DNA from: Eutreptiella sp. 'Long Island Sound 2002'
Taxonomy: Eukaryota; Protista; Euglenida
Direction of reading: 5' to 3'
DNA: 64,000 nucleotides
Assembly (NCBI GenBank): GCA_964036045.1
Contig: OZ038378.1
Span: 11,904,001-11,968,000 of the forward strand
Made by a program: the position numbers and the translations under genes. The notes below the pieces were generated by a model. It saw only the letters and a program-made list of their open reading frames with translations, made no database searches and had not been told where the DNA came from. Every line of letters begins with the position of its first letter. Within the stretch, counting starts at the first letter, position 1. This document shows positions 1 through 64,000 of this stretch, in pieces.

Positions 1-1544
1 GGCGGCGGCGGCGGGGGGGGTGTGTGTGTGAAAAGGGGATGTTCGGCTTCCGGTCTGCACCAGAGACATGCCAACGGCCTGGGGGTAGATGCCGTGCCAT
101 GCACATACGACCGTGTGGACCGAGGGCTTTTCAGGACCACATCCGTGCACACGGTGCACCGGACCGCACCGGGTACAAGGCCTGCCGGACTGCTGACAGC
201 CCCTGACCCCCGCGGGGGCACACGCAGGAGGGAGATGCTGCCATACGGGTGTGTGTCCTGGGAAGGGAGGACCACCTGTACAGGGCTGCGGGGGGGGTGG
301 GCAATGAAGGGGCAGGTTGCTCCAGGGCAGGTAGGGGGGTTGTGTGTTTGCCTGGTGCTCCAGGCCCCAGTGGGGGGGGGGGGGGGGGCAGGGGAGCCTT
401 ACGCTGAGCCCATTGGGGGAGACAGGGGCCCGGGCACACCACCTCCAGGCCACAGGGGCACACTGCAAAGCCACCCCACAACTGCCGTGGGCATGGGGAT
501 GGCTGTGGCACGACGCTCGACTGGGCGGGGCCCGCACTCCTTGACTGCCGCTTGGTAAGGGTGGTGCTGCCGGTTGGCTGGGCCCTCACGCTCACGGCAA
601 AGTGCCTCAGGCAGTTGGAGGGGACCCGGGGCACACGGAGCGCTGCCCTGTCCCGGGACCTCCCCATGGGAGATGCCCGGGATGCGGTGCTACTGCCCAT
701 GTACATGGGGAGGGCCTGAGGGCACACCACCCCCCTGTTGCAAGGGAGGGGGGAGGGTCGCGGAAGGGCAATGCTGCGGTGGGATACGATCTATGATGGA
801 CTACATTGTCTTGAACGTTCACGGGACGTTCACATGTTGGGTTCAGGACATTTTGTCTTTCGTTCATTCGCGCAACCCACCCCAAAGCACTCTCCAATCA
901 TGCACCATTTCAGGCTGGATGCACGGAAGTGTGTTCAGGGGGCACAGCCAGCACGATCCCCGTGCACCCCCCGAACGACCCTGCGGCTGAGGGGCGGAAG
1001 GCATACTTACCGTATTAATTAGGTGCTGAACGCCTTTCAGTGCCAAATGTGTCAAATGCACGAGCCCCGAAGCCCAAGGATTTTGAGGTTGTATTGTGCT
1101 TGGATGACAAAGGATGCCTACAGAGTTGGGGCGCACTAATACCAGGGGGGCCAGTCACGTGGTTGCATGCTTCCGGCCTGTCAGAAGGTTGGATCATGGA
1201 ACACACGAGGATGGATGTGCCTCAACGCTGCATACGCAAGATATGGTCGTTTCCAAGGCGCAGTAGGGGTATGAACAGTGTTGATTTGACACCTGCGCGT
1301 ACGTTTGGCCTCCAGTTGCCGGGTGATGCCTGAAGCCGGGGACTGCGCAGGAACAACAACAAGGGCATGTAGAGGATACAGGAGGCGATGTAGGGGGGAG
1401 GTACGGGGGACGATGTTCGGCCCACAGGGGTGGCCACTTTGTGCCCAAGGAGGGATGCTCCTGCAGATGGTGAGGCAAGTGGATGGCAGGTGTGCTCCGC
1501 AGGCTCGGGACAGTGCGCTCTTGGGGAGGGTATCATTTTCCGAG

Positions 1545-1560
1545 TGCCCTCTTCTCTCAG
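1545..1560 (+). promoter_or_regulatory. Polypyrimidine tract plus AG upstream of the TEP start; candidate trans-splice or 5'UTR acceptor
   Basis: tgccctcttctctcAG ends 14 nt before the ATG at 1575. Confidence 0.45.
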
Positions 1561-1574
1561 ATCCCAGGTCCACA

Positions 1575-2270
1575 ATGTTCCGCAACTGCGGCTGCTCACG
1601 CCCATGGGCAGCCCTGTTGGTTCTGCTGCTTTCGCTCTTGCCGGAGTGTGGGTCCGTCAGCCTCGGCGGTGTGAATTTCCTGTACCCCGCAACCTTCAGC
1701 CCCGGAGAGGATGTCCGCATCATTGCAGACGCCAGCAAGGCCACCACTACTGTGGACACGAGCTCCCTCGGTGCGACAGTGTACAAGGAGACCGCCGTCA
1801 TTTCCCAAAGCACCACGGTGAAGGACTTGGGTGGCCAGCAGTTCGAGATCACACTCCCCATCGCTGTGACAGTGTCGACGGATGCCGCGTATGAAGTGGA
1901 GTTGAGGGTCGGTGCAGCTTCCGACCGCCAGCCCTGCGCCATCAAGTTTAACAACTACGGTCTGCTGCTGGACATCGACAAGTCGTTGTACAAGCCCGGA
2001 CAGTCCGTACTCATGCGTGCGCTGGCGATCGATGCCTCGACGAAACCCGTTACCGGACTGCCATTGACCCTGTACGTGATCCAGCCAGAGCCTGCGAAGT
2101 ACATTGTCTTCAAGGAGACCAAAACTGCCGATGCCTACGGATCCGCCAGCTTCCAGTTTGACCTGCCTCAGGAGGTCATCGAAGGGGAATTCAAGGTGCG
2201 GGTGGAGAGCAACGACGTTGAGGCCCACGGGGCGTTCACTGTTGAGGAATACGTCCTTCCGCTGTTCGAG
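1575..2270 (+). CDS. TEP/A2M exon 1 (signal peptide, N-terminal MG domains)
   Basis: ATG in ccacaATG context; ends EEYVLPLFE at gag|GT. Confidence 0.88.
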
Positions 2271-4973
2271 GTCGCCCTCAAACAGCCCCACACTCTTGCA
2301 CACATCGCGGGCGGGGGGGGGGGGGGTTCGCAAGTTGCGAAATTTCCGAAATTTTGCGATTTTGCTGGTTTCCGAGCATTTGACAAAAGTTTGCAAAATA
2401 ATGCGCTTCTAGCGGTGAGCCCCGCACTCACGTATTGTCACATTGTAGGTTCTTTTTTTTTATGAGTGATCTTCCTCCAGAGGCAGATGCATTCAATGAT
2501 GTTGTTGCTGCTGATGTTGATGATGTCAAATAAAAACAACCCCAAGTTGTACAGTACCCTCCACTTTCCAGTTGCTTACCTGCAGTCTGCGAATGAGCAG
2601 CACAAGTAATGTTGCACAGAGGGAGTTGCTATTGCAAGCAGCCACAACTTTTTCGTTTTGGGATAAGCAAACGGCCATTTTGGCAAAGGCAGCCCAGTTC
2701 TTGGTAAATCTTCCAGTAACATCTGCGGAGGTTGGGTGTTCTCTCCGTCTGCAGACAACAAGTATCGATGCGGCCTCCCTGACAATACCCAGCTTTTCAC
2801 CAACATATCCTCGTGCAACGGGGGTGTGGTGGGTAGGTTTGCAACCCTTTAGTCTGGGTGCTATGACACATTGAACCTCTGTTGCATTGGTGAACCAAAA
2901 AAGTATGATTTGCAGTGCATGTGCCTGACTCACGTTCGGGTTTCAAGGGAATCTGTGTGTTGCAAAGGCTTGGCTCCACGCATCGCGAATGCGTGCAAAA
3001 ATGTGCGTAATTTTTCGAAAAATTGTGACGCAACTTCTCCATACTGCATTTCCGCATTCTCCCTGCCCCCTCTTTCAAACAGCTCCACATTCCCCCTCAA
3101 GCAGCCCCACACTCCCCCACACACAGGTCGGGCTGGTTCCCTCGGCAACGACCATTTTGGAGAACACGAAGGTGCTCGAAGGGAAGGTGACGGCGAAGTA
3201 TACCTACGGGAAGGCCGTGGCGGGTAAGCTCACCCTGCGCTTCATTCAGTCGCGTCAAGGGTACGGCTACGGCGTGACTCAGGACGCAGTCAAGGTTGGG
3301 GCTGGTGTTGTGGATGGAGGCCGAGGAGTGCTGTCGGGTTCGAAGCTCGGGGAGCTGCAGGTAAACCGCGCTTGCAATGCCGTGTTGCAACCTACGGAGC
3401 AAATTAATTCCCACCATCAGCTCCCTGTCTTTGCAGCTATCAGTACCTTCTGCAACCACCTGCCTGTACCAGTCCTGACGTTCCAACCCTCCGCCCTACT
3501 CTCTTCCCTCAGTCGGGTTCCCTGCTTGTGGCATCAATATCCGCTTCATTGATGAGGGGTCCAGTGAGCTTTTGGGGTTTTGTGCTGCATGGGTTGGGGA
3601 TGAAACCTCCCTTTCATGCGAAATTTTGCTGACGCTGGTTGTGACTCAGGCCGCATCAACACATCCAGGGCACGTTGGATGATCTGCAGCTTCAATGCCA
3701 CTCAACCTCAGGGGGTAGAATGTGCGTTTTGTAGGGTTTGGGGAAAGCGAAATCTCGGACACTAGGCGGTGAATTTGGCGTGGAGTGTCTGCATCCCTGG
3801 CACCCCTTTTTGCTTTTTGATTGATGTTGTTAAACTGCTTTTTTCATGGCGGCCACGCTCACAACACCTTCGTTTGATGCAAACTGGAACCGCCAGGAGA
3901 TGGAGTCAAAATATGTGCCGCAAATTGCATGGAATTTCCGACCATGCACACTGAAGGGCCGTCATGGAGCGGGCCGCCACCCGGAGCCATTCCTCTGCAG
4001 ACCCAGTGGTGGTACAAGAAGAGACGTTTGGGGCAGAATAAGGTGGTGGTCAGTCCACTACCAGTTTCCAAAGTTGGGCCATGCGGGGGTCGCGGTCTGT
4101 GGAAAGCTTTGGCATATGCCACAAGAAGTCTTGGAACAGCTGCTCGGTTTGAGATGCTTAACGACAACGTGCTTCTGGTTGTGGGCCAGCTTTGGCACAG
4201 AGCCACAAGCATAACCGCAAAGTGCGGGCCTACACACCCTGTGGGGGATGAAAACTGAGAGGTAGCACCTGAGGGGATGGGGGGGTGCTACATGTGCCGA
4301 GAGATGGTTTCCCCCTCCAGGAGCCCGGCCCTACCTGATTCCCTGGTTCTCCTTGGCGCAATTTTCAAGACAACGTGCTCCTGGCCCCGTCTACCCCCAA
4401 GACTGGCGGGACGTTGAGTCAAGGAAAACCCCTCATCGCCCCTTGCAGGTCTGTCAAAGAGTACCTCCTCTGTATCTTTGTGAGTAACCTAACTAACGGG
4501 TGCTGTGCCTTGGCTACAGACCTGGGAGTGGCAGATTCTATCGGCCTTGAGTTGGGTGCAGATGTCAGTGGCAATCAACTACACACATCTCCATGCAGTA
4601 TTGGCCACCCATAAAGGTGTCGTGGTGCACAGAGAGCATTATGTGTGCGGTATACGCTCTGTCCCATCACCTCTCGTGCACACAAAGTAGCGACGTGAAG
4701 AAGCGCATACGCTGCTGTGGTGTCTCTGCTGTATGGGACGCTGATTGGTGCACTGATAAAGCGATCCCTGCTTTGGCTCAGGCCTGGGGGCTACAGCCCT
4801 TGCCAGTGCCCCAATGTCCATCTCCACACTTCAGCCAGTTCAGCTAGCGGCAGGTAGCAGTTGGTGCCAGCAATCCTTATTTTCACCCTTCGTGGTACTC
4901 CACGGGTGCTCCATCAAGCGGTGGACAAAACAATGACCTGGGTTTGTGATGGTCTCTGACGACCCACACACAC

Positions 4974-5042
<69 letters not shown>

Positions 5043-8000
5043 ACCCCCCTGCCACAGGACGAGCCCCCACCCCACTGCGCCGCCTGGGGGTGCGCAGAGC
5101 CAGCCAGAGGACTCCGGGTCGGGGGGAGGGAGGGCGAACCCCAGCCCCCAAGAGGCGAGTGACGCAAACACCGGTGAGGGGAGGGGGTCATACCCCAAGG
5201 GCGCTTGGCGCTCAGAGCCAGTTCCACCCCTGGCGCGCGGGGACGAAGCGACAGAGGGGAGAGGCACCTCCCCAGGACGGCCCGCCGGGCAAACAAGCAC
5301 GCCGGCTGGAGCGGCATGGGCGTGCAGGCACCGAGGTCTCATAACCCACAGCCACCAGAGGCTCTGGCCTAGGCGAGGGTGACGACTCTCAAGGAGGGCC
5401 AGTGCAGTCATGATGATATCCTCTTGGCACAGGCCCCCCCCCCCGCTGAGCGCCCACCCCTGGACCCATGCAGGCCTTCCTCTATAATATGGCATCCCCC
5501 CCATCCCCCCCACACACACAATGAGAACCACATACCACACAAAACGAAGCAGCAAGTGCGACAAAGCAAGAAAAATCCCCAGGAGCTGCGATACACCCTC
5601 GGACCTCTTTCGTTTTGTGGTGGAGGGGGCAGTGTGTGCAGAGGCCTCATGGGAATGCCAATAAACAGTTCACGGTTCAGCCCTGTGCACCTTTCCAGCC
5701 TCATCACAAAACCCTTCGATCTGCATTGAAGGCTGTGCTGAGTCTGCATCAATGCCTGCAGAAGGAGGTGCATGGTGGTTCAACCCGTGGGTAACGTCCG
5801 CGGTATGTGAAGGACTGGACCCTGCGCATGTGTTGCAGAGTGTGTCCGTGTGTGCGTAGGTGCGTGTGGCCCATCCAGGTGCATTTGCATGAAGTACCAC
5901 ACTCAGGGCTCTGATGTCCTGCATCAATTTTTCTGTTTTTCTATTTTTCTATTTTTCTGTTTGCCTACGTTTTAGAGCCTTAATTTCAGTAGCCACCAAG
6001 GAGGTGTTTGTCAGGCTCGGCGCTGAGGTGGCAACGTGCTAGGTGTGTGTATGTGTGGTGAGTAGCATACCGGGTACAGTGTGTATTTTGTAGGTGTATT
6101 GTATGGGCGATTGGACCCTTGGTGCAGCGGCCCACCCCTTCAACAAGTTGGCGATGTCATGGAGACGTCACACCAAGGTGCTCGCTGATGGAGAGGGGTG
6201 ACTTGGGTGAACCCAGGTGGGCCCAGAGCACCAATTCCTGATTGTGTACTGTGTCAGTTTTGCCTCCTGCAAGCTGCATGTATGTGTTGGTCAGGGCTGA
6301 GCTTTCACCCGTTCTGTTTGTGGGTTGCCTGCTGCTGACTGCATCCCCTGTACTCTAGAGCATCTGTTCTGGAGTGAGAATTGTTCTTTTTTGGCACGTC
6401 TGTTTTGGTAGCAACGAAGTGTATGTGTGTGTGTGTGTGTGGGTGTTTAGGCCGGGTTGCTTGTGAATTGCTCACGATTCGCAGGTCACCTTCGATGGCG
6501 AGTACAATTACCAGTACACGCTCGACACAGTAGTGCAGTCGTATGCCGGACCGATAGTTGTTGAGGCAGTTGTCACGGAGGGTGCAACCGGAACCTCCCA
6601 GCAGGCCACGGCCTCTGTGGAAGTGGCCCAGCGCGACTTCAAAGTGGACCTTACCCCCAATATGAAGCACGTCAAGCCGGGCATCCCGTTGGTGATCCAC
6701 GTGTCGTGTCGCGACAGCAGCGGGGGGCCAGTGTCCAAGAGCCTGCAGATCCGCACGTCGTACAATCTGTGGTCCTGGCGCTATCGCGTGGACGACCATA
6801 TGGCCGACGTCCAATGCGACAGCGCCGGCGAAGCGACGGTGATACTCGACACGTCGGGGAAGGAGAACGCGACGTGCTGCAACGTCTCCAGCTCCGATAA
6901 GTCGCAGTCATGCTGCCTGCGCTCCGTCATGTCGTACGCCTTAGACGCCGGCACGAAGCACCGCCTCTGGGACACACAAATGTGCGTCGGCCGCGCGCAC
7001 TCCCCGAGCGATTCGTTCATACATCTGACGGCGTCCGGCGGCTCAGACACGACACATGCTCCGGGGAGCCAGGCCGCGTTTGAGTTGCAGTGGACGGACG
7101 CGGCGGTGACTGCGCAGGTGTGCAATTGTGCGAACCTTTTCATGGAATTATGTGACAGCATCTGTGCTCCACATCATTTTCACGAACATTGCTCACTTCA
7201 ATTCGAGTGGCCCTTGTTGTGGTAGTTGCGTTGGTCGTCGTTGCCGTCGTCGTTGTCATTCTGTTCCTCAGGGCCAGGAATGTCCCGATGCCGGAACTCA
7301 GCGGAAACACCATTTGCCGAATTTTCCCTGGTTTGGGTCACCCACATATTTTCCCACCAGCATCTTCCCCCATTTCCCCATTCCCCCCCGTTTTTCCTAC
7401 TTCCCCATTTTCCAGCGGGAACTTGAGCAGGGGCTTGGCTGTCAGGTTGAGCGGGAAATTCTTGGCCCTGGTTCCTCGTCATGGTCGTGGTCGTCGTGGT
7501 CGTGGTCGTGGTCGTGGCCGCTGTCATAGTTCTTGTGTTTGTCGTTTTACTTGTCGTCGATCTACACACTTCGTCCCGAGTATCTGGTCTGGTGCCGGGA
7601 ACAGCCAACTTCGCACATTTTCCGCGCGCCATCAAAGTGTCTGCCACTTGTCTTGCAGTCAGGCATCAGCTGACTCCCCTCCTCCCCCTTCAACGCCCCC
7701 CCCTGTGTGACATTCCGTCTGGTTGTTGCTCCTTTACGGGGCCCTGGACGGTCACCCGTTCTTCCCTTCGCATGTTGCGTCGGGTCGCTGCTTTCTGTCG
7801 GCCGCTGCGGCCGGTGCTCCTGCTGATGTCGTTTCCGCGTTCGCGGAGCCCAGTAGTTGGCGTGTTGGGACTGTGCTGAATGTGGCATGGTGTGCCCCCC
7901 CCCCCCCCCCTCTGGGGGGAGGGAGGGAGGGGGGCTACCAGTGCGGTGTCCATTCCCACAGGACATCCGCATCATCATTGCGGCGTCCTCCCGCATCGTC

Positions 8001-11000
8001 GCGTGGCAAGACATCGCGGCGAAGACCTTCCAAGTCACCCTCACGGCCTCCATGGCCCCGCGGGCCCATGTGGTGGCGTACTACACCCGCAGCGACGGGG
8101 AGGTCGTCGCGAGCGCCACCGCAATCGCGGTGGCGTTCCCCGCCACCAACGCCCTCACCGCCGCCTTCAACACCTCCTCCGCCGCCGTGGCCGCGGACGT
8201 CACCCTCGCGCTGCGGGCCGCGGCGCACTCCCGCGTGTTCTTGTTGGCCGCCGACCGCAGCACGAGCCTCCTCGGCGACGCGACGCGCATCAACGCCGCG
8301 GCCCTCGCGGACGCCTTTGCCGCCCCCGAGGCGGCGTCGGGGCTGTCCGCGTGCGCCGACGGGGTCTTCAAGGAGGCGGGGCTCTTGGCCATGTTTCCGG
8401 ACGCGCCTCCGTGCCCCAGGCCCCCGTCGTCCGCCTGCTCCGGGTACGGGGGCGGCGAGGTAGTCATGATGGAGGGGGCCATGGACGACGGCGACGTCGC
8501 AAAGGTCACTCCTCCGTCGCTCAGCACGTCTGCCGGTCCGCGTTCCAATGTCGTCTGTCGTGCGTCCCCGTCCCAGGGGAGCAGTGGTGGTGTTGTCTCT
8601 GCGACATCAGCTCCCGGTCCGTGACGTCACCGTCCTCGGGACCCATTTTCCCTGGTTTTGTTTTCAGTTGTAGGCGGTCGTGCCGTGGCCGACGGAGGTC
8701 GGGGTTAACGGCGCTTAAAAGGCTCTGCAGCTCCGTGTTGCGGGCTGATGGCTGACCAACGGCGGCGTTGTGGAAGGCACTGCGCCTGAGTTGGTGCGTT
8801 TGTGTTCGAGTTGCTCCGGACAGCCCCGCCTTTTGGATCCGTTTGGGTGCGGGTTCAAGTGCGGCAGCGTTCGCTGCACCACCACTTCAACACGACACAG
8901 CCACACCCCGACTGCGTTTTGTCAGTCCATTTCATGTGGGGTCACAACATCTCGGCGTCCCGGCGGTCGTGTGCTGTCCTCTGCCGTGCCCTCTGCGCTC
9001 CTGCCGCCGTCCCGCCCATTCCGTTGCCCGCTTCATTCCCCTGCCCCCTCTTCTGCGGTCCTCCTCTCGCCTCCGTGATCTCGACAGGCGGATATGGCCT
9101 TTGGCAGCGCCGCCGGGACCACCGGCTCGTCCACATCGACCGGCTCCTCCGGAGCGCGCCCCCCCGAGGCCGCCCTGGCCTCCGTCAAGCGGACACGAAC
9201 CTTCTTCCCGGAGACGTGGCTGTGGCGCGAGGTGCCCCTCGGGGCGGCGGCCGCGGCGGCCCTGCAGCTCACGACCGCCGACACGATCACGACGTGGGAC
9301 GTCATGGCCTTCGCACAGAGCCCCGGCGACGGCCTCGGATTCGCCGAGACGTCCCTCCGGGTCTTCAAGAGCTTCTTCGTGCGGCTCGCGCTGCCCGCGT
9401 CGGCGCTGCGCACGGAGGGCGTCGCTGCGGTCGCGACCGTCTACAACTACGAGCCGGGGGAGGTCACCGTTCGGCTGGAGCTGACGCTGCCCGCGGGGCT
9501 GAACGTCACCGGGGACCGCGTGCGCACCGTGACCGTTCCCGGCAACAGCGCCCAGTCCACCACGTACATGCTGGGCTGCAACGCCGTGGGGCTGCATCCG
9601 CTGCGGCTGACAGGGCAGACGCTCGCCTCTGTCGGGCTCGCCGACGCGGTGCAGCGCATGCTGCGCGTGCGGCCCGAGGGCATCGAGCGCGTGCTCAGCT
9701 ACAGCAAGCTGATGGACGTGACTGCGGGCGCGCCGGCCAGTCTATCCATTCCGCTCCAGCTGCCGAAGGACACCGTGGCCGACTCCGCACACGCGACGGT
9801 CTCCATTACCGGCGACCTCATGGGCGCCCCGCTGTCGGGGCTCGAGGGCCTGTTGCGGCAGCCGTTCGGGTGTGGCGAGCAGACGATGATCACACTCGCA
9901 CCGAATGTGTACGCCCTGCGCTACACCTCCGCGACCGGCACTGCGACGGCGGAATTCACGGAGCGCGCGACCCGCAACATCCGGTCCGGCTACGTCCGCG
10001 AGCTGCGGTACCGCCACGGCGACGGGTCCTTCAGCGCGTTTGGGGAACGCGACGACTCCGGCAGCTCGTGGCTGACCGCATTCGTCCTGAAGGTGTTCGC
10101 AGAGGCCAGCGAGTTCGCCTTCATCGACCCCGCGGTGTTGACCGCCGCCGCGGGGTTTCTCGCGGACACGCAGAAGAGCGGGGGCGCGTTCCCGAAGGTC
10201 GGGACGGTGTGCCACGACGAAATGATGGGGGGTGCCGCCGGGGCCGATGGCGAGAGGGCCATGACGGCGTTCGTGGGCATCGCCCTCACCGAGGCCTTGG
10301 ACGTGCTACCGGCGGGGGCCCAGAAGGACCGCGTGCGCACGGCGGTGCAGAGCGCCGCGTCGTACCTCGTCAAGGGGCCCACGGGGCCGCTGCAGGCGGG
10401 CCCGGCGGTCTACACCGCCTGCGTCAGGGCGTACGCGCTGCAGCTGATGGCCAAGCGCGGCCTCGCCACGCCCGCGGAGGCGGCGGCGGCGCTGGACGTG
10501 GTGAAGGCGGCGGCGACCGACGATGGCGGCCTCGCGAACTGGAACACGGACGCGGCCGCGGGCGGCAGCGCCAAAGCGCGCGCGACGCCCGAGTGCCTGG
10601 GCTGCGGGGGGCACTGGCGACGCCCGATGTCCACGAGCATCGAGGCCACGGCGTATGCGACGCTTGCGCTGGTGCAGGCGGGCGACATGGGCCTGGCCTA
10701 CTCCGCGGCAAAGTGGCTTGTGTCGCAGCAGAGCGAGACCGGGGCCTTCCGCTCCACGCAAGACACGATCGTGGGCCTCCAGGCGCTGGCCGAGTACGGC
10801 GCCGCGATCGCCGCGGCGAAGCCGACGGTGGCCGTCGTGATAGAGGACGGTGCGGGCACGACGCAGCAAGTGCAGGTGGATGCAGGGACCTGGAACGTGC
10901 TCCAGACCCGCGAGGTGGCCCCCACGGGCACTGTGGCGGTATCCGCCACGGGCACCGGCAAAGTGATCGCCCTGACGACGCTCAAGTACAACGTCCCGCG

Positions 11001-12290
11001 CGACCCGGAGCCCCCCATCTTCAATCTGACCACCGGCTGTGTGTTTGAGGGTGCGGACAGGAGCCGCGCGCGCTGCCGCTTCTGCACATCCCTGGCCCCG
11101 GGGCAGGGGTCGCTCACGGGGCAAGTCATGATGGAGCTCGGCCTTTTCACGGGCTACGCTTTCGACACGGCTTCCATCTCAAGTCTCCTGGCGAACACGC
11201 GGCTCAAGCGCATCGATCAGGACCAAGGCAAGACTCAGGTGTGTCCGTGATTCCCGCCCCTGCAGACGCACACCCGTCGCCTCTCTGCAGACCAGTGGGC
11301 ATCCCGGATGAACGGGGTCAGGCAGCGGTCGCTGGCACTCAGATGGCCGTGCCCATGGACCGTTTGTGTCCACTGGTGTGCCATACCTCAGCCGGGGAGG
11401 TCGCTTGTGGAGGGATAGTGGGAGAGAGAGAGTGACAGAAGTGCTGGTTGGGCATAGAACCGGTCAGCAGCTGCATGCTCTTGCACGAGTTGACGTCAGG
11501 CCATCACGCCCAGCTGGACCTGCCTGGAGTGCTCATTCAATGGGCGTGCACCACAGATCACTTTGTGTATCGCACCCTCTTTCCTACCGGATCACATCCA
11601 ATGCGTCCAGCCCAGGTACAACCCGCATCGTCGACGTCACACGCTACTCCGCCATGTGCGTCATCGCGCAGGACGCTTGACCAAAAGATACCGAGATCGA
11701 GCCCCAAGTGGTCGGTAGCACTCAGGTGCCGAGGCGCTAGGTGTCCTTGCTGACCCCAGTGCACGGTGGTTCGCTCGCGCCTTGACATTGCCCGAGTGTT
11801 CTACCTCCATCTCTCCCCCCGCCCCCCTCTGTATGTGAAGTGGTGGCACGAGTCATCGCTGGAGTGGTAAGCCCTTTGCTGTGCACGGGCTGGTCACGCA
11901 CATAATCGGTGGTGGTGGTCGTGGCCGTGGTGGTGGTGGTATTGCCGTTGTTGTTGTTGTCGTTTGGCTCAGGTGTACGTCGACTACCTCAAAGGCGGCG
12001 AGGAGCTCTGCATCGTCTATGACATCATTCAGCAGCTGGTCACGCAGAACCTGCAGCCGGTGCCCCATCTTGTGTACGAATACTACAGCCCCGACCGCAA
12101 GGGCGCGGCCATGGGACACGTGGCCGATACGTACGAGGGCGCGGGGCTGGCCAAGGCCCTAGGGGAACCCGGCGCTCACGTTGGCCCTGTGGGAGGTGGC
12201 TGGGGGTTGACGGGCTCGGCATCGGGCGCAGCCCCGTGCGGGTGGCTGCTGGGGCTCGTGTGCATGGCGTGTCTACTGCAGTTGCGTTGA
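1575..12290 (+). CDS. Alpha-2-macroglobulin/CD109/TEP-family thioester-containing protein; join(1575..2270,3127..3294,6485..7117,7962..8504,9088..11238,11973..12290), 1502 aa
   Basis: Six GC-rich exons join in frame across five GT-AG introns (4509 nt including stop). Signal-peptide-like N-terminus (WAALLVLLLSLL). Family motifs: DKSLYKPGQSV, EEYVLPLFEV, AKYTYGKAV, RTFFPETWLW, thioester GCGEQ (9868-9882), DGSFSAFG, SWLTAFVLK, STQDTIVGLQALAEY, VYEYYSP. Hydrophobic C-terminal tail. Confidence 0.93.
3127..3294 (+). CDS. TEP/A2M exon 2
   Basis: cacacAG|gtc acceptor; KYTYGKAVAGKLTLRF; donor aag|GT. An alternative in-phase donor exists at 3360/3361. Confidence 0.8.
4976..5039. repeat. (AC)n microsatellite in TEP intron 2
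   Basis: Uninterrupted AC run of about 64 nt. Confidence 0.97.
6485..7117 (+). CDS. TEP/A2M exon 3
   Basis: tcgcAG|gtc acceptor; EAVVTEGATG, HVKPGIPL, SPSDSFIHL; donor cag|GT. Confidence 0.85.
7269..7470. mobile_element. MITE in TEP intron 3
   Basis: 13-bp TIR CAGGGCCARGAAT (1 mismatch); flanking direct repeat GTTCCT at 7263-7268 and 7471-7476. Confidence 0.65.
7481..7517. repeat. (GTCGTG)n simple repeat
   Basis: Visible hexamer run. Confidence 0.85.
7962..8504 (+). CDS. TEP/A2M exon 4
   Basis: cccacAG|gac acceptor; MAPRAHVVAYY, DGEVVAS, LLAADRS; donor aag|GT. Confidence 0.85.
9088..11238 (+). CDS. TEP/A2M exon 5 (bait-region end, thioester domain)
   Basis: cgacAG|gcg acceptor; FPETW, GCGEQ, VCHDEMMGG; donor cag|GT. 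Confidence 0.93.
11973..12290 (+). CDS. TEP/A2M exon 6 (end of receptor-binding domain plus GPI-signal-like tail)
   Basis: gctcAG|gtg acceptor; VYVDYL..C, QNLQP, VYEYYSP; ends GWLLGLVCMACLLQLR-stop. Confidence 0.88.
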   Translation: MYVDYLKGGEELCIVYDIIQQLVTQNLQPVPHLVYEYYSPDRKGAAMGHVADTYEGAGLAKALGEPGAHVGPVGGGWGLTGSASGAAPCGWLLGLVCMACLLQLR

Positions 12291-13185
12291 GGGGTGCCCT
12301 GGAAGGGCAGCCGCATCGGGTTGTGTGAAAGGACCCGGGTTTTCGGTTGTTTACTGCGGACTGCTTGACTTCTTCGTGGAGTGTAACGAAACGGTTCGTT
12401 TTTCTTTTTGGAACGGTAGGTGGCGCTCCTGCCATGTGTTGTCACATGCGCCCCACGCGCCCATTCATCCGTCTCAGCACGACAGGAGGCATGCATTATG
12501 TACAACGGACCCGGTGACCTGGAGTGGGGTGCGTGGGTTTGGGTGTCCACATTGAAGGGGGTGGTGTGGAATCGCCTCGGGTTTCATACAATCCACCCCT
12601 AACTCCTGTATGGGCCTATACAACAGCCCTGCAGTGTACAATACCTGACACATTCAGTGTGTGCGCCCTCTGGAACCAGTGAAGTACTGGCTGGTCACAG
12701 TGCAGATGTTAGCACAATGCACTACCATCTCCTCCTTTGTATGTTGTTGCTTGTGCATTTCACACAGGATGGGACCCCAGCCAAGAACTATGAAGTGTAT
12801 GATGACACAAAAGGAAAAGCGGAGGGGGGGGGTTCACAGACAGCAGCACACGTCCGCAGTCAGCATCACAAAGGACAGCAGACATGAGCACAAACGGAAG
12901 AAGAGGGCAGCGCTGAAATCAGCAGTCGGCAACACAAAGCTCAGCACTCAGCAGCTCGAAGGTCATCAGTCAGCAGCAGAAAGATCAGCAGACAGCAGCA
13001 CAAAGGTCAGCGGCCTGCAGCACCACATCTCTCGCTCGGCAGCAGCCCCAAAAGCTGCACCCACCCCTGTGTTTTGGCACACATTAAAGAAGGGGCGGAG
13101 TGCACACAATTGGGCAACTCGTCAAGTCCAGACTGCATTGGCCCTTGATGGCAAGACCAGCTGGCGAGGAGGCACTCAGTGATGA

Positions 13186-13281
13186 TGAGGTTGTTGTTGA
13201 TGAGGTTGATGATGGTATTTTTAGTTTTGTTGTTGTTGTTGTTGTTGTGTTGCTGCTGCTGCTTCTACTGCTGCTGCTGTT
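13186..13281. repeat. (GAT/GTT/GCT)n trinucleotide tract
   Basis: Visible low-complexity run. Confidence 0.85.
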
Positions 13282-14013
13282 GGCGGCACCTATCACACGC
13301 AGGCGTCGCAGGCCTCTAACTCTTGCCATTTTCTCCCACTTTCCCTCGCTCCACGGTGCAGACTGAGACAGGAAAGGCCTGACCTTGGGCTTTTGGGGGC
13401 TGCTTTTCTGCAGGGCATGATGGTGGGGCTTGGAAGGAATTCTGCCCTGTTGGACTGGCATGAAGCAGGGGATTGGGGGGGGGGGGGGTATTTTGGTTGC
13501 CTTTTGTGTGGGGTTTTCATCCAGGGGGAGCGGGACGTTCGGCATTTCTGTGCGATTTCTATTATTTTTGCTGCAGGACCAAGAAGATGTGCTGAAAGGT
13601 GAGTTTTTCATTTCCAGAAATTTGAATTTCTTGGCTGTGATGATGGCGTGAGCAGCTTGTTCTTCTGCAGCAGTTGTAGGCTGGTTGATATATGCACTGT
13701 GCACATGATGCAGAAATCAAAGCATGGCGGACCACAGGCAGCCATTACTTTCAAGGGGTTTGGGTATTGCAAGCATTTCAGGCCTTTTTCAACACTATTT
13801 GAAATTAACAGAGGGGATTTCAACCGCAGCTTTGTATGATTCTCACTTTTTATGCATCCATGTTGCTGGACTCCACCCCTCTGAGCCTGTGCACAAAGTG
13901 ATTGATGGGCAGAACTCGTAAAACCTGAAATGCAATTGTTTTAGGGAGGTTTCTGATTCGTGGTGCAACCAGGGTGGGTAGTACGTCTTCTGATGACAGG
14001 GTATGCAGCGCTT

Positions 14014-14125
14014 TCACGGGTTCTGTATGTTCTTGGAGTGAAGAGGTGTGCAGGTTTGTAGACCAAAACATCACGGGTTCTGTATGTTCTTGGAGTGAAG
14101 AGGTGTGCAGGTTTGTAGACCAAAA
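14014..14125. repeat. 57-bp tandem duplication (about 2 copies)
   Basis: tcacgggttctgtatg...gtagaccaaaa starts at 14014 and again at 14071. Confidence 0.9.
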
Positions 14126-14746
14126 GGGTCCACGTGGGTTTGACACTGTGGCTGCGGATGTGATAACAGCTCCGACGGTATGCAGGCTCCATCCACCCCC
14201 ACGTGTGACAGAGCTTTGTCAACCCTGGGTGCCTGAAGGTCCACCCACACAGGTCTTCCAGCATCTTAGGCGGCTCAAGTTGCATTGTCAAAATGCGCCC
14301 AAAACTTTCTCTCCACGGCACTGCGAAAAAATAGTCCTTTTGGGGTGGACCTAAAACACAAGAACCAAAAATCCTGTGAAAAGCAATTAACTGGTCCATT
14401 TTCCTTTATTTTCAACAAAACCGACTGCCCGGGAAAATGATTTATTTCCACAAAAATGAAGTTCTTTTTTGGGAAAACCACGACTTTTTGTTTCCTATAC
14501 CACTTATGCTTTGCAATAAAAACACCCATGAGCTTTCAATCTTTTGGAAAACCAGTTTTCGAAAACCATGTTGCACGCTGCACGACAAGAAGCATTTTTT
14601 GGCACCCCTTCTTTGCGCGAGGCCTCGCGCAAACACCAACACAACAGCGCAATAAAATGCATCACAGAGAAAAATGTGCCGCACAAGGTGACAGCATAAA
14701 GGTCGTCGAAGAGGAATGCATAGCGCCAGCCCTCGCGCATAATGTA

Positions 14747-17093
14747 TCAGAACAAGCGAAGAAATTGCTTTTTCTTCGGAACAGTTTGCATCTTAGAACC
14801 CAATGCCTTAGCAATGGACGTCTTACCCTTAGGCGGTGGCTTTGTGGGCTCGCTTCTTGGTAAGGACTGACGGGCTGGTTGCTTGAATGGAGCTCGGGCC
14901 CCGGTTTCCTCGGACCTCGGCTTCGCTGCCACTTTCTTCGCTGCCTTGCCCTGGGAGACCTGCGCTTCCTCCTCCTCTTCTTCCTCGCTCTCCTCCTCTT
15001 CATCCCCATCGCTCCCGTCGGATTCTGCACCGGTAACCGACTTCGCTGCCTGAGGCTTGGAGGCAGTCTTCTTCTTCTTGGGGGCTGGTTCCCCACCAGT
15101 AGACTTCCGCTTTGCAGGGGCCAGTGTTTCTGCAGCTTGACCTTTCTCAACAGTCTCTTCCTCCTTCAGCGACAACGCATCAGAACCCACCTTGTCATCG
15201 CGAACCCAAAGGGGAATACCACGGTTTGACCACTTGGCTTGCTGGTCCCAATCACCAGATGCGTCGAGTTTCGACCCTTGTGTCAATACGTGGTTCAACT
15301 GAGTCTGCACTTTGTTGACCCAATCGTGGAGATTGTCGGAGGTAACACCAAGAAGGTACATGCGAGAATCCGGCTCGATGGACGCGATCTTGCACACCAG
15401 ATCCGGCTGATGATCAATGAACACAAACGCAGGCTTGAAGCTCTTATCCTGCTTCAGGTAAAAGAGGTGAGTGTCGAAATACCACATAACCGTCGTTATC
15501 GGAAGGTGACCGCCAAATTCAACAGGATCCATCTCCTCTACTTGAGGAGGTCGAAACGTCAGATAATTCGGAATGTGCAATGAGGGAGAAGTTATTGCAC
15601 GAGGCCTCGCGCCAAGAGCGGACGTAATGAGAGAATTATACCTTTCTCGACCAGCTATCCGGTGACGAAATTAGCAACCAGCGAACGTCAAACGTTGTAG
15701 GATCCCCTGCAAGCTTTGGTTTGACTGGCCAACTGAAGATGGGAACACGCAACATGTTAGCCATGCGCGGCGCGTTGAAATCATCGTTGAGACGCCTATC
15801 TGTTTCCGTCTCCAGCCCGTTGAACATGTTGTCAACAACAGTTTGAGAGCCGCAGATAAGGGTATCGGCACGCGCCATCTCTTCATACTACCAGGCTGGG
15901 CACATCATCTTAGGAGCAAGATGTTCAAATATGTCGCCGTTGATGACAATCAGGTTCTTGTCAATCTCAATAAACCGCCTCGGGGGATCGTGGGCCAACG
16001 CTGCAATTCGGGTCGCCTTAATTGTGATAGTTTGACTTGACAGTAATGGATCCTGCTATTCCACTGTCTTGAAGTCACCAGTAACGCCAGCAGCTGGGGG
16101 GACCACACAGCTCTTGGTAGGCTCTTGACCCAGGAGTTTTTGGACGTTGAGGATTTTCAGGGAGGCGGGTTTGCCTTTCTCTACCACCTGCCACAGTGGT
16201 GCGCGAATCATGGATTTCCATGCCGGCCATGGACTGCGACTTTTGCCTTCAGGTTCCCGCCAATAGCCCCATGTACCAAGAGTCACCTTCAGGGCAGGCC
16301 TTCCAAGTGCAGCAACCTCTTTGCGGGTCCGCATGTCTTTGGCTAAAGAACAGAAACGGAGAAAGTGCGGCGCACCAATGCAGAAACGGAACCCGCGTCG
16401 CGTCGATGGTACACACCTTTCTCAGGTCGAACGTACTGGCCGTTGTGCGGGTGGTCCAGGTGCATTGAGACCCACTAGTCAAGGATGATGTCGTCAATCG
16501 AATTCGGCAAGGATTTAAGGGTTGTTTTTTCTTCCTGCATCACTTCTGCCACTTTGTTGTAGAACTCCGGCAACAGGATCCCGTCCGGTTTCTTCAGCGC
16601 GGTCTTCGTGACTTTCTCCCCTTTGTCGTGGTACTTTTGCACACCTTTCACAGCTTCCGGACCAGCATAGTAGGCAAACGTCATAAAATGTTTCCACAAT
16701 TTATACGTTTTGTCCTCAAAGTGACAACGTTATGCGCGAGGCCTTGCGCAACGAACAACATCGAAACAACGATTAATGAACATACAAATTGACCAGGCTG
16801 CTTCAGTTCAGCGGTTGGAACCAGGGCACTCATCTGCACAGGGCACACTTACGCCCCTTCTTTGGTGTTCCAACCTCCGATCCTGAGGTCCCAGGGTCAT
16901 AGTCGGTATCTTCTCGTTCCTCGGCTATTTTTTTTGGCGGGGCTTGCCATTCTGCGATAAGGAGAAAGCTTGTATTGAAGGAAACATAACATTGAAAAGG
17001 GTTAAAATCGTCGTCGATAATGCATATGTGAGGCGCTTTTAGCGAATACGAGTACAGTATGGTTGAGAATGCAAAACTGAAGGGGCTCGGCAC
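14747..17093 (-). pseudogene. Accessory gene of the DNA transposon, split or frameshifted, function unknown
   Basis: Protein-like ORF blocks 16830-17093, 16475-16699, 16249-16497, 16056-16334, 15636-15878 and 14747-15580; acidic and Lys-rich C-terminus (KRKS..PKKKK). Confidence 0.55.
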
Positions 17094-17286
17094 TGTTTTT
17101 GACTGTTAACCTTGCGCGAGGATTCGCGCAAGAGAGGGGGTGTACTAACCTGTTGTTTCATGCTGTTTGCGCGAGGCCTCGCGCATCATTGCATGTTCTC
17201 CAAACTTTTTTTCGATCGTTTCGCAGCGTGTGGGCCTCTCTCTGTTCCTCCAACACAGTGCGTTGGGGGATCAGCTCCGACTGTTT

Positions 17287-19197
17287 TCACTTAAAACCAG
17301 CCTTAAGGGGCCCCTGCTGCGTTAGCACCAACAACACAGACACAAGGACTTGTTTGTAGTGGTTAGAACCCTTTGGAATTAGAAGAGACGGTAGAAAGTT
17401 AGGTACACCCCTGCGCGGCCAATGCGTCTGAATTGTACAAGTAGGCTCAGCACACCACCTAACCCAAGGCACATATACACGCTCTGCATTCAAGTAAGCA
17501 GTTAACCGCTGACGCACGGAATTGACAAAGGAATTGGGGATTTTGCAGACGTTCACCCTGTGACCTTCTTTGCGGATGGTGATGAGATGATACAGATCGT
17601 CAACATCTTCAATGGTTACTGCACCTCTGTTTTGGCCCTTCTTTGTCACAAGGCTGGAAAGCAGACTTTCACAAAACTCCTGGGCAAAAGTATGTCCAGG
17701 CATGGCTGTGTGCCATGCAGTGTGGCACAATAGCGCAGTTGCAACAGTGCGTTCGTATTTTAAAAGTGTGTCCCCCATGTTCAAACAGTCTAACAGACAC
17801 ATAACAATCTGCAATCCCTCAGAAGCAAAAACACCCGTGTTGGCCGTCTCCCCGGCCCAATTGCACTGTCTAACGAGGTGACCTAGGTATAGTAACATAG
17901 GACAGTATTGTGTTAACGGAACCTGTATGGCCTTACACACAGCATAACGGAGGCGTCCTCGCCGATTTACAGGACGTGCCAGCCCAAGGGAATGACATTT
18001 TCTGTTAAGGCGCCGTATGTGGGGGCCCATACCCAACAGCAGTGCGCCAACAGTTATGTCCATTGTGATCAGCTTGGGAAAACAGGGGACTGTGTCACCG
18101 CTGCGCAACAAACCTTTACGGAAGAAAGTCACGATCGGCCAAAATGAGCGAAATGTTTGTGTAACGGAAAACTTGTACGCGTGCCAGAAACCATACAATA
18201 TAGGGTGTGACCGCAAGAAAAGCCAGACGTTTCAACCCGTTGTTTTTTCACCGTAAATCATCTTACAAATGCGGTAATGGATGTTCTCATCACATAAAAC
18301 AGGCACGACTGGTCGAGTGTGCTGCGCCAAGTCCCTAGTGAATTGCAATAGATTAAGCAGCGAGACGTTGCCGCTCACCTTTTCTTTACTTAGACAAAGG
18401 GGTCGTCAATGTGGTCTCTTGGCAGGTACAGGGCCAATAATGTCAAGCGGTGCCCTAATGTTTCGAACAACAGGTTGCGTGCTTGCAAATCCTAGATCAC
18501 GCAGGATACGTGTAAATGTTCCCTCGGTGTTCCCGAGCATGCGTGCAACATCAGGAACACGCCGTTCAAGCTCTTCCAGGCTAGGATGACCATGCCAGTA
18601 GCGCAGTGCATCCTTCAGTAGCAACACAACCAACGCTGTTGCGTTCAGGCTTTTGTCGTTCTTGTCAGGATTTATGGTAAACTGTTTGCTGTACCAGTTG
18701 TCCATCCACAACACAGCCCACTGTTGGTGTATTTTGTTCCATGTAGTCTGTAACCTGACTGCGGCCTTCTCCTTCAGCGAAGGTGCGCTGTATCGCGCCA
18801 GACCTGACCTTGCTAAAATGCGACGCTGCGCCCTACTTCCCTCTACCGCAACAACTGACTTTGGTTTTACTTGGTATGGAACTGCGCGGTGGCGCATCAG
18901 CAAATAAAGGCGCCAGGCCTCCTCTATCAAAACACCAACCCATCTCTTGCCTTCTGCCGCAATCGCCTTTTCAACGCTGCAACGCGTCCGTTCATTTTTG
19001 CGCAGACGCAGAAAAAACACAAACAACAATCGCGCGCCCTCGTCCCCCTGTTTTAGCCCTTCCCACAGTTCTTCTGCCGTGTGGTACGGCGGTTCCTCTG
19101 AGCAGACATCGCGGAAAACTCCAGATGCTGCGGCCACTGTCTTCTCAAGGTCCACCTCTTTTCGCAGGGGCATTGTTGCTGTGAAGAATAATTGCAT
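17287..19197 (-). pseudogene. DDE-type transposase with two in-frame TGA codons
   Basis: One reading frame of 637 codons with TGA at 18408-18406 and 18234-18232; candidate catalytic motifs WMDNWY (D 18702), LCDENIH (D 18291), GFWHAYK, QEFCESLL (E 17670); lies between the TIRs. Confidence 0.7.
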
Positions 19198-19411
19198 ACC
19201 TATATCTATGTAAAGATCGCTGTTTGAAAAACTTTCTTGATTTCAAACATCAACCTGTCACACAGTTTTCGCGCGACCAATTATTCTGTGATTCGCTTGT
19301 CGCATGCACCATTTTCGGTTAACTGTAACTGTCTGGTGATCCCACATTTGACTAGTTAATCCTGATTGCGGTAGCCAGTTGCGGCGCGCTACCATCGCTG
19401 TTGGGCAGTGA

Positions 19412-19977
19412 AGTGCAACAATTCAGGACTGCCATTCAGATTAGACAGTCGCGATCAGCTGCAGATGCTCGTGAGATCGCGTGTGTTCCATTACAGTGGC
19501 GCTTAGCTGCAGAGGTTGCGTCTTTAATCAGACTTGGAGCTGAAAGGGCCAGACAATTCTTGATGTGTTGATGTCAGTGTTCCAATCAAACTGTAGGTTC
19601 CAATGGCAGTTGCGGATCGGTCAGAAAGTTATATAGGAGAGTCGATTCTACATGTCCATTGATGCCGATTGATCATACCTCAATGGTAAAGCATTGTAGG
19701 CTTGATGTTAAGATTGGTCTGCCATTGACGAGTATATGCAATCCCAATCTTGTTTTGTTATCTTGTGTTTATTTTGTGTTGCCATCCTTTAGCACGGATA
19801 TATGATGGATCTATTAGAGTTTCAGTCTTCCGGACTTTGAAACTATTCAAGAACTTCAGGACTCCTTTTGGTATTGTGCCTTGCCTATCTCCTTGTGGGC
19901 CAATTGAGGATCATTGTGGTGAAAATCAAGCTTTGGGGAATATTGCGAAATATTTTGGGTTTCGAGTTCGTGGGATT
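19412..19977 (+). repeat. 5' LTR (566 bp)
   Basis: Matches 34721-35284 by eye except one 2-nt TG indel. Confidence 0.92.
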
Positions 19978-20033
19978 AAAAACTCTAATCTCCTTCGTGT
20001 ATCCACACCCAATCGGATAATTTCACCACCAAA

Positions 20034-22070
20034 ATGGACTTGGATCTCATCAACGATATGGAAGAGGTTGTTGAACAACAATTTGGTTCTCACGTTGAGC
20101 ATTTATCAAACAAAAAACCAAGTGTTAAGAAGGTTATCTCGCACTTTGAGGCCATGAGTGATTCCGGCGAGACTTCAAGCGCTAATTCTATGGGTCGTCG
20201 AAAACAAATTGCCACCAAGTCTTCCGCCGGCTCTAAAGATGCACCAAAGTTGAGGAGCTCCTCAAAATCCCCATCGGATTCATTTTCGGACTTTTTGCAT
20301 CAAATTGGTCCCAATGTATTGTCGACAAGTAATTCACCACGTGACAAGGTGAAAATTGTGAAACGGCGACGACGTGAGAGTCGAGGACCGACAACCTTCA
20401 CGCCCATTGAACAAGCCGTGCAAGTTGTGCTTAAACAAGACCTCGATGATTGCAAACATCGCACGGAACAAGTTGAATTTCGACTAGCCCGCCTTGAAGA
20501 GAACGTGACCAAGGGTGGCGACAAAATTGAGTCGTCCGGAAATGCTTTTGAAGACAATGTGAGACGAGTTGTCACACATGAAATGCAAGGAGACCTCATG
20601 AGAGACATGGTGAGGAATGCCCTTGATGATGAACGACGCCAACGTGAGTGTGATGAATTTGATGAGACGTTGTCCTCACGGTTGAATCAACAACATAGCA
20701 AGCAGGCGGACGACAAATTGTGGGATAACATTCGTCGTTTGCTTTCCAAAGAATTGTTGCATGACGGTGATATCGTGGGACAGCTAAGGGGCATCATTCA
20801 AGCCGAACAACTTCATGGGTTGGATGAGATAGCCATCATAGACAAGGTGAAGAACATTGCTCGTGAGGAACATGCAAATGGGTTACAACGAGGTGTTGTG
20901 GACACCCATATTCGGTGTCTCGTGTCTCAATCACTTGCCCAAGGAGCCGGTGCTTCGACACGTGATCAACATGGAATTGACCACTTAACCATATTGGAAC
21001 AAGTGAAGCGCATTGTCCGTGAGGAAAATGCGCTGTTGATCAAACAACAATCTTTTGGTGAACGAATTATGTGCCTCACTTCAACCATGGCGTCACGACT
21101 GGACGCACTTGAAAATGAGATGTTGAGGCGCACGGAGCTTGATGCACGACTTTCAGCCATTGATGCATCATTGATCGCGCGGAATAATGAGTTGGTGCCA
21201 CTTAGTGCCAAAATGTCTACACTTGATGCACAAATTCGTTCCATGAGTCTTCCGGGTGGGGGACAGCATATGCATGAGTCCAAAATGACTGTGGTTGAGT
21301 CTTCCTTGAACTCCCAGCTTGAGAGTGTGAGAAAACAATTGGAGACACACACCATAGACTTCCAAGCCTTGAGCCAAATGGTCAAGGAGAAAATACCTAA
21401 ACATGTTTCTCAAGATGAGTTTCAAAGAACACTCACATCTACCAATACAACATTGGAGGCACTTCAACCTAAATTTCGCATACATGATCAATTACCACAA
21501 TCTTTGGATCTCTTGGAAACCAAATGTCGTGCTACTGAGGTCCAGGTGTCCCAATTACAGAGCCACCTTGCATCTAGTGGTGAGTTGGCTACGACGGTTG
21601 AGCGGTTGCAATCACGGGTGAAGAGGTTAGAAGCAGCACCATTGGCCGGAGTTTCTGGTCCGCCTTTGCCTTCTTCAATTGATAATATTCCAGCGGGTGT
21701 TTTGCCTCGCTTAGATGAGATCGAAGGACAAATGAATGCGTTGCAGAAGCATACTGACGGGTCACTTTTCAACATTCGGGAAGAAATTCGAAAAGAACAT
21801 GCCCTTTTGGCGAATCAAATTCATGAGGTTCCAGGCAGGTATGTTTCTTCCAGCATGTATGCTTCATTGGTGTCCGACATGGACCAATTCAAGGGTGAAG
21901 TGATACGAAAAAAAGAACATGAAGTGCTACAAGGCACTCTTGCATCCTTGAGGGCTGACCTTGCGGGTGGTGTGGTGCCTGCTTCTGATTTTAAGAAGTT
22001 ACAGCTTGAGGTAACAAGGATTGTCGATGATGTTGTACAAAAAGGTGTGTTCCAACAGTATCAACATTAG
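20034..22070 (+). CDS. 678-aa coiled-coil ORF at the 5' end of the Gypsy element (extra ORF or gag N-terminal extension)
   Basis: Long open frame rich in L/E/Q/K helical heptads; ends at a single TAG that is in frame with the next ORF. Confidence 0.75.
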   Translation: MDLDLINDMEEVVEQQFGSHVEHLSNKKPSVKKVISHFEAMSDSGETSSANSMGRRKQIATKSSAGSKDAPKLRSSSKSPSDSFSDFLHQIGPNVLSTSNSPRDKVKIVKRRRRESRGPTTFTPIEQAVQVVLKQDLDDCKHRTEQVEFRLARLEENVTKGGDKIESSGNAFEDNVRRVVTHEMQGDLMRDMVRNALDDERRQRECDEFDETLSSRLNQQHSKQADDKLWDNIRRLLSKELLHDGDIVGQLRGIIQAEQLHGLDEIAIIDKVKNIAREEHANGLQRGVVDTHIRCLVSQSLAQGAGASTRDQHGIDHLTILEQVKRIVREENALLIKQQSFGERIMCLTSTMASRLDALENEMLRRTELDARLSAIDASLIARNNELVPLSAKMSTLDAQIRSMSLPGGGQHMHESKMTVVESSLNSQLESVRKQLETHTIDFQALSQMVKEKIPKHVSQDEFQRTLTSTNTTLEALQPKFRIHDQLPQSLDLLETKCRATEVQVSQLQSHLASSGELATTVERLQSRVKRLEAAPLAGVSGPPLPSSIDNIPAGVLPRLDEIEGQMNALQKHTDGSLFNIREEIRKEHALLANQIHEVPGRYVSSSMYASLVSDMDQFKGEVIRKKEHEVLQGTLASLRADLAGGVVPASDFKKLQLEVTRIVDDVVQKGVFQQYQH

Positions 22071-25000
22071 GTTCAAGCAACACTGGCCTCTTGTGTGACT
22101 GAATCCCGGTTGGTAGAATGGGGCTCTTCATTCCAACACACAATGGAGACAGCCTTGGTGTCTAAGTTACAACCAGCACACGCTGGGGAGCCAGGTAGCA
22201 GTGAGCCTACCGGTCAGGTTATTCAAGCGCAGGTACAACAGGCCACCAAGGCTGCATTTGAGGCACAAGCCAATGCGGCGGCATCCAAGGTTGATGTAGA
22301 ACAAGCCATTCACTCTAGCACGGAGGCACAGGCCAGTGCAACTCACGCTGGCCGCATTTATAAGCAGGTCATGGAGGTCCAAACTCACGTGGATGAGGCC
22401 AGGGAGGCAGTGGTGCTCAGTGAAGAGCAAGCACGGGAGCACGCACGTAGTGCTTCATCTGCCTCTGCCACTGCAGCACAGGTGTTGTCCACAGCACGTG
22501 AGGTAGAAGGAAGTGTGGTGCAACATGCCCACAATGCCATACAGTCTGCCAAGGCTGCAGCCAATGACGCCTGCACTGCATCCCAGTTAGTAACACAGGT
22601 GCAGGAGCAGTGCGAGGGTCTGAGCCAGCAAGTGGAGGCCCTTTGTGGTGGTGAGTCAGATAGTGACATGCCCCCACTGGTGAGTAGTGCAGAGGACAGT
22701 GATGATGATCAGCGCCCTAATTCACAGCAGGGTCCCGCTGGTCAGGCCTTGAAGCGCCGCTTGCGCAAGTGGCTGCAGTCAACTGCAGTGGTTGCCACTG
22801 AAGCTAATACTCAGGCTACGGCAGCGAGCCAGTTGGCTAGTGAGGCAGCTACTAAGGCACAGGAGGCACATAATAGGGCGGAACAAGGGGCTGCTACGGC
22901 TCAAGCGGCCCTGAACTGTGCCAAAGATGCCCATGGCCACATCCATGACATGGGCCAGCGGTTGTCCGATATGTCACAGGACCTTCAATCAACGAAGGAT
23001 CAGTCAGACAGGGCGTCGCAACAGTGCGCACGGGTATGTGATAGGGTGGACAAGCTGCCTGGAGATTTGGAAGTGGTGGAAGTGGCCATGTCTTTCGGTT
23101 CACCCAAGACTACTTCCTGCCCACCCACAGTCCATGATCCCTATTCTGCGCCCCTAACAGATGTTAACCACTCCACACCCTCATCTGAGGCACATGGGCC
23201 TGGCAGTTTGATGGGTCGTGGTACGATGCCCACTGGACAACCTTCAAGCTCCATACCTGCAACGTTGAGTGGGGTGCCTCTGGGTGGTACAGTGCCCCCC
23301 CTGAACAATTCCCTGGGCCTGGCTGGTGCAGGGCGACAACAAGTGCAGCAGCTGCAGGGCATGAATCCACTCAACAGTGGTGTACAGCCCGGTTGCCCCT
23401 CTGGTCCCTCCCAGCCAAGTTCGCAATTTTTTCAGGGCACACCGCAATCAGTTCCTCCCAATCCTACATCTCCTTCCTTATTCTCTTCGCAATTGTATGC
23501 TCAGCACACCCACCCTCACGTTTCTCCAACTCCATCTGTGCCTCCCATCCCCCCACACTTGTTGAGTACTAAACCTCCTGTTGGGTCCACTCAGGGCTTC
23601 CAAACGCTTCACGGACGAACACCGTGGGAGCCGTTGCCGCTGAGCGGGGCAATGCAGCCCCTTATAGAGCCAGTGCCACACCAGGGTGCTGCCAAGATGT
23701 CGGGCACAGCGTTGGGCTATGGTCATACTCCTATCGTGAGTGTTGGACAGCCCCAAGGTATCTTTTCTCAGACCTACAACCCTGACTGCCCGGAGTATGG
23801 CACACGCATGACGCTCTGGGATCGGGGTTTGGACTCCCCCGACCAAGCGCACATGTCGCATCAGGCATGGGGTCAGATCTCGTGGGCTTTCGACTCAGAT
23901 GGGGTTTTCAATGCGGATAAGGCGCTTTACCCCCCCCCTGATGTGCGGGATGTGCGGCCAACAGGAATTGTGGCTGGGTTTGCTTTTCTGGAAGTACGCC
24001 CCCCCGAAAAACTCTTGGAAATGATCCGCAGCGGATCTGTCACTCTTGGGGGCACAGGTAAAACTGATGGACATCTGTTTAGGAGGGACGGCCACCCCAT
24101 TCTGGACCCCAAGATGCAATCACGGGTTCAGGACATGTCGCAGGCACCTTCCTTCCGCCAAGGCGATGACTGGGACCGTTTTGAGTTCCTCGTGGTTGAT
24201 TGGTTTCAGGTTAAGGGTAGGTATCTTCCTGAGGATGAACAGGTGAAGGCATTGATAGCCACACATCCACAGGAAGATGACGTACGTTGGCTGGAGTTGG
24301 CACGCAGCCAACGCTTGGGTTTTTTTTCAATTATTACGCCACATGGCCCATGATGGCCGCCGGGGGGCGGACCAGAGTCGCGCCCTGTCTGAGTTTGAAG
24401 CCATGGTGTTACCCACCACAGCTCTTAACCCTTGTTCATTGGCCAGATGGTTTGCTGAGTGGCTCAAGAAGGGAAGGAAGGTCCTTGGTGGTTACACCAC
24501 TCATATGGCACAGGAGAGGCTAATGAGGATTTTCCATCAACATGCCAAACTGGAGGTCACTCCAGGTTTTAAGCAGGCAGTGTCCAAGGTTCTCCTCAGA
24601 CAGACCCAGGCCCGCCTCAGGTTCACATACATTGAGCTTTATTTGTTCATTATGCCCTTCCTGATGACTGAGGAAGAGACAGGCTGGGATGAGGAGCACT
24701 ATAGCGGCTCTACCCACCTCCGGGCCTTCTCTCAGTCTCCAGGACGTTCCTACAGCCGGTCTGGCCGGGATCCTGAGCGCACTTCTGTGCGGAGAGTTGA
24801 CAAACCCAGGGACAGATCCAGGGACAGGGGCCGTGAGAGATCCCGGGAGAGAGCGGCAGGTGAATCTGGTCAGCGATATGATGGACGGTCATTCCCTTTC
24901 AGGGGTGACGGCAGATCTACAGACCAGAAACGCCCTGGGAGCCGTGATGGCGATCGCCGGCGTTCATTGACACCGGGGCGAAACCCTGAACCCCCATCGC

Positions 25001-25380
25001 GCAGAAGCGTGTCCCCGGGGCGACCAAGGGAACCTGAGCGTCCGCTGCAACCTCAGGATGAGAACAATGTGAGGGGTCGCAGCCGGGAGCGGTCAGAGTC
25101 CAGACCGCGCACGCAGTCACGCTCCCGTGTTTGTTTTGAATGCGGGGGCGACCACATGAAGGCTGACTGCCCTAAACTAAAAGCCGATGTGGGCAGACGC
25201 ACCCGCAGTAAGGACAGAGCGCAAACTGAGGGATGTTTTGAGTGTGGAGGGCCACACATGAAGGCGGATTGCCCTAAACTGAAGGCTCAGGGTAACCGTC
25301 GGTCGGCCAGCCGAGATCGACGCGGGAATTCACCCCACCCTGGGCGCCGCGGGCGGTCCGCTGAGAGAAAACAAGGTTAG
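22071..25380 (+). CDS. gag: Gag (Ala/Gln-rich, Pro-rich, capsid-like, RS-rich, 2x CCHC); frameshift at the T8 run near 24320
   Basis: CFECGGDHMKADC and CFECGGPHMKADC zinc knuckles; ORFs 22095-24353 and 24277-25380 overlap at a homopolymer. Confidence 0.82.
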
Positions 25381-28300
25381 GGCACCACCAGGGGATCCCG
25401 GCTGGCATACCAGAAGCGTCCCAAGGGGCAATCTAAACAACTCTTTCGACGCTTTGCCAGTCGACTGCAAACCCCCAGTTCCCTGATGGTATTGCCTGTC
25501 GCGCCCGGTCACAGGCAGGTGTCGGCGGGGTCGTGGGCGACAAAATGCCCCCTTCAGTGGGCCGAGGCGACCCGAGCTCTTTTGCACTTTTCAGATAACA
25601 TGGTTTGTGAAGTCCGGGCGCCACAAAAATTCAAAAATCGACGCCAACCCCCCAAAGAATTGGTGGTCCCTGTTCGCATGTCTCTTGAGGGCGGTGGGCA
25701 GGGGCTCCCAACAGAATGGGAGGCCCTCATTGACAGTGGGGCTCAACCTTTAGGGGCCGTTGGACGGGAGTTGGTCCCCCCTGAATGTGCTGTGTCTTCC
25801 CCATTCCCTGTTACTGTGACGGGGGCAGACCAGTCCGTCATCAAAGGTGGCGGGCAGGGGGTTTGGATGAACCTCTCAGTCCCTGTTTGGGGTAAGTATG
25901 GGTCAAAGATCTTTCAGTTTGTGCATATATTTGTGTACATCCTGGACATTGGGCCCAAGTTTATCCTTGGGTACCCATTTTTGGAGCAATTTCAGCTTGC
26001 TATTATCCCAGGCATTCCGCTGTTGGTGCCTGTGGAGTCTATTCGGCTGAGAGCATGGGGCAAATACATTGCTGGTCCCCATCAGCCTTGTCCCAAGTGC
26101 CATTGGTGTGTAGAGGGACAGGGATGTCCTGCCCATTGCCAGGAATGTAGGTTTTTGACAGTGTGCCGTATACACACACAAGTGACAGGACCTACAGCTC
26201 AGGGCCTTTCCCCCCCCGAGAAATACGTTGGGACAGGATGTCCGCCCCATATTGATTCATGGTAAGAGACATCATTGCTCTATTGGGGTGGAGTCCTGTG
26301 GGTCCAGGGTGCAGGGGGTGCGGCGTAGGGTGCGTTGGGGTGGCACAGCGCGTTATGCTTATTCCCTTCTTCCTCAATTTCAGGATGGCTCAAGCTCAGA
26401 GAGCGACGAGGATGATGAGGTGCCTCAGCGATTAAAACGTCCTTCTCAGGTTTTTTCTGTTGCTTGCCCTTCCCCACCACCATCCCCTCCTTCCTCCCCT
26501 CATTGTATGGTGAAAGATGTACATACATCAATGAATTGGACCACTGCTGCTGCATGTGGGCTGCAGAGGTTTGATGCGGCGGAAGAACGCCATGTGGCTG
26601 GCCGGTGCGGGGTGCATGACCCTTATTCATTTGGCCAGGGGGTTACATTTGATATGTTATTAGAGGCCAAGACGGCCATGACTGTTATGGTGACCCCCGA
26701 GCCACAGCAGCGCATCAGAATTCAATGCCGGCCGGCGCAATGGGCTGATGGTGTGCCAGATAGGCAGCCTGCGCTTGGAGGCCAGCAGCACCAACAACAA
26801 GGGTGGACGGCTGTACCAAGGGCTCTGCGAACCACCGCATCGGTGAGACAGCCGGTGGTGCATGCGAGCCTTGAAGCGCCCACATTTGGTCACACCAATT
26901 ATTGGGCGCCATTACAGGGCAAGCGGGACAGTGGGGTTGCAGAAGGGCGGGTTGAGGCGACAGCGCTACCCCTGCCCCGTAAGGACCCCCCCCCCTCCCA
27001 CATGTTCTGCAGGGAACGTCAGCCCCACACCCACTCCCTTAAGGGTGGAGGTGGCTCAGATACAGCCATCTTCAGCTCCTGCTTGTTATTGCAGTGATTC
27101 TGCAATTTGTCACCTTTGTTTTGCTGAGGACACACCCCTCCCTGGCACTCTAAATATCCTTTCGACAGTGGTTCAGCCTGAGCGGGCTGTACCCCCCCTC
27201 CATCCCTGCTCCTACCCCCCTTTGCCATATGTATCATCGGTAAAGGCTACAGCGTCCCCAGAGAACACGGGTCCTACCCCAGTTGGGTCAGGGGATCTGA
27301 GAATCTGGAAACGGGACGCCATTAAGGAGGTTTATTTGCTCCGTATTGAGGAGCGACGAGCATGGGACGCCATGGTGGCGTCATTTCAACATATACTGAC
27401 ACCTCGCGATGCTCTGAGGGGTGCTCAGATGATCATCAGGGAGGAGCAGCAGGCTATTAGTGGACTGCTGGACTCCTTCCAGCGTATCCTTCCCTCCCTC
27501 CCCCCCCCCTCTCAAGATGTTGAAATTGATTATGTGCATTTATGGCGTCGCTGGCGCCAGATTGAAGCTGATATGACCAAATATTGGCAGCGGAGTGCTG
27601 CCAAGGTGAAGGAATTATATTGGACATCGGGACTACAGTGCTTACAAGGGGTTCTGACGCCTCACATTGCTCCCTCGGTCCAGATTCCATTTGTATACAT
27701 ATTGTATCGGGGTTTTGTAGAGTTCATGGTGAGTCGTGTGTTGATGTTATTCATACTGCTGGGAGCATTGACAGGGTCTACCCTGCGCTCTTTGAGACTA
27801 AGGGAGTTGTCCATGGTCTCAGACCCCCCCAATGAGAGCCTCAATATGAGGATGATTCCGTTCCAGAAGTCGCGCCCTTGTGGGCTAGCGCCGAAAACCT
27901 GTTCTGGGTTGTTCGATAGGTTCAGCAGTGCGGCAGAAAGCATGCTGAATCAGGAGCTGGGTCTGTGGTGCTCTGGCGTGCCTGCAGACCCTGTTGTTTT
28001 TTCTGTTGCTGCGTCTAGGTCTTGCAAGGCCACTGACATTGATTCCCGGAACCCAGATGGATGGGACAACTTGTCCGAGGGTGGTTCTGAGGTGTGCTCC
28101 TCAGATGCTGACACTGATAGTGACACTGGACATACATCAGTGTTACGTCAGCATGCCCCCGCGTATGCACCAGACTATTTCATGGGAGGATGGGGATACT
28201 CGCGTGAGGAACAGCAGAAGTTTTTTTCTGCGCCCCCCCCTGTTGAGCATATCTCAACATGTAGTCTGTCATCCATCCGTTTGGAGGATTCCACTCCGGT

Positions 28301-31300
28301 GAAGTCGCTTTCAGCAATGCAGGCAAAGAAAAACGCTCAAAAACGTCGTCCTGACAACCGAAATCAAGGGGTACAGCAGCGGGTGCGTCGTAAATATCGT
28401 AAATTTGGTCATACGTGGCTCGATGTAGTCCGACGTGGTGATTTATGTTTAAAGCCCAGTGTTCGGCAACGAGTGCAAGCCTGGGCCAAGGCTAATGAGT
28501 TGAATATTTCTGTAGATTGTTTTGCTCAGTCTTCCTCCCTCTCCCTTGCTCCTCGGTGGTTTGGGAATAGACAGGGTGGGGCGTTGGCCCAGAACTGGCA
28601 GGAAGAATGCCTGTGGGTCGCCCCGCCACCACATTTATATCGGCGGTGTGTGGAGAAGATCTGTGGTGAGGGTTGCCATGGATTTATGTTACTCCCCACC
28701 CGTAAGCAGCACCACTGGTGGTGGGCAATGGGAGAATTTGTTGTGGATTGGGTGGACATTGGTTCGGGAAGGGACATATTTGAGTCTGTAGATGGGTTCC
28801 CCATCCAGATGCCTGACGGGGAATCCTACAGGCTGGTATATTTTGATGCTGAAGCTGCCCAGCCTGAGGATGATGATGAGGAACAAGGGCACAGGACATC
28901 TCCCCCGAGACATGACAGAGGTGATACGCCCCCAGACCCCTCTGAGGATCCACAGGAAGTCCCTGATAATCCCCTGAAGGACAGGAGTTTACCTTTGCCT
29001 ACCCATGAGGAGGCTAAAGGACGAGGGGTGCAAGGTTTTACTGAGTGTATTGGGCGGCATTTGCCGAAGTTTTCGTCAGGCAGGAGTGTTCAATCTGTTA
29101 TTTTGAGCGACCAGGAGTACCCTGATTGCCAAGGGTACAGGGACCTCATCCTGGACCGCTTCAAGCAATCTGTTTTTACTACAAAAAATTATGATGATGT
29201 GACCCCTGAACAGTTGGACGCCAGAGGTAAAGGGTTTGGGGAAGTGCAGTTGGAGTTGATTCAGGATCCCACCCCAAAATCCTGTAAGGCGGTCAGGTCA
29301 GTTGGTCTCAGGGAAGAGTTGTTGAAAGAAAAAATTGATGATTTCAGGAAAAGAGGGTTAATTGCACGGTGTGATGACAAAACGGAATGGTGCAGCCGGG
29401 CCTTTTTGGTTCCCAAGCCGGGCGGGAAATGGAGGCTTGTCATTGACTATCGATGGCTCAATAGTCAATTGAAAGGCCAAAATTTTCCCATTCCGGTAAT
29501 TGAGGACCAGCTGGCCAAGCAAAGGGGGAAATTTGTTTTCACATTGGTGGACCTTGAGGATGGGTTCCACCAGATGAGGCTGGCTGAGGAGTCACAGCAC
29601 CTCACAGCCTTCATCACCCCCTTTGGGGTTTTCAAGTGGAGGGTGCTGCCCATGGGGGTGAAAGTTGGCCCCCAGGTTTTTCAGAGAATGGTGGCCCATG
29701 TGTTGCGTCAATGTTCCGACTCCGGGCCATACATTGATGATGTTTTGTCATCCACAGGGTTACCCCCCCCTCCCCCTGAGTCTGGTAAAGGTGAAATGGA
29801 GGACAGCTTTGCATATCAGGACAGTTCTGGGTCTGGGCGGGTCACCACATTGCCTCTGGAGCCTGCAGCTCGAAAGGCATGTCTGGACCATCATTTTGGT
29901 GTAGTATGGCAGTGTTTTGAGGCATTTGAGAGGGCTTGCCTGACAGTCAAACCCTCTAAGTACCATATGTTCATGCAGCAAGTTAGGTATGTAGGTCATG
30001 TGCTGTGTGGGGGTCAAAGATTCCCCGACCCTTCCAAAACTGAGGCAATCGCCAAGTGGAGGGCCGAGGATATCAAGACACCCAAAGCCCTCAAAGGGTT
30101 CTTAGGTATCTTGAATTGGTATAGTATATATATAAAAAATTTTGCCAAGTATGCCGCCCCTTTGATTGATTCATTAAAGGGGAAGTATCAGTATGAACCC
30201 CCAGACCCCCAGACTAAAGGGCAACTCGATGGGAATGGGAAGCCCATCAAGAAAAAGAAAATCCGGCTGTCCCCCAAGCAAATGGAGATCAAGTGGACTC
30301 CAGAAATGCTTGCCGGGTTTGACGCCTTAAAGGCTGCAGTGACTCAGGAGCTGGCCCTCTACCTACCTGGGGATGGTAGATGGAGGATTTATACTGATGC
30401 CAGCGATTATGCCATAGGGGGTGAGCTACAGCAGGAACAAGCTGATGGGAGCTGGCGCCCCGTGGCCTATTTTTCTAGAAAGCTGCAGGGCAGTAGGGAA
30501 AAAGGGAAAGTACTGGGCCAAATGGGCTGGACAGTACGGGAAAAAGAAACCTATGCCTTGGTTTGTTGCCTGCTCAAATTTCAGAGCTGGATAGGTTTCT
30601 CAGAAGTGGAGGTGCTTACTGACCACAGTAGCATCATCCAGTGGTACAAAGAGGACTTATGCACCCTCTCAGGACCCTTAGGGCGCCGTGGGAGGTGGCA
30701 TGAGTTCCTCAGCCGTTTTAATTTAGTAATTCGCTACTGCCCTGGGGAGATAAACACCACTGCAGATGCGATGTCCAGATGGGCTTACCCTGCTGGGGTA
30801 GCACAGGACTCAAGTTTTCATGGCTCAGACCAGGATCTGCAGGGGTGGACAGGGAAAGAGCTTGAGGAGTGTGCGGAACGCCAGCGGGTTTTACGGGAAA
30901 AGTATCCTGATGCTTTTGGCAGTGTTTCTGCCATTACTTGTGATCCTGTGTGTCCCCTGATACAGATGCCAGCACAGGACTGCGCCCTACAGTTGCTGCA
31001 GCAAGCGTATCAGGGAACGGTGGGGGAGGAGATGAGTCAGGATGCCTCATACATGTTGCCTGATGGTGAGTTGACTGAAAATTTTGAGGAGTTTTATTTC
31101 AGCACTCTGTCCTGTTATGGAATTCAACCAGATTTCCTCCCTCCAACTCTCTCTGACCCTGACACTGTGTCTCAGTCCATTCCTCTGGACCCCATTTTCC
31201 TTGCCTTGTCTTCCAGGTCTCAACGGAGGGCTGTACACAGAATTCAGGCCAAGAGGGTTAAAGCTGGAGCCAAGAAGTGCAGTGTCAGGTCTGCGTTTAG

Positions 31301-32948
31301 GCAATTGAGTTGGCATGTGCCTGGGGTTGAATGTTTAGGGTTAAATGGCATGCAGGCTGTCAAACTGCCGCCAGAAATTCATATTTTACATGAGGATTGG
31401 ACCGCACACTACCGGACAGATCATATATATCAGCCATATATGCCTGAGCTGGAGAGCACACAATATGCGCCATATGGGGGCGATCCCAGTAAGTATTTGA
31501 CATATTATCATGGTAAAATACGTCATAATGGTAAAATATGTGTTCCTACTTCAATTTTGAGGCAGCTCATACGTGCACTGCATACCTATGCTCATCCAGG
31601 CATCGATAAAACGTGTCAGTTGTTTCACAGGAAGTTTTGTATATTGGATGAGTCATATACAGCCACAAAGATCAAGGAACACGTGCAACAGGTGGTGCAC
31701 CATTGCCAGGTGTGTCAGACGGCAAAGCCCCGTAAGGGAGCACAGCCAGATACACACGAGGGATACCCAATCCCCGACGAAATTTTTCAATCAATTTCTG
31801 TTGATTTCCTTGATCTTACCAGTGATCCTGTGACCAGGCATGGTAAAATTTTCGATTATGTGCTAGTAGTGGTTTGTCGGTTGTCTGGATATGTAATTGC
31901 CATACCCTGCAGTAAGCATACTACTGCAGCGGAGTTGGCTGAAATTTTTGTTGAGCGGGTTTTTACACACTGGGGACTGCCCAGTGTCATCTTTTCCGAC
32001 CATGACCACTTGGTCAACTCAAAGTTTTTCACTCACTGCTGTATGCTCTCAGGGGTAGATGAGCATACATCCCCCATCTACACCCCCAAATCCAATGGAC
32101 GTGCGGAAAACGCCGTTCAATTGGTATTAAACAGTTTGCGACGACTTTTGGAGCAGAAATGCAGCCGGGATTGGCTACAGTTGCTCCCTTTGGCGGTCTG
32201 GGGTCTGAATGACCTCCCAGGCCCCATTCAGGGATACTCCCCCCACAGGATTGTGTTTGGCCGTGATTCTGTGGGTTTTGGGGACTGCCCTGCCACCATC
32301 CCTGAGGATGGCCGTCGGGATGCGACAGATTTTTTTCAACAATTGCTGCAGGATCGTCGCCTGGTACAGCAGAAACTGACGGCCATCCACAAAAGGGAAA
32401 CGGAGAAGTTCCTGGGGAACCACCCACGCCAGGTGTTTAGCCCTGGAGACAGGGTATGGATTAGGGTGAACAGGCAGGGGATGGAGAAACAGTCCACGAA
32501 GCTGGACAGGGTGTGGAAAGGTCCAGCAGAAATTTTGGCACGTGTGGGTGTTGGCAGGTACCGGGTTGCTACGGAAAAGGGTGAAAAGGTGTTACACACC
32601 AGGGATCTGAAACCCTGTCTGGACCCCCTGTCATTGCCTGGTAAGCCCCCCCTGCATTATTACACCGATGTGGAGGGTGTCATCGAAGACAAGGCCACAT
32701 ATGAGGTGGAAAAGATTTTAAAGCACCGCAAACGCAAACTGAAAGGGGGCAAGGAGATACTTGAGTGGAGGGTAAAATATAAGGGACATACACAGCCGGA
32801 ATGGCAACCTGCCTCGGCTTTCATGCATGACATTACAGATCAGTGGGTCCAATATAACAAGGACAGGAATATTAAAATCACATTGCAGGATGTCAGGCCA
32901 GATATTTATGAGTTGCGACTGGTTGTTGACACGGCATGCCCAAAATGA
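25381..32948 (+). CDS. pol: Pol polyprotein (PR, Dam-like MTase fold, RT, RNase H, integrase, chromodomain); homopolymer frameshifts near 26210 and 26990
   Basis: LIDSGA (25732); FLVPKPGGKWRLVIDYRWLN; YIDD (29730); YTDASDYAIG and ADAMSR (RNase H); HTYAHPG..CQVC, SVDF, FSDHD, NGRAE (integrase); YEVEKILKHR..WRVKYKG..EWQP (chromodomain). Confidence 0.93.
28430..28860 (+). other. Phage-Dam/DIRS-type N6-adenine methyltransferase-like domain within pol
   Basis: DLCLKPSVRQRV..VDCFAQ..APRWF..ALAQNW..LWVAPPPHLYRRCVEKI..GFMLLP..HWW follows the Dam/DIRS-MT motif order (DxFA, A..W, NPPF, Ki, P, W). Confidence 0.72.
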
Positions 32949-33714
32949 CATCGTGAGCTTGTGTCACTGTGATATTCTGACATTGTGTCCCCATGTTACT
33001 GTTTTTTAGGACCCGCAGCTCCTTGGGAGCTTGGCGGCCCTGACCCCCCACCCCTGGAATCACATTTTTTTGCCAAATTGCATACCAGCATGGCTATTTT
33101 GCTCAGCATGGTTCAGTCTTAGACTGCATGTGGCGACATGACTGGTGGCAACGGTGAGAGAAGCGTTCCATACGCCGTAGTGACATGTAGGAGACCCGGT
33201 TGCCATATTATGCAAGTCAGCACCACACCACGCTGGGCGTAGCCACGCTGGACAAAGTCATGCTAAATATTGGCGGTGATTCAGGCAGGATGAACCCCCT
33301 GTTGTCTATATTCTTGTCTCTGTTGTTGGATTCTGGGGTCGTGGGGCAGATTTGCTGCGTTGCAGTGTAATGCGGGCCCTGTCTGGGCTGGGTCAATCTG
33401 TCTGGGCTGTCTGGGCTGGGTCGATCTGCCTGGACTGTCTGGGCTCATCCATCAGTTTTTTTTTATCATGGATCGTGGCTGTGACTGTGGCAGGGGCTGT
33501 GGTTGGATGAAGGGAGCCATATATTTTTTTCTCGACGGCTCTCAGCCCCCCCCCCCCCCTGTGCTGTCAGCCCCCCCCCCCCCTGTGCGGTCAGCCCGCC
33601 CCCCCCCCCCTGCATATACATGTTCTCCTTTTGCAGATATGGGATATGAAAGCACGCTACGCTGAACTTTACAGAAGTGGCATGCAGGATGAGGCCACAG
33701 GTCATGGGTTGAGG

Positions 33715-33949
33715 TGCAGGATGACAGGGAATCGCATTGCAGTACAGACTGTCGATTTTTTTCCCTTCTGTTGACAGTGGATCGCAGCGTTGGGATGCAG
33801 GATGACAGGGAATCACATTGCAGTACAGATTGTCGATTTTTTTTCTTATGTTGACGGTGGATTGCAGCGTTGGGATGCAGGACGACAGGGAATTGCATTG
33901 GAGTACAGGCTGTCCATTTTTTTCCCTTCTGTTGACAGTGGATCGCAGC
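33715..33949 (+). repeat. About 81-bp tandem repeat x3 in the Gypsy 3' UTR
   Basis: tgcaggatgacagggaat... unit starts at 33715, 33796 and 33876. Confidence 0.9.
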
Positions 33950-34720
33950 AGCGCTGTAACTGTCAGCCCAGGATGTGAAGCCAGGCCTGGGCTGTCACAT
34001 ATGTCATTGCTGGGGTTCTGACAGCCCCCTCCTCCTCTCAAATGATAGAGCAGCATTGCCCGTTTCCTGTTTCATGTATCGGGCTGTTCCAGTAGGGTTT
34101 GGTAGCACAATTGTGCAGAAATTCCCCTGTTTCCTCCCATTCCCCCCCAGTTCAGTGAGGTGTGTAGGTGAGCAGTACACATGGGAAACTGGCACTAAAA
34201 GGCTATGGCCGGTGTGGATAGTGGCAGCCTCACGTCGCGCTCACCTGTGATCGGGCATGGGAAGAGCTAAAACAATAAAGACCTACCCACCGGAAAGCCG
34301 TTTGTCAGTAGGATTTCAGGATTTTCCTACCCTTCACCCCATCCGGTCACTATTTTTCACAGGGAAAAACCCGCCTTGTTGGGGCTCACAGCCCATCATA
34401 CCCAGTACAGGCCAGCCAGTGTCACCCCCACTATATGGGATCGGTCACCACCAGTGTGGGTGGCGGATACAGTTGCATTTTCCTCCCTTTCTCTCTCCCG
34501 TCCTTTCGTGCCTTGTTTTCCCTTCCTTTTGTGTATATTGCTTCTGTTTGCATTTTTTTTTCCCCTTCGCCATCTCAGGTGTTCAAGTCAGAATTCAGAA
34601 GTGTAATCCAGGGCTGCTTAAGGACTGCTTTTTGCAGATGGCACTCCTTGATTGTCATTCTGGTGTCAGCCAGCACTCTAGGCTCATGTCTCCTTCGCCT
34701 GGTGCTTGGCTTGTGCGGGG

Positions 34721-35284
34721 AGTGCAACAATTCAGGACTGCCATTCAGATTAGACAGTCGCGATCAGCTGCAGATGCTCGTGAGATCGCGTGTTCCATTA
34801 CAGTGGCGCTTAGCTGCAGAGGTTGCGTCTTTAATCAGACTTGGAGCTGAAAGGGCCAGACAATTCTTGATGTGTTGATGTCAGTGTTCCAATCAAACTG
34901 TAGGTTCCAATGGCAGTTGCGGATCGGTCAGAAAGTTATATAGGAGAGTCGATTCTACATGTCCATTGATGCCGATTGATCATACCTCAATGGTAAAGCA
35001 TTGTAGGCTTGATGTTAAGATTGGTCTGCCATTGACGAGTATATGCAATCCCAATCTTGTTTTGTTATCTTGTGTTTATTTTGTGTTGCCATCCTTTAGC
35101 ACGGATATATGATGGATCTATTAGAGTTTCAGTCTTCCGGACTTTGAAACTATTCAAGAACTTCAGGACTCCTTTTGGTATTGTGCCTTGCCTATCTCCT
35201 TGTGGGCCAATTGAGGATCATTGTGGTGAAAATCAAGCTTTGGGGAATATTGCGAAATATTTTGGGTTTCGAGTTCGTGGGATT
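34721..35284 (+). repeat. 3' LTR (564 bp)
   Basis: Direct repeat of 19412-19977, preceded by a short purine tract (gcgggg). Confidence 0.92.
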
Positions 35285-36809
35285 GATCCCGACGGCCAGC
35301 GGTGACCACAGTATGAAAACTGGAGATGCCGGCGGTACCTGTGTGGCCGCCCATGCAGCAGCGCCGCATCAAGGGAATGCACATGCTGTGTAGTTGGTGG
35401 ATCTGTTCCATTTTCGGTTTCTATGAGCGCTTATGAGATCCATTGCGCGAGGCCTCGCGCAATGATCACCGAAACTTTAATGTTTCTCATGCGCCGTTCC
35501 ATGCGCGAGGCCTCGCGCTTGAAACTGCAGTTTGTTCCGGAACATTTATACTTTTCAAGATTCTTGGGTACACAATTGTTGAAGTTTACTCATTAATAGA
35601 TCCATCTTTATCACGCAATCCTGATAATGGTACTAAGTTACGTGTATAAATACGACAGGGTTCCATTTTTCGACAACCTGCCTAATGCTTCATGCTGTAG
35701 TACATTAATCTGACACAAATGAACGTCTTTGCGCGAGGCCTCGCGCAAAGAATGGTCAGCAAACAATACTTTTCCGTGTCTCGCCCATGGGACACGTCAT
35801 TCTTATAGAAATATTTATTCCGCCATACTTGTTTGCGACGGTTTTAAAATATCCATCAAAACAACTATTTTTTGATGCCTTTGGAAACCTGTCATTTTCC
35901 TACCTTTTCCTTCGTTTTTGACCATGCAACTTGAGCCGCCTAAGAGCATGGTCGGCCACATGACCAATGCGCACAAGTCTGTATCCGTGCAGAATCACTC
36001 TGCAGGCCAATTGTTGCCAGTGTGTGTACATGCGCATGCGCACAGTGGGTTGTCAACCACCCCTGACAGGCAATGGAAAAGATTGGAGGTTATTGATGAA
36101 TGGGTAAGGGTATGAGTCGGAGCGGGTTGTTGCCATTGGCCAGCCCTGTTCCATCCCTTCTGCTCATTTGGAACACCACAGACCTGCTTCAGCCAGACCC
36201 ATTTGCTTCATGTTGCGGTGCCTGTGCCACCTCTACCATTTTGTACGGAAGTGATTTTCTTTTTTTTTATTGAGGAGTCCCTGAGAGTAGGAGTTGTGAG
36301 GCAAGCTGGTGGTAATTTGTCATTTCATGGTTGAAACATGCAGTGTCATTTAATCATGCTGCTTCGGTTTCTGTATCCACAGCCCTTCATTTTTCTGTGA
36401 TCATGGAAGAAAAGGAAATGGTCTCAGCTTCAAGAAGCATGCCCAACTGGGTGATAAAATCAGCCTTAAGACCATCCCTGGTGGTTTTATGACCCCTGTG
36501 AGCGTCGTTTGACCCACCTGTTTTGCGGTGCTGAAACCACCCCCTTCGGGAGCAGAACACCCCCTGCCTGGGGGTAAGAAAGCCACCCTCCACCACCACC
36601 CGACACAACAAAGCACAAGTTGCGAAACCCAAGGCAATGAACTTGATGTGCTTGCATAGCAGGCTGTATTGAAGCCGCATGGCATTGTCACGTGCGCCTT
36701 TTTTTGCTCCTGCAACAACGTTGAGTGGCACTTGTAGGTGATATGCCAATAAACTCACTGAGTTTTGGGGTTGTATTCAAAAAGGCACACAGTCTACTTG
36801 ATATTTGTT

Positions 36810-37135
36810 TTTGGTGCGTACCAAAAACCCCCCCACTTTGTACCAACAAACCACCAGTTTCAGCGAAAAATGTACCAAAAAAAATAACCCGCTTAAATAC
36901 ACCAAAAAACCACCCAAGAGGTACCAAAAAAAAACTCTGGTGGATTTTTTGTGGCACAAGTTGGGGGTTTTGACGGTACATTTTGGGTTTCTTTTGGTAC
37001 ATTTTGGGAGGGTTTTCTGTACAATTGGGGGTGGGGGGTTGGTACAATTAGGTGGGTTTTATGGTACAATTCAGGAGGTTTTATGGTACAAGTCAGGGGT
37101 TTTCAAGTACACATCTGGGGTTATTAGTACATTTT
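36810..37135. repeat. GTAC-cored quasi-palindromic (foldback-like) repeat array
   Basis: A/C-rich gtaccaaaa units left of about 36935 and mirror-image T/G-rich ttttggtac units to the right. Confidence 0.6.
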
Positions 37136-40100
37136 GTCTAGTTTGTGTCCGATGTTTTCTGGGCTGTTTTTCATACATATTGCCCGCAGGAGGTGGCTGT
37201 TCTAGGACTGGAAATATGACACAAATAAGTACAGGTAGTGCAGCCCGGGGGGGGGGGGGGGGGGGGGCTGTAGGGGGCTGACCAAGCGTTGAGCACCAAG
37301 AAACGAACAAAGAGGCACAGTGCAGGGGGTGGGGGTAGGGGTGCAGCAGCAACACTACAGCTATACAAGGGTACATTGCAACATAGAGAAGGAAGCAAAC
37401 GGCTGCAATGGAAAGTTTTTACCCCCCAAAAGACGGACTTAATGGCAGACCTCTTTGTTGTAGAAAGTGGTGGACAGGAAGAAACCCCGAGACAGCCCAT
37501 CGTACGTTTTTTTAGTACGAAAGGGGGCAACCAAGTTGTCTTTTTGGTCCACAAGGGTCCGCAAGTGTAGCACACATGGGGAAGCCAGGTGGTCTTTTTT
37601 CCGCAGAAAGGGTGTTTTTGTTGGTGCATATTGGTTTTGTGGAGGTCCATTCTAGCAAGGTCAGTTGGGAGGTTTTTGGTACACATTGAGGACTTCATGG
37701 TACATTTATGTATCTTTTGGTTCTCTCACTGAGTATGTTGGAGAGCATGTTTGCGAAATGGGAATTTTTGCACATCCGCCCTGGGGAATACGAAACTTCA
37801 TGATCTGGGTGTTCTTTTCCCGTTTAACGGGTCAAACACAAGTAGACGTAGTTGTGAAATTTGGCGATCTGCTTTTGTGTCACACAACCACATCATCCTT
37901 TGTTGGTTACCATGTGCTGCTGCAAAATAGTGCAGCGGAGGTACATGTCAAGCTACAAATTTCATCGTGATGTCAGTGGCAAAATTGATGAGCCTCAACA
38001 TAGTATTGGGCTGCGTTGGCCAGAGTAGTGTGCATATGCCATCTGAACATTTCACACCACCATTGCCTTCTGTTGCAATTCTCATAATTAAAAATCTTAT
38101 TTTAGCAACATAGACAAAAAATAGAGTATGAAGGAAATTGTCACATGACAATAATCCCCTGCAGGCAGTCATACAGGACATTTATGCCGTGGACGTGTCA
38201 AGCTTTGGGCATTTGCGACCTAGTGCATGCGACATGAAAATTATAGTGTTTTCAAAACAAAGCGCATGAGGCGAAGGATGGCATTTTAACAAAAATGAAA
38301 ACATAACAAGGTAGTACATCAAGCACACTTTTTTTTCGCACCACCACATGACGCCCACCACTTGGCATTGTGGACTACGAGAACACAAAGAAAGCCGCCA
38401 TAATATATGATCATTGGCAAAGGTTTTGTTACAGCTTAGTGGGACACGAATGAGAAGAACGAAAATAAGGGCGGCATTGCGGCCTCATGCCGCATTGGTG
38501 AACATGTGCAGACGGAAAAAGGAACATAAATCGAAGTCATGTCTCGTCCCAATATATGGGGTATCAATCAAACCAATGCAATTGTTTCTTATGGTAATTC
38601 ATCTGGCGCAAACTAGAGGGAAGAAATCAGTTTCACAATATTTGATATACTTGTACTACATGTGCCCAAAAGGGGTACAAGCTGAGTTGTCAAATTCAGT
38701 GTACATTGATATATCCTACGTACAGTGTCCAACATGTAGCATTTTTTGGACACCTTGCCAATGCTGCGGAGGGTTGGGCTTTAAAACCGAGCTGAACCCC
38801 CCCCCCCCCCGTGACCGGCATTTATTGGGACTGCATTTTCGGTTGGGCATGGAAAGTCAATGTATTGTACCACTCAACAGAATCTAGTTGGCAACAAGTA
38901 GGTAGCAAGCGCCCAATGCACGTCCCATAGTACTTAATGCATACACAGCGGCCTACTTTTGGGACCATGATTGAATTGACCAATTTTTATTGGTCACTAA
39001 TTCTGCCTAGATGGAGCTGAATTCCATTTGCTCCCATTTGGCTATAATTTCTCGCCCCTGATAGCCCAAGAAACCTTGGAGGATTTATTGCGCCAGTATA
39101 TGAACACGCTTTCCGGTGAGAACATTGTTTCCTTCCATGTTACTTTTAGCCCACGCTAGAGGGACGTTTGGGATGGTTCCCCGGGGTCTTAATGACTTTT
39201 TGCGGATTAAGTCCTTGTTGCTATAAGAGCCAAATAGTCCTCTCAGTGACTTGGAGGGCGGGATCAAAATTTTGGAGGTTGGCATAAAATGAAGCCGATT
39301 GTGTGGTATTAGCTGTATAGTTATCATTCCACTTTGCAGGGCACTCCTCAATCAGTGCTACACCCAAAATTTTGGTTTCTAGTAGCTTCGCCGGTTTTCA
39401 CCAACTCGTTGGGCCCCTCGCCGACTCGGGGGATGGCGGTGCGTTGCTCATGGATGGACTTGCTGTATGAGACGAGTCTCTACCTCCTGCATCGAAGTGG
39501 CCAACATCGGATCAGAAGACGTCCAGACGGGCATTCCAGCGACAGCCTTTGCGACGCAACTGGTGAGCGTGTGCTGATGATGATTTGCGCACATCTGAAG
39601 AGTAAAAAAAAACTGCTACTACTCAAAAAACAACTAAGCGAACTGGCCACATTTGAAATGAAATGCAACAAAAACAGCTTTTGCAAAACCCTTGCGCAAA
39701 TTCACTCAATTGAATTTCAACACCATGTTGCACAAATGATACATCATTTGCAGTCATTGTCAGCTGCCATGCTATAGACTTACAGAGCAAAAACCCATGG
39801 CCCATATGCATACGCCGCCAATGGTCAAAGGCTTTTTGGAGCAGAAAATAGAACTTGTTGGGGGTTCTCTCGTTTTACACGTACCAGATTTCACACAATT
39901 CGCAGTTTTGGCAGGGGCTGTGCTTAGTTGCACATTGTTTTCTGCAATATTTTTTTGAAACATACATTAACGCATAATGGGAATGCCTTAGATTGTTTGC
40001 CTTTTTCAAGATGTATGTGCCAAAACAGATACAAAAACACACTTTAAGAATCCTTGGTGCAAAACGGCGTCATGTGTAAAGGCGCGGAGTGCCCAGTATA

Positions 40101-41504
40101 AATGAAATGATTTCAACCTTTAACAAAAGTAAAGCAATAAACAAAACTTTGCACCAGCCCCATGGTAGTCTGCTATGGTCACAATGGACTCTTTAATATT
40201 TAGGTGTTAACCTTGCATATTTTTCTATATCTATACATTTCTACATTTTTTTGGCTTCTGCGACCCAGCGATCTTTTAGACATGTGAAGCATATCCTCCC
40301 TGTCACAAATGCAGGACATCACTCATTCACTAAGGGAAGCTGAACGAAGGGACATCCCAGCTCAGCAATGTAATCAGAAATCCCATTGTCAGAGCGACAA
40401 GCTGACAGAGAAATGTGCACCACTCATTGTCATTGCCTGTGTCACATAAACTGGGGCAGTGGGCACTTTGGGAAACATTGTGTGGATTTGTAATTTGCAG
40501 CTTGGCACCACCCCTGACGCAATCATATGAGACAATGAGCCATCCAGAAGTAAGGGCCGGAGTGTTTAGCAGCCCAAATCACCAACAAACTATTCAGGTG
40601 AGGGGGGGTGTTGTACCTACTTGAAATAGGCATGAAAAGGGCTTTTCAGAGTGGTATCGGTTGGAGCAGCCGACCTCCCGTGCAGTCGCCCTCGCTTAAG
40701 CACGTGGTCAGCAATGCCCTCCTCCAAGTGTGATCTACTAATCGGGCAAACACTAGCCCTGGTGTGCACGCAGTGCAGTAATTCAATCATCGCCCAATGC
40801 CTGTTGCCAGCCCCCCCCTACCCTGAAGATTCATGTGGTCCAACCCTCGGAGGGTTGGGGGGGGCACTTAGTACCCACAAGGTGCTCGTTCAAATTTTGG
40901 AAAGAAACCCTTGTTTGTCTCAGATGCAGGGGAAATGACATTTGGAAGGCGAGCGTGGGACAATTGTCCTTGTGATCACAAGCGCTACTTCTGCCCCTCC
41001 ACTCCACTGCCGGAGCCGGCAGGCTTGACTTCTCGTCACTCGTAGAGTGCCAAAATTTGGAGCGTTCTCTCCACCGCTCTTATGGGAATACCAGGGCACC
41101 GGAGTTCTGGACCACGGATTGTTACACATCTTTGGGGGGGGGGGCGGACGCGCAGGGATGAGAAAGGAACCACAAGACGTGTTATCCATTCACACATATT
41201 TGTGGTCACAATGAAGCGCTGTGGGCACCAGCCCGATGCAGATGCAAACTGCTCCGCACAGTAGGTAGGTAGGTAGGTGCACTCGGTCGTGGAGAGGCGC
41301 CCCATGGTTCCCCCTGGCGTCGCCCCTGTGACGAACAGGAAGAGGTTCCGCGCGTGAAGAGGGGAGGCGGCTTACATCCCGCTAGACCTGACTGGTGGCC
41401 CCCAACAAAGCGGCCCCGGGCAACACCGGGAGGGCTGATCGCCGCCAGCGTGACTGCTTGTCATGCCGGGAGGGTGGGCCCCCTCCTCGTCCACAAAGGC
41501 CTGC

Positions 41505-44500
41505 TGTGACGGGTTATGCCCAGCAGGGGGCTGCCCACAGCCAGATCGCGAGTCCTGTAGATTAGGATGCGTCGCGCGGTGCTGAAATTCAGGATTTTGT
41601 ATCAAGAAAAACTGAGATTTTATAGTGCAATTTCTGTAATTTAATACAGGGTATTGTATTATGAACCGGATGAAGGATTTACAACGAATTCAAGGAATTT
41701 CAAGGATTTAGAGATATGTTTTGAACTTTGCCGTGCCTTGCAATTTCGTCGACGGATCCGGTTCAGTACTCCTGGCGGTTGCAGGAGTATACAAATTTGT
41801 TGTCCTTTCGAAACGCCGCAGCAATGCCGAAGGAGTTCAGCCATACAAAGCTGGTGACGAGGACCGAGGTATGCAGTGTTCTGACGACGGCGAGACCTCT
41901 GTGGAGATTGGGAAAAGTCTAGCGCTGAGGACACTCAACGTGTAGGCTACGGCGCTTAGTCTCTCAGGACGTGGCCATGGAGCAGCCAGTGAATGGGGAG
42001 CTTGAAAGGAGAGAAGTGGAGAGGTATAAAAAGTTCAGTGATTCCAAACTCAGGAACGTGCGAGCGGCGGTCAGCAATTGGCCGCATGAAACGTATGAGG
42101 CACGGCTTGCGCGTAAAGAGCTGGTGCGCCGTGGTGAATGGGAGTATGATGAACGAGGTGAGGCGGCTTGTTCGGTGGCCACAGCACTAGCGTGTGCAGC
42201 GGCGGTTGCGTTGAATAGAGTGTCCGCCGCTGAGGTGGCGCAGGAATCTGAAGATCCACCTACAGTGATGCGGAAAACCACAACCAGAAGGAAAATTCGT
42301 CGTGGCGGCTATGGAGCACGTCGCAGCCTACGGGTAGGGTCTCAGAGTGCACCCTGATGAGTGCCCACGTGTGCACCGCTGGAGTGCCCAAGAAGATCTA
42401 CAAAGATGCTCGTCGTCAACGAAAAGGAGAGTTGCTGGTCGTCAACGGTGAAGGAGAGAGTGCTATCGAACAGCAGCGCTGTCGAACAAAAAAATTAAAG
42501 GTGGTGACAGTGTGGGTGTGCGTGTGTTCGTGCGCGCTTGCTTGGGAGCAGTGCTCCAAAGGCACTGCTTGCTGGTGGTGCTCTAGTGGCACCTTGGAAT
42601 ACCTACGGACGTGGCAGTTTCCCACTGCATTACCTGATTTCAGACTCAGCTCATCTTCACTTTGGGTCAGATACACTACCACAGCCTGTGGTGGGATCAA
42701 CGTAGCGCTGGACAGCTAGGTTAACGCGCGCCTCCCCTGAGCCTCGTGCTTAGGCTGAAAGGCCGGCAGCGCGTTAGCCCTTGTGGTTTTTTCTTCTTTT
42801 TCTCAGTGCTCGTCAAGTTTTATTTTTTTGTGCTGAATCTAGCTCAAATGAGCCTGATGGAAAAAATGGGTAAGACACTCAGCGCCTCTGGCGCTGAAAA
42901 AGCACTGGTTTTGTGCTCTTAAGGTGGCAGCTATTTGCGCCTTTGCTTTTGTTTTTGGATTTTGAATCTAAAAGGTCAAGTTTTACACTTGCCTATTTTG
43001 GAGCATTTTGCTCACATGTTGTCTACCCATGGTTGAGAGGCTAGCCGACACTAGGAATATTTTTCAAAAGACTTCTGAATTTTTTTTTTCAGAGTCACAG
43101 TGTGGCTTCTGTTTTGTTTTAACTCTGCAAGCCTGTTTGGAGGCTCGGGGGCATGACTGCGCGTCTGCCGGTGCCCTGCCTCCTTATTTATTCATTTGGG
43201 TGAACTTATTATTTTCTTAGTACCCTCCCCCCTCACTGTCCCATTTTGGGACTGCACAGACACTGCCACTGCAGAGTCAGTCCATTGCAGAGCCACTGCT
43301 CCTGCAGTGACTCTCAGCCCCAACCACTGGGGGCGAGAGAGCCTCAGTGGGTATATACACTCTAGGCCAGAGTGTATGGGAAAATTCTGCTTCGTTATTT
43401 TTTTACCAGAGAATTTTGGGGTGCATTTTTGCCTGAGGGTAGCACCCCACAGTGGGAGGGGGGAGAGGCCTCAGCTATGTGCTGCGGGCCCGTGTACTGA
43501 TTACTTGCAATTTTTTTTTCTGGGGACGCTCAAGAATATTTATACTAATGTATGCACGTGTGCACACTTGCGCATGTGTTTGTTGCATTGTATGCATGCA
43601 AATTCGTTTGCCCTAACTCTCTGAATTTCTAACCTTCCCTCATCTTTCTGTTTCCTTGTCTTTTCAGGTGGAGATACGTCAGAGGTCGAAATCAGAAAAA
43701 GAAAAATTTCATTGACGCCCAGTGAAGCCAGGTCTGTTGTTTTTTCTCAGTCTGCACCAGCCCCTCCCCTACCTTCGGTCTCAGCGCTCCCTTTTCTTCT
43801 GCCACCCGCTGCCACTGCAGTGCGGGGTGATGGAGGCGCCAGCTCTGAAGGGTCTTCAGCATGCTCAGAAGTAATTTAATTTTATATATCTTACAAGGCC
43901 GCAGCAGAAGCTTTTTGTATATTAGCATTAAGGGTTTCTGTACCCTGTTGGGCAGCACAGTGTATTCTTTACTGTCTTTTTTCTTTGCCCTGTTGTTGCT
44001 GCTTTTGTGCCTGTTTGTCAATTTTTTTTCAAACTTCTGAGCAGGGTTTTTTTGGTGCAGGAAAATTTTTTGGACCAGACAGATGGCATGGGCAATAAGT
44101 AGAACACAATCAGTGAAACTGTTTTGGATTTCAGTTTTCGGAAAACTGCCCCCCTGAGTTTTAGGCCAGGAATTTAGAGCAGGATTTTGCTTAGGTGAAT
44201 TTCTGTTTGAAAACTTTTACTGCTTTCTCAGGAATTGTTTCCCATAGTCAGCTGGTTTTTAGGTGGCAGTGACCCCCCCCCACTCAGGATAGTGCGTAGG
44301 ATACCCGAAAAAAAGTGGAGGGACCTTAGTTCACGACTTCAGGTCTCGGGGTTAGGACAGTGTATCATATCTCAGTCCATTTCAGAAACGTTTTTCTGTA
44401 CATATGTGGCAGTGCATACCCCTGGGTGGTGTGTCAGCCCTTGCAGGTGGCCTAGTGGCTGCGGCAAGGGCTTGGCGGGGGGTGTGACGGGTTATGCCCA

Positions 44501-44771
44501 GCAGGGGGCTGCCCACAGCCAGATCGCGAGTCCTGTAGATTAGGATGTGGCGCGTGGTGCTGAAATTCAGGATGTTGTATCAAGAAAAACTGAGATTTTA
44601 TGGTGCAATTTCTGTAATTTAATGCAGGGTATTGTATTATGAACCGGATGAAGGATTTACAACAAATTCAAGGAATTTCAAGGATTTAGAGATATGTTTT
44701 GAACTTTGCCGTGCCTTGCAATTTCATCGACGGATCCGGTTCAGTACTCCTAGCGGTTGCAAGAGTATACA
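41505..44771 (+). mobile_element. Non-autonomous LTR retroelement, 3267 bp
   Basis: 289-bp TG...CA LTRs (41505-41793 and 44483-44771, about 10 differences); 5-bp TSD CCTGC (41500-41504 and 44772-44776); G-rich PPT before the 3' LTR; no pol motifs internally. Confidence 0.93.
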
Positions 44772-45398
44772 CCTGCACCACCTGCTGGTAAGCTGAGACC
44801 AGACGGGGCAGCCCCATGCACCACACCCGCATTGTACCCTTGGGAACACCAGCAATGCGTTGTGTTGTGATGCCAGTTTTCAGCGACCTGTTGGTGTCGA
44901 CATCCGAGATGAAAACCGTTCGTTCCATGGAGTGTACTCCGCCGTGTGTTTTCGACTCTGGTTGGCGACTCACAGGGTGCGGGACGTGCCGTTCCAGCCT
45001 GTGAGCTAATGCGACAAGGAGACTGAATTGCTTTTGATCCGGTATAGATGGGACAAGCGTCCATGTTCGGTAACTGCTGGATGCTGCTGCCAGATGCTCC
45101 GTGACGGTCACATTGTGGATCAGATTGTGGTCCTGCCTTCTCCGTTTTTGTTCTGTCCGTCCAGGATCAGGCGACCTGCATCCCCGCTTCCTCTTGCGGG
45201 AGGAATGGCCGGGTTCCATTGGGGCTGCAGCAATGCAAAGGAAGGCTAATCAGAAAAAGGGGAGAAGGTACGGGGGGGCAAGGCGGGGGAGCGCTGGCCT
45301 ACCTCGAGGCCCGGGTGACGTCCACGCGTAGCCCTTGCGGCCGCTGTGGGGGTCTGCCGGCGTTTTGGAGGGTGGGCACCCGGTGGAACCCGCCATGC

Positions 45399-48300
45399 TT
45401 AGCGGCTGGCCTCCCTGGAGCACGACCGCACACTTGGCTGGCTGCTGGACATTTCTCCGGAGGTGTTCCACGTGTCTGTATCACTGTCACTGTTGGAGGG
45501 GGTGCTCACACCCCCGTCAGACAGAAGTGTGAGGTTAAGAGCTGTGAGTAGGTGATGCCCTTCCGCAGAGGTTGCCCGAAGAGGTGACTCGTGCAGGGGA
45601 AAATCCAGTCGTTTAACAACAGACGGGGTTGCTTCCAGTGAGGAGAGTTTGACTCTTTTGGGCGCCGCCGGGGTGCCGGTATGGCAGAGCTGTAGCTGTG
45701 GCGTGCGGGGGTGGGGGTAGCGGGGGTGGAGCTGCCTGCCTTGATCGGCCAGGCGGTCCGCCTCATTGCTGCCCTCGATGGTCAGGTGCGAGGGAACCTT
45801 GATACAGTGTACAGTGCGTGAATTGTTGTCAAGTTCCATAAGCAGTTGTTCCCACAAGGTGACATTGGACACTGGTCCTGACGAGCAGACCAACCCCCGC
45901 AGTCGCCAGCGGCGGGCGGCCCCGGAAGCACCCAAAATGACGTATTGAGAGTCCGTGCATAATGCAATGTCACCTGTGTGAAAGATTTTAAGTGCTCTAA
46001 TGACCGCCAGTAGCTCGGCGGAATTGTTGGTTTGTCGGTAATCATCCGGAACATATGCAGCGATGCTGGTGTGATGCTCATAGAAAATGCCATACCCTGC
46101 TAGCCTGCCTGCCGGTCCCTCAACAGCGGAGGAACCGTCGGTATAGACTCGCGGGATACCTTGGTCCTGTAGGTCCTGCAGGACTTCCTGCAGCTGCTTT
46201 GCTTTTTCAAGTTTGCGCATTTGTCGTGCCCCGGCGCGCGCCTTTGCTCTGGTGGGTGGGGGGGTAGGGGGGTTATTGGGGAAGGAGGGGACCGGGTCCG
46301 GTTGCTCTGCCGTGGGTTGTGTGGTGGTGCACGAACGGGACGATCGCCGCAGCTTGGTCAAGAACCAGGTGTGGATCATACCCGGGATGGGTAGGTAGCG
46401 TGGGCACGAGGACCAGAGGTTTAGAACATGATACCAGTGGTCACAGAATTTGTCCCACGTGACCCTGAAAAATGACTGGTGTTTTTTAGTGCATCAAAGC
46501 AACCAGTTGGTGATAACGGCGGACCAGCCCACAAGGCCTGCTGGGGTGCTCAGGGAGGCTGCAGGGTCATCTTGCAGAAGTTGGGAAACGTTAAAAGGTT
46601 GGAAGCCCTCTGGCCTGAAGACCTGACTAATGAATGCGAAAGATTTTTGAACAAATTGGCAGTGATACAGTGTATGTGCGACGGTTTCTAGTTCCTGGTC
46701 AATTGGGCACCACACCTCTAGCGGTTTCCAGCTCTGCTGTCGTTGGCCTACTGGGAGCCTGGCCCATAATGCCTTATGAATAAAATCCTTGTGCCGCGGT
46801 GGAAGGTTGCAACGGTGGAAGGCATCCCAGACCGAGTCTGGCTGGCGTGGTGGTATGTGTCTTGTGTAGTGCTATTGCTTCGCCATCTCTTCTTTCCTCC
46901 TCACCTATTCGGGTAAATCCGAGTATGGTTGTGAAAGAAGCTCCACCACTGGTGCTCGTGTCCATGCATACCAAAAGGTAAGGTCCGGAGGGGGTTGGGG
47001 GGGCAGTGCAAAAGTAGGCAGGAGAGAAGCAGGGAGCAGTGGTTGATCCACCTGGAGGCAGTGCCGATAGATGGGTTCCCAGGTGGGAGCAAGCATGGAA
47101 AAATAAGTGGGTCGTTCAAGCAACTGTCCAATTGTTAAGATTCCTTGGCGGATGAGGCGGGGCGAGAAGTAGGTGTGGCAGTGTTCATTCAAGAAAAAGG
47201 TCGAGTGCCACGCTGGGGCATCGCCGGGCAACTGGGCGGGGTGTTCGAAATGCACATCTTCTTTAACCAGTGAGAAAGCCCGTGCACACCACCCCAGGAA
47301 AGGCAAAGTCTGTTTTACAACATTTGATTCTAGCTGAAAGAAAGGCAATGATGTCGGGCTTAGGATAATGCCCAGGTCGGCAGCAAATGGCTGGAATGAC
47401 GTGTGTAAGATACTAGGTACTCTCAGTGGGTCTTTAACGTAAGCCACAATTGCTGATGCATGCAGGTTTCCGGTGCGGCCAGATTGTATCCTCCCTTGTG
47501 CATAGGGTGGGAGAGAATGTCCAACGGGATGGACCAAGAGTTGAGCTTTAATGCAACCTGGTAGACCGTGCGCAGTGCGCTCACCACAGGATCCGAGGGG
47601 AAGACCTTTCTCGCTGAATAAATCAGGAGAGGGAGAATCCAGAGTTTCAGCAGGAGGACCCTTTCAGCTAGCGACAGGTCCCATGACTGCATAGCAAAGG
47701 CCCGACCCATGGCCTTTTGCAACGCATGGGAGTATGCCACTTCTGGCGTGACATGGCCAAACCCAATCCCCAGGTATTTGTAGCTGTCTTGGAACTGCAA
47801 ACCGGTCGAGAGGAGCTGGACTTTCAAGCTCTCAGTCCAGTGTCCCTTCAGGAGAATGGCTGACTTTTTGTGGTTAACCATCAGTCCTGAGTATTTAGAG
47901 AAGGCTTTGAGTGAGCCCCGGACCATTAAGAAGACAAAGACAGCTTGCGCTGGTTCCCCGGTCACGATGATGAGCAGATCATCCGCATAGAGCAGATTTT
48001 GTACCGTGTCAGAGACAGAGGTCAGCTTCTGAGCCAGTGGTGAAATCAGCATAGCGAAAATAGAAGGGGAAAAGAGGCAGCCCTGCCGCACTCCCGAGGC
48101 AGGGGAGAATCTGTGCTGGGGCATTATTCCTCCTCTGACCAATAAACAAATTGGGGCAGCAAAAAGATTCATGAGCAAATTAACTATCGGTAGCGCAATA
48201 CACATGTCGACAAAAAAAGTCTTGGCAAAAACGTGAGAAACCGAGTCAAAGGCTTTGCTGAAATCCACTGGACAGAAAATACCCTGTGGTGTTTCCGCAA

Positions 48301-50186
48301 ACGTACCAAAGGCCTGCTAGAGATTATCGTAGATATAGCGGCCTTTAATGAAACCTTTTTGTTGAATCGGGGTGATGGCTGCAATGAAGTCCTGCAGCTG
48401 CAGTGCCACAATGTTCGCTACCCATTAGTTGAAAAAGTTTTGGAGCACCAGGGGTCTGAGGTCCTGCACACCGGGCAGACCTGCCGTCTTTGGAATAGGA
48501 TTCAGCAGGGCTATGGACCAGGTTTCAGGCAGAGTGGGGTTATCCAACAGTGTTTGATAAATTTGGTGCATCAAAAGAACAAAGTGTCCCGAGAAACACT
48601 TATAAATAGCTCCTGTGAAACCGTCAATGCCCGGGGAAGAGGTCGCACTTAGGGCGTCAAGCGCCGCGTGCACCAGGTCAGCTGACGTTGTGCGAATGAG
48701 TAATTTGTCCATGTCAGCCAGGGGTTTACCCTTGAAGAAAGAGCGTAAGTACTCCGTGACCTGAGGGGAGGAGAGCCCTGAGACGGACATTTTGTCAGAC
48801 CAGAAGCCCAGCAGCTCTTGTGCTATCGACCCGGGGTCGGGGAGAACCTGGCCCGTTTTGCTGCGGAGCGTGTGCAGTTGCCGTTTCACCTGTAGTTGTC
48901 GGGTGAGGCGCCAGATTTCTTGCTTCCGCCGCCAGGGCTGTGAGGCCCATGGGTCGGATATCGTGGTCTTCAACTTGTCCAGCACCAGTTGGCCTGTCCG
49001 GTCCTCGTCAGCCTTTTCAGCCAAGGCGGCAAGGATGCGATAGGCCACATGAGGGTCGGGAATATCATATCCTTTAGACAAAAGAAAATCGTGGCCTCCG
49101 GGGCCTAGCTTATGTGATGTGGATTCCCTCAATAGTATTTGTATTTCGGTATAGCCCGTGCAGCAATGAGTCCTCTCATATGCGAGGGCTTGTCGGCAGA
49201 TCAGATCCTGAGAGTCTGCCCATTGAGCGAAACCTGTAGTTTGTAAACTGAAGAGGTGTGCCTGTATGTCGTCTACAGTCTCTTGGGACTGCAGAAAGGA
49301 GACAGGACATCTTTTGCGACGCTGCTGGTCGTAGAACGCAGATATGAGCGAAAAAACTACAGCCTTGTGGTCAGAAGAAGCCAGAAAACATGGATAGCAT
49401 TCACGTAAAACAGAGGCAAAGTTGTGCGGAACCAGGACGCGGTCAATCCGGCGTCTTCTGTCTGTGCTGATGTCCGTCATGTCTGCTTTGTGCTGACTGA
49501 CGTCCGGTGGTGGGGCGTCCTTGGGGCATAAAGATGGGAAACCCCATGTCCACCCTTCCAGGGGGAAATCTTCAGTGCGGCATGAGTGTAGTGTAGCAAA
49601 GGCGTCCACCAAATCGTGCTTGGCAAGGAATGATATCTCGCACTCTCGCGCCTCAAGGACATCCTTCTGTTCAGGTGAGGTTCTCAAGGAAGAGACATAT
49701 CGAGAGGGCAGGATAACAGAATTGTGGTCAAACAGAAAAATGGTATCAGAAGGAATCAGATGACGGAGCGATGCTAACTTTTTCCACTGGTGGGCTCTGA
49801 TGGTGGCATCATGATGGAAATGGCAGACAGCGAAGGAAAGCTCGATGTCGTCAGGGTCCTGAAGCCTGACGAATAGAAACCGGCTGGACCAGGTCCAGCT
49901 GTGGACGTGCGTCCATGTGGTGGAGTAAAGGATCGCAGCCCCCCCCCCGTCCTTTCGGGGACAGGTTGGTGAGCAACTTGATGTCCCCTTTAGAAAATTG
50001 TTCATGCAAGTTGAGCAAGTTTTGCTCATCCGGAATGTGAGGCTCCTGGAGCCCCATGACATGGAGTTTAGAGCGATGGAAAAATTTCATAATTTGTGTG
50101 TACCTGTGCTCGTGGCCTGTGCCGTTCGGGACCAGGGTGGACAAGCCGTTGGCGTTGAAGGTGCACGCCTTGAGGGAGGCTGCCAC
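45399..50186 (-). pseudogene. LINE ORF2 with several frameshifts
   Basis: TFNANGL, GLQEPH, RIDRVL, SDHKAV (APE); LRPLVL, DFSKAFDSVSH, GVRQGCLFSP, YADD, YKYLG (RT); CPIDQELETVAHTLYHC (zinc finger); VYTDGS, TNNSAEL, TDSQYV, VPSH..GSNEADRLA (RNase H). Confidence 0.92.
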
Positions 50187-50189
50187 AAA

Positions 50190-53025
50190 ATTTGGGGGGG
50201 GGGCAGATGTGGATTCTGGTGACCCCCATGGGTGGGTAGTACCTTAGTAGTGCAAGTCTTATGAATTTGTCATTGCGGGTTGCTCTGGCATACGTGGTTT
50301 TGCCAGCTGGCTGCTGGCGTTTCCGGGCCTCCGTAGAGTCCCTCTTTAAGTCGTTAAATTCTTTCAGTGTTATGATGGTGATTGATGTATTTTTCTGAGC
50401 ATCATGCAGGATGACACTGGTCTGGGGTAGGTGTGGCCCTTGCAGCTTCCATGCCACGGTGGTCATGTGCCTTGGGTTCCAAGTGGATCTGGTTAATGTG
50501 TCAACAGCAAAGCCATTCGAAGACAGGAAATCGCGCAGTGCGGTGTCACGTAGCCAGATAGGTACATTATACGCTACTAGGGCCTGGGGGGGGGCTGGTG
50601 CCTTCTCCCTGTCCTGAAGCAGACGACCTGGTCGAGCAGACGGAGCTGGCGTCAGACTCGGAGTCAGGATTGAACCAATCTCGCTGTTTTTCTTCCTTGA
50701 AAAGCAGCCCGTTGGCTTGCAGTTGGACGTACGGTCCTTGTACAAAAGAGTAGAGATCCTCTGGAGCCTTGAGCCCCAGGCGAACTTTATTGGGTCCTGC
50801 GACTTGCAAGGACCATGAGGCCGGTTCGGGCAGTGAGTCTGTCAGAATGGTGTGCAGGGTGAGCCATAGGTTCTTACTGTACTGCTCTTTGTGGGTTTTT
50901 TTGTAGAAAACCTCCAGGACGGCCTCTTGATCATGGAAAGCGGAGCCATCGAACTCTCCTGGTGACATAACTAAAAAGTGATCCTTCTTATTGTGAGCGT
51001 CAATGAACTTGGACCTCTCCCGAGCGTTGAGGTCGAGCAAGAAAATCTTAGTGTGTAATGGTTTGTTGGGAGGGCGGAGATTTATGGGTCCGGCCACATT
51101 AAAACACTGAGCTCCAGATAGGCCCATGTGTAGCATGGTCTGGGACATGTCGTTCTCGGTCATGTCAATCGCAAAAGTTGAGGTGGGGGGAGGTGGTAAG
51201 ATGGCGTCCTTACTCTCTAGGGTCGAGCCCTGCGAGAGAAGCCTCACCGTGTTGTAAACCGGTTTGAGTCTCTGTGAGATGGATTGCGGGGTGAAGCTGA
51301 TTACCCAGAAATCCATTGTGCCTCCTGCCGCCAGATGGAAACGGCGTGTTAATCTCGAGAAAGACTCTGGCGTGGCAGACATCTTCTGAAGTGTCTGATC
51401 GCACCATTGGCTGAAAGGAACCTGTGTGGTGACCGCAACTAGCATATCGAGACGAATAGGGGGCAGGTCTCTGTTGAGCCTGTGTTGTAATTCAATGCAT
51501 TGCGAAATTTCAGTGTCCTTGAGCACAAGGACCACGTTTGAGGACTCTTTTGGAAAGACGGTTGACAACTCATCAATACCTACTTTGTCCAGGCCTTGCC
51601 AGTTTTGGGCATGGCCTTCCGTTTTGAAGAACTGACAGGATTGGAGACAAGTGAAATCCTTGTCCCAACGGAACCGTAACATCAGTTGTTGCTGCTCCGC
51701 GGTGTGCAGGGGGGTAGACGCTTTCGGAGTGGGTAGTTTCGCCATGCGCTCACGCATGGTGGTGACAGCAGCGACATTGTCCTGGGAGAACCCGCAGTAA
51801 ACAGTGCCCACTGCGGGGGGAGAGGTGCTTGGGCCATGAGGCAACGGAAACTGGGCTCGCATACTCCCCCGTGTCACAGGCGCATGGTCATAACCACATT
51901 TTTCAGTGTTTTGCTTGCTGCACTGCAGCGTAGACCAGTTCTGTACCACACCAGGTGGTTGGTGGCTGTGCGTTGGCATTGGTCCTCTGGACATTGAGGT
52001 CAGCTAGAGAGGTGCTTGGCCATGAGGCAACGGAAACTGGGTTCGCATACGCCCCCGTGTCACAGGCGCATGGTCATAACCACATTGTTCAATGTCTTGA
52101 TTGCTGCACTGCAGCGTAGACCAGTTCTGTACCACACCAGGTGGTTTCTGACTGTGCATTGGCTCTGATCCTCTGGACAGTGAGGTCAGCTCGCACCCAC
52201 CACCCACCCGCAGTGCCGGTTAGACTCTAACCCTTGCCCTGCAGGTGGTGCCCCTGGCTTGCACTCTTTCCCCGGCTCGTTAGGGCGTGCCGTTGTCGTG
52301 CCCCACCGGGGGCCATGAGGCAACGGAAACTGGGCTCGCATACGCCCCCGTGTCACAGGCGCATGGTCATAACCACATTGTTCAGTGTTTTGCTTGCTGC
52401 ACTGCAGCGTAGACCAATTCTGTACCACACCAGGTGGTTGCTGACTGTGCATTGGCACTAGTCCTCTGGACATTTAGGTCACCTCGCACCCACCACCCAC
52501 CCACAGTGCCGGTTAGTCTCTAACGCTTGCTTGGTGCTTGGGTGCTTGGGTGCTTGGGTGCTTGGGGGGGGGGAGTATTATGTTGGGGGGTGTATCGGGG
52601 ACTATGTCAGGGTAGAACCCTTTAGCCTTCTTTCTGGCGGTCGAGACCCCTATGGCCACGGCCAGGCGCCGATCCATAGATGCTCGTTGGTCGACCAGCA
52701 CTTGCTGTTGTCGGAGAACTTCTTCTTGCTGTGCTTTGATGGTGCTGTCAAGATTGCTGTCTGGGCTCTGTAGCAGGTTGTAGATGCTCGTCTTCGTTTG
52801 CGACATTTGCTGGTTAACGTGCGTCCATTGGTCGTGTAACTTCTTGCGGGCGGGCTCATCGTTGCGTTCGATCATTTGGAGCTGCTTCTCACATTCTTTG
52901 CTTTGTGCAATTAAGAGGAAAACCGTTTTCCTCGCCTCATACAGTGGTGAGCCGTCCTCGAGCTTGTACTGCTGTAACGGGAGCTTGATCGCGGCGGCCA
53001 GGTCCTCCAACGCGGCTGTGAGCAT
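50190..53025 (-). pseudogene. LINE ORF1 region (coiled coil, three internal peptide repeats, RRM-like segments), frameshifted
   Basis: ORFs 52513-53256, 50567-51994 and 50068-50745; AYNVPIWLRDTALRDFLSSNGF resembles an ORF1 RRM. Confidence 0.6.
51821..52523 (-). repeat. Three copies of a 170-190-bp unit inside LINE ORF1
   Basis: ggccatgaggcaacggaaactggg... near 51832, 52018 and 52311. Confidence 0.92.
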
Positions 53026-53472
53026 AGAAAAGTTTATAGTGTTTTCAGCACTGTGTTTTTGCTTCTCCTGCTGCTTGCTGTTGCTGTAGGGTGTCCTGCT
53101 GCTTGTTTTGGGAGATGAAAAGCTTTTGTTTGTTGAAATACAGTAAATCCAAGTCAATCCAGGATAGCCCAAGCCAGAAGTATGGAAGGAGAAGAGAATC
53201 AGGATCAAAGCATGAAGGGGGGCAGTGTATACAGTGAAAGATGATTTAATATTCACAGAAACTGCAACTCAGGTCACAAATGAATGCATATTCACAAAGA
53301 TAGCTGAAATGTTTTGGAAAAGAGTTAGAAAACTGCCCCATGGTCACTCTATCTCCATAGTGCCATCTCAGGAGATGTCTACTCTTTGTTTTGGGTCCCA
53401 TATGTGCTGAGGTGGCGGGGCATGTGGCGATGAGGTCACTGCCATGTCACATGGGATCTTCCTACTTAGCTA

Positions 53473-53548
53473 GGCGGACCAGGAATTGAACCCAGGACCT
53501 CTCAAAAAGAGGTGCCCAGCCCCCTAGGGTGCATACCACTAGGATAGC
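53473..53548 (-). other. tRNA-like sequence (SINE head or tRNA pseudogene)
   Basis: Minus strand has A-box-like TAGTGGTA and B-box GGTTCAATTCC within a plausible T-arm; anticodon arm not canonical. Confidence 0.45.
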
Positions 53549-56079
53549 TAAGAATTCATGGAAAAACATAGGTAAATTCATAGGCTCTACTTTAGATATG
53601 TCAGTTCTCAGTCAACTCAGGAAAAGATGAATAGCTTCATATTGAGAGGGGATTAAGGGGTCCATTCCATATCCTGATTGGGCGTTTGGTTCCATAGGTC
53701 AAAATGTGTTATCACCACTTTTGGTTGGACCAATACTAAGATAAAAATGCATGGATGCTCAGTGCATCTCTAATACAACTAGAGTATGCCTCAAAGCAAT
53801 GGAAAAGCATTTTTTCTTACTCCCCCCTTGTGCTGTGGTGGCCACCACTGTCGCATTTTAGGAAAAAGGGAAATTTTCTTGGCCTTTCCTTGGTTTCCAC
53901 ATCTACTTTAAAATACCTATAGTTTCCCTCACACAGAAAAATGGGCGCTCACCATGGCTGGCAATCTTTTGCTGCTCTGTTTATAACATTTCCTACAGAA
54001 GACTCAGCGCTCGTGGCGCTGCCGGGGCTCCTGTGGCTTGGTTGGGTTAGTATGGGAGCATGCCAAACATGTGCATATGCATCCCTCCCTCCAAGACGCA
54101 GCGTCGACACAAACCCAACGCAAGACACAATATACACACTCGCATGGGTTCTCGGAAACCTGCTGGCGACCTGTGACCTGTCTTAGGGCGAAGGGAGTCT
54201 CAAAAAAAATTAAATTGCCCCTTGGTGGGGTCTTGGGTTCTGCTCAGTCTCTCCAGGCACCTGCGTTTCGGCCCGAACACGGCCTACTCAGCGAGGCTGC
54301 GCGTGGGTATCTGCAGAGGCAGGAATGGGAGAATTATGGACGGATCCACGCAAAAACGAAGCGACGACACCAAAATCCGTCAAATGACGGCCTAGAATTT
54401 CTCTGAAACGACACACCTGAGCAGAATCCAATTGTGCATCAGAAGCACATTTTTATAGAAATTATAGTCATCTCTGGATTTTTTAAATCCAGAAATTCAT
54501 ACGCATAACAAGGCGGCGCGCAGGAGCGGCTCCTAGCGAAGTGCCGGAAAATGGAGAAATAATGGAATTATAAATGTATGTCTCACGTAGTCTTGAAAAT
54601 GACGAGACCCACATTAATAAATAAACATACAGATTCCACCCACACTAATAGAAGTATCGAAAATTCAAGAATTCGAAAATCAATCGAAAAGACTTCAATG
54701 AATCAGGTATAAACTACAGGTATGCTCGTCTCGTATGCCGCATACACATTGTTCGTTTCGTGTCTCCGTGAACGAGCCATGTAGCAGCGCTAACAAAGAT
54801 AGAACGCGATAGAGGGATTGATTAGAAAGATTGCAGATGATTAGCGGTCAGATCAGGGTGATTAGACATACACACAAGTGCATAGCAACATTCTTCGCGT
54901 GCGCCCCTCACCTGCTCTCTCTCCCCAGCGGTAGGTAAGGTGAGTAAGCCCAGGCGGGGCCACCCCCTGGTGGAGTCGTGATTGAGGCTGAGATGGGCAG
55001 GTTTGCCCAACGCGATCGTGCATACTCGCGCATGCACACACGCATTAAAGGGCAGGCCACGCGAAGTGTGCACGGTAAACCTTGTTTAGGCTACCCAGGG
55101 GCTCCTCGGTACCTTCTTTAAGAGAACCTGAGGAGTCCCTTAAAGCTTGCTTGCTTGACCAGGGTAGCTGCTCCTGCAGCGTGTTTGCGGACAGTGTATT
55201 ATAGGTCACACTGAGAACCGTATAATACGGGGAGTGTGGCTTGGTTCCTCCGCCGCAAACGCCCTTTCATTTGCCTATGCTTTACAGGTGGGCAGGTAGG
55301 GTGAGTGGTGCAGCCGCATACCATTTTTTTCATGCCCTGCTAAACAAGGGTGCAGATCACACAAACAAATAACTGCCCTTTGCCTGTGGCAAAGCAGGGA
55401 GTCCGACTTCTTCGACATCTGCGCCGTGCACGCAAGAGCACCTCTTCCCTCCAAGCCCTAGCACGGGAAACGCGTTGTGGCGTCCCCTGTTAGGCCACAG
55501 TTGCTTAGTAGCGCTGTGTTCTCTTGTCATTTCACAGGAGGGTCGTTAGGACCCATGAGACCTTCGCCTTCGCAACGCCCAGTAGAGTGTGCGTGTAGGA
55601 GTGGTAGTCCTGAGTGGGGGCTTGAGCCAGTTGCCCCAGTGCTCGCCCACCAGGATGGTGCCACTGTAGGGAGTGTAGGACCTGTAGTGCGTGTGTCACT
55701 GTCCCACCCGTTTCCTGCAATTTTAGCAGGGTTGGTGGGCTGTGGCAGTGGTTAGGTCAGTGTTTTGGCCACTTAGCAAAACGGCGTTTTCATGCCTTCA
55801 TAGCTTTTGGCCACCCCTCCCTGTAGTAGACCGATAGGTAGGGAAAACAATACCTGGATTAGTACGCTGGGTATTCCCCAAAGGTTTTGCGCCAGCACAG
55901 AAATTGGGCGCTTAGGGGAGGGGAGACCCGGGGCGTACCCCGTGGCATGAATAAGCCAACACTCCAGGTTTAGCAAGCGTGCAGACTTGGGTATAATTAG
56001 GACACCACTTCTGCGGCTTGCTCTCAGGACCTTAGGAATAGCACACTCACACATACGCTTTGGCAGGTAAGGGTAAGGT

Positions 56080-57545
56080 TCAGTCCCTAGCTTTAGTCTT
56101 GGAGGCAAGCGTCTCAGCGAGCCTCAGCAACTCACCAAGGTTGTTCTGGGACAAGTAGTCCACCAGAACTGAGTTTAGGCGTCCCTCAGGTAGAACAAAT
56201 GCAGAGAAGGGCTCCCAGGTGGCCTCTTCGACTCCAAACCCTTCCCAGAGGGTGAGGAAGCGCCAACCTTGGCGAAAGCGGTGGCGTAGGAAAGACTTCA
56301 CCAGGTAGAAGCCCTCCTTAGCCATCTCCTCGGCGTTCATGTCGGGAAGTTCACCTTCAACTTCCATAGGGCTGGCAGCCCCTTGTAGGTCCAGAGCGGC
56401 GATTTCCTCGTCGTTCAGCTCCCACTCCTCCCCACAGAGGTCTTCAGGATCATAGTAGCGCTTCAGGTGTTGAGCAGCGCACACCAGGGTCCCCCCTAGA
56501 CGGGGAGAGCACCGCACGGTGATACGGTGTCCATCCACTGATAGAATCTTGTACGGCCCGAAGTATGGGTCATTGCTGGTAGAGCGTGGCCAGGCGGGTA
56601 GTCGACTGTGGTGCACCAGCACCCAGTCCCCCTCTTGGTAGGTGGCCGGTACTCGGTGCTTGTTCTTCTTGTTCCACTGTCGCTCCCTCACTCTCTGGAG
56701 CATAGCCTTGGCCTTGTCCACCTTCGCTTGTTGCTCTTGGACCCATTCACCCACAGAAGAATGGGTGTCCTCTGGATAGGGGGCATGTAGGAACCATGCC
56801 GGGCGCCCTAGGAATAGCTCATGGGGCGAGTAGCCAGTAGCTGAACTCTCTTGGGAGTTCATCATCAAGAATATGACGGGGAGTAGTCTCACCCAGTCTC
56901 TGGTGCGTTCAGTTTTGCACCATATCCTGACGTTCTCCTTCAGGACACGGATCTGTCGCTCACATAGGGGGTTGCTCGTGTGAGAGTAGGGAAATCCCGT
57001 AGACACCTGGACATTGAGGGATCTCAGGACCCTCTTGTACCAGCCAGTATCTGAGCGTACTCGTACGTCCTCATCGGAGTTGATCTCCTTGGGCGCCCCA
57101 TAGACACAAAACCACTCCTCCAGGAGTATCTTGATAGTCTCCTCCCCGGTAATGTGTTTGGTACATGGGAACACCCTGGTAAACCTGATCAACCCACAGG
57201 TTTCCACGAGGGCGAAGTCATAGCCCCCGAACTTCGGCATCTCCGTGTAGTCCACGTATAGAACACTGTTAGCACAGTGAGGGATGGGCAGGGTCGAGTA
57301 GAGACCTCTGTCCCTGATATCCCCTGGTTTACAGGACCTGCACGGGCACTTGTCCACGATAGGCTGGAGGGTTTTCCGCAGTTGGTCGTCAGTCCACGTA
57401 GTGTGGAACCACTGCTTGAACAGCCTCAGGGTGCGGTCAACACCCACATGACCACTGGACTCATGGGTCCACTTCAGCAGCGCTGGGACTCGGTCACTAG
57501 GCACCACAATACGGTCCTCGTGCCATAGGTAGCTCTTGTCGTCAC
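56080..57545 (-). mobile_element. 5'-truncated Ty3/Gypsy integrase plus chromodomain, second family
   Basis: THESSGH..CPCRSC, LYVDY, INSDED, NPLCE, YFGPYKIL, LVKSFLRHR..FLTLWEGFGVEEATWEP; open frame to the stop at 56080. Confidence 0.9.
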
Positions 57546-59927
57546 CCCGCGCCTTCAGCGCGGCCCGCAGCGCGTCCGCGAGGGACTCCACGCTCAGGCA
57601 GTGGTCTGCGAGGGGGGCGCAGGGCCGCCCGAGCTGCCGGTCCACGTACGCCCAGCGCGGCCGGAACCGGCGGACGTACGCGCACATCCCCTCGTCCGTC
57701 TGGTTAAGAACCACCACCCGCCCCCGCGGCCGCAGCAGCGGCAGCGCCATGGCGACCGCCCCGGCCGCGGGGTCCATGTGGTACAGGCAGTGCGTGAACA
57801 GGACGAGGTCGTGCCGCTCTCCCGCGTCCCGCGCCGCGGCCACGAACGCGGCGTCGAAGGGGGCCTCGCGGATCTCCGGGGGGGCCCGCAGGCGCCGGGC
57901 GACCGCCGGGGGGAGGGCGGCCATGGTGGCGCGGAGGCGCGCGGCCTGGGCGGCGTTGGGCTCCACGCCCACCCACCGCGTGACGTCCGGCAGCGCGGAG
58001 CCCAGCAGCTCCGCGTCGAAGTGGCCGGTGCCGGCCCCGACGGACAGCACGGAGCGCCCCTCGGGCGGGGGGGGCGCGGGCGGCGCGGCGTGCTCCCGCA
58101 GGAGCCCCCGCATGGCGTCGTACTCTGAGAGGCACAGGGGCGGCGCAGGGCGCGGCCGGGGGCAGACGCCCGGGGGGGACGCCCGGTGGGCGCACACGTA
58201 CACACGACGAGAACCGGGGGGCCCGGTTCATTCTGAACATTCTGAACATACTCAAGTCCGGGGGGTTACAATCCCCTTTTGCCATTTACCACGGAGGGGG
58301 GAACATGGGGGGGAATGGGGGGGATTGGGGAGGGCGGGCTTTCACTTGGGGGGGGGGTCGATAGAGCCCTCCGGCCGGACCCCCCCCCCCCAAAAGGGCT
58401 CAATTGACGGGCCCCCCAAAAATCTTACCAAGACTGACCCCCGGGCCCCGGAGGTGACCCGGACCCAAAATTTCGCAAAAAATGAAAATGGGATTTTTGG
58501 AATCAGCGCGTCGAGGGGGTTTAGAAAAGTCATCATTTGCCATGTATTTGGTGAAAAAAAATTTGACCATTTTCAATGCTCAAAAAAAATTTTTGGCGCC
58601 TTCGGCGCCAGAGTTCATAATAACTGATTAATGGTCCTGTCAATTGAGCCCTTTTCCCGAACCCCCTCCCCCCAGTTTTGGGGGGCTCTATCGACCCCCC
58701 CCCCCCCAAGTGAAAACCCGGCGCCCCTTGGGAGGAGGGGATTCTGCACCCGGCCCACAGAGGCCAACAAAACATTCCGGGCACCGGTGGCGCCCCAAGG
58801 TGCTTGTTCCTCATTGCTCACCGTTGGTGTGGGTTGGGGGGTCCTGAGGGGGGCGGGGCGGGGGGGCGGGGGGGCGGCGTTCCGGCCCGAAACGTAAGCC
58901 CCCCTCCTTCCCCCCCCGCGAAGGGGGCAGGTGCAGGGCTGTGCTTAAAGGGGGGGGGGGGGTTGGGGGGGGGGGTCTGGGACCCAAAATTTTGTGTACC
59001 AAAAATGGCCCAACAAGATTTTCCCAACGGTAAATTTCGGTATGTCCCACAATGGTCGCTTTGGTCTGGGGGGGGGGGGGGGGGGCACCCTTGCCATAAA
59101 AAATAAACACGGGCCTGGGCAGATGTTGAAGGGGTGCCTCAAATGCGGTTGACGGAGCGGTCACCGGCGGCTGAAAAAGCAGCTCCGGGGGGAGGGGGGG
59201 GGGGGTCTAGCGGGTGCAACACGGTTGGAGGGCTGTTGGTGGCGGACGGAGGCAGGAGTAGACTGTCACTCCGAAGGGGCGGCGGGGGGTTACCCCTCTT
59301 CCGCTTCCAGCGCACGTCTGCCCCCAGCCTCCCAGGGGCCGTGCAGGGGTGTATTGGAAGAGAAGAGGCATCTGCCTTTTCAGGTCCTGGACGCTAGTGC
59401 GAATGAGGGGTTAGGGGGTTAGTGGGTCAGAGCGCATCTATATACGAATGTATGCAGATATATAAGGCCCTTACCCCCCCCCCCCCCCAGCGTTTCGCGG
59501 CGCGACGGAAGGACCTGGGCCTCCTTCCTACGTGGGGTCCTCCGAGGAGCGACCCTGCCCAGAGCCTGGGCCATGTGCCCCTCTGCCCGCACCCGCAGCA
59601 GCAGCCGGCAGTACCCATCCGAACGGGGTAAAGCTCAGCCAGGGATGTATTGGAAGAGAGGAGGGGGGGGGGAGGGGGTTTGGGGGGGGGGTCTGGCCGG
59701 ACCCCCCCCCCTCCTCCTATGGTTGTCAGCTGTTCTAATACATCGCTGGGGCCGTGCACGGGCGGGACTGTGCAAGGCACAGGCGGAGGGCGCACAGACA
59801 CACACAAGCCCCGCGGGGCCGGACCTGTGGTGTGGAACTGCTGGATGTACGTCACGAAGCATTCGGAGTACTCGGCTTCGCTGAGCGGGTGCACGGTCAC
59901 GGGCTCTGGGTCGCTGCCGCATGCCAT
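57546..59927 (-). CDS. Class I SAM-dependent methyltransferase, histamine N-methyltransferase-like; join(59927..59825,58124..~57546)
   Basis: Exon 1 MACGSDPEPVTVHPLSEAEYSECFVTYIQQFHTT; phase-1 GT-AG intron 59824-58125 rebuilds codon GAG; exon 2 carries VLSVGAGTG, VGVEPN, HDLVLFTHCLYHM; expected C-terminus not found. Confidence 0.8.
58335..58720. mobile_element. MITE-like element in the methyltransferase intron
   Basis: About 35-bp inverted repeat cgggYtttcacttg(G)ntcgatagagccc at both ends; internal inverted pair gggctcaattgac; no clear TSD. Confidence 0.65.
59344..59748. mobile_element. hAT-type MITE
   Basis: Ends CAGGGGTGTATTGGAA and TTCTAATACATCGCTG; 8-bp TSD GGGCCGTG at 59336-59343 and 59749-59756. 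Confidence 0.78.
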
Positions 59928-60193
59928 TGTGGGAGCGCGGAAGTGCAAGAGCCTGAGGAAAGGGTATGACGGCATGGGCCCACTGCCCTTTTTGGCTCCG
60001 CACAGTGTTGGGGTTGATGGGTGGGAGAGCCAGAAGCAACTCACTGAAATGCTTGATTTCAGCCAGAAAATGCCAGCGGCTGTCCTCCTAATAGCTAAGA
60101 GAAGGGTGTCTCTGTTACGAACTGGACATTCTTCAATTCAAACAAAAAATTCGGGTCGTCATGTAGGCGCACAATAGGACGGTAGTTGAAAGC

Positions 60194-60255
60194 CAACCGA
60201 CGGCGGTTAGAGGGCAACCGACGGCGGTTGGAGGGTAACCGACGGCGGTTGGAGG
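60194..60255. repeat. 21-bp tandem repeat x3 with internal hairpin
   Basis: caaccgacggcggttggaggg units; aaccg/cggtt stem in each. Confidence 0.9.
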
Positions 60256-61174
60256 TCGACGTTTTGACCCCCCAAAAAAAGAAACTTTGTCCATCAAAAA
60301 CAGCCCTGGTGCCAAACGCTGCCTTGAATTCACCTTACGGCAACCAGATGTTGCTGCCTTAAGAGGCCAAAATTGGTCAGCATAGATCTTGGGGAGTCTT
60401 TGCACCGCGCGCGCACTGCACTGCAGTTGCAATGGGTGCTGCTTGGAAGACGTACTGCCCAAAGAAGCCCCCAAACTGGCCCTCGCCCCCGAATGGCCCC
60501 CCGAAAAAGACTCTTAGGCCGCCCAAATGTGCAATACTGTTCCCTGCCTTCCCTTGGGCCAAGACCACATGCAAAATTGACGACAAAACACACGTTGTGT
60601 GCCCCGCCTGTGCTACCTCGCACATCAGGTGGTTGGTCTGCCCAAACAGCCGAATAGGGGGCGTTTTCACACAGCGCGCGCACAGGCCGGGCACTGCGCG
60701 CGCACAGCGCAAATTATTACGGTGTTTATCCCGGGAACATCCCTGAAAACCACCCACCTACAGAAGCATGCATGATCAAATTCGTGGTGTACCAGCAGGG
60801 GCTGTGGGGTGCAGAATTCAGGACCCTGGGACCCATGGCAAGCAGCAAGCCAACAGGGGTGGAAAACAGCCAACTTTTCGCACAGCGCGCGCACAGCGCA
60901 CGGTGCGCCCCCAAATAGTCGCACGGCACAAGCGCCCGCCTTGCAGACTGGGGGATGCAACACACTGCCGCCGCGTACACTGAACACTGTTGATCGCACC
61001 CACCCTCCAACAAAGCAGTAGACGGACACGCGCGCACGGGCACACACACACACGTCGTTACGACCAAAACAGGAGTGCAAAAGAGAAAACTTCTCACTCC
61101 AGAACAGATGCTCCAGAGTACAGGGGATGTCGTCAGCAGCCGGCAGTACCCATCCGAACGGGGTGAAGCTCAGC

Positions 61175-61443
61175 CAGGGGTATATTGGAAGAGAGGAGGG
61201 GGGGGGTCTGGCCGGACCCCCCCCCCCCCCGTCCTTCTATGGTTGTCAATGGTAGATGGCGCCGAAGGCGCCGGGGCAAAATTCTTGTGGTTGTTGCTGT
61301 TTATTGGAGCGCAACGTCCTGTCAGCCCCAAACAGTGGAAGGGGAGGGGGGGGGAGGGGGTCTGAGGGGGGGGGGGGGGGGAGGGGGGTCCAGGGGGAGG
61401 GGACCCCCCTCCTATGGTTGTCAGCCGTTCTAATACAGCCCTG
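61175..61443. mobile_element. hAT-type MITE, same family
   Basis: Ends CAGGGGTATATTGGAA and TTCTAATACAGCCCTG; 8-bp TSD AGCTCAGC at 61167-61174 and 61444-61451. Confidence 0.82.
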
Positions 61444-61814
61444 AGCTCAGCCCTGACAAACACATGCATACAGCGGTGGGAGGCAAAACCGACACAGCAC
61501 ACAATCAGCGATTGGTGCTCTGGGCCTACTGCAACTTGGATTCACCCAAGTCATCCCTCTCTATCAGCGAGCACCTTCGGTGTGACATCTCACTGACATC
61601 ACTAATTTCTTGGAGAGCACACGCACACGCACACGCACACACGCACATGCCCACAGCAAGACACTAACCCACATACGCACACACCCAGGCAACCACCCCA
61701 ATGAGGGGGCGTTCTATAAAGGCTGGTGGGTACACACACGGGAGCTGGCCATTAAGCAGACATGGTTGGCCCACAGTGCAACGGGGCAGCGGGGATGCTG
61801 CAGGAAGTGAAAGC

Positions 61815-62050
61815 TTGAACCCTCCAGGTGGGCAACGTTCGGCAACCCGTGGGCAACGTTGAGGAACCTGTCAGTAGCCTTGGGCCCTTTTGGGCAACGT
61901 CTCCAGGTTGTCCACTTTTGCCCAGCGGTTGCCTAAGGTAGCCCAAGGATTGCCCAGAGTTTACCCATGGTTGCCCAGAGGTCGGCCAACAATGCCCAGA
62001 GGTTGCCCAGGGTTGCCTGGAGGTTGCCAGGAGGTTGCCGAAGGTTGCGC
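61815..62050. repeat. Degenerate ggcaac/ggttgcc repeat array
   Basis: Repeated gggcaacgt motifs followed by their complement ggttgcc at about 10-20-nt spacing. Confidence 0.6.
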
Positions 62051-64000
62051 TAAAATTTTTTTCAAGATCCTCCTTTTTGTGTGATGTTTTGGATCGAAAC
62101 TTCTCCTAAACTTCTTCTCGTGGCTGTGGATGGATGGGACCCAATGTGCATACCCATGTTGCTACAAAGGTGGTGACACTACCTCCAGCCCGGTTGAGTT
62201 TCTATGACGGTTTCTGAACCCAGCTCTCGCTGCTGAGTCTTTTGGAGGCCTGGTAAACCCCCCCCCCCCCCATGTATAACCCCCCCCCCCCACCTATAAC
62301 CCCCCCGCCCCGTCGTTTGCATTCATCAAAATTCCCACGGGGTCGTCCAACAGGCCGCCGCGGGGCAGGAGCGGCAGGGACCTCAACTGATTGCACCATA
62401 CCAAGAACAATCCCACGACAAAAATCAGAGATTTCTGCCCTTTCGCCCGCAGCTGCAAATCGGGCCACAGCAGTTTCATGGGGGATAACTTGAAAAAATG
62501 ATTGCAAACTAAGCATTGTGTCTGCAAAAGAAAAGGAATACAGGGACATCCGAGCACAGAATTAATTAATTTTTGCGCAGTTTTGCGCACCCTCTTACCA
62601 TTTCCAAGCCCTGGCCCTGAAAAATTAATTTATTTTTTGAATTTTTTTTTTTGCGTACAAACACACTTCACCCACAGAATTAAATATTTCCGCAGATCTT
62701 TAGCGTTTGTACGGTACAAGCAGGAACATGGGAAGAGAATCCCGGACGATACATCGGCAGTATTGTCTGTACCACTCTCATGCGCGCACCGCGTGCACCG
62801 CGCGCGTCAGGGGAAGCAACGCTTTGGTGTAACATGCACCGTTTTTGAAGGTAGGCAGGGACAGGGTATGTAGCAAATAATGGTCAAGACCTATGTGGTA
62901 GCTGGAGGCCCGGAGGGGGGGAGGAGACTGTTGGGGTCGGGTATCTGAACAGGCGGGACCCGTGGGCTAATGGACCACAATTGTAGCGGGCACACACTCG
63001 TTGGTGGTGCCTGGATAGAAGACAGCACTGCCCGGCTCCAACAGTTCCGAATTCATTGACATGTGAGCTGTTGAGACAAATGGAGACAACACATTGCAAT
63101 GCAAAATTTTTGTTTGTATACACGCATCCATTATGCCCGATTCCCCCCAAACAATGCCCCTGAAGAGTATCTTACCCATACACACAATTACAATCACCCC
63201 ACCGTTGTGTTCAGGCCCAAGTGCCCAATTTGAAGCAATGTTTAGTGTTTCCATAATTTGTGGGCGCACCGGGCGTCACACCGTGCGCCGCACCGCGTGG
63301 CGGCACCCTCCAAGAGCAACACGTGACAGAGCACTTCGGCCGGAATTGCAGCAGGAGTGGCAAAGTGGTCGCAGTGCACTGTTGTGATGTGTGACGTTCC
63401 ACTGCGCTTTTGGCCCGGGCGGGCTTGGCCATAGAACGACGATGGTTGTCACCCGCCGGAACCACTCCGGGAACTCTCTCAGTGCATTGTCACAAATACG
63501 GCGCCAGAGGCGCCGCCACAGATTGTCCAAGAATACGGCACCGGAGGCGTCGCCACAGATTGTTCAGCACTCGGCAAGCTGTTCTACACGGCGCCGTCAG
63601 GCGCCCCCACTCCTCCGCCCTTGGACCCTTAGACCGTTCTGAGCTCTTGAATACCCTCATCGGCCTTCCTTGCCCCTATTCCGCTTTCTGCGCGGTTCAC
63701 TGACCCGGGGGGGGGGGCTTGGGCAAAAGGGGGGGGGGTACAGCATTCCCCCATTTGGACGCCCTGGGTTGATACACTGTCTCCAACATGATTGCTGTAC
63801 TGATTGCTTAACAATGGTTTCAGTATCCGGCTTTGGCATTGAGGCATTCGCAATTTTTCAGGGTTTTCTCACGTTTTGGTCCAATGCACTAAAATTTCGT
63901 TCCGTTGGGGAGGTATGTGTATACTTTTATGTGTATCTGTGAGAAAAGGCCGTTTCAGAAATGTATGGGTTGGGGGGGGGGGTAGGTGACCATATTTTGA

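Follow-up and report, generated by a model that had tools for sequence, protein, structure and literature searches.

A transcribed euglenid gene for a predicted CD109-like thioester protein of the protist and algal branch of the A2M family

The A2M/TEP/complement family is treated as an invention of animals, with offshoots in bacteria. A 64,000-nucleotide stretch of the genome of the euglenid Eutreptiella sp. 'Long Island Sound 2002' (hereafter the window) raises the question of whether a complete thioester protein of animal appearance is encoded by a protist, where it belongs in the family and what it might do there. We consider it probable that the euglenid has at this locus an intact nuclear gene that is transcribed, encoding a 1509-aa secretory-pathway A2M-family thioester protein that has the layout of CD109, belongs to a protist/algal branch and may act as a trap at the cell surface.

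The A2M/TEP-family gene occupies positions 1575-12290 of the window on the forward strand and is complete, with six exons and five introns, each of the latter being GT-AG and phase 0. An intact gene with few introns had been predicted originally, and its ATG at 1575 and TGA at 12288-12290 hold exactly; the product is indeed full-length, with a length of 1509 aa in the RNA-corrected model instead of the 1502 aa first proposed, because the RNA contigs place introns 1 and 2 at different boundaries (2271-3126 and 3361-6484). The features are as follows.

1559..1574, forward strand: candidate spliced-leader acceptor (AG at 1559-1560 behind a pyrimidine tract) and putative 14-nt 5' UTR
1575..2270, forward strand: exon 1 CDS, 232 aa; signal peptide, MG1, MG2; C-terminal end ...EEYVLPLFE
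2271..3126, forward strand: intron 1, GT..AG, phase 0; RNA-supported
3127..3360, forward strand: exon 2, 78 aa; start of MG3, AKYTYGK
3361..6484, forward strand: intron 2, GT..AG, phase 0; RNA-supported
6485..7117, forward strand: exon 3, 211 aa; end of MG3, MG4, start of MG5
7118..7961, forward strand: intron 3, GT..AG, phase 0; predicted only, with reading frames and splice junctions verified
7962..8459, forward strand: exon 4, 166 aa; MG5/MG6 (A2M_BRD), first half of the bait-like linker
8460..9087, forward strand: intron 4, GT..AG, phase 0; predicted only
9088..11238, forward strand: exon 5, 717 aa; rest of the linker, MG7 (FPETW), CUB, TED, CUB, first half of MG8
9868..9882, forward strand: thioester motif GCGEQ, in the same alignment columns as the thioesters of A2M, A2ML1 and CD109
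10213..10215, forward strand: His, predicted catalytic, 114 residues past the thioester Cys
11239..11972, forward strand: intron 5, GT..AG, phase 0; predicted only
11973..12290, forward strand: exon 6, 105 aa and stop; second half of MG8 (A2M_recep), GSASGAAPCG, hydrophobic tail
12243-12287, forward strand: terminal hydrophobic tail WLLGLVCMACLLQLR (from the translation; hydropathy 2.07)

Transcription is documented by contigs, not reads, from one environmental study (an estuary metatranscriptome, run X2). These cover exon 1 at 1560-1853 and 2114-2268 with 0 mismatches, exon 2 at 3125-3270, and exon 3 at 6481-6644 and 6741-7089, and spliced contigs cross introns 1 and 2, again with 0 mismatches. 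The contig that connects 2114-2268 to 3125-3270 leaves a 2-nt ambiguity at the junction, of which the GT-AG reading is 2271-3126; at intron 2 the joint 3356->6481 shows GT..AG at cut +4, equivalent to 3360|6485. Splicing is thus confirmed by RNA for introns 1 and 2, while introns 3-5 remain predictions. Runs X5-X8, taken for RNA from their small size, behave as DNA, with contigs that traverse the introns, and the evidence for expression therefore comes from X2 alone. The same contigs ruled out three other models, namely, an intron 1 of 2334-3126 with a poly-Gly segment coded by G15, a non-conventional intron 1 bounded by the direct repeat CTCAARCAGCCCCACACTC, and an intron 2 donor at 3294|3295 (the true donor is 3360|3361). 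Intron 1, which interrupts the motif EEYVLPLFE|V, carries a structural variant, a run of G15 and a direct repeat close to its two ends; intron 2 contains (CA)n and host repeats at very high copy. At the 5' end, an X2 contig begins at 1560 with 6 extra unaligned letters, which is compatible with the proposed trans-splice acceptor, an AG 14 nt before the ATG, although the leader was not seen, and a search for the Euglena spliced leader across the window, with up to 3 mismatches allowed, gave no match and hence no independent confirmation of the host. Scans with Rfam and for tRNA genes gave no matches in the window either.

Searched exon by exon, Pfam recovered MG2 on exon 1 (7.9e-14), MG3 on exon 2 (6.3e-08), MG4 on exon 3 (6.4e-05, just under the Pfam cut-off), A2M_BRD on exon 4 (6.6e-14), A2M (MG7) on exon 5 (1.2e-22), TED_complement on exon 5 over its whole profile 1-312 (6.2e-82), and A2M_recep on exon 6 (4e-07), the first half of MG8 being supplied by the last part of exon 5. 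MG1 and MG2 are colinear with 17 homologues (alignment A1), and in BLASTP the exons tile full-length homologues in colinear order. The linker spread over exons 4-5 is long, unstructured and rich in Gly/Ser/Ala/Pro, as in a bait region. The predicted protein thus has an MG chain with a bait-like linker, a TED with a CGEQ motif and a C-terminal MG8, as members of the A2M family do. Anaphylatoxin (ANATO) and C345C (NTR) domains had no Pfam match in any exon, and visual inspection of exon 5 revealed no RRRR furin site. The CD109-like architecture that had been proposed is borne out by this domain set, and the motifs KYTYGK, FPETW, STQDT, EEYVLPxFEV and GCGEQ are all found in the gene.

A signal peptide and a hydrophobic tail, both announced by the original prediction, are present in the predicted protein, and the pair recurs in most full-length members of the protist clade described below. 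The tail follows the small-residue stretch GSASGAAPCG and stops one residue short of the C-terminus; at about 14 residues it is short for a GPI signal. It resembles a GPI-anchor signal and is a candidate for one. The closest layout is that of CD109, a GPI-anchored protein of animals (PDB 8s3o, 9fx2), which has the same domain order without ANA/C345C, together with GCGEQ, the TED His, a signal peptide and, at the C-terminus, a hydrophobic tail of GPI type; its PDB match to exon 5 has E=2.1e-79 at about 35% identity. The GPI anchor of the algal protein is putative, unlike that of CD109. Complement C3/C4/C5 have an anaphylatoxin domain, a beta-alpha processing site and a C345C domain; Pfam detects neither domain in the euglenid protein, in which only 105 aa come after the CUB/TED block, and by these features it is not a complement protein of this type.

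The best matches among solved structures are human A2M and A2ML1 (PDB 7von, 6tav, 7q1y), with 2.6e-89 for A2M and 1.7e-82, and the logic of bait region, TED and MG8 is common to them and the euglenid protein. These protease inhibitors having the lowest PDB E-values, the same protein with the same chemistry could be a soluble broad-range inhibitor (an A2M-like cage or trap) or could be anchored by a transmembrane segment, rather than being a GPI-anchored surface tagger, a reading that the long, unstructured Gly/Ser/Pro linker and the short tail would also suit. A2M itself is soluble and tetrameric, has no membrane tail and lies in another clade. Against this reading, in the alignment the column of the predicted catalytic His holds His in CD109 and A2ML1, but Asn in A2M. 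The His of C3 and C4B at this TED position steers the reaction to hydroxyl groups. The order of small residues and a near-terminal hydrophobic stretch is moreover the pattern of GPI signals and recurs in the protist clade and in one CD109-like animal protein. We regard the soluble or transmembrane form as unlikely.

For the favoured surface-anchored form, we infer from the family that the euglenid protein would form the thioester bond, carry a GPI anchor and be cleaved in its bait. In the A2M family, exposure of the thioester is triggered by bait cleavage (PMC9156758). On the cell surface the protein would keep its thioester buried until a protease of a bacterium, parasite or grazer cut the exposed linker; the molecule would then rearrange and briefly expose the thioester, which, assisted by the His, could acylate a nearby hydroxyl or amine and so form a covalent link between the protein and either the protease or a foreign surface. 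The protease might thereby be neutralised at the surface, or the intruder tagged.

Where the protein belongs was addressed by phylogeny. In all trees it groups with prasinophytes, dinoflagellates and other marine eukaryotes, and in the careful tree its maximum-likelihood position is the deepest branch, basal to the whole protist clade, whose split from animals and prokaryotes has a support of 100/92. The clade includes a Micromonas commoda 'alpha-2 macroglobulin family-like protein', Cymbomonas CYMTET_51942, Pyramimonas MMETSP1169, Symbiodinium 'CD109', Polarella and Gymnodinium smaydae; these share the architecture and GCGEQ and, for the most part, the signal peptide and tail, at 37-41% identity. 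The euglenid protein differs from them by its long branch (1.2-1.4 substitutions per site, with no close partner or settled sister), by an identity of <=45% and by its supergroup (Discoba). Animals and the choanoflagellate Salpingoeca form their own clade (92/85), which excludes the euglenid sequence, and the Chloroflexota/archaeal sequences form a further, separate one; the choanoflagellate copy adjoins the animals and a rhizarian copy adjoins the prokaryotic clade. A position within the animal CD109 clade was not recovered in the trees. Judged by its sequence, the predicted protein is a member of the protist/algal A2M branch and not an animal CD109 orthologue, although its placement as sister to animals is only marginally rejected (constraint 7 lnL units worse, AU p=0.044).

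The motifs had been read as being of animal rather than bacterial type. The animal half of this claim goes too far. The protein falls in the protist clade; homologues from Chloroflexota, archaeal MAGs and protists likewise have FPETW, GCGEQ and TQDT, and some protists have EYVLPxFEV and YTYGK too. The other half survives with respect to classical bacterial A2M (E. coli ECAM/YfhM, Salmonella A2M), which shares the general idea of a thioester trap: none of these proteins was among 54 PDB matches (E<=1e-3), and the NCBIfam prokaryotic models gave no match to the euglenid protein, which by these comparisons is not of the ECAM/YfhM type. The A2M proteins of Chloroflexota/Dehalococcoidia and archaeal MAGs (e.g., Dehalogenimonas sp. 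4OHTPN) have eukaryote-like domains including TED_complement and A2M_recep, together with FPETW, GCGEQ and TQDT as in the euglenid protein. They differ in forming a separate well-supported clade, in a length of about 1380 aa, in ending straight after MG8 without a tail, and in a lipoprotein-like signal.

The gene could have come from a green-algal (Pyramimonadales-like) plastid endosymbiont by endosymbiotic gene transfer, a proposal that concerns origin only and could go with the same mechanism. Homologues from Cymbomonas and Pyramimonas, both Pyramimonadales, rank with the closest rows in path and E-value, and pairing the query with Pyramimonadales was not rejected, with p=0.58 (lnL +5.5) in a 78-row quick tree and p=0.148 in the careful tree. 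There, however, the constrained topology was 13.9 lnL units worse, the maximum-likelihood position was basal to the entire protist clade, and no support value favoured a sister pair with Pyramimonadales. The constraint test neither supported nor rejected this origin, which we regard as unlikely.

A recent horizontal transfer of an animal-type gene from a metazoan into the euglenid, which lies near the framing of the original prediction and the idea published for Mamiellales, is much less probable. Animal A2M, A2ML1 and CD109 lead the PDB matches, EEYVLPxFEV and KYTYGK are closest to animal sequences, a metazoan origin has been proposed for the green-algal copies (PMC9156758), and grouping with animals is rejected only at the margin, as given above. 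Yet the PDB has no protist member, which biases the ranking of its matches, and unconstrained trees never put the protein inside or beside the animals, which with the choanoflagellate exclude it. Identity is also highest with protists (about 40-45%) and lower with animals (about 35-38%). Any transfer would not be recent, because the gene has five introns, host repeats and at most about 38% identity to any animal.

Contamination, or mis-assembly of DNA from a foreign organism, is hardly credible as the source of the locus: no homologue above 45% identity turned up in other data sets, including the euglenid transcriptomes in the collections searched, but the locus lies on a 1.3-Mb contig within a window that, like other stretches of this genome, is rich in retroelements, long reads across the gene and flanking DNA are implied by the assembly, two DNA samples cover 1400-7399 (exons, introns and upstream flank) at even depth without a mismatch, and the intron 2 repeats occur thousands of times in the same DNA runs. 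Depth in those runs reaches thousands at 4800-5600 and 6000-6400, both in intron 2, and is 20-40 elsewhere, the gene having the depth of its flank. The host's high-copy repeats in intron 2 and this equality of depth speak for a gene of the host, and the suggestion of a non-animal host is upheld by five introns, a GC3 of up to 0.9, host repeats in an intron and branching with protist sequences.

The protist-branch reading of the euglenid gene bears on the history of the family. Its origin has been placed within animals, after the divergence of sponges, by a 2022 structural paper that attributes the copies in green algae to transfer from metazoans (PMC9156758); Mamiellales homologues are briefly mentioned there and in PMC4189545. 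A literature search on TEP/A2M/CD109 in Euglena, protists, choanoflagellates, Symbiodinium and Chloroflexi found nothing relevant beyond these two papers, with no functional study of the protist/algal relatives and no description of a euglenid copy. Homologues are widespread and annotated in dinoflagellates and prasinophytes, though none was found described in the host lineage, which goes half-way to the original prediction's own ground for refutation. As similar genes are present in other algae, the family extends beyond animals and bacteria. The euglenid, choanoflagellate and rhizarian copies and their positions in the tree would speak for an early presence in eukaryotes or a wide spread among protists. 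We tentatively suggest, as a possibility, that complement/A2M thioester proteins are much older than animals and were present early in eukaryotes, or spread widely among protists, as a GPI-anchored defence of single cells by covalent surface tagging or protease trapping. If so, the euglenid gene would represent the first Discoba copy and the most basal lineage of the protist clade, in conflict with the published origin within animals (PMC9156758). The locus offers a genome-anchored, intron-bearing and transcribed euglenid copy in a well-populated protist clade whose members mostly retain a signal peptide, the thioester and a putative terminal anchor signal. It makes testable whether immunity by covalent tagging is older than animals and what such a protein does on a free-living alga, e.g., defence against bacterial or parasite proteases, or recognition of prey or partners in mixotrophs. 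The surprise is a moderate one, as the family is known and protist homologues are already annotated, such as Symbiodinium 'CD109' and Micromonas 'A2M family-like'.

The gene at 1575-12290 (+) appears as GC3-rich open stretches (GC3 0.69-0.91) alternating with lower-GC DNA full of stops. Scanned separately, successive open stretches matched consecutive Pfam domains of the A2M family, all on the + strand, namely, MG2 (E = 7.9e-14), MG3 (6.3e-08), MG4 (6.4e-05, slightly below the Pfam cut-off), A2M_BRD (6.6e-14), A2M (MG7; 1.2e-22), TED_complement (6.2e-82, with the profile matched in full), and A2M_recep (4e-07). These matches, far above chance, show that the A2M/TEP-type gene of the original prediction is real. 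Anaphylatoxin and NTR/C345C domains were absent from the Pfam scan of its open stretches. The sequence was then read by eye and the frames checked by script, yielding a model of six exons with a coding total of 1509 aa (232+78+211+166+717+105), in which all five introns are GT..AG and of phase 0.

1575-2270, + strand, exon 1, 232 aa
3127-3360, + strand, exon 2, 78 aa
6485-7117, + strand, exon 3, 211 aa
7962-8459, + strand, exon 4, 166 aa
9088-11238, + strand, exon 5, 717 aa
9868-9882, + strand, thioester motif GCGEQ, in exon 5
10213-10215, + strand, His 114 residues C-terminal to the thioester Cys, in exon 5
11973-12287, + strand, exon 6, 105 aa, followed by TGA

Public runs were aligned to window 1400-7399, where the RNA evidence consists of contigs from one study. 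Contigs of the estuary metatranscriptome X2 ran without mismatch over 1560-1853, 6481-6644, and 6741-7089; another spliced 2114-2268 to 3125-3270, also without mismatch, and a joint was found at 3360|6485 (intron 2). Because spliced X2 contigs cross introns 1 and 2, both are fixed, and the gene is transcribed and spliced. RNA thus confirmed splicing at these two introns, while introns 3-5 are predictions from splice consensus, phase, and the colinear tiling of five full-length homologues. Furthermore, one X2 contig starts at 1560, at an AG after a pyrimidine tract 14 nt upstream of the ATG, with six extra letters that do not align to the genome. This fits spliced-leader addition, with 1560 as a candidate acceptor; a Euglena spliced-leader query found no copy in the 64-kb window.

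In DNA samples X5 and X8 of 'organism B', depth over the exons, introns, and upstream flank was even (20-40) and there were no mismatches. A 1.3-Mb contig is the recorded source of the exon-5 ORF, and the rest of the window consists of Ty3/gypsy and LINE sequence. The thioester gene belongs to the host genome. Two stretches of intron 2 (4800-5600 and 6000-6400, with (CA)n) reached depths in the thousands in those same DNA runs, compared to 20-40, and are therefore the host's own high-copy repeats. They also occur in X1 and X2, both RNA-type runs, where numerous differing internal joints lie around 5379->5463. Intron 1 carries a direct repeat of 19-20 nt (CTCAARCAGCCCCACACTC) at 2277-2296 and 3098-3117, a few bases inside both ends; its copies are not complementary and therefore do not represent the end-pairing of non-conventional euglenid introns. 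A G15 run lies at 2312-2326. An initial reading of intron 1, probably shared by the original prediction, had this run encode poly-Gly, and was rejected since an X2 contig shows it to be intronic. In both DNA runs, some contigs carry 34 other letters in place of 2327-2560 and many stop at 2326, which points to a structural variant or haplotype, or else to sequencing having broken off at the homopolymer.

Exon 1 encodes a typical signal peptide directly followed by MG1, without a plastid-type extension. The linker between MG6 and MG7 is Gly/Ser/Ala/Pro-rich, spans ~60-70 residues, and is interrupted by intron 4. The His at 10213-10215 occupies the alignment column in which CD109 and A2ML1 have His and A2M has Asn; in C3 and C4B, the equivalent TED residue enables reaction of the thioester with hydroxyl groups. 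The protein ends in ...GSASGAAPCG-WLLGLVCMACLLQL-R, in which small residues are followed, after a short spacer, by a terminal hydrophobic stretch, as is the pattern in a GPI-attachment signal, the anchor being predicted from sequence.

All homology searches were run exon by exon rather than on the joined 1509-aa model. With exon 5 as the query, an exhaustive HMMER search returned 7778 relatives and, its own ORF aside, the best identity was ~45% at most, in agreement with a word search. Homologues were found in prasinophytes (Cymbomonas, Pyramimonas, and Micromonas commoda, labelled 'alpha-2 macroglobulin family-like protein'), dinoflagellates (Symbiodinium natans, Symbiodinium CCMP2592 ('CD109'), Effrenium, Polarella, and Gymnodinium smaydae), the rhizarian Euglypha rotunda (P0162), the choanoflagellate Salpingoeca urceolata (P0295, EukProt), many animals, and Tara Oceans eukaryotic transcripts. 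Chloroflexota/Dehalococcoidia labels accounted for a large set, which includes one complete Dehalogenimonas genome, and a few archaeal MAGs were present too. The closest environmental relative (P0160) has a VPS13 gene on one side and, on the other, a kinase gene showing faint EF-hand matches, neighbours which indicate a compact-genome eukaryote as its host; another homologue, P0182, has bacterial gene neighbours. PDB matches to exon 5 ranked A2M first (2.6e-89), then A2ML1, CD109 (2.1e-79), C4, C3, and TEP1, with no bacterial A2M among them, and the NCBIfam prokaryotic models did not match the euglenid protein.

Phylogenetic trees were built from the exon-5 region (about 680 columns) using FastTree (272 rows), a quick IQ-TREE run (78 rows), and a careful one (44 rows, LG+C20 PMSF), and are unrooted because the classical bacterial A2M outgroup is absent from the row sets. 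The same three groups were recovered in all three: animals with the choanoflagellate as sister; Chloroflexota with archaeal MAGs and Euglypha; and a protist/algal clade. The euglenid sequence fell in the latter as its deepest and long branch, with a split support of 100/92 in the careful tree, the exon-5 trees giving no resolution of its sister. Acquisition from the plastid donor by endosymbiotic transfer, under which it should group with Pyramimonadales, is neither favoured nor rejected: this constraint gave p=0.58 in the quick tree and p=0.148 in the careful tree, where it costs a delta lnL of 13.9. The animal affinity originally claimed gave way to placement in the protist/algal clade, although a clade of the euglenid with animals was only marginally rejected (p=0.044, delta lnL 7.0). 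Moreover, the supposedly animal-type motifs are not diagnostic, as FPETW, GCGEQ, and TQDT are shared by all three groups, and EYVLPxFEV and YTYGK are present in some protists.

Most full-length members of the protist clade share the signal peptide and terminal hydrophobic tail, whereas the Chloroflexota proteins end directly after MG8. The latter form a large uniform Dehalococcoidia/Chloroflexota clade (P0264, P0198, P0211, and about 100 more) of ~1380-aa proteins that differ from classical bacterial A2M, combining a lipoprotein-like signal with a eukaryote-like A2M architecture (TED_complement and A2M_recep).

MEROPS family I39 was listed in Micromonas in 2014 (PMC4189545). In 2022, three prasinophyte copies (Micromonas, Pycnococcus, and Bathycoccus) were accepted as real and ascribed to metazoan transfer, with the family's origin put inside animals, after the divergence of sponges (PMC9156758). 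Both the choanoflagellate copy (1605 aa, with a TIL domain) and the rhizarian one are relevant to the age of the family. Our literature searches found no paper mentioning an A2M/TEP-type gene in Euglena or euglenids, so that this gene represents a known family in a lineage with no earlier account of it. They also found none on protist or Chloroflexota clades of the family, a broader picture that is visible in databases and, as far as searched, not written up.

The euglenid gene is intact and expressed, and has every part of a thioester trap plus secretory and anchor signals. By analogy with the A2ML1/A2M mechanism (PMC9156758), the protein would be displayed on the cell surface, possibly through the putative GPI anchor, where cleavage of the linker by a foreign protease would trigger a rearrangement exposing the thioester. 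Aided by the His, the thioester could then acylate a hydroxyl or amine close by, whether on the protease or on a microbial surface, resulting in either protease neutralisation or tagging.

Three other elements were identified in the window.

20034-32948, + strand, long retroelement
45399-51994, - strand, LINE-type element with ORFs for endonuclease/RT and, separately, for RNase H (326 aa)
56080-58203, - strand, 707-aa ORF with a GC-rich N-terminal part, integrase core, and chromodomain-like tail

Two ORFs of the long retroelement are large and coiled-coil/Gln-rich (678 and 752 aa), one is gag-like and bears two CCHC knuckles, and another is protease-like; its pol, of 2028 aa, comprises RT, RNase H, integrase, and a chromodomain-like C-terminal end. 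The N-terminal part of the 707-aa ORF, which is joined to the integrase core, resembles a SAM-methyltransferase; it may represent domain capture or else chimeric read-through.
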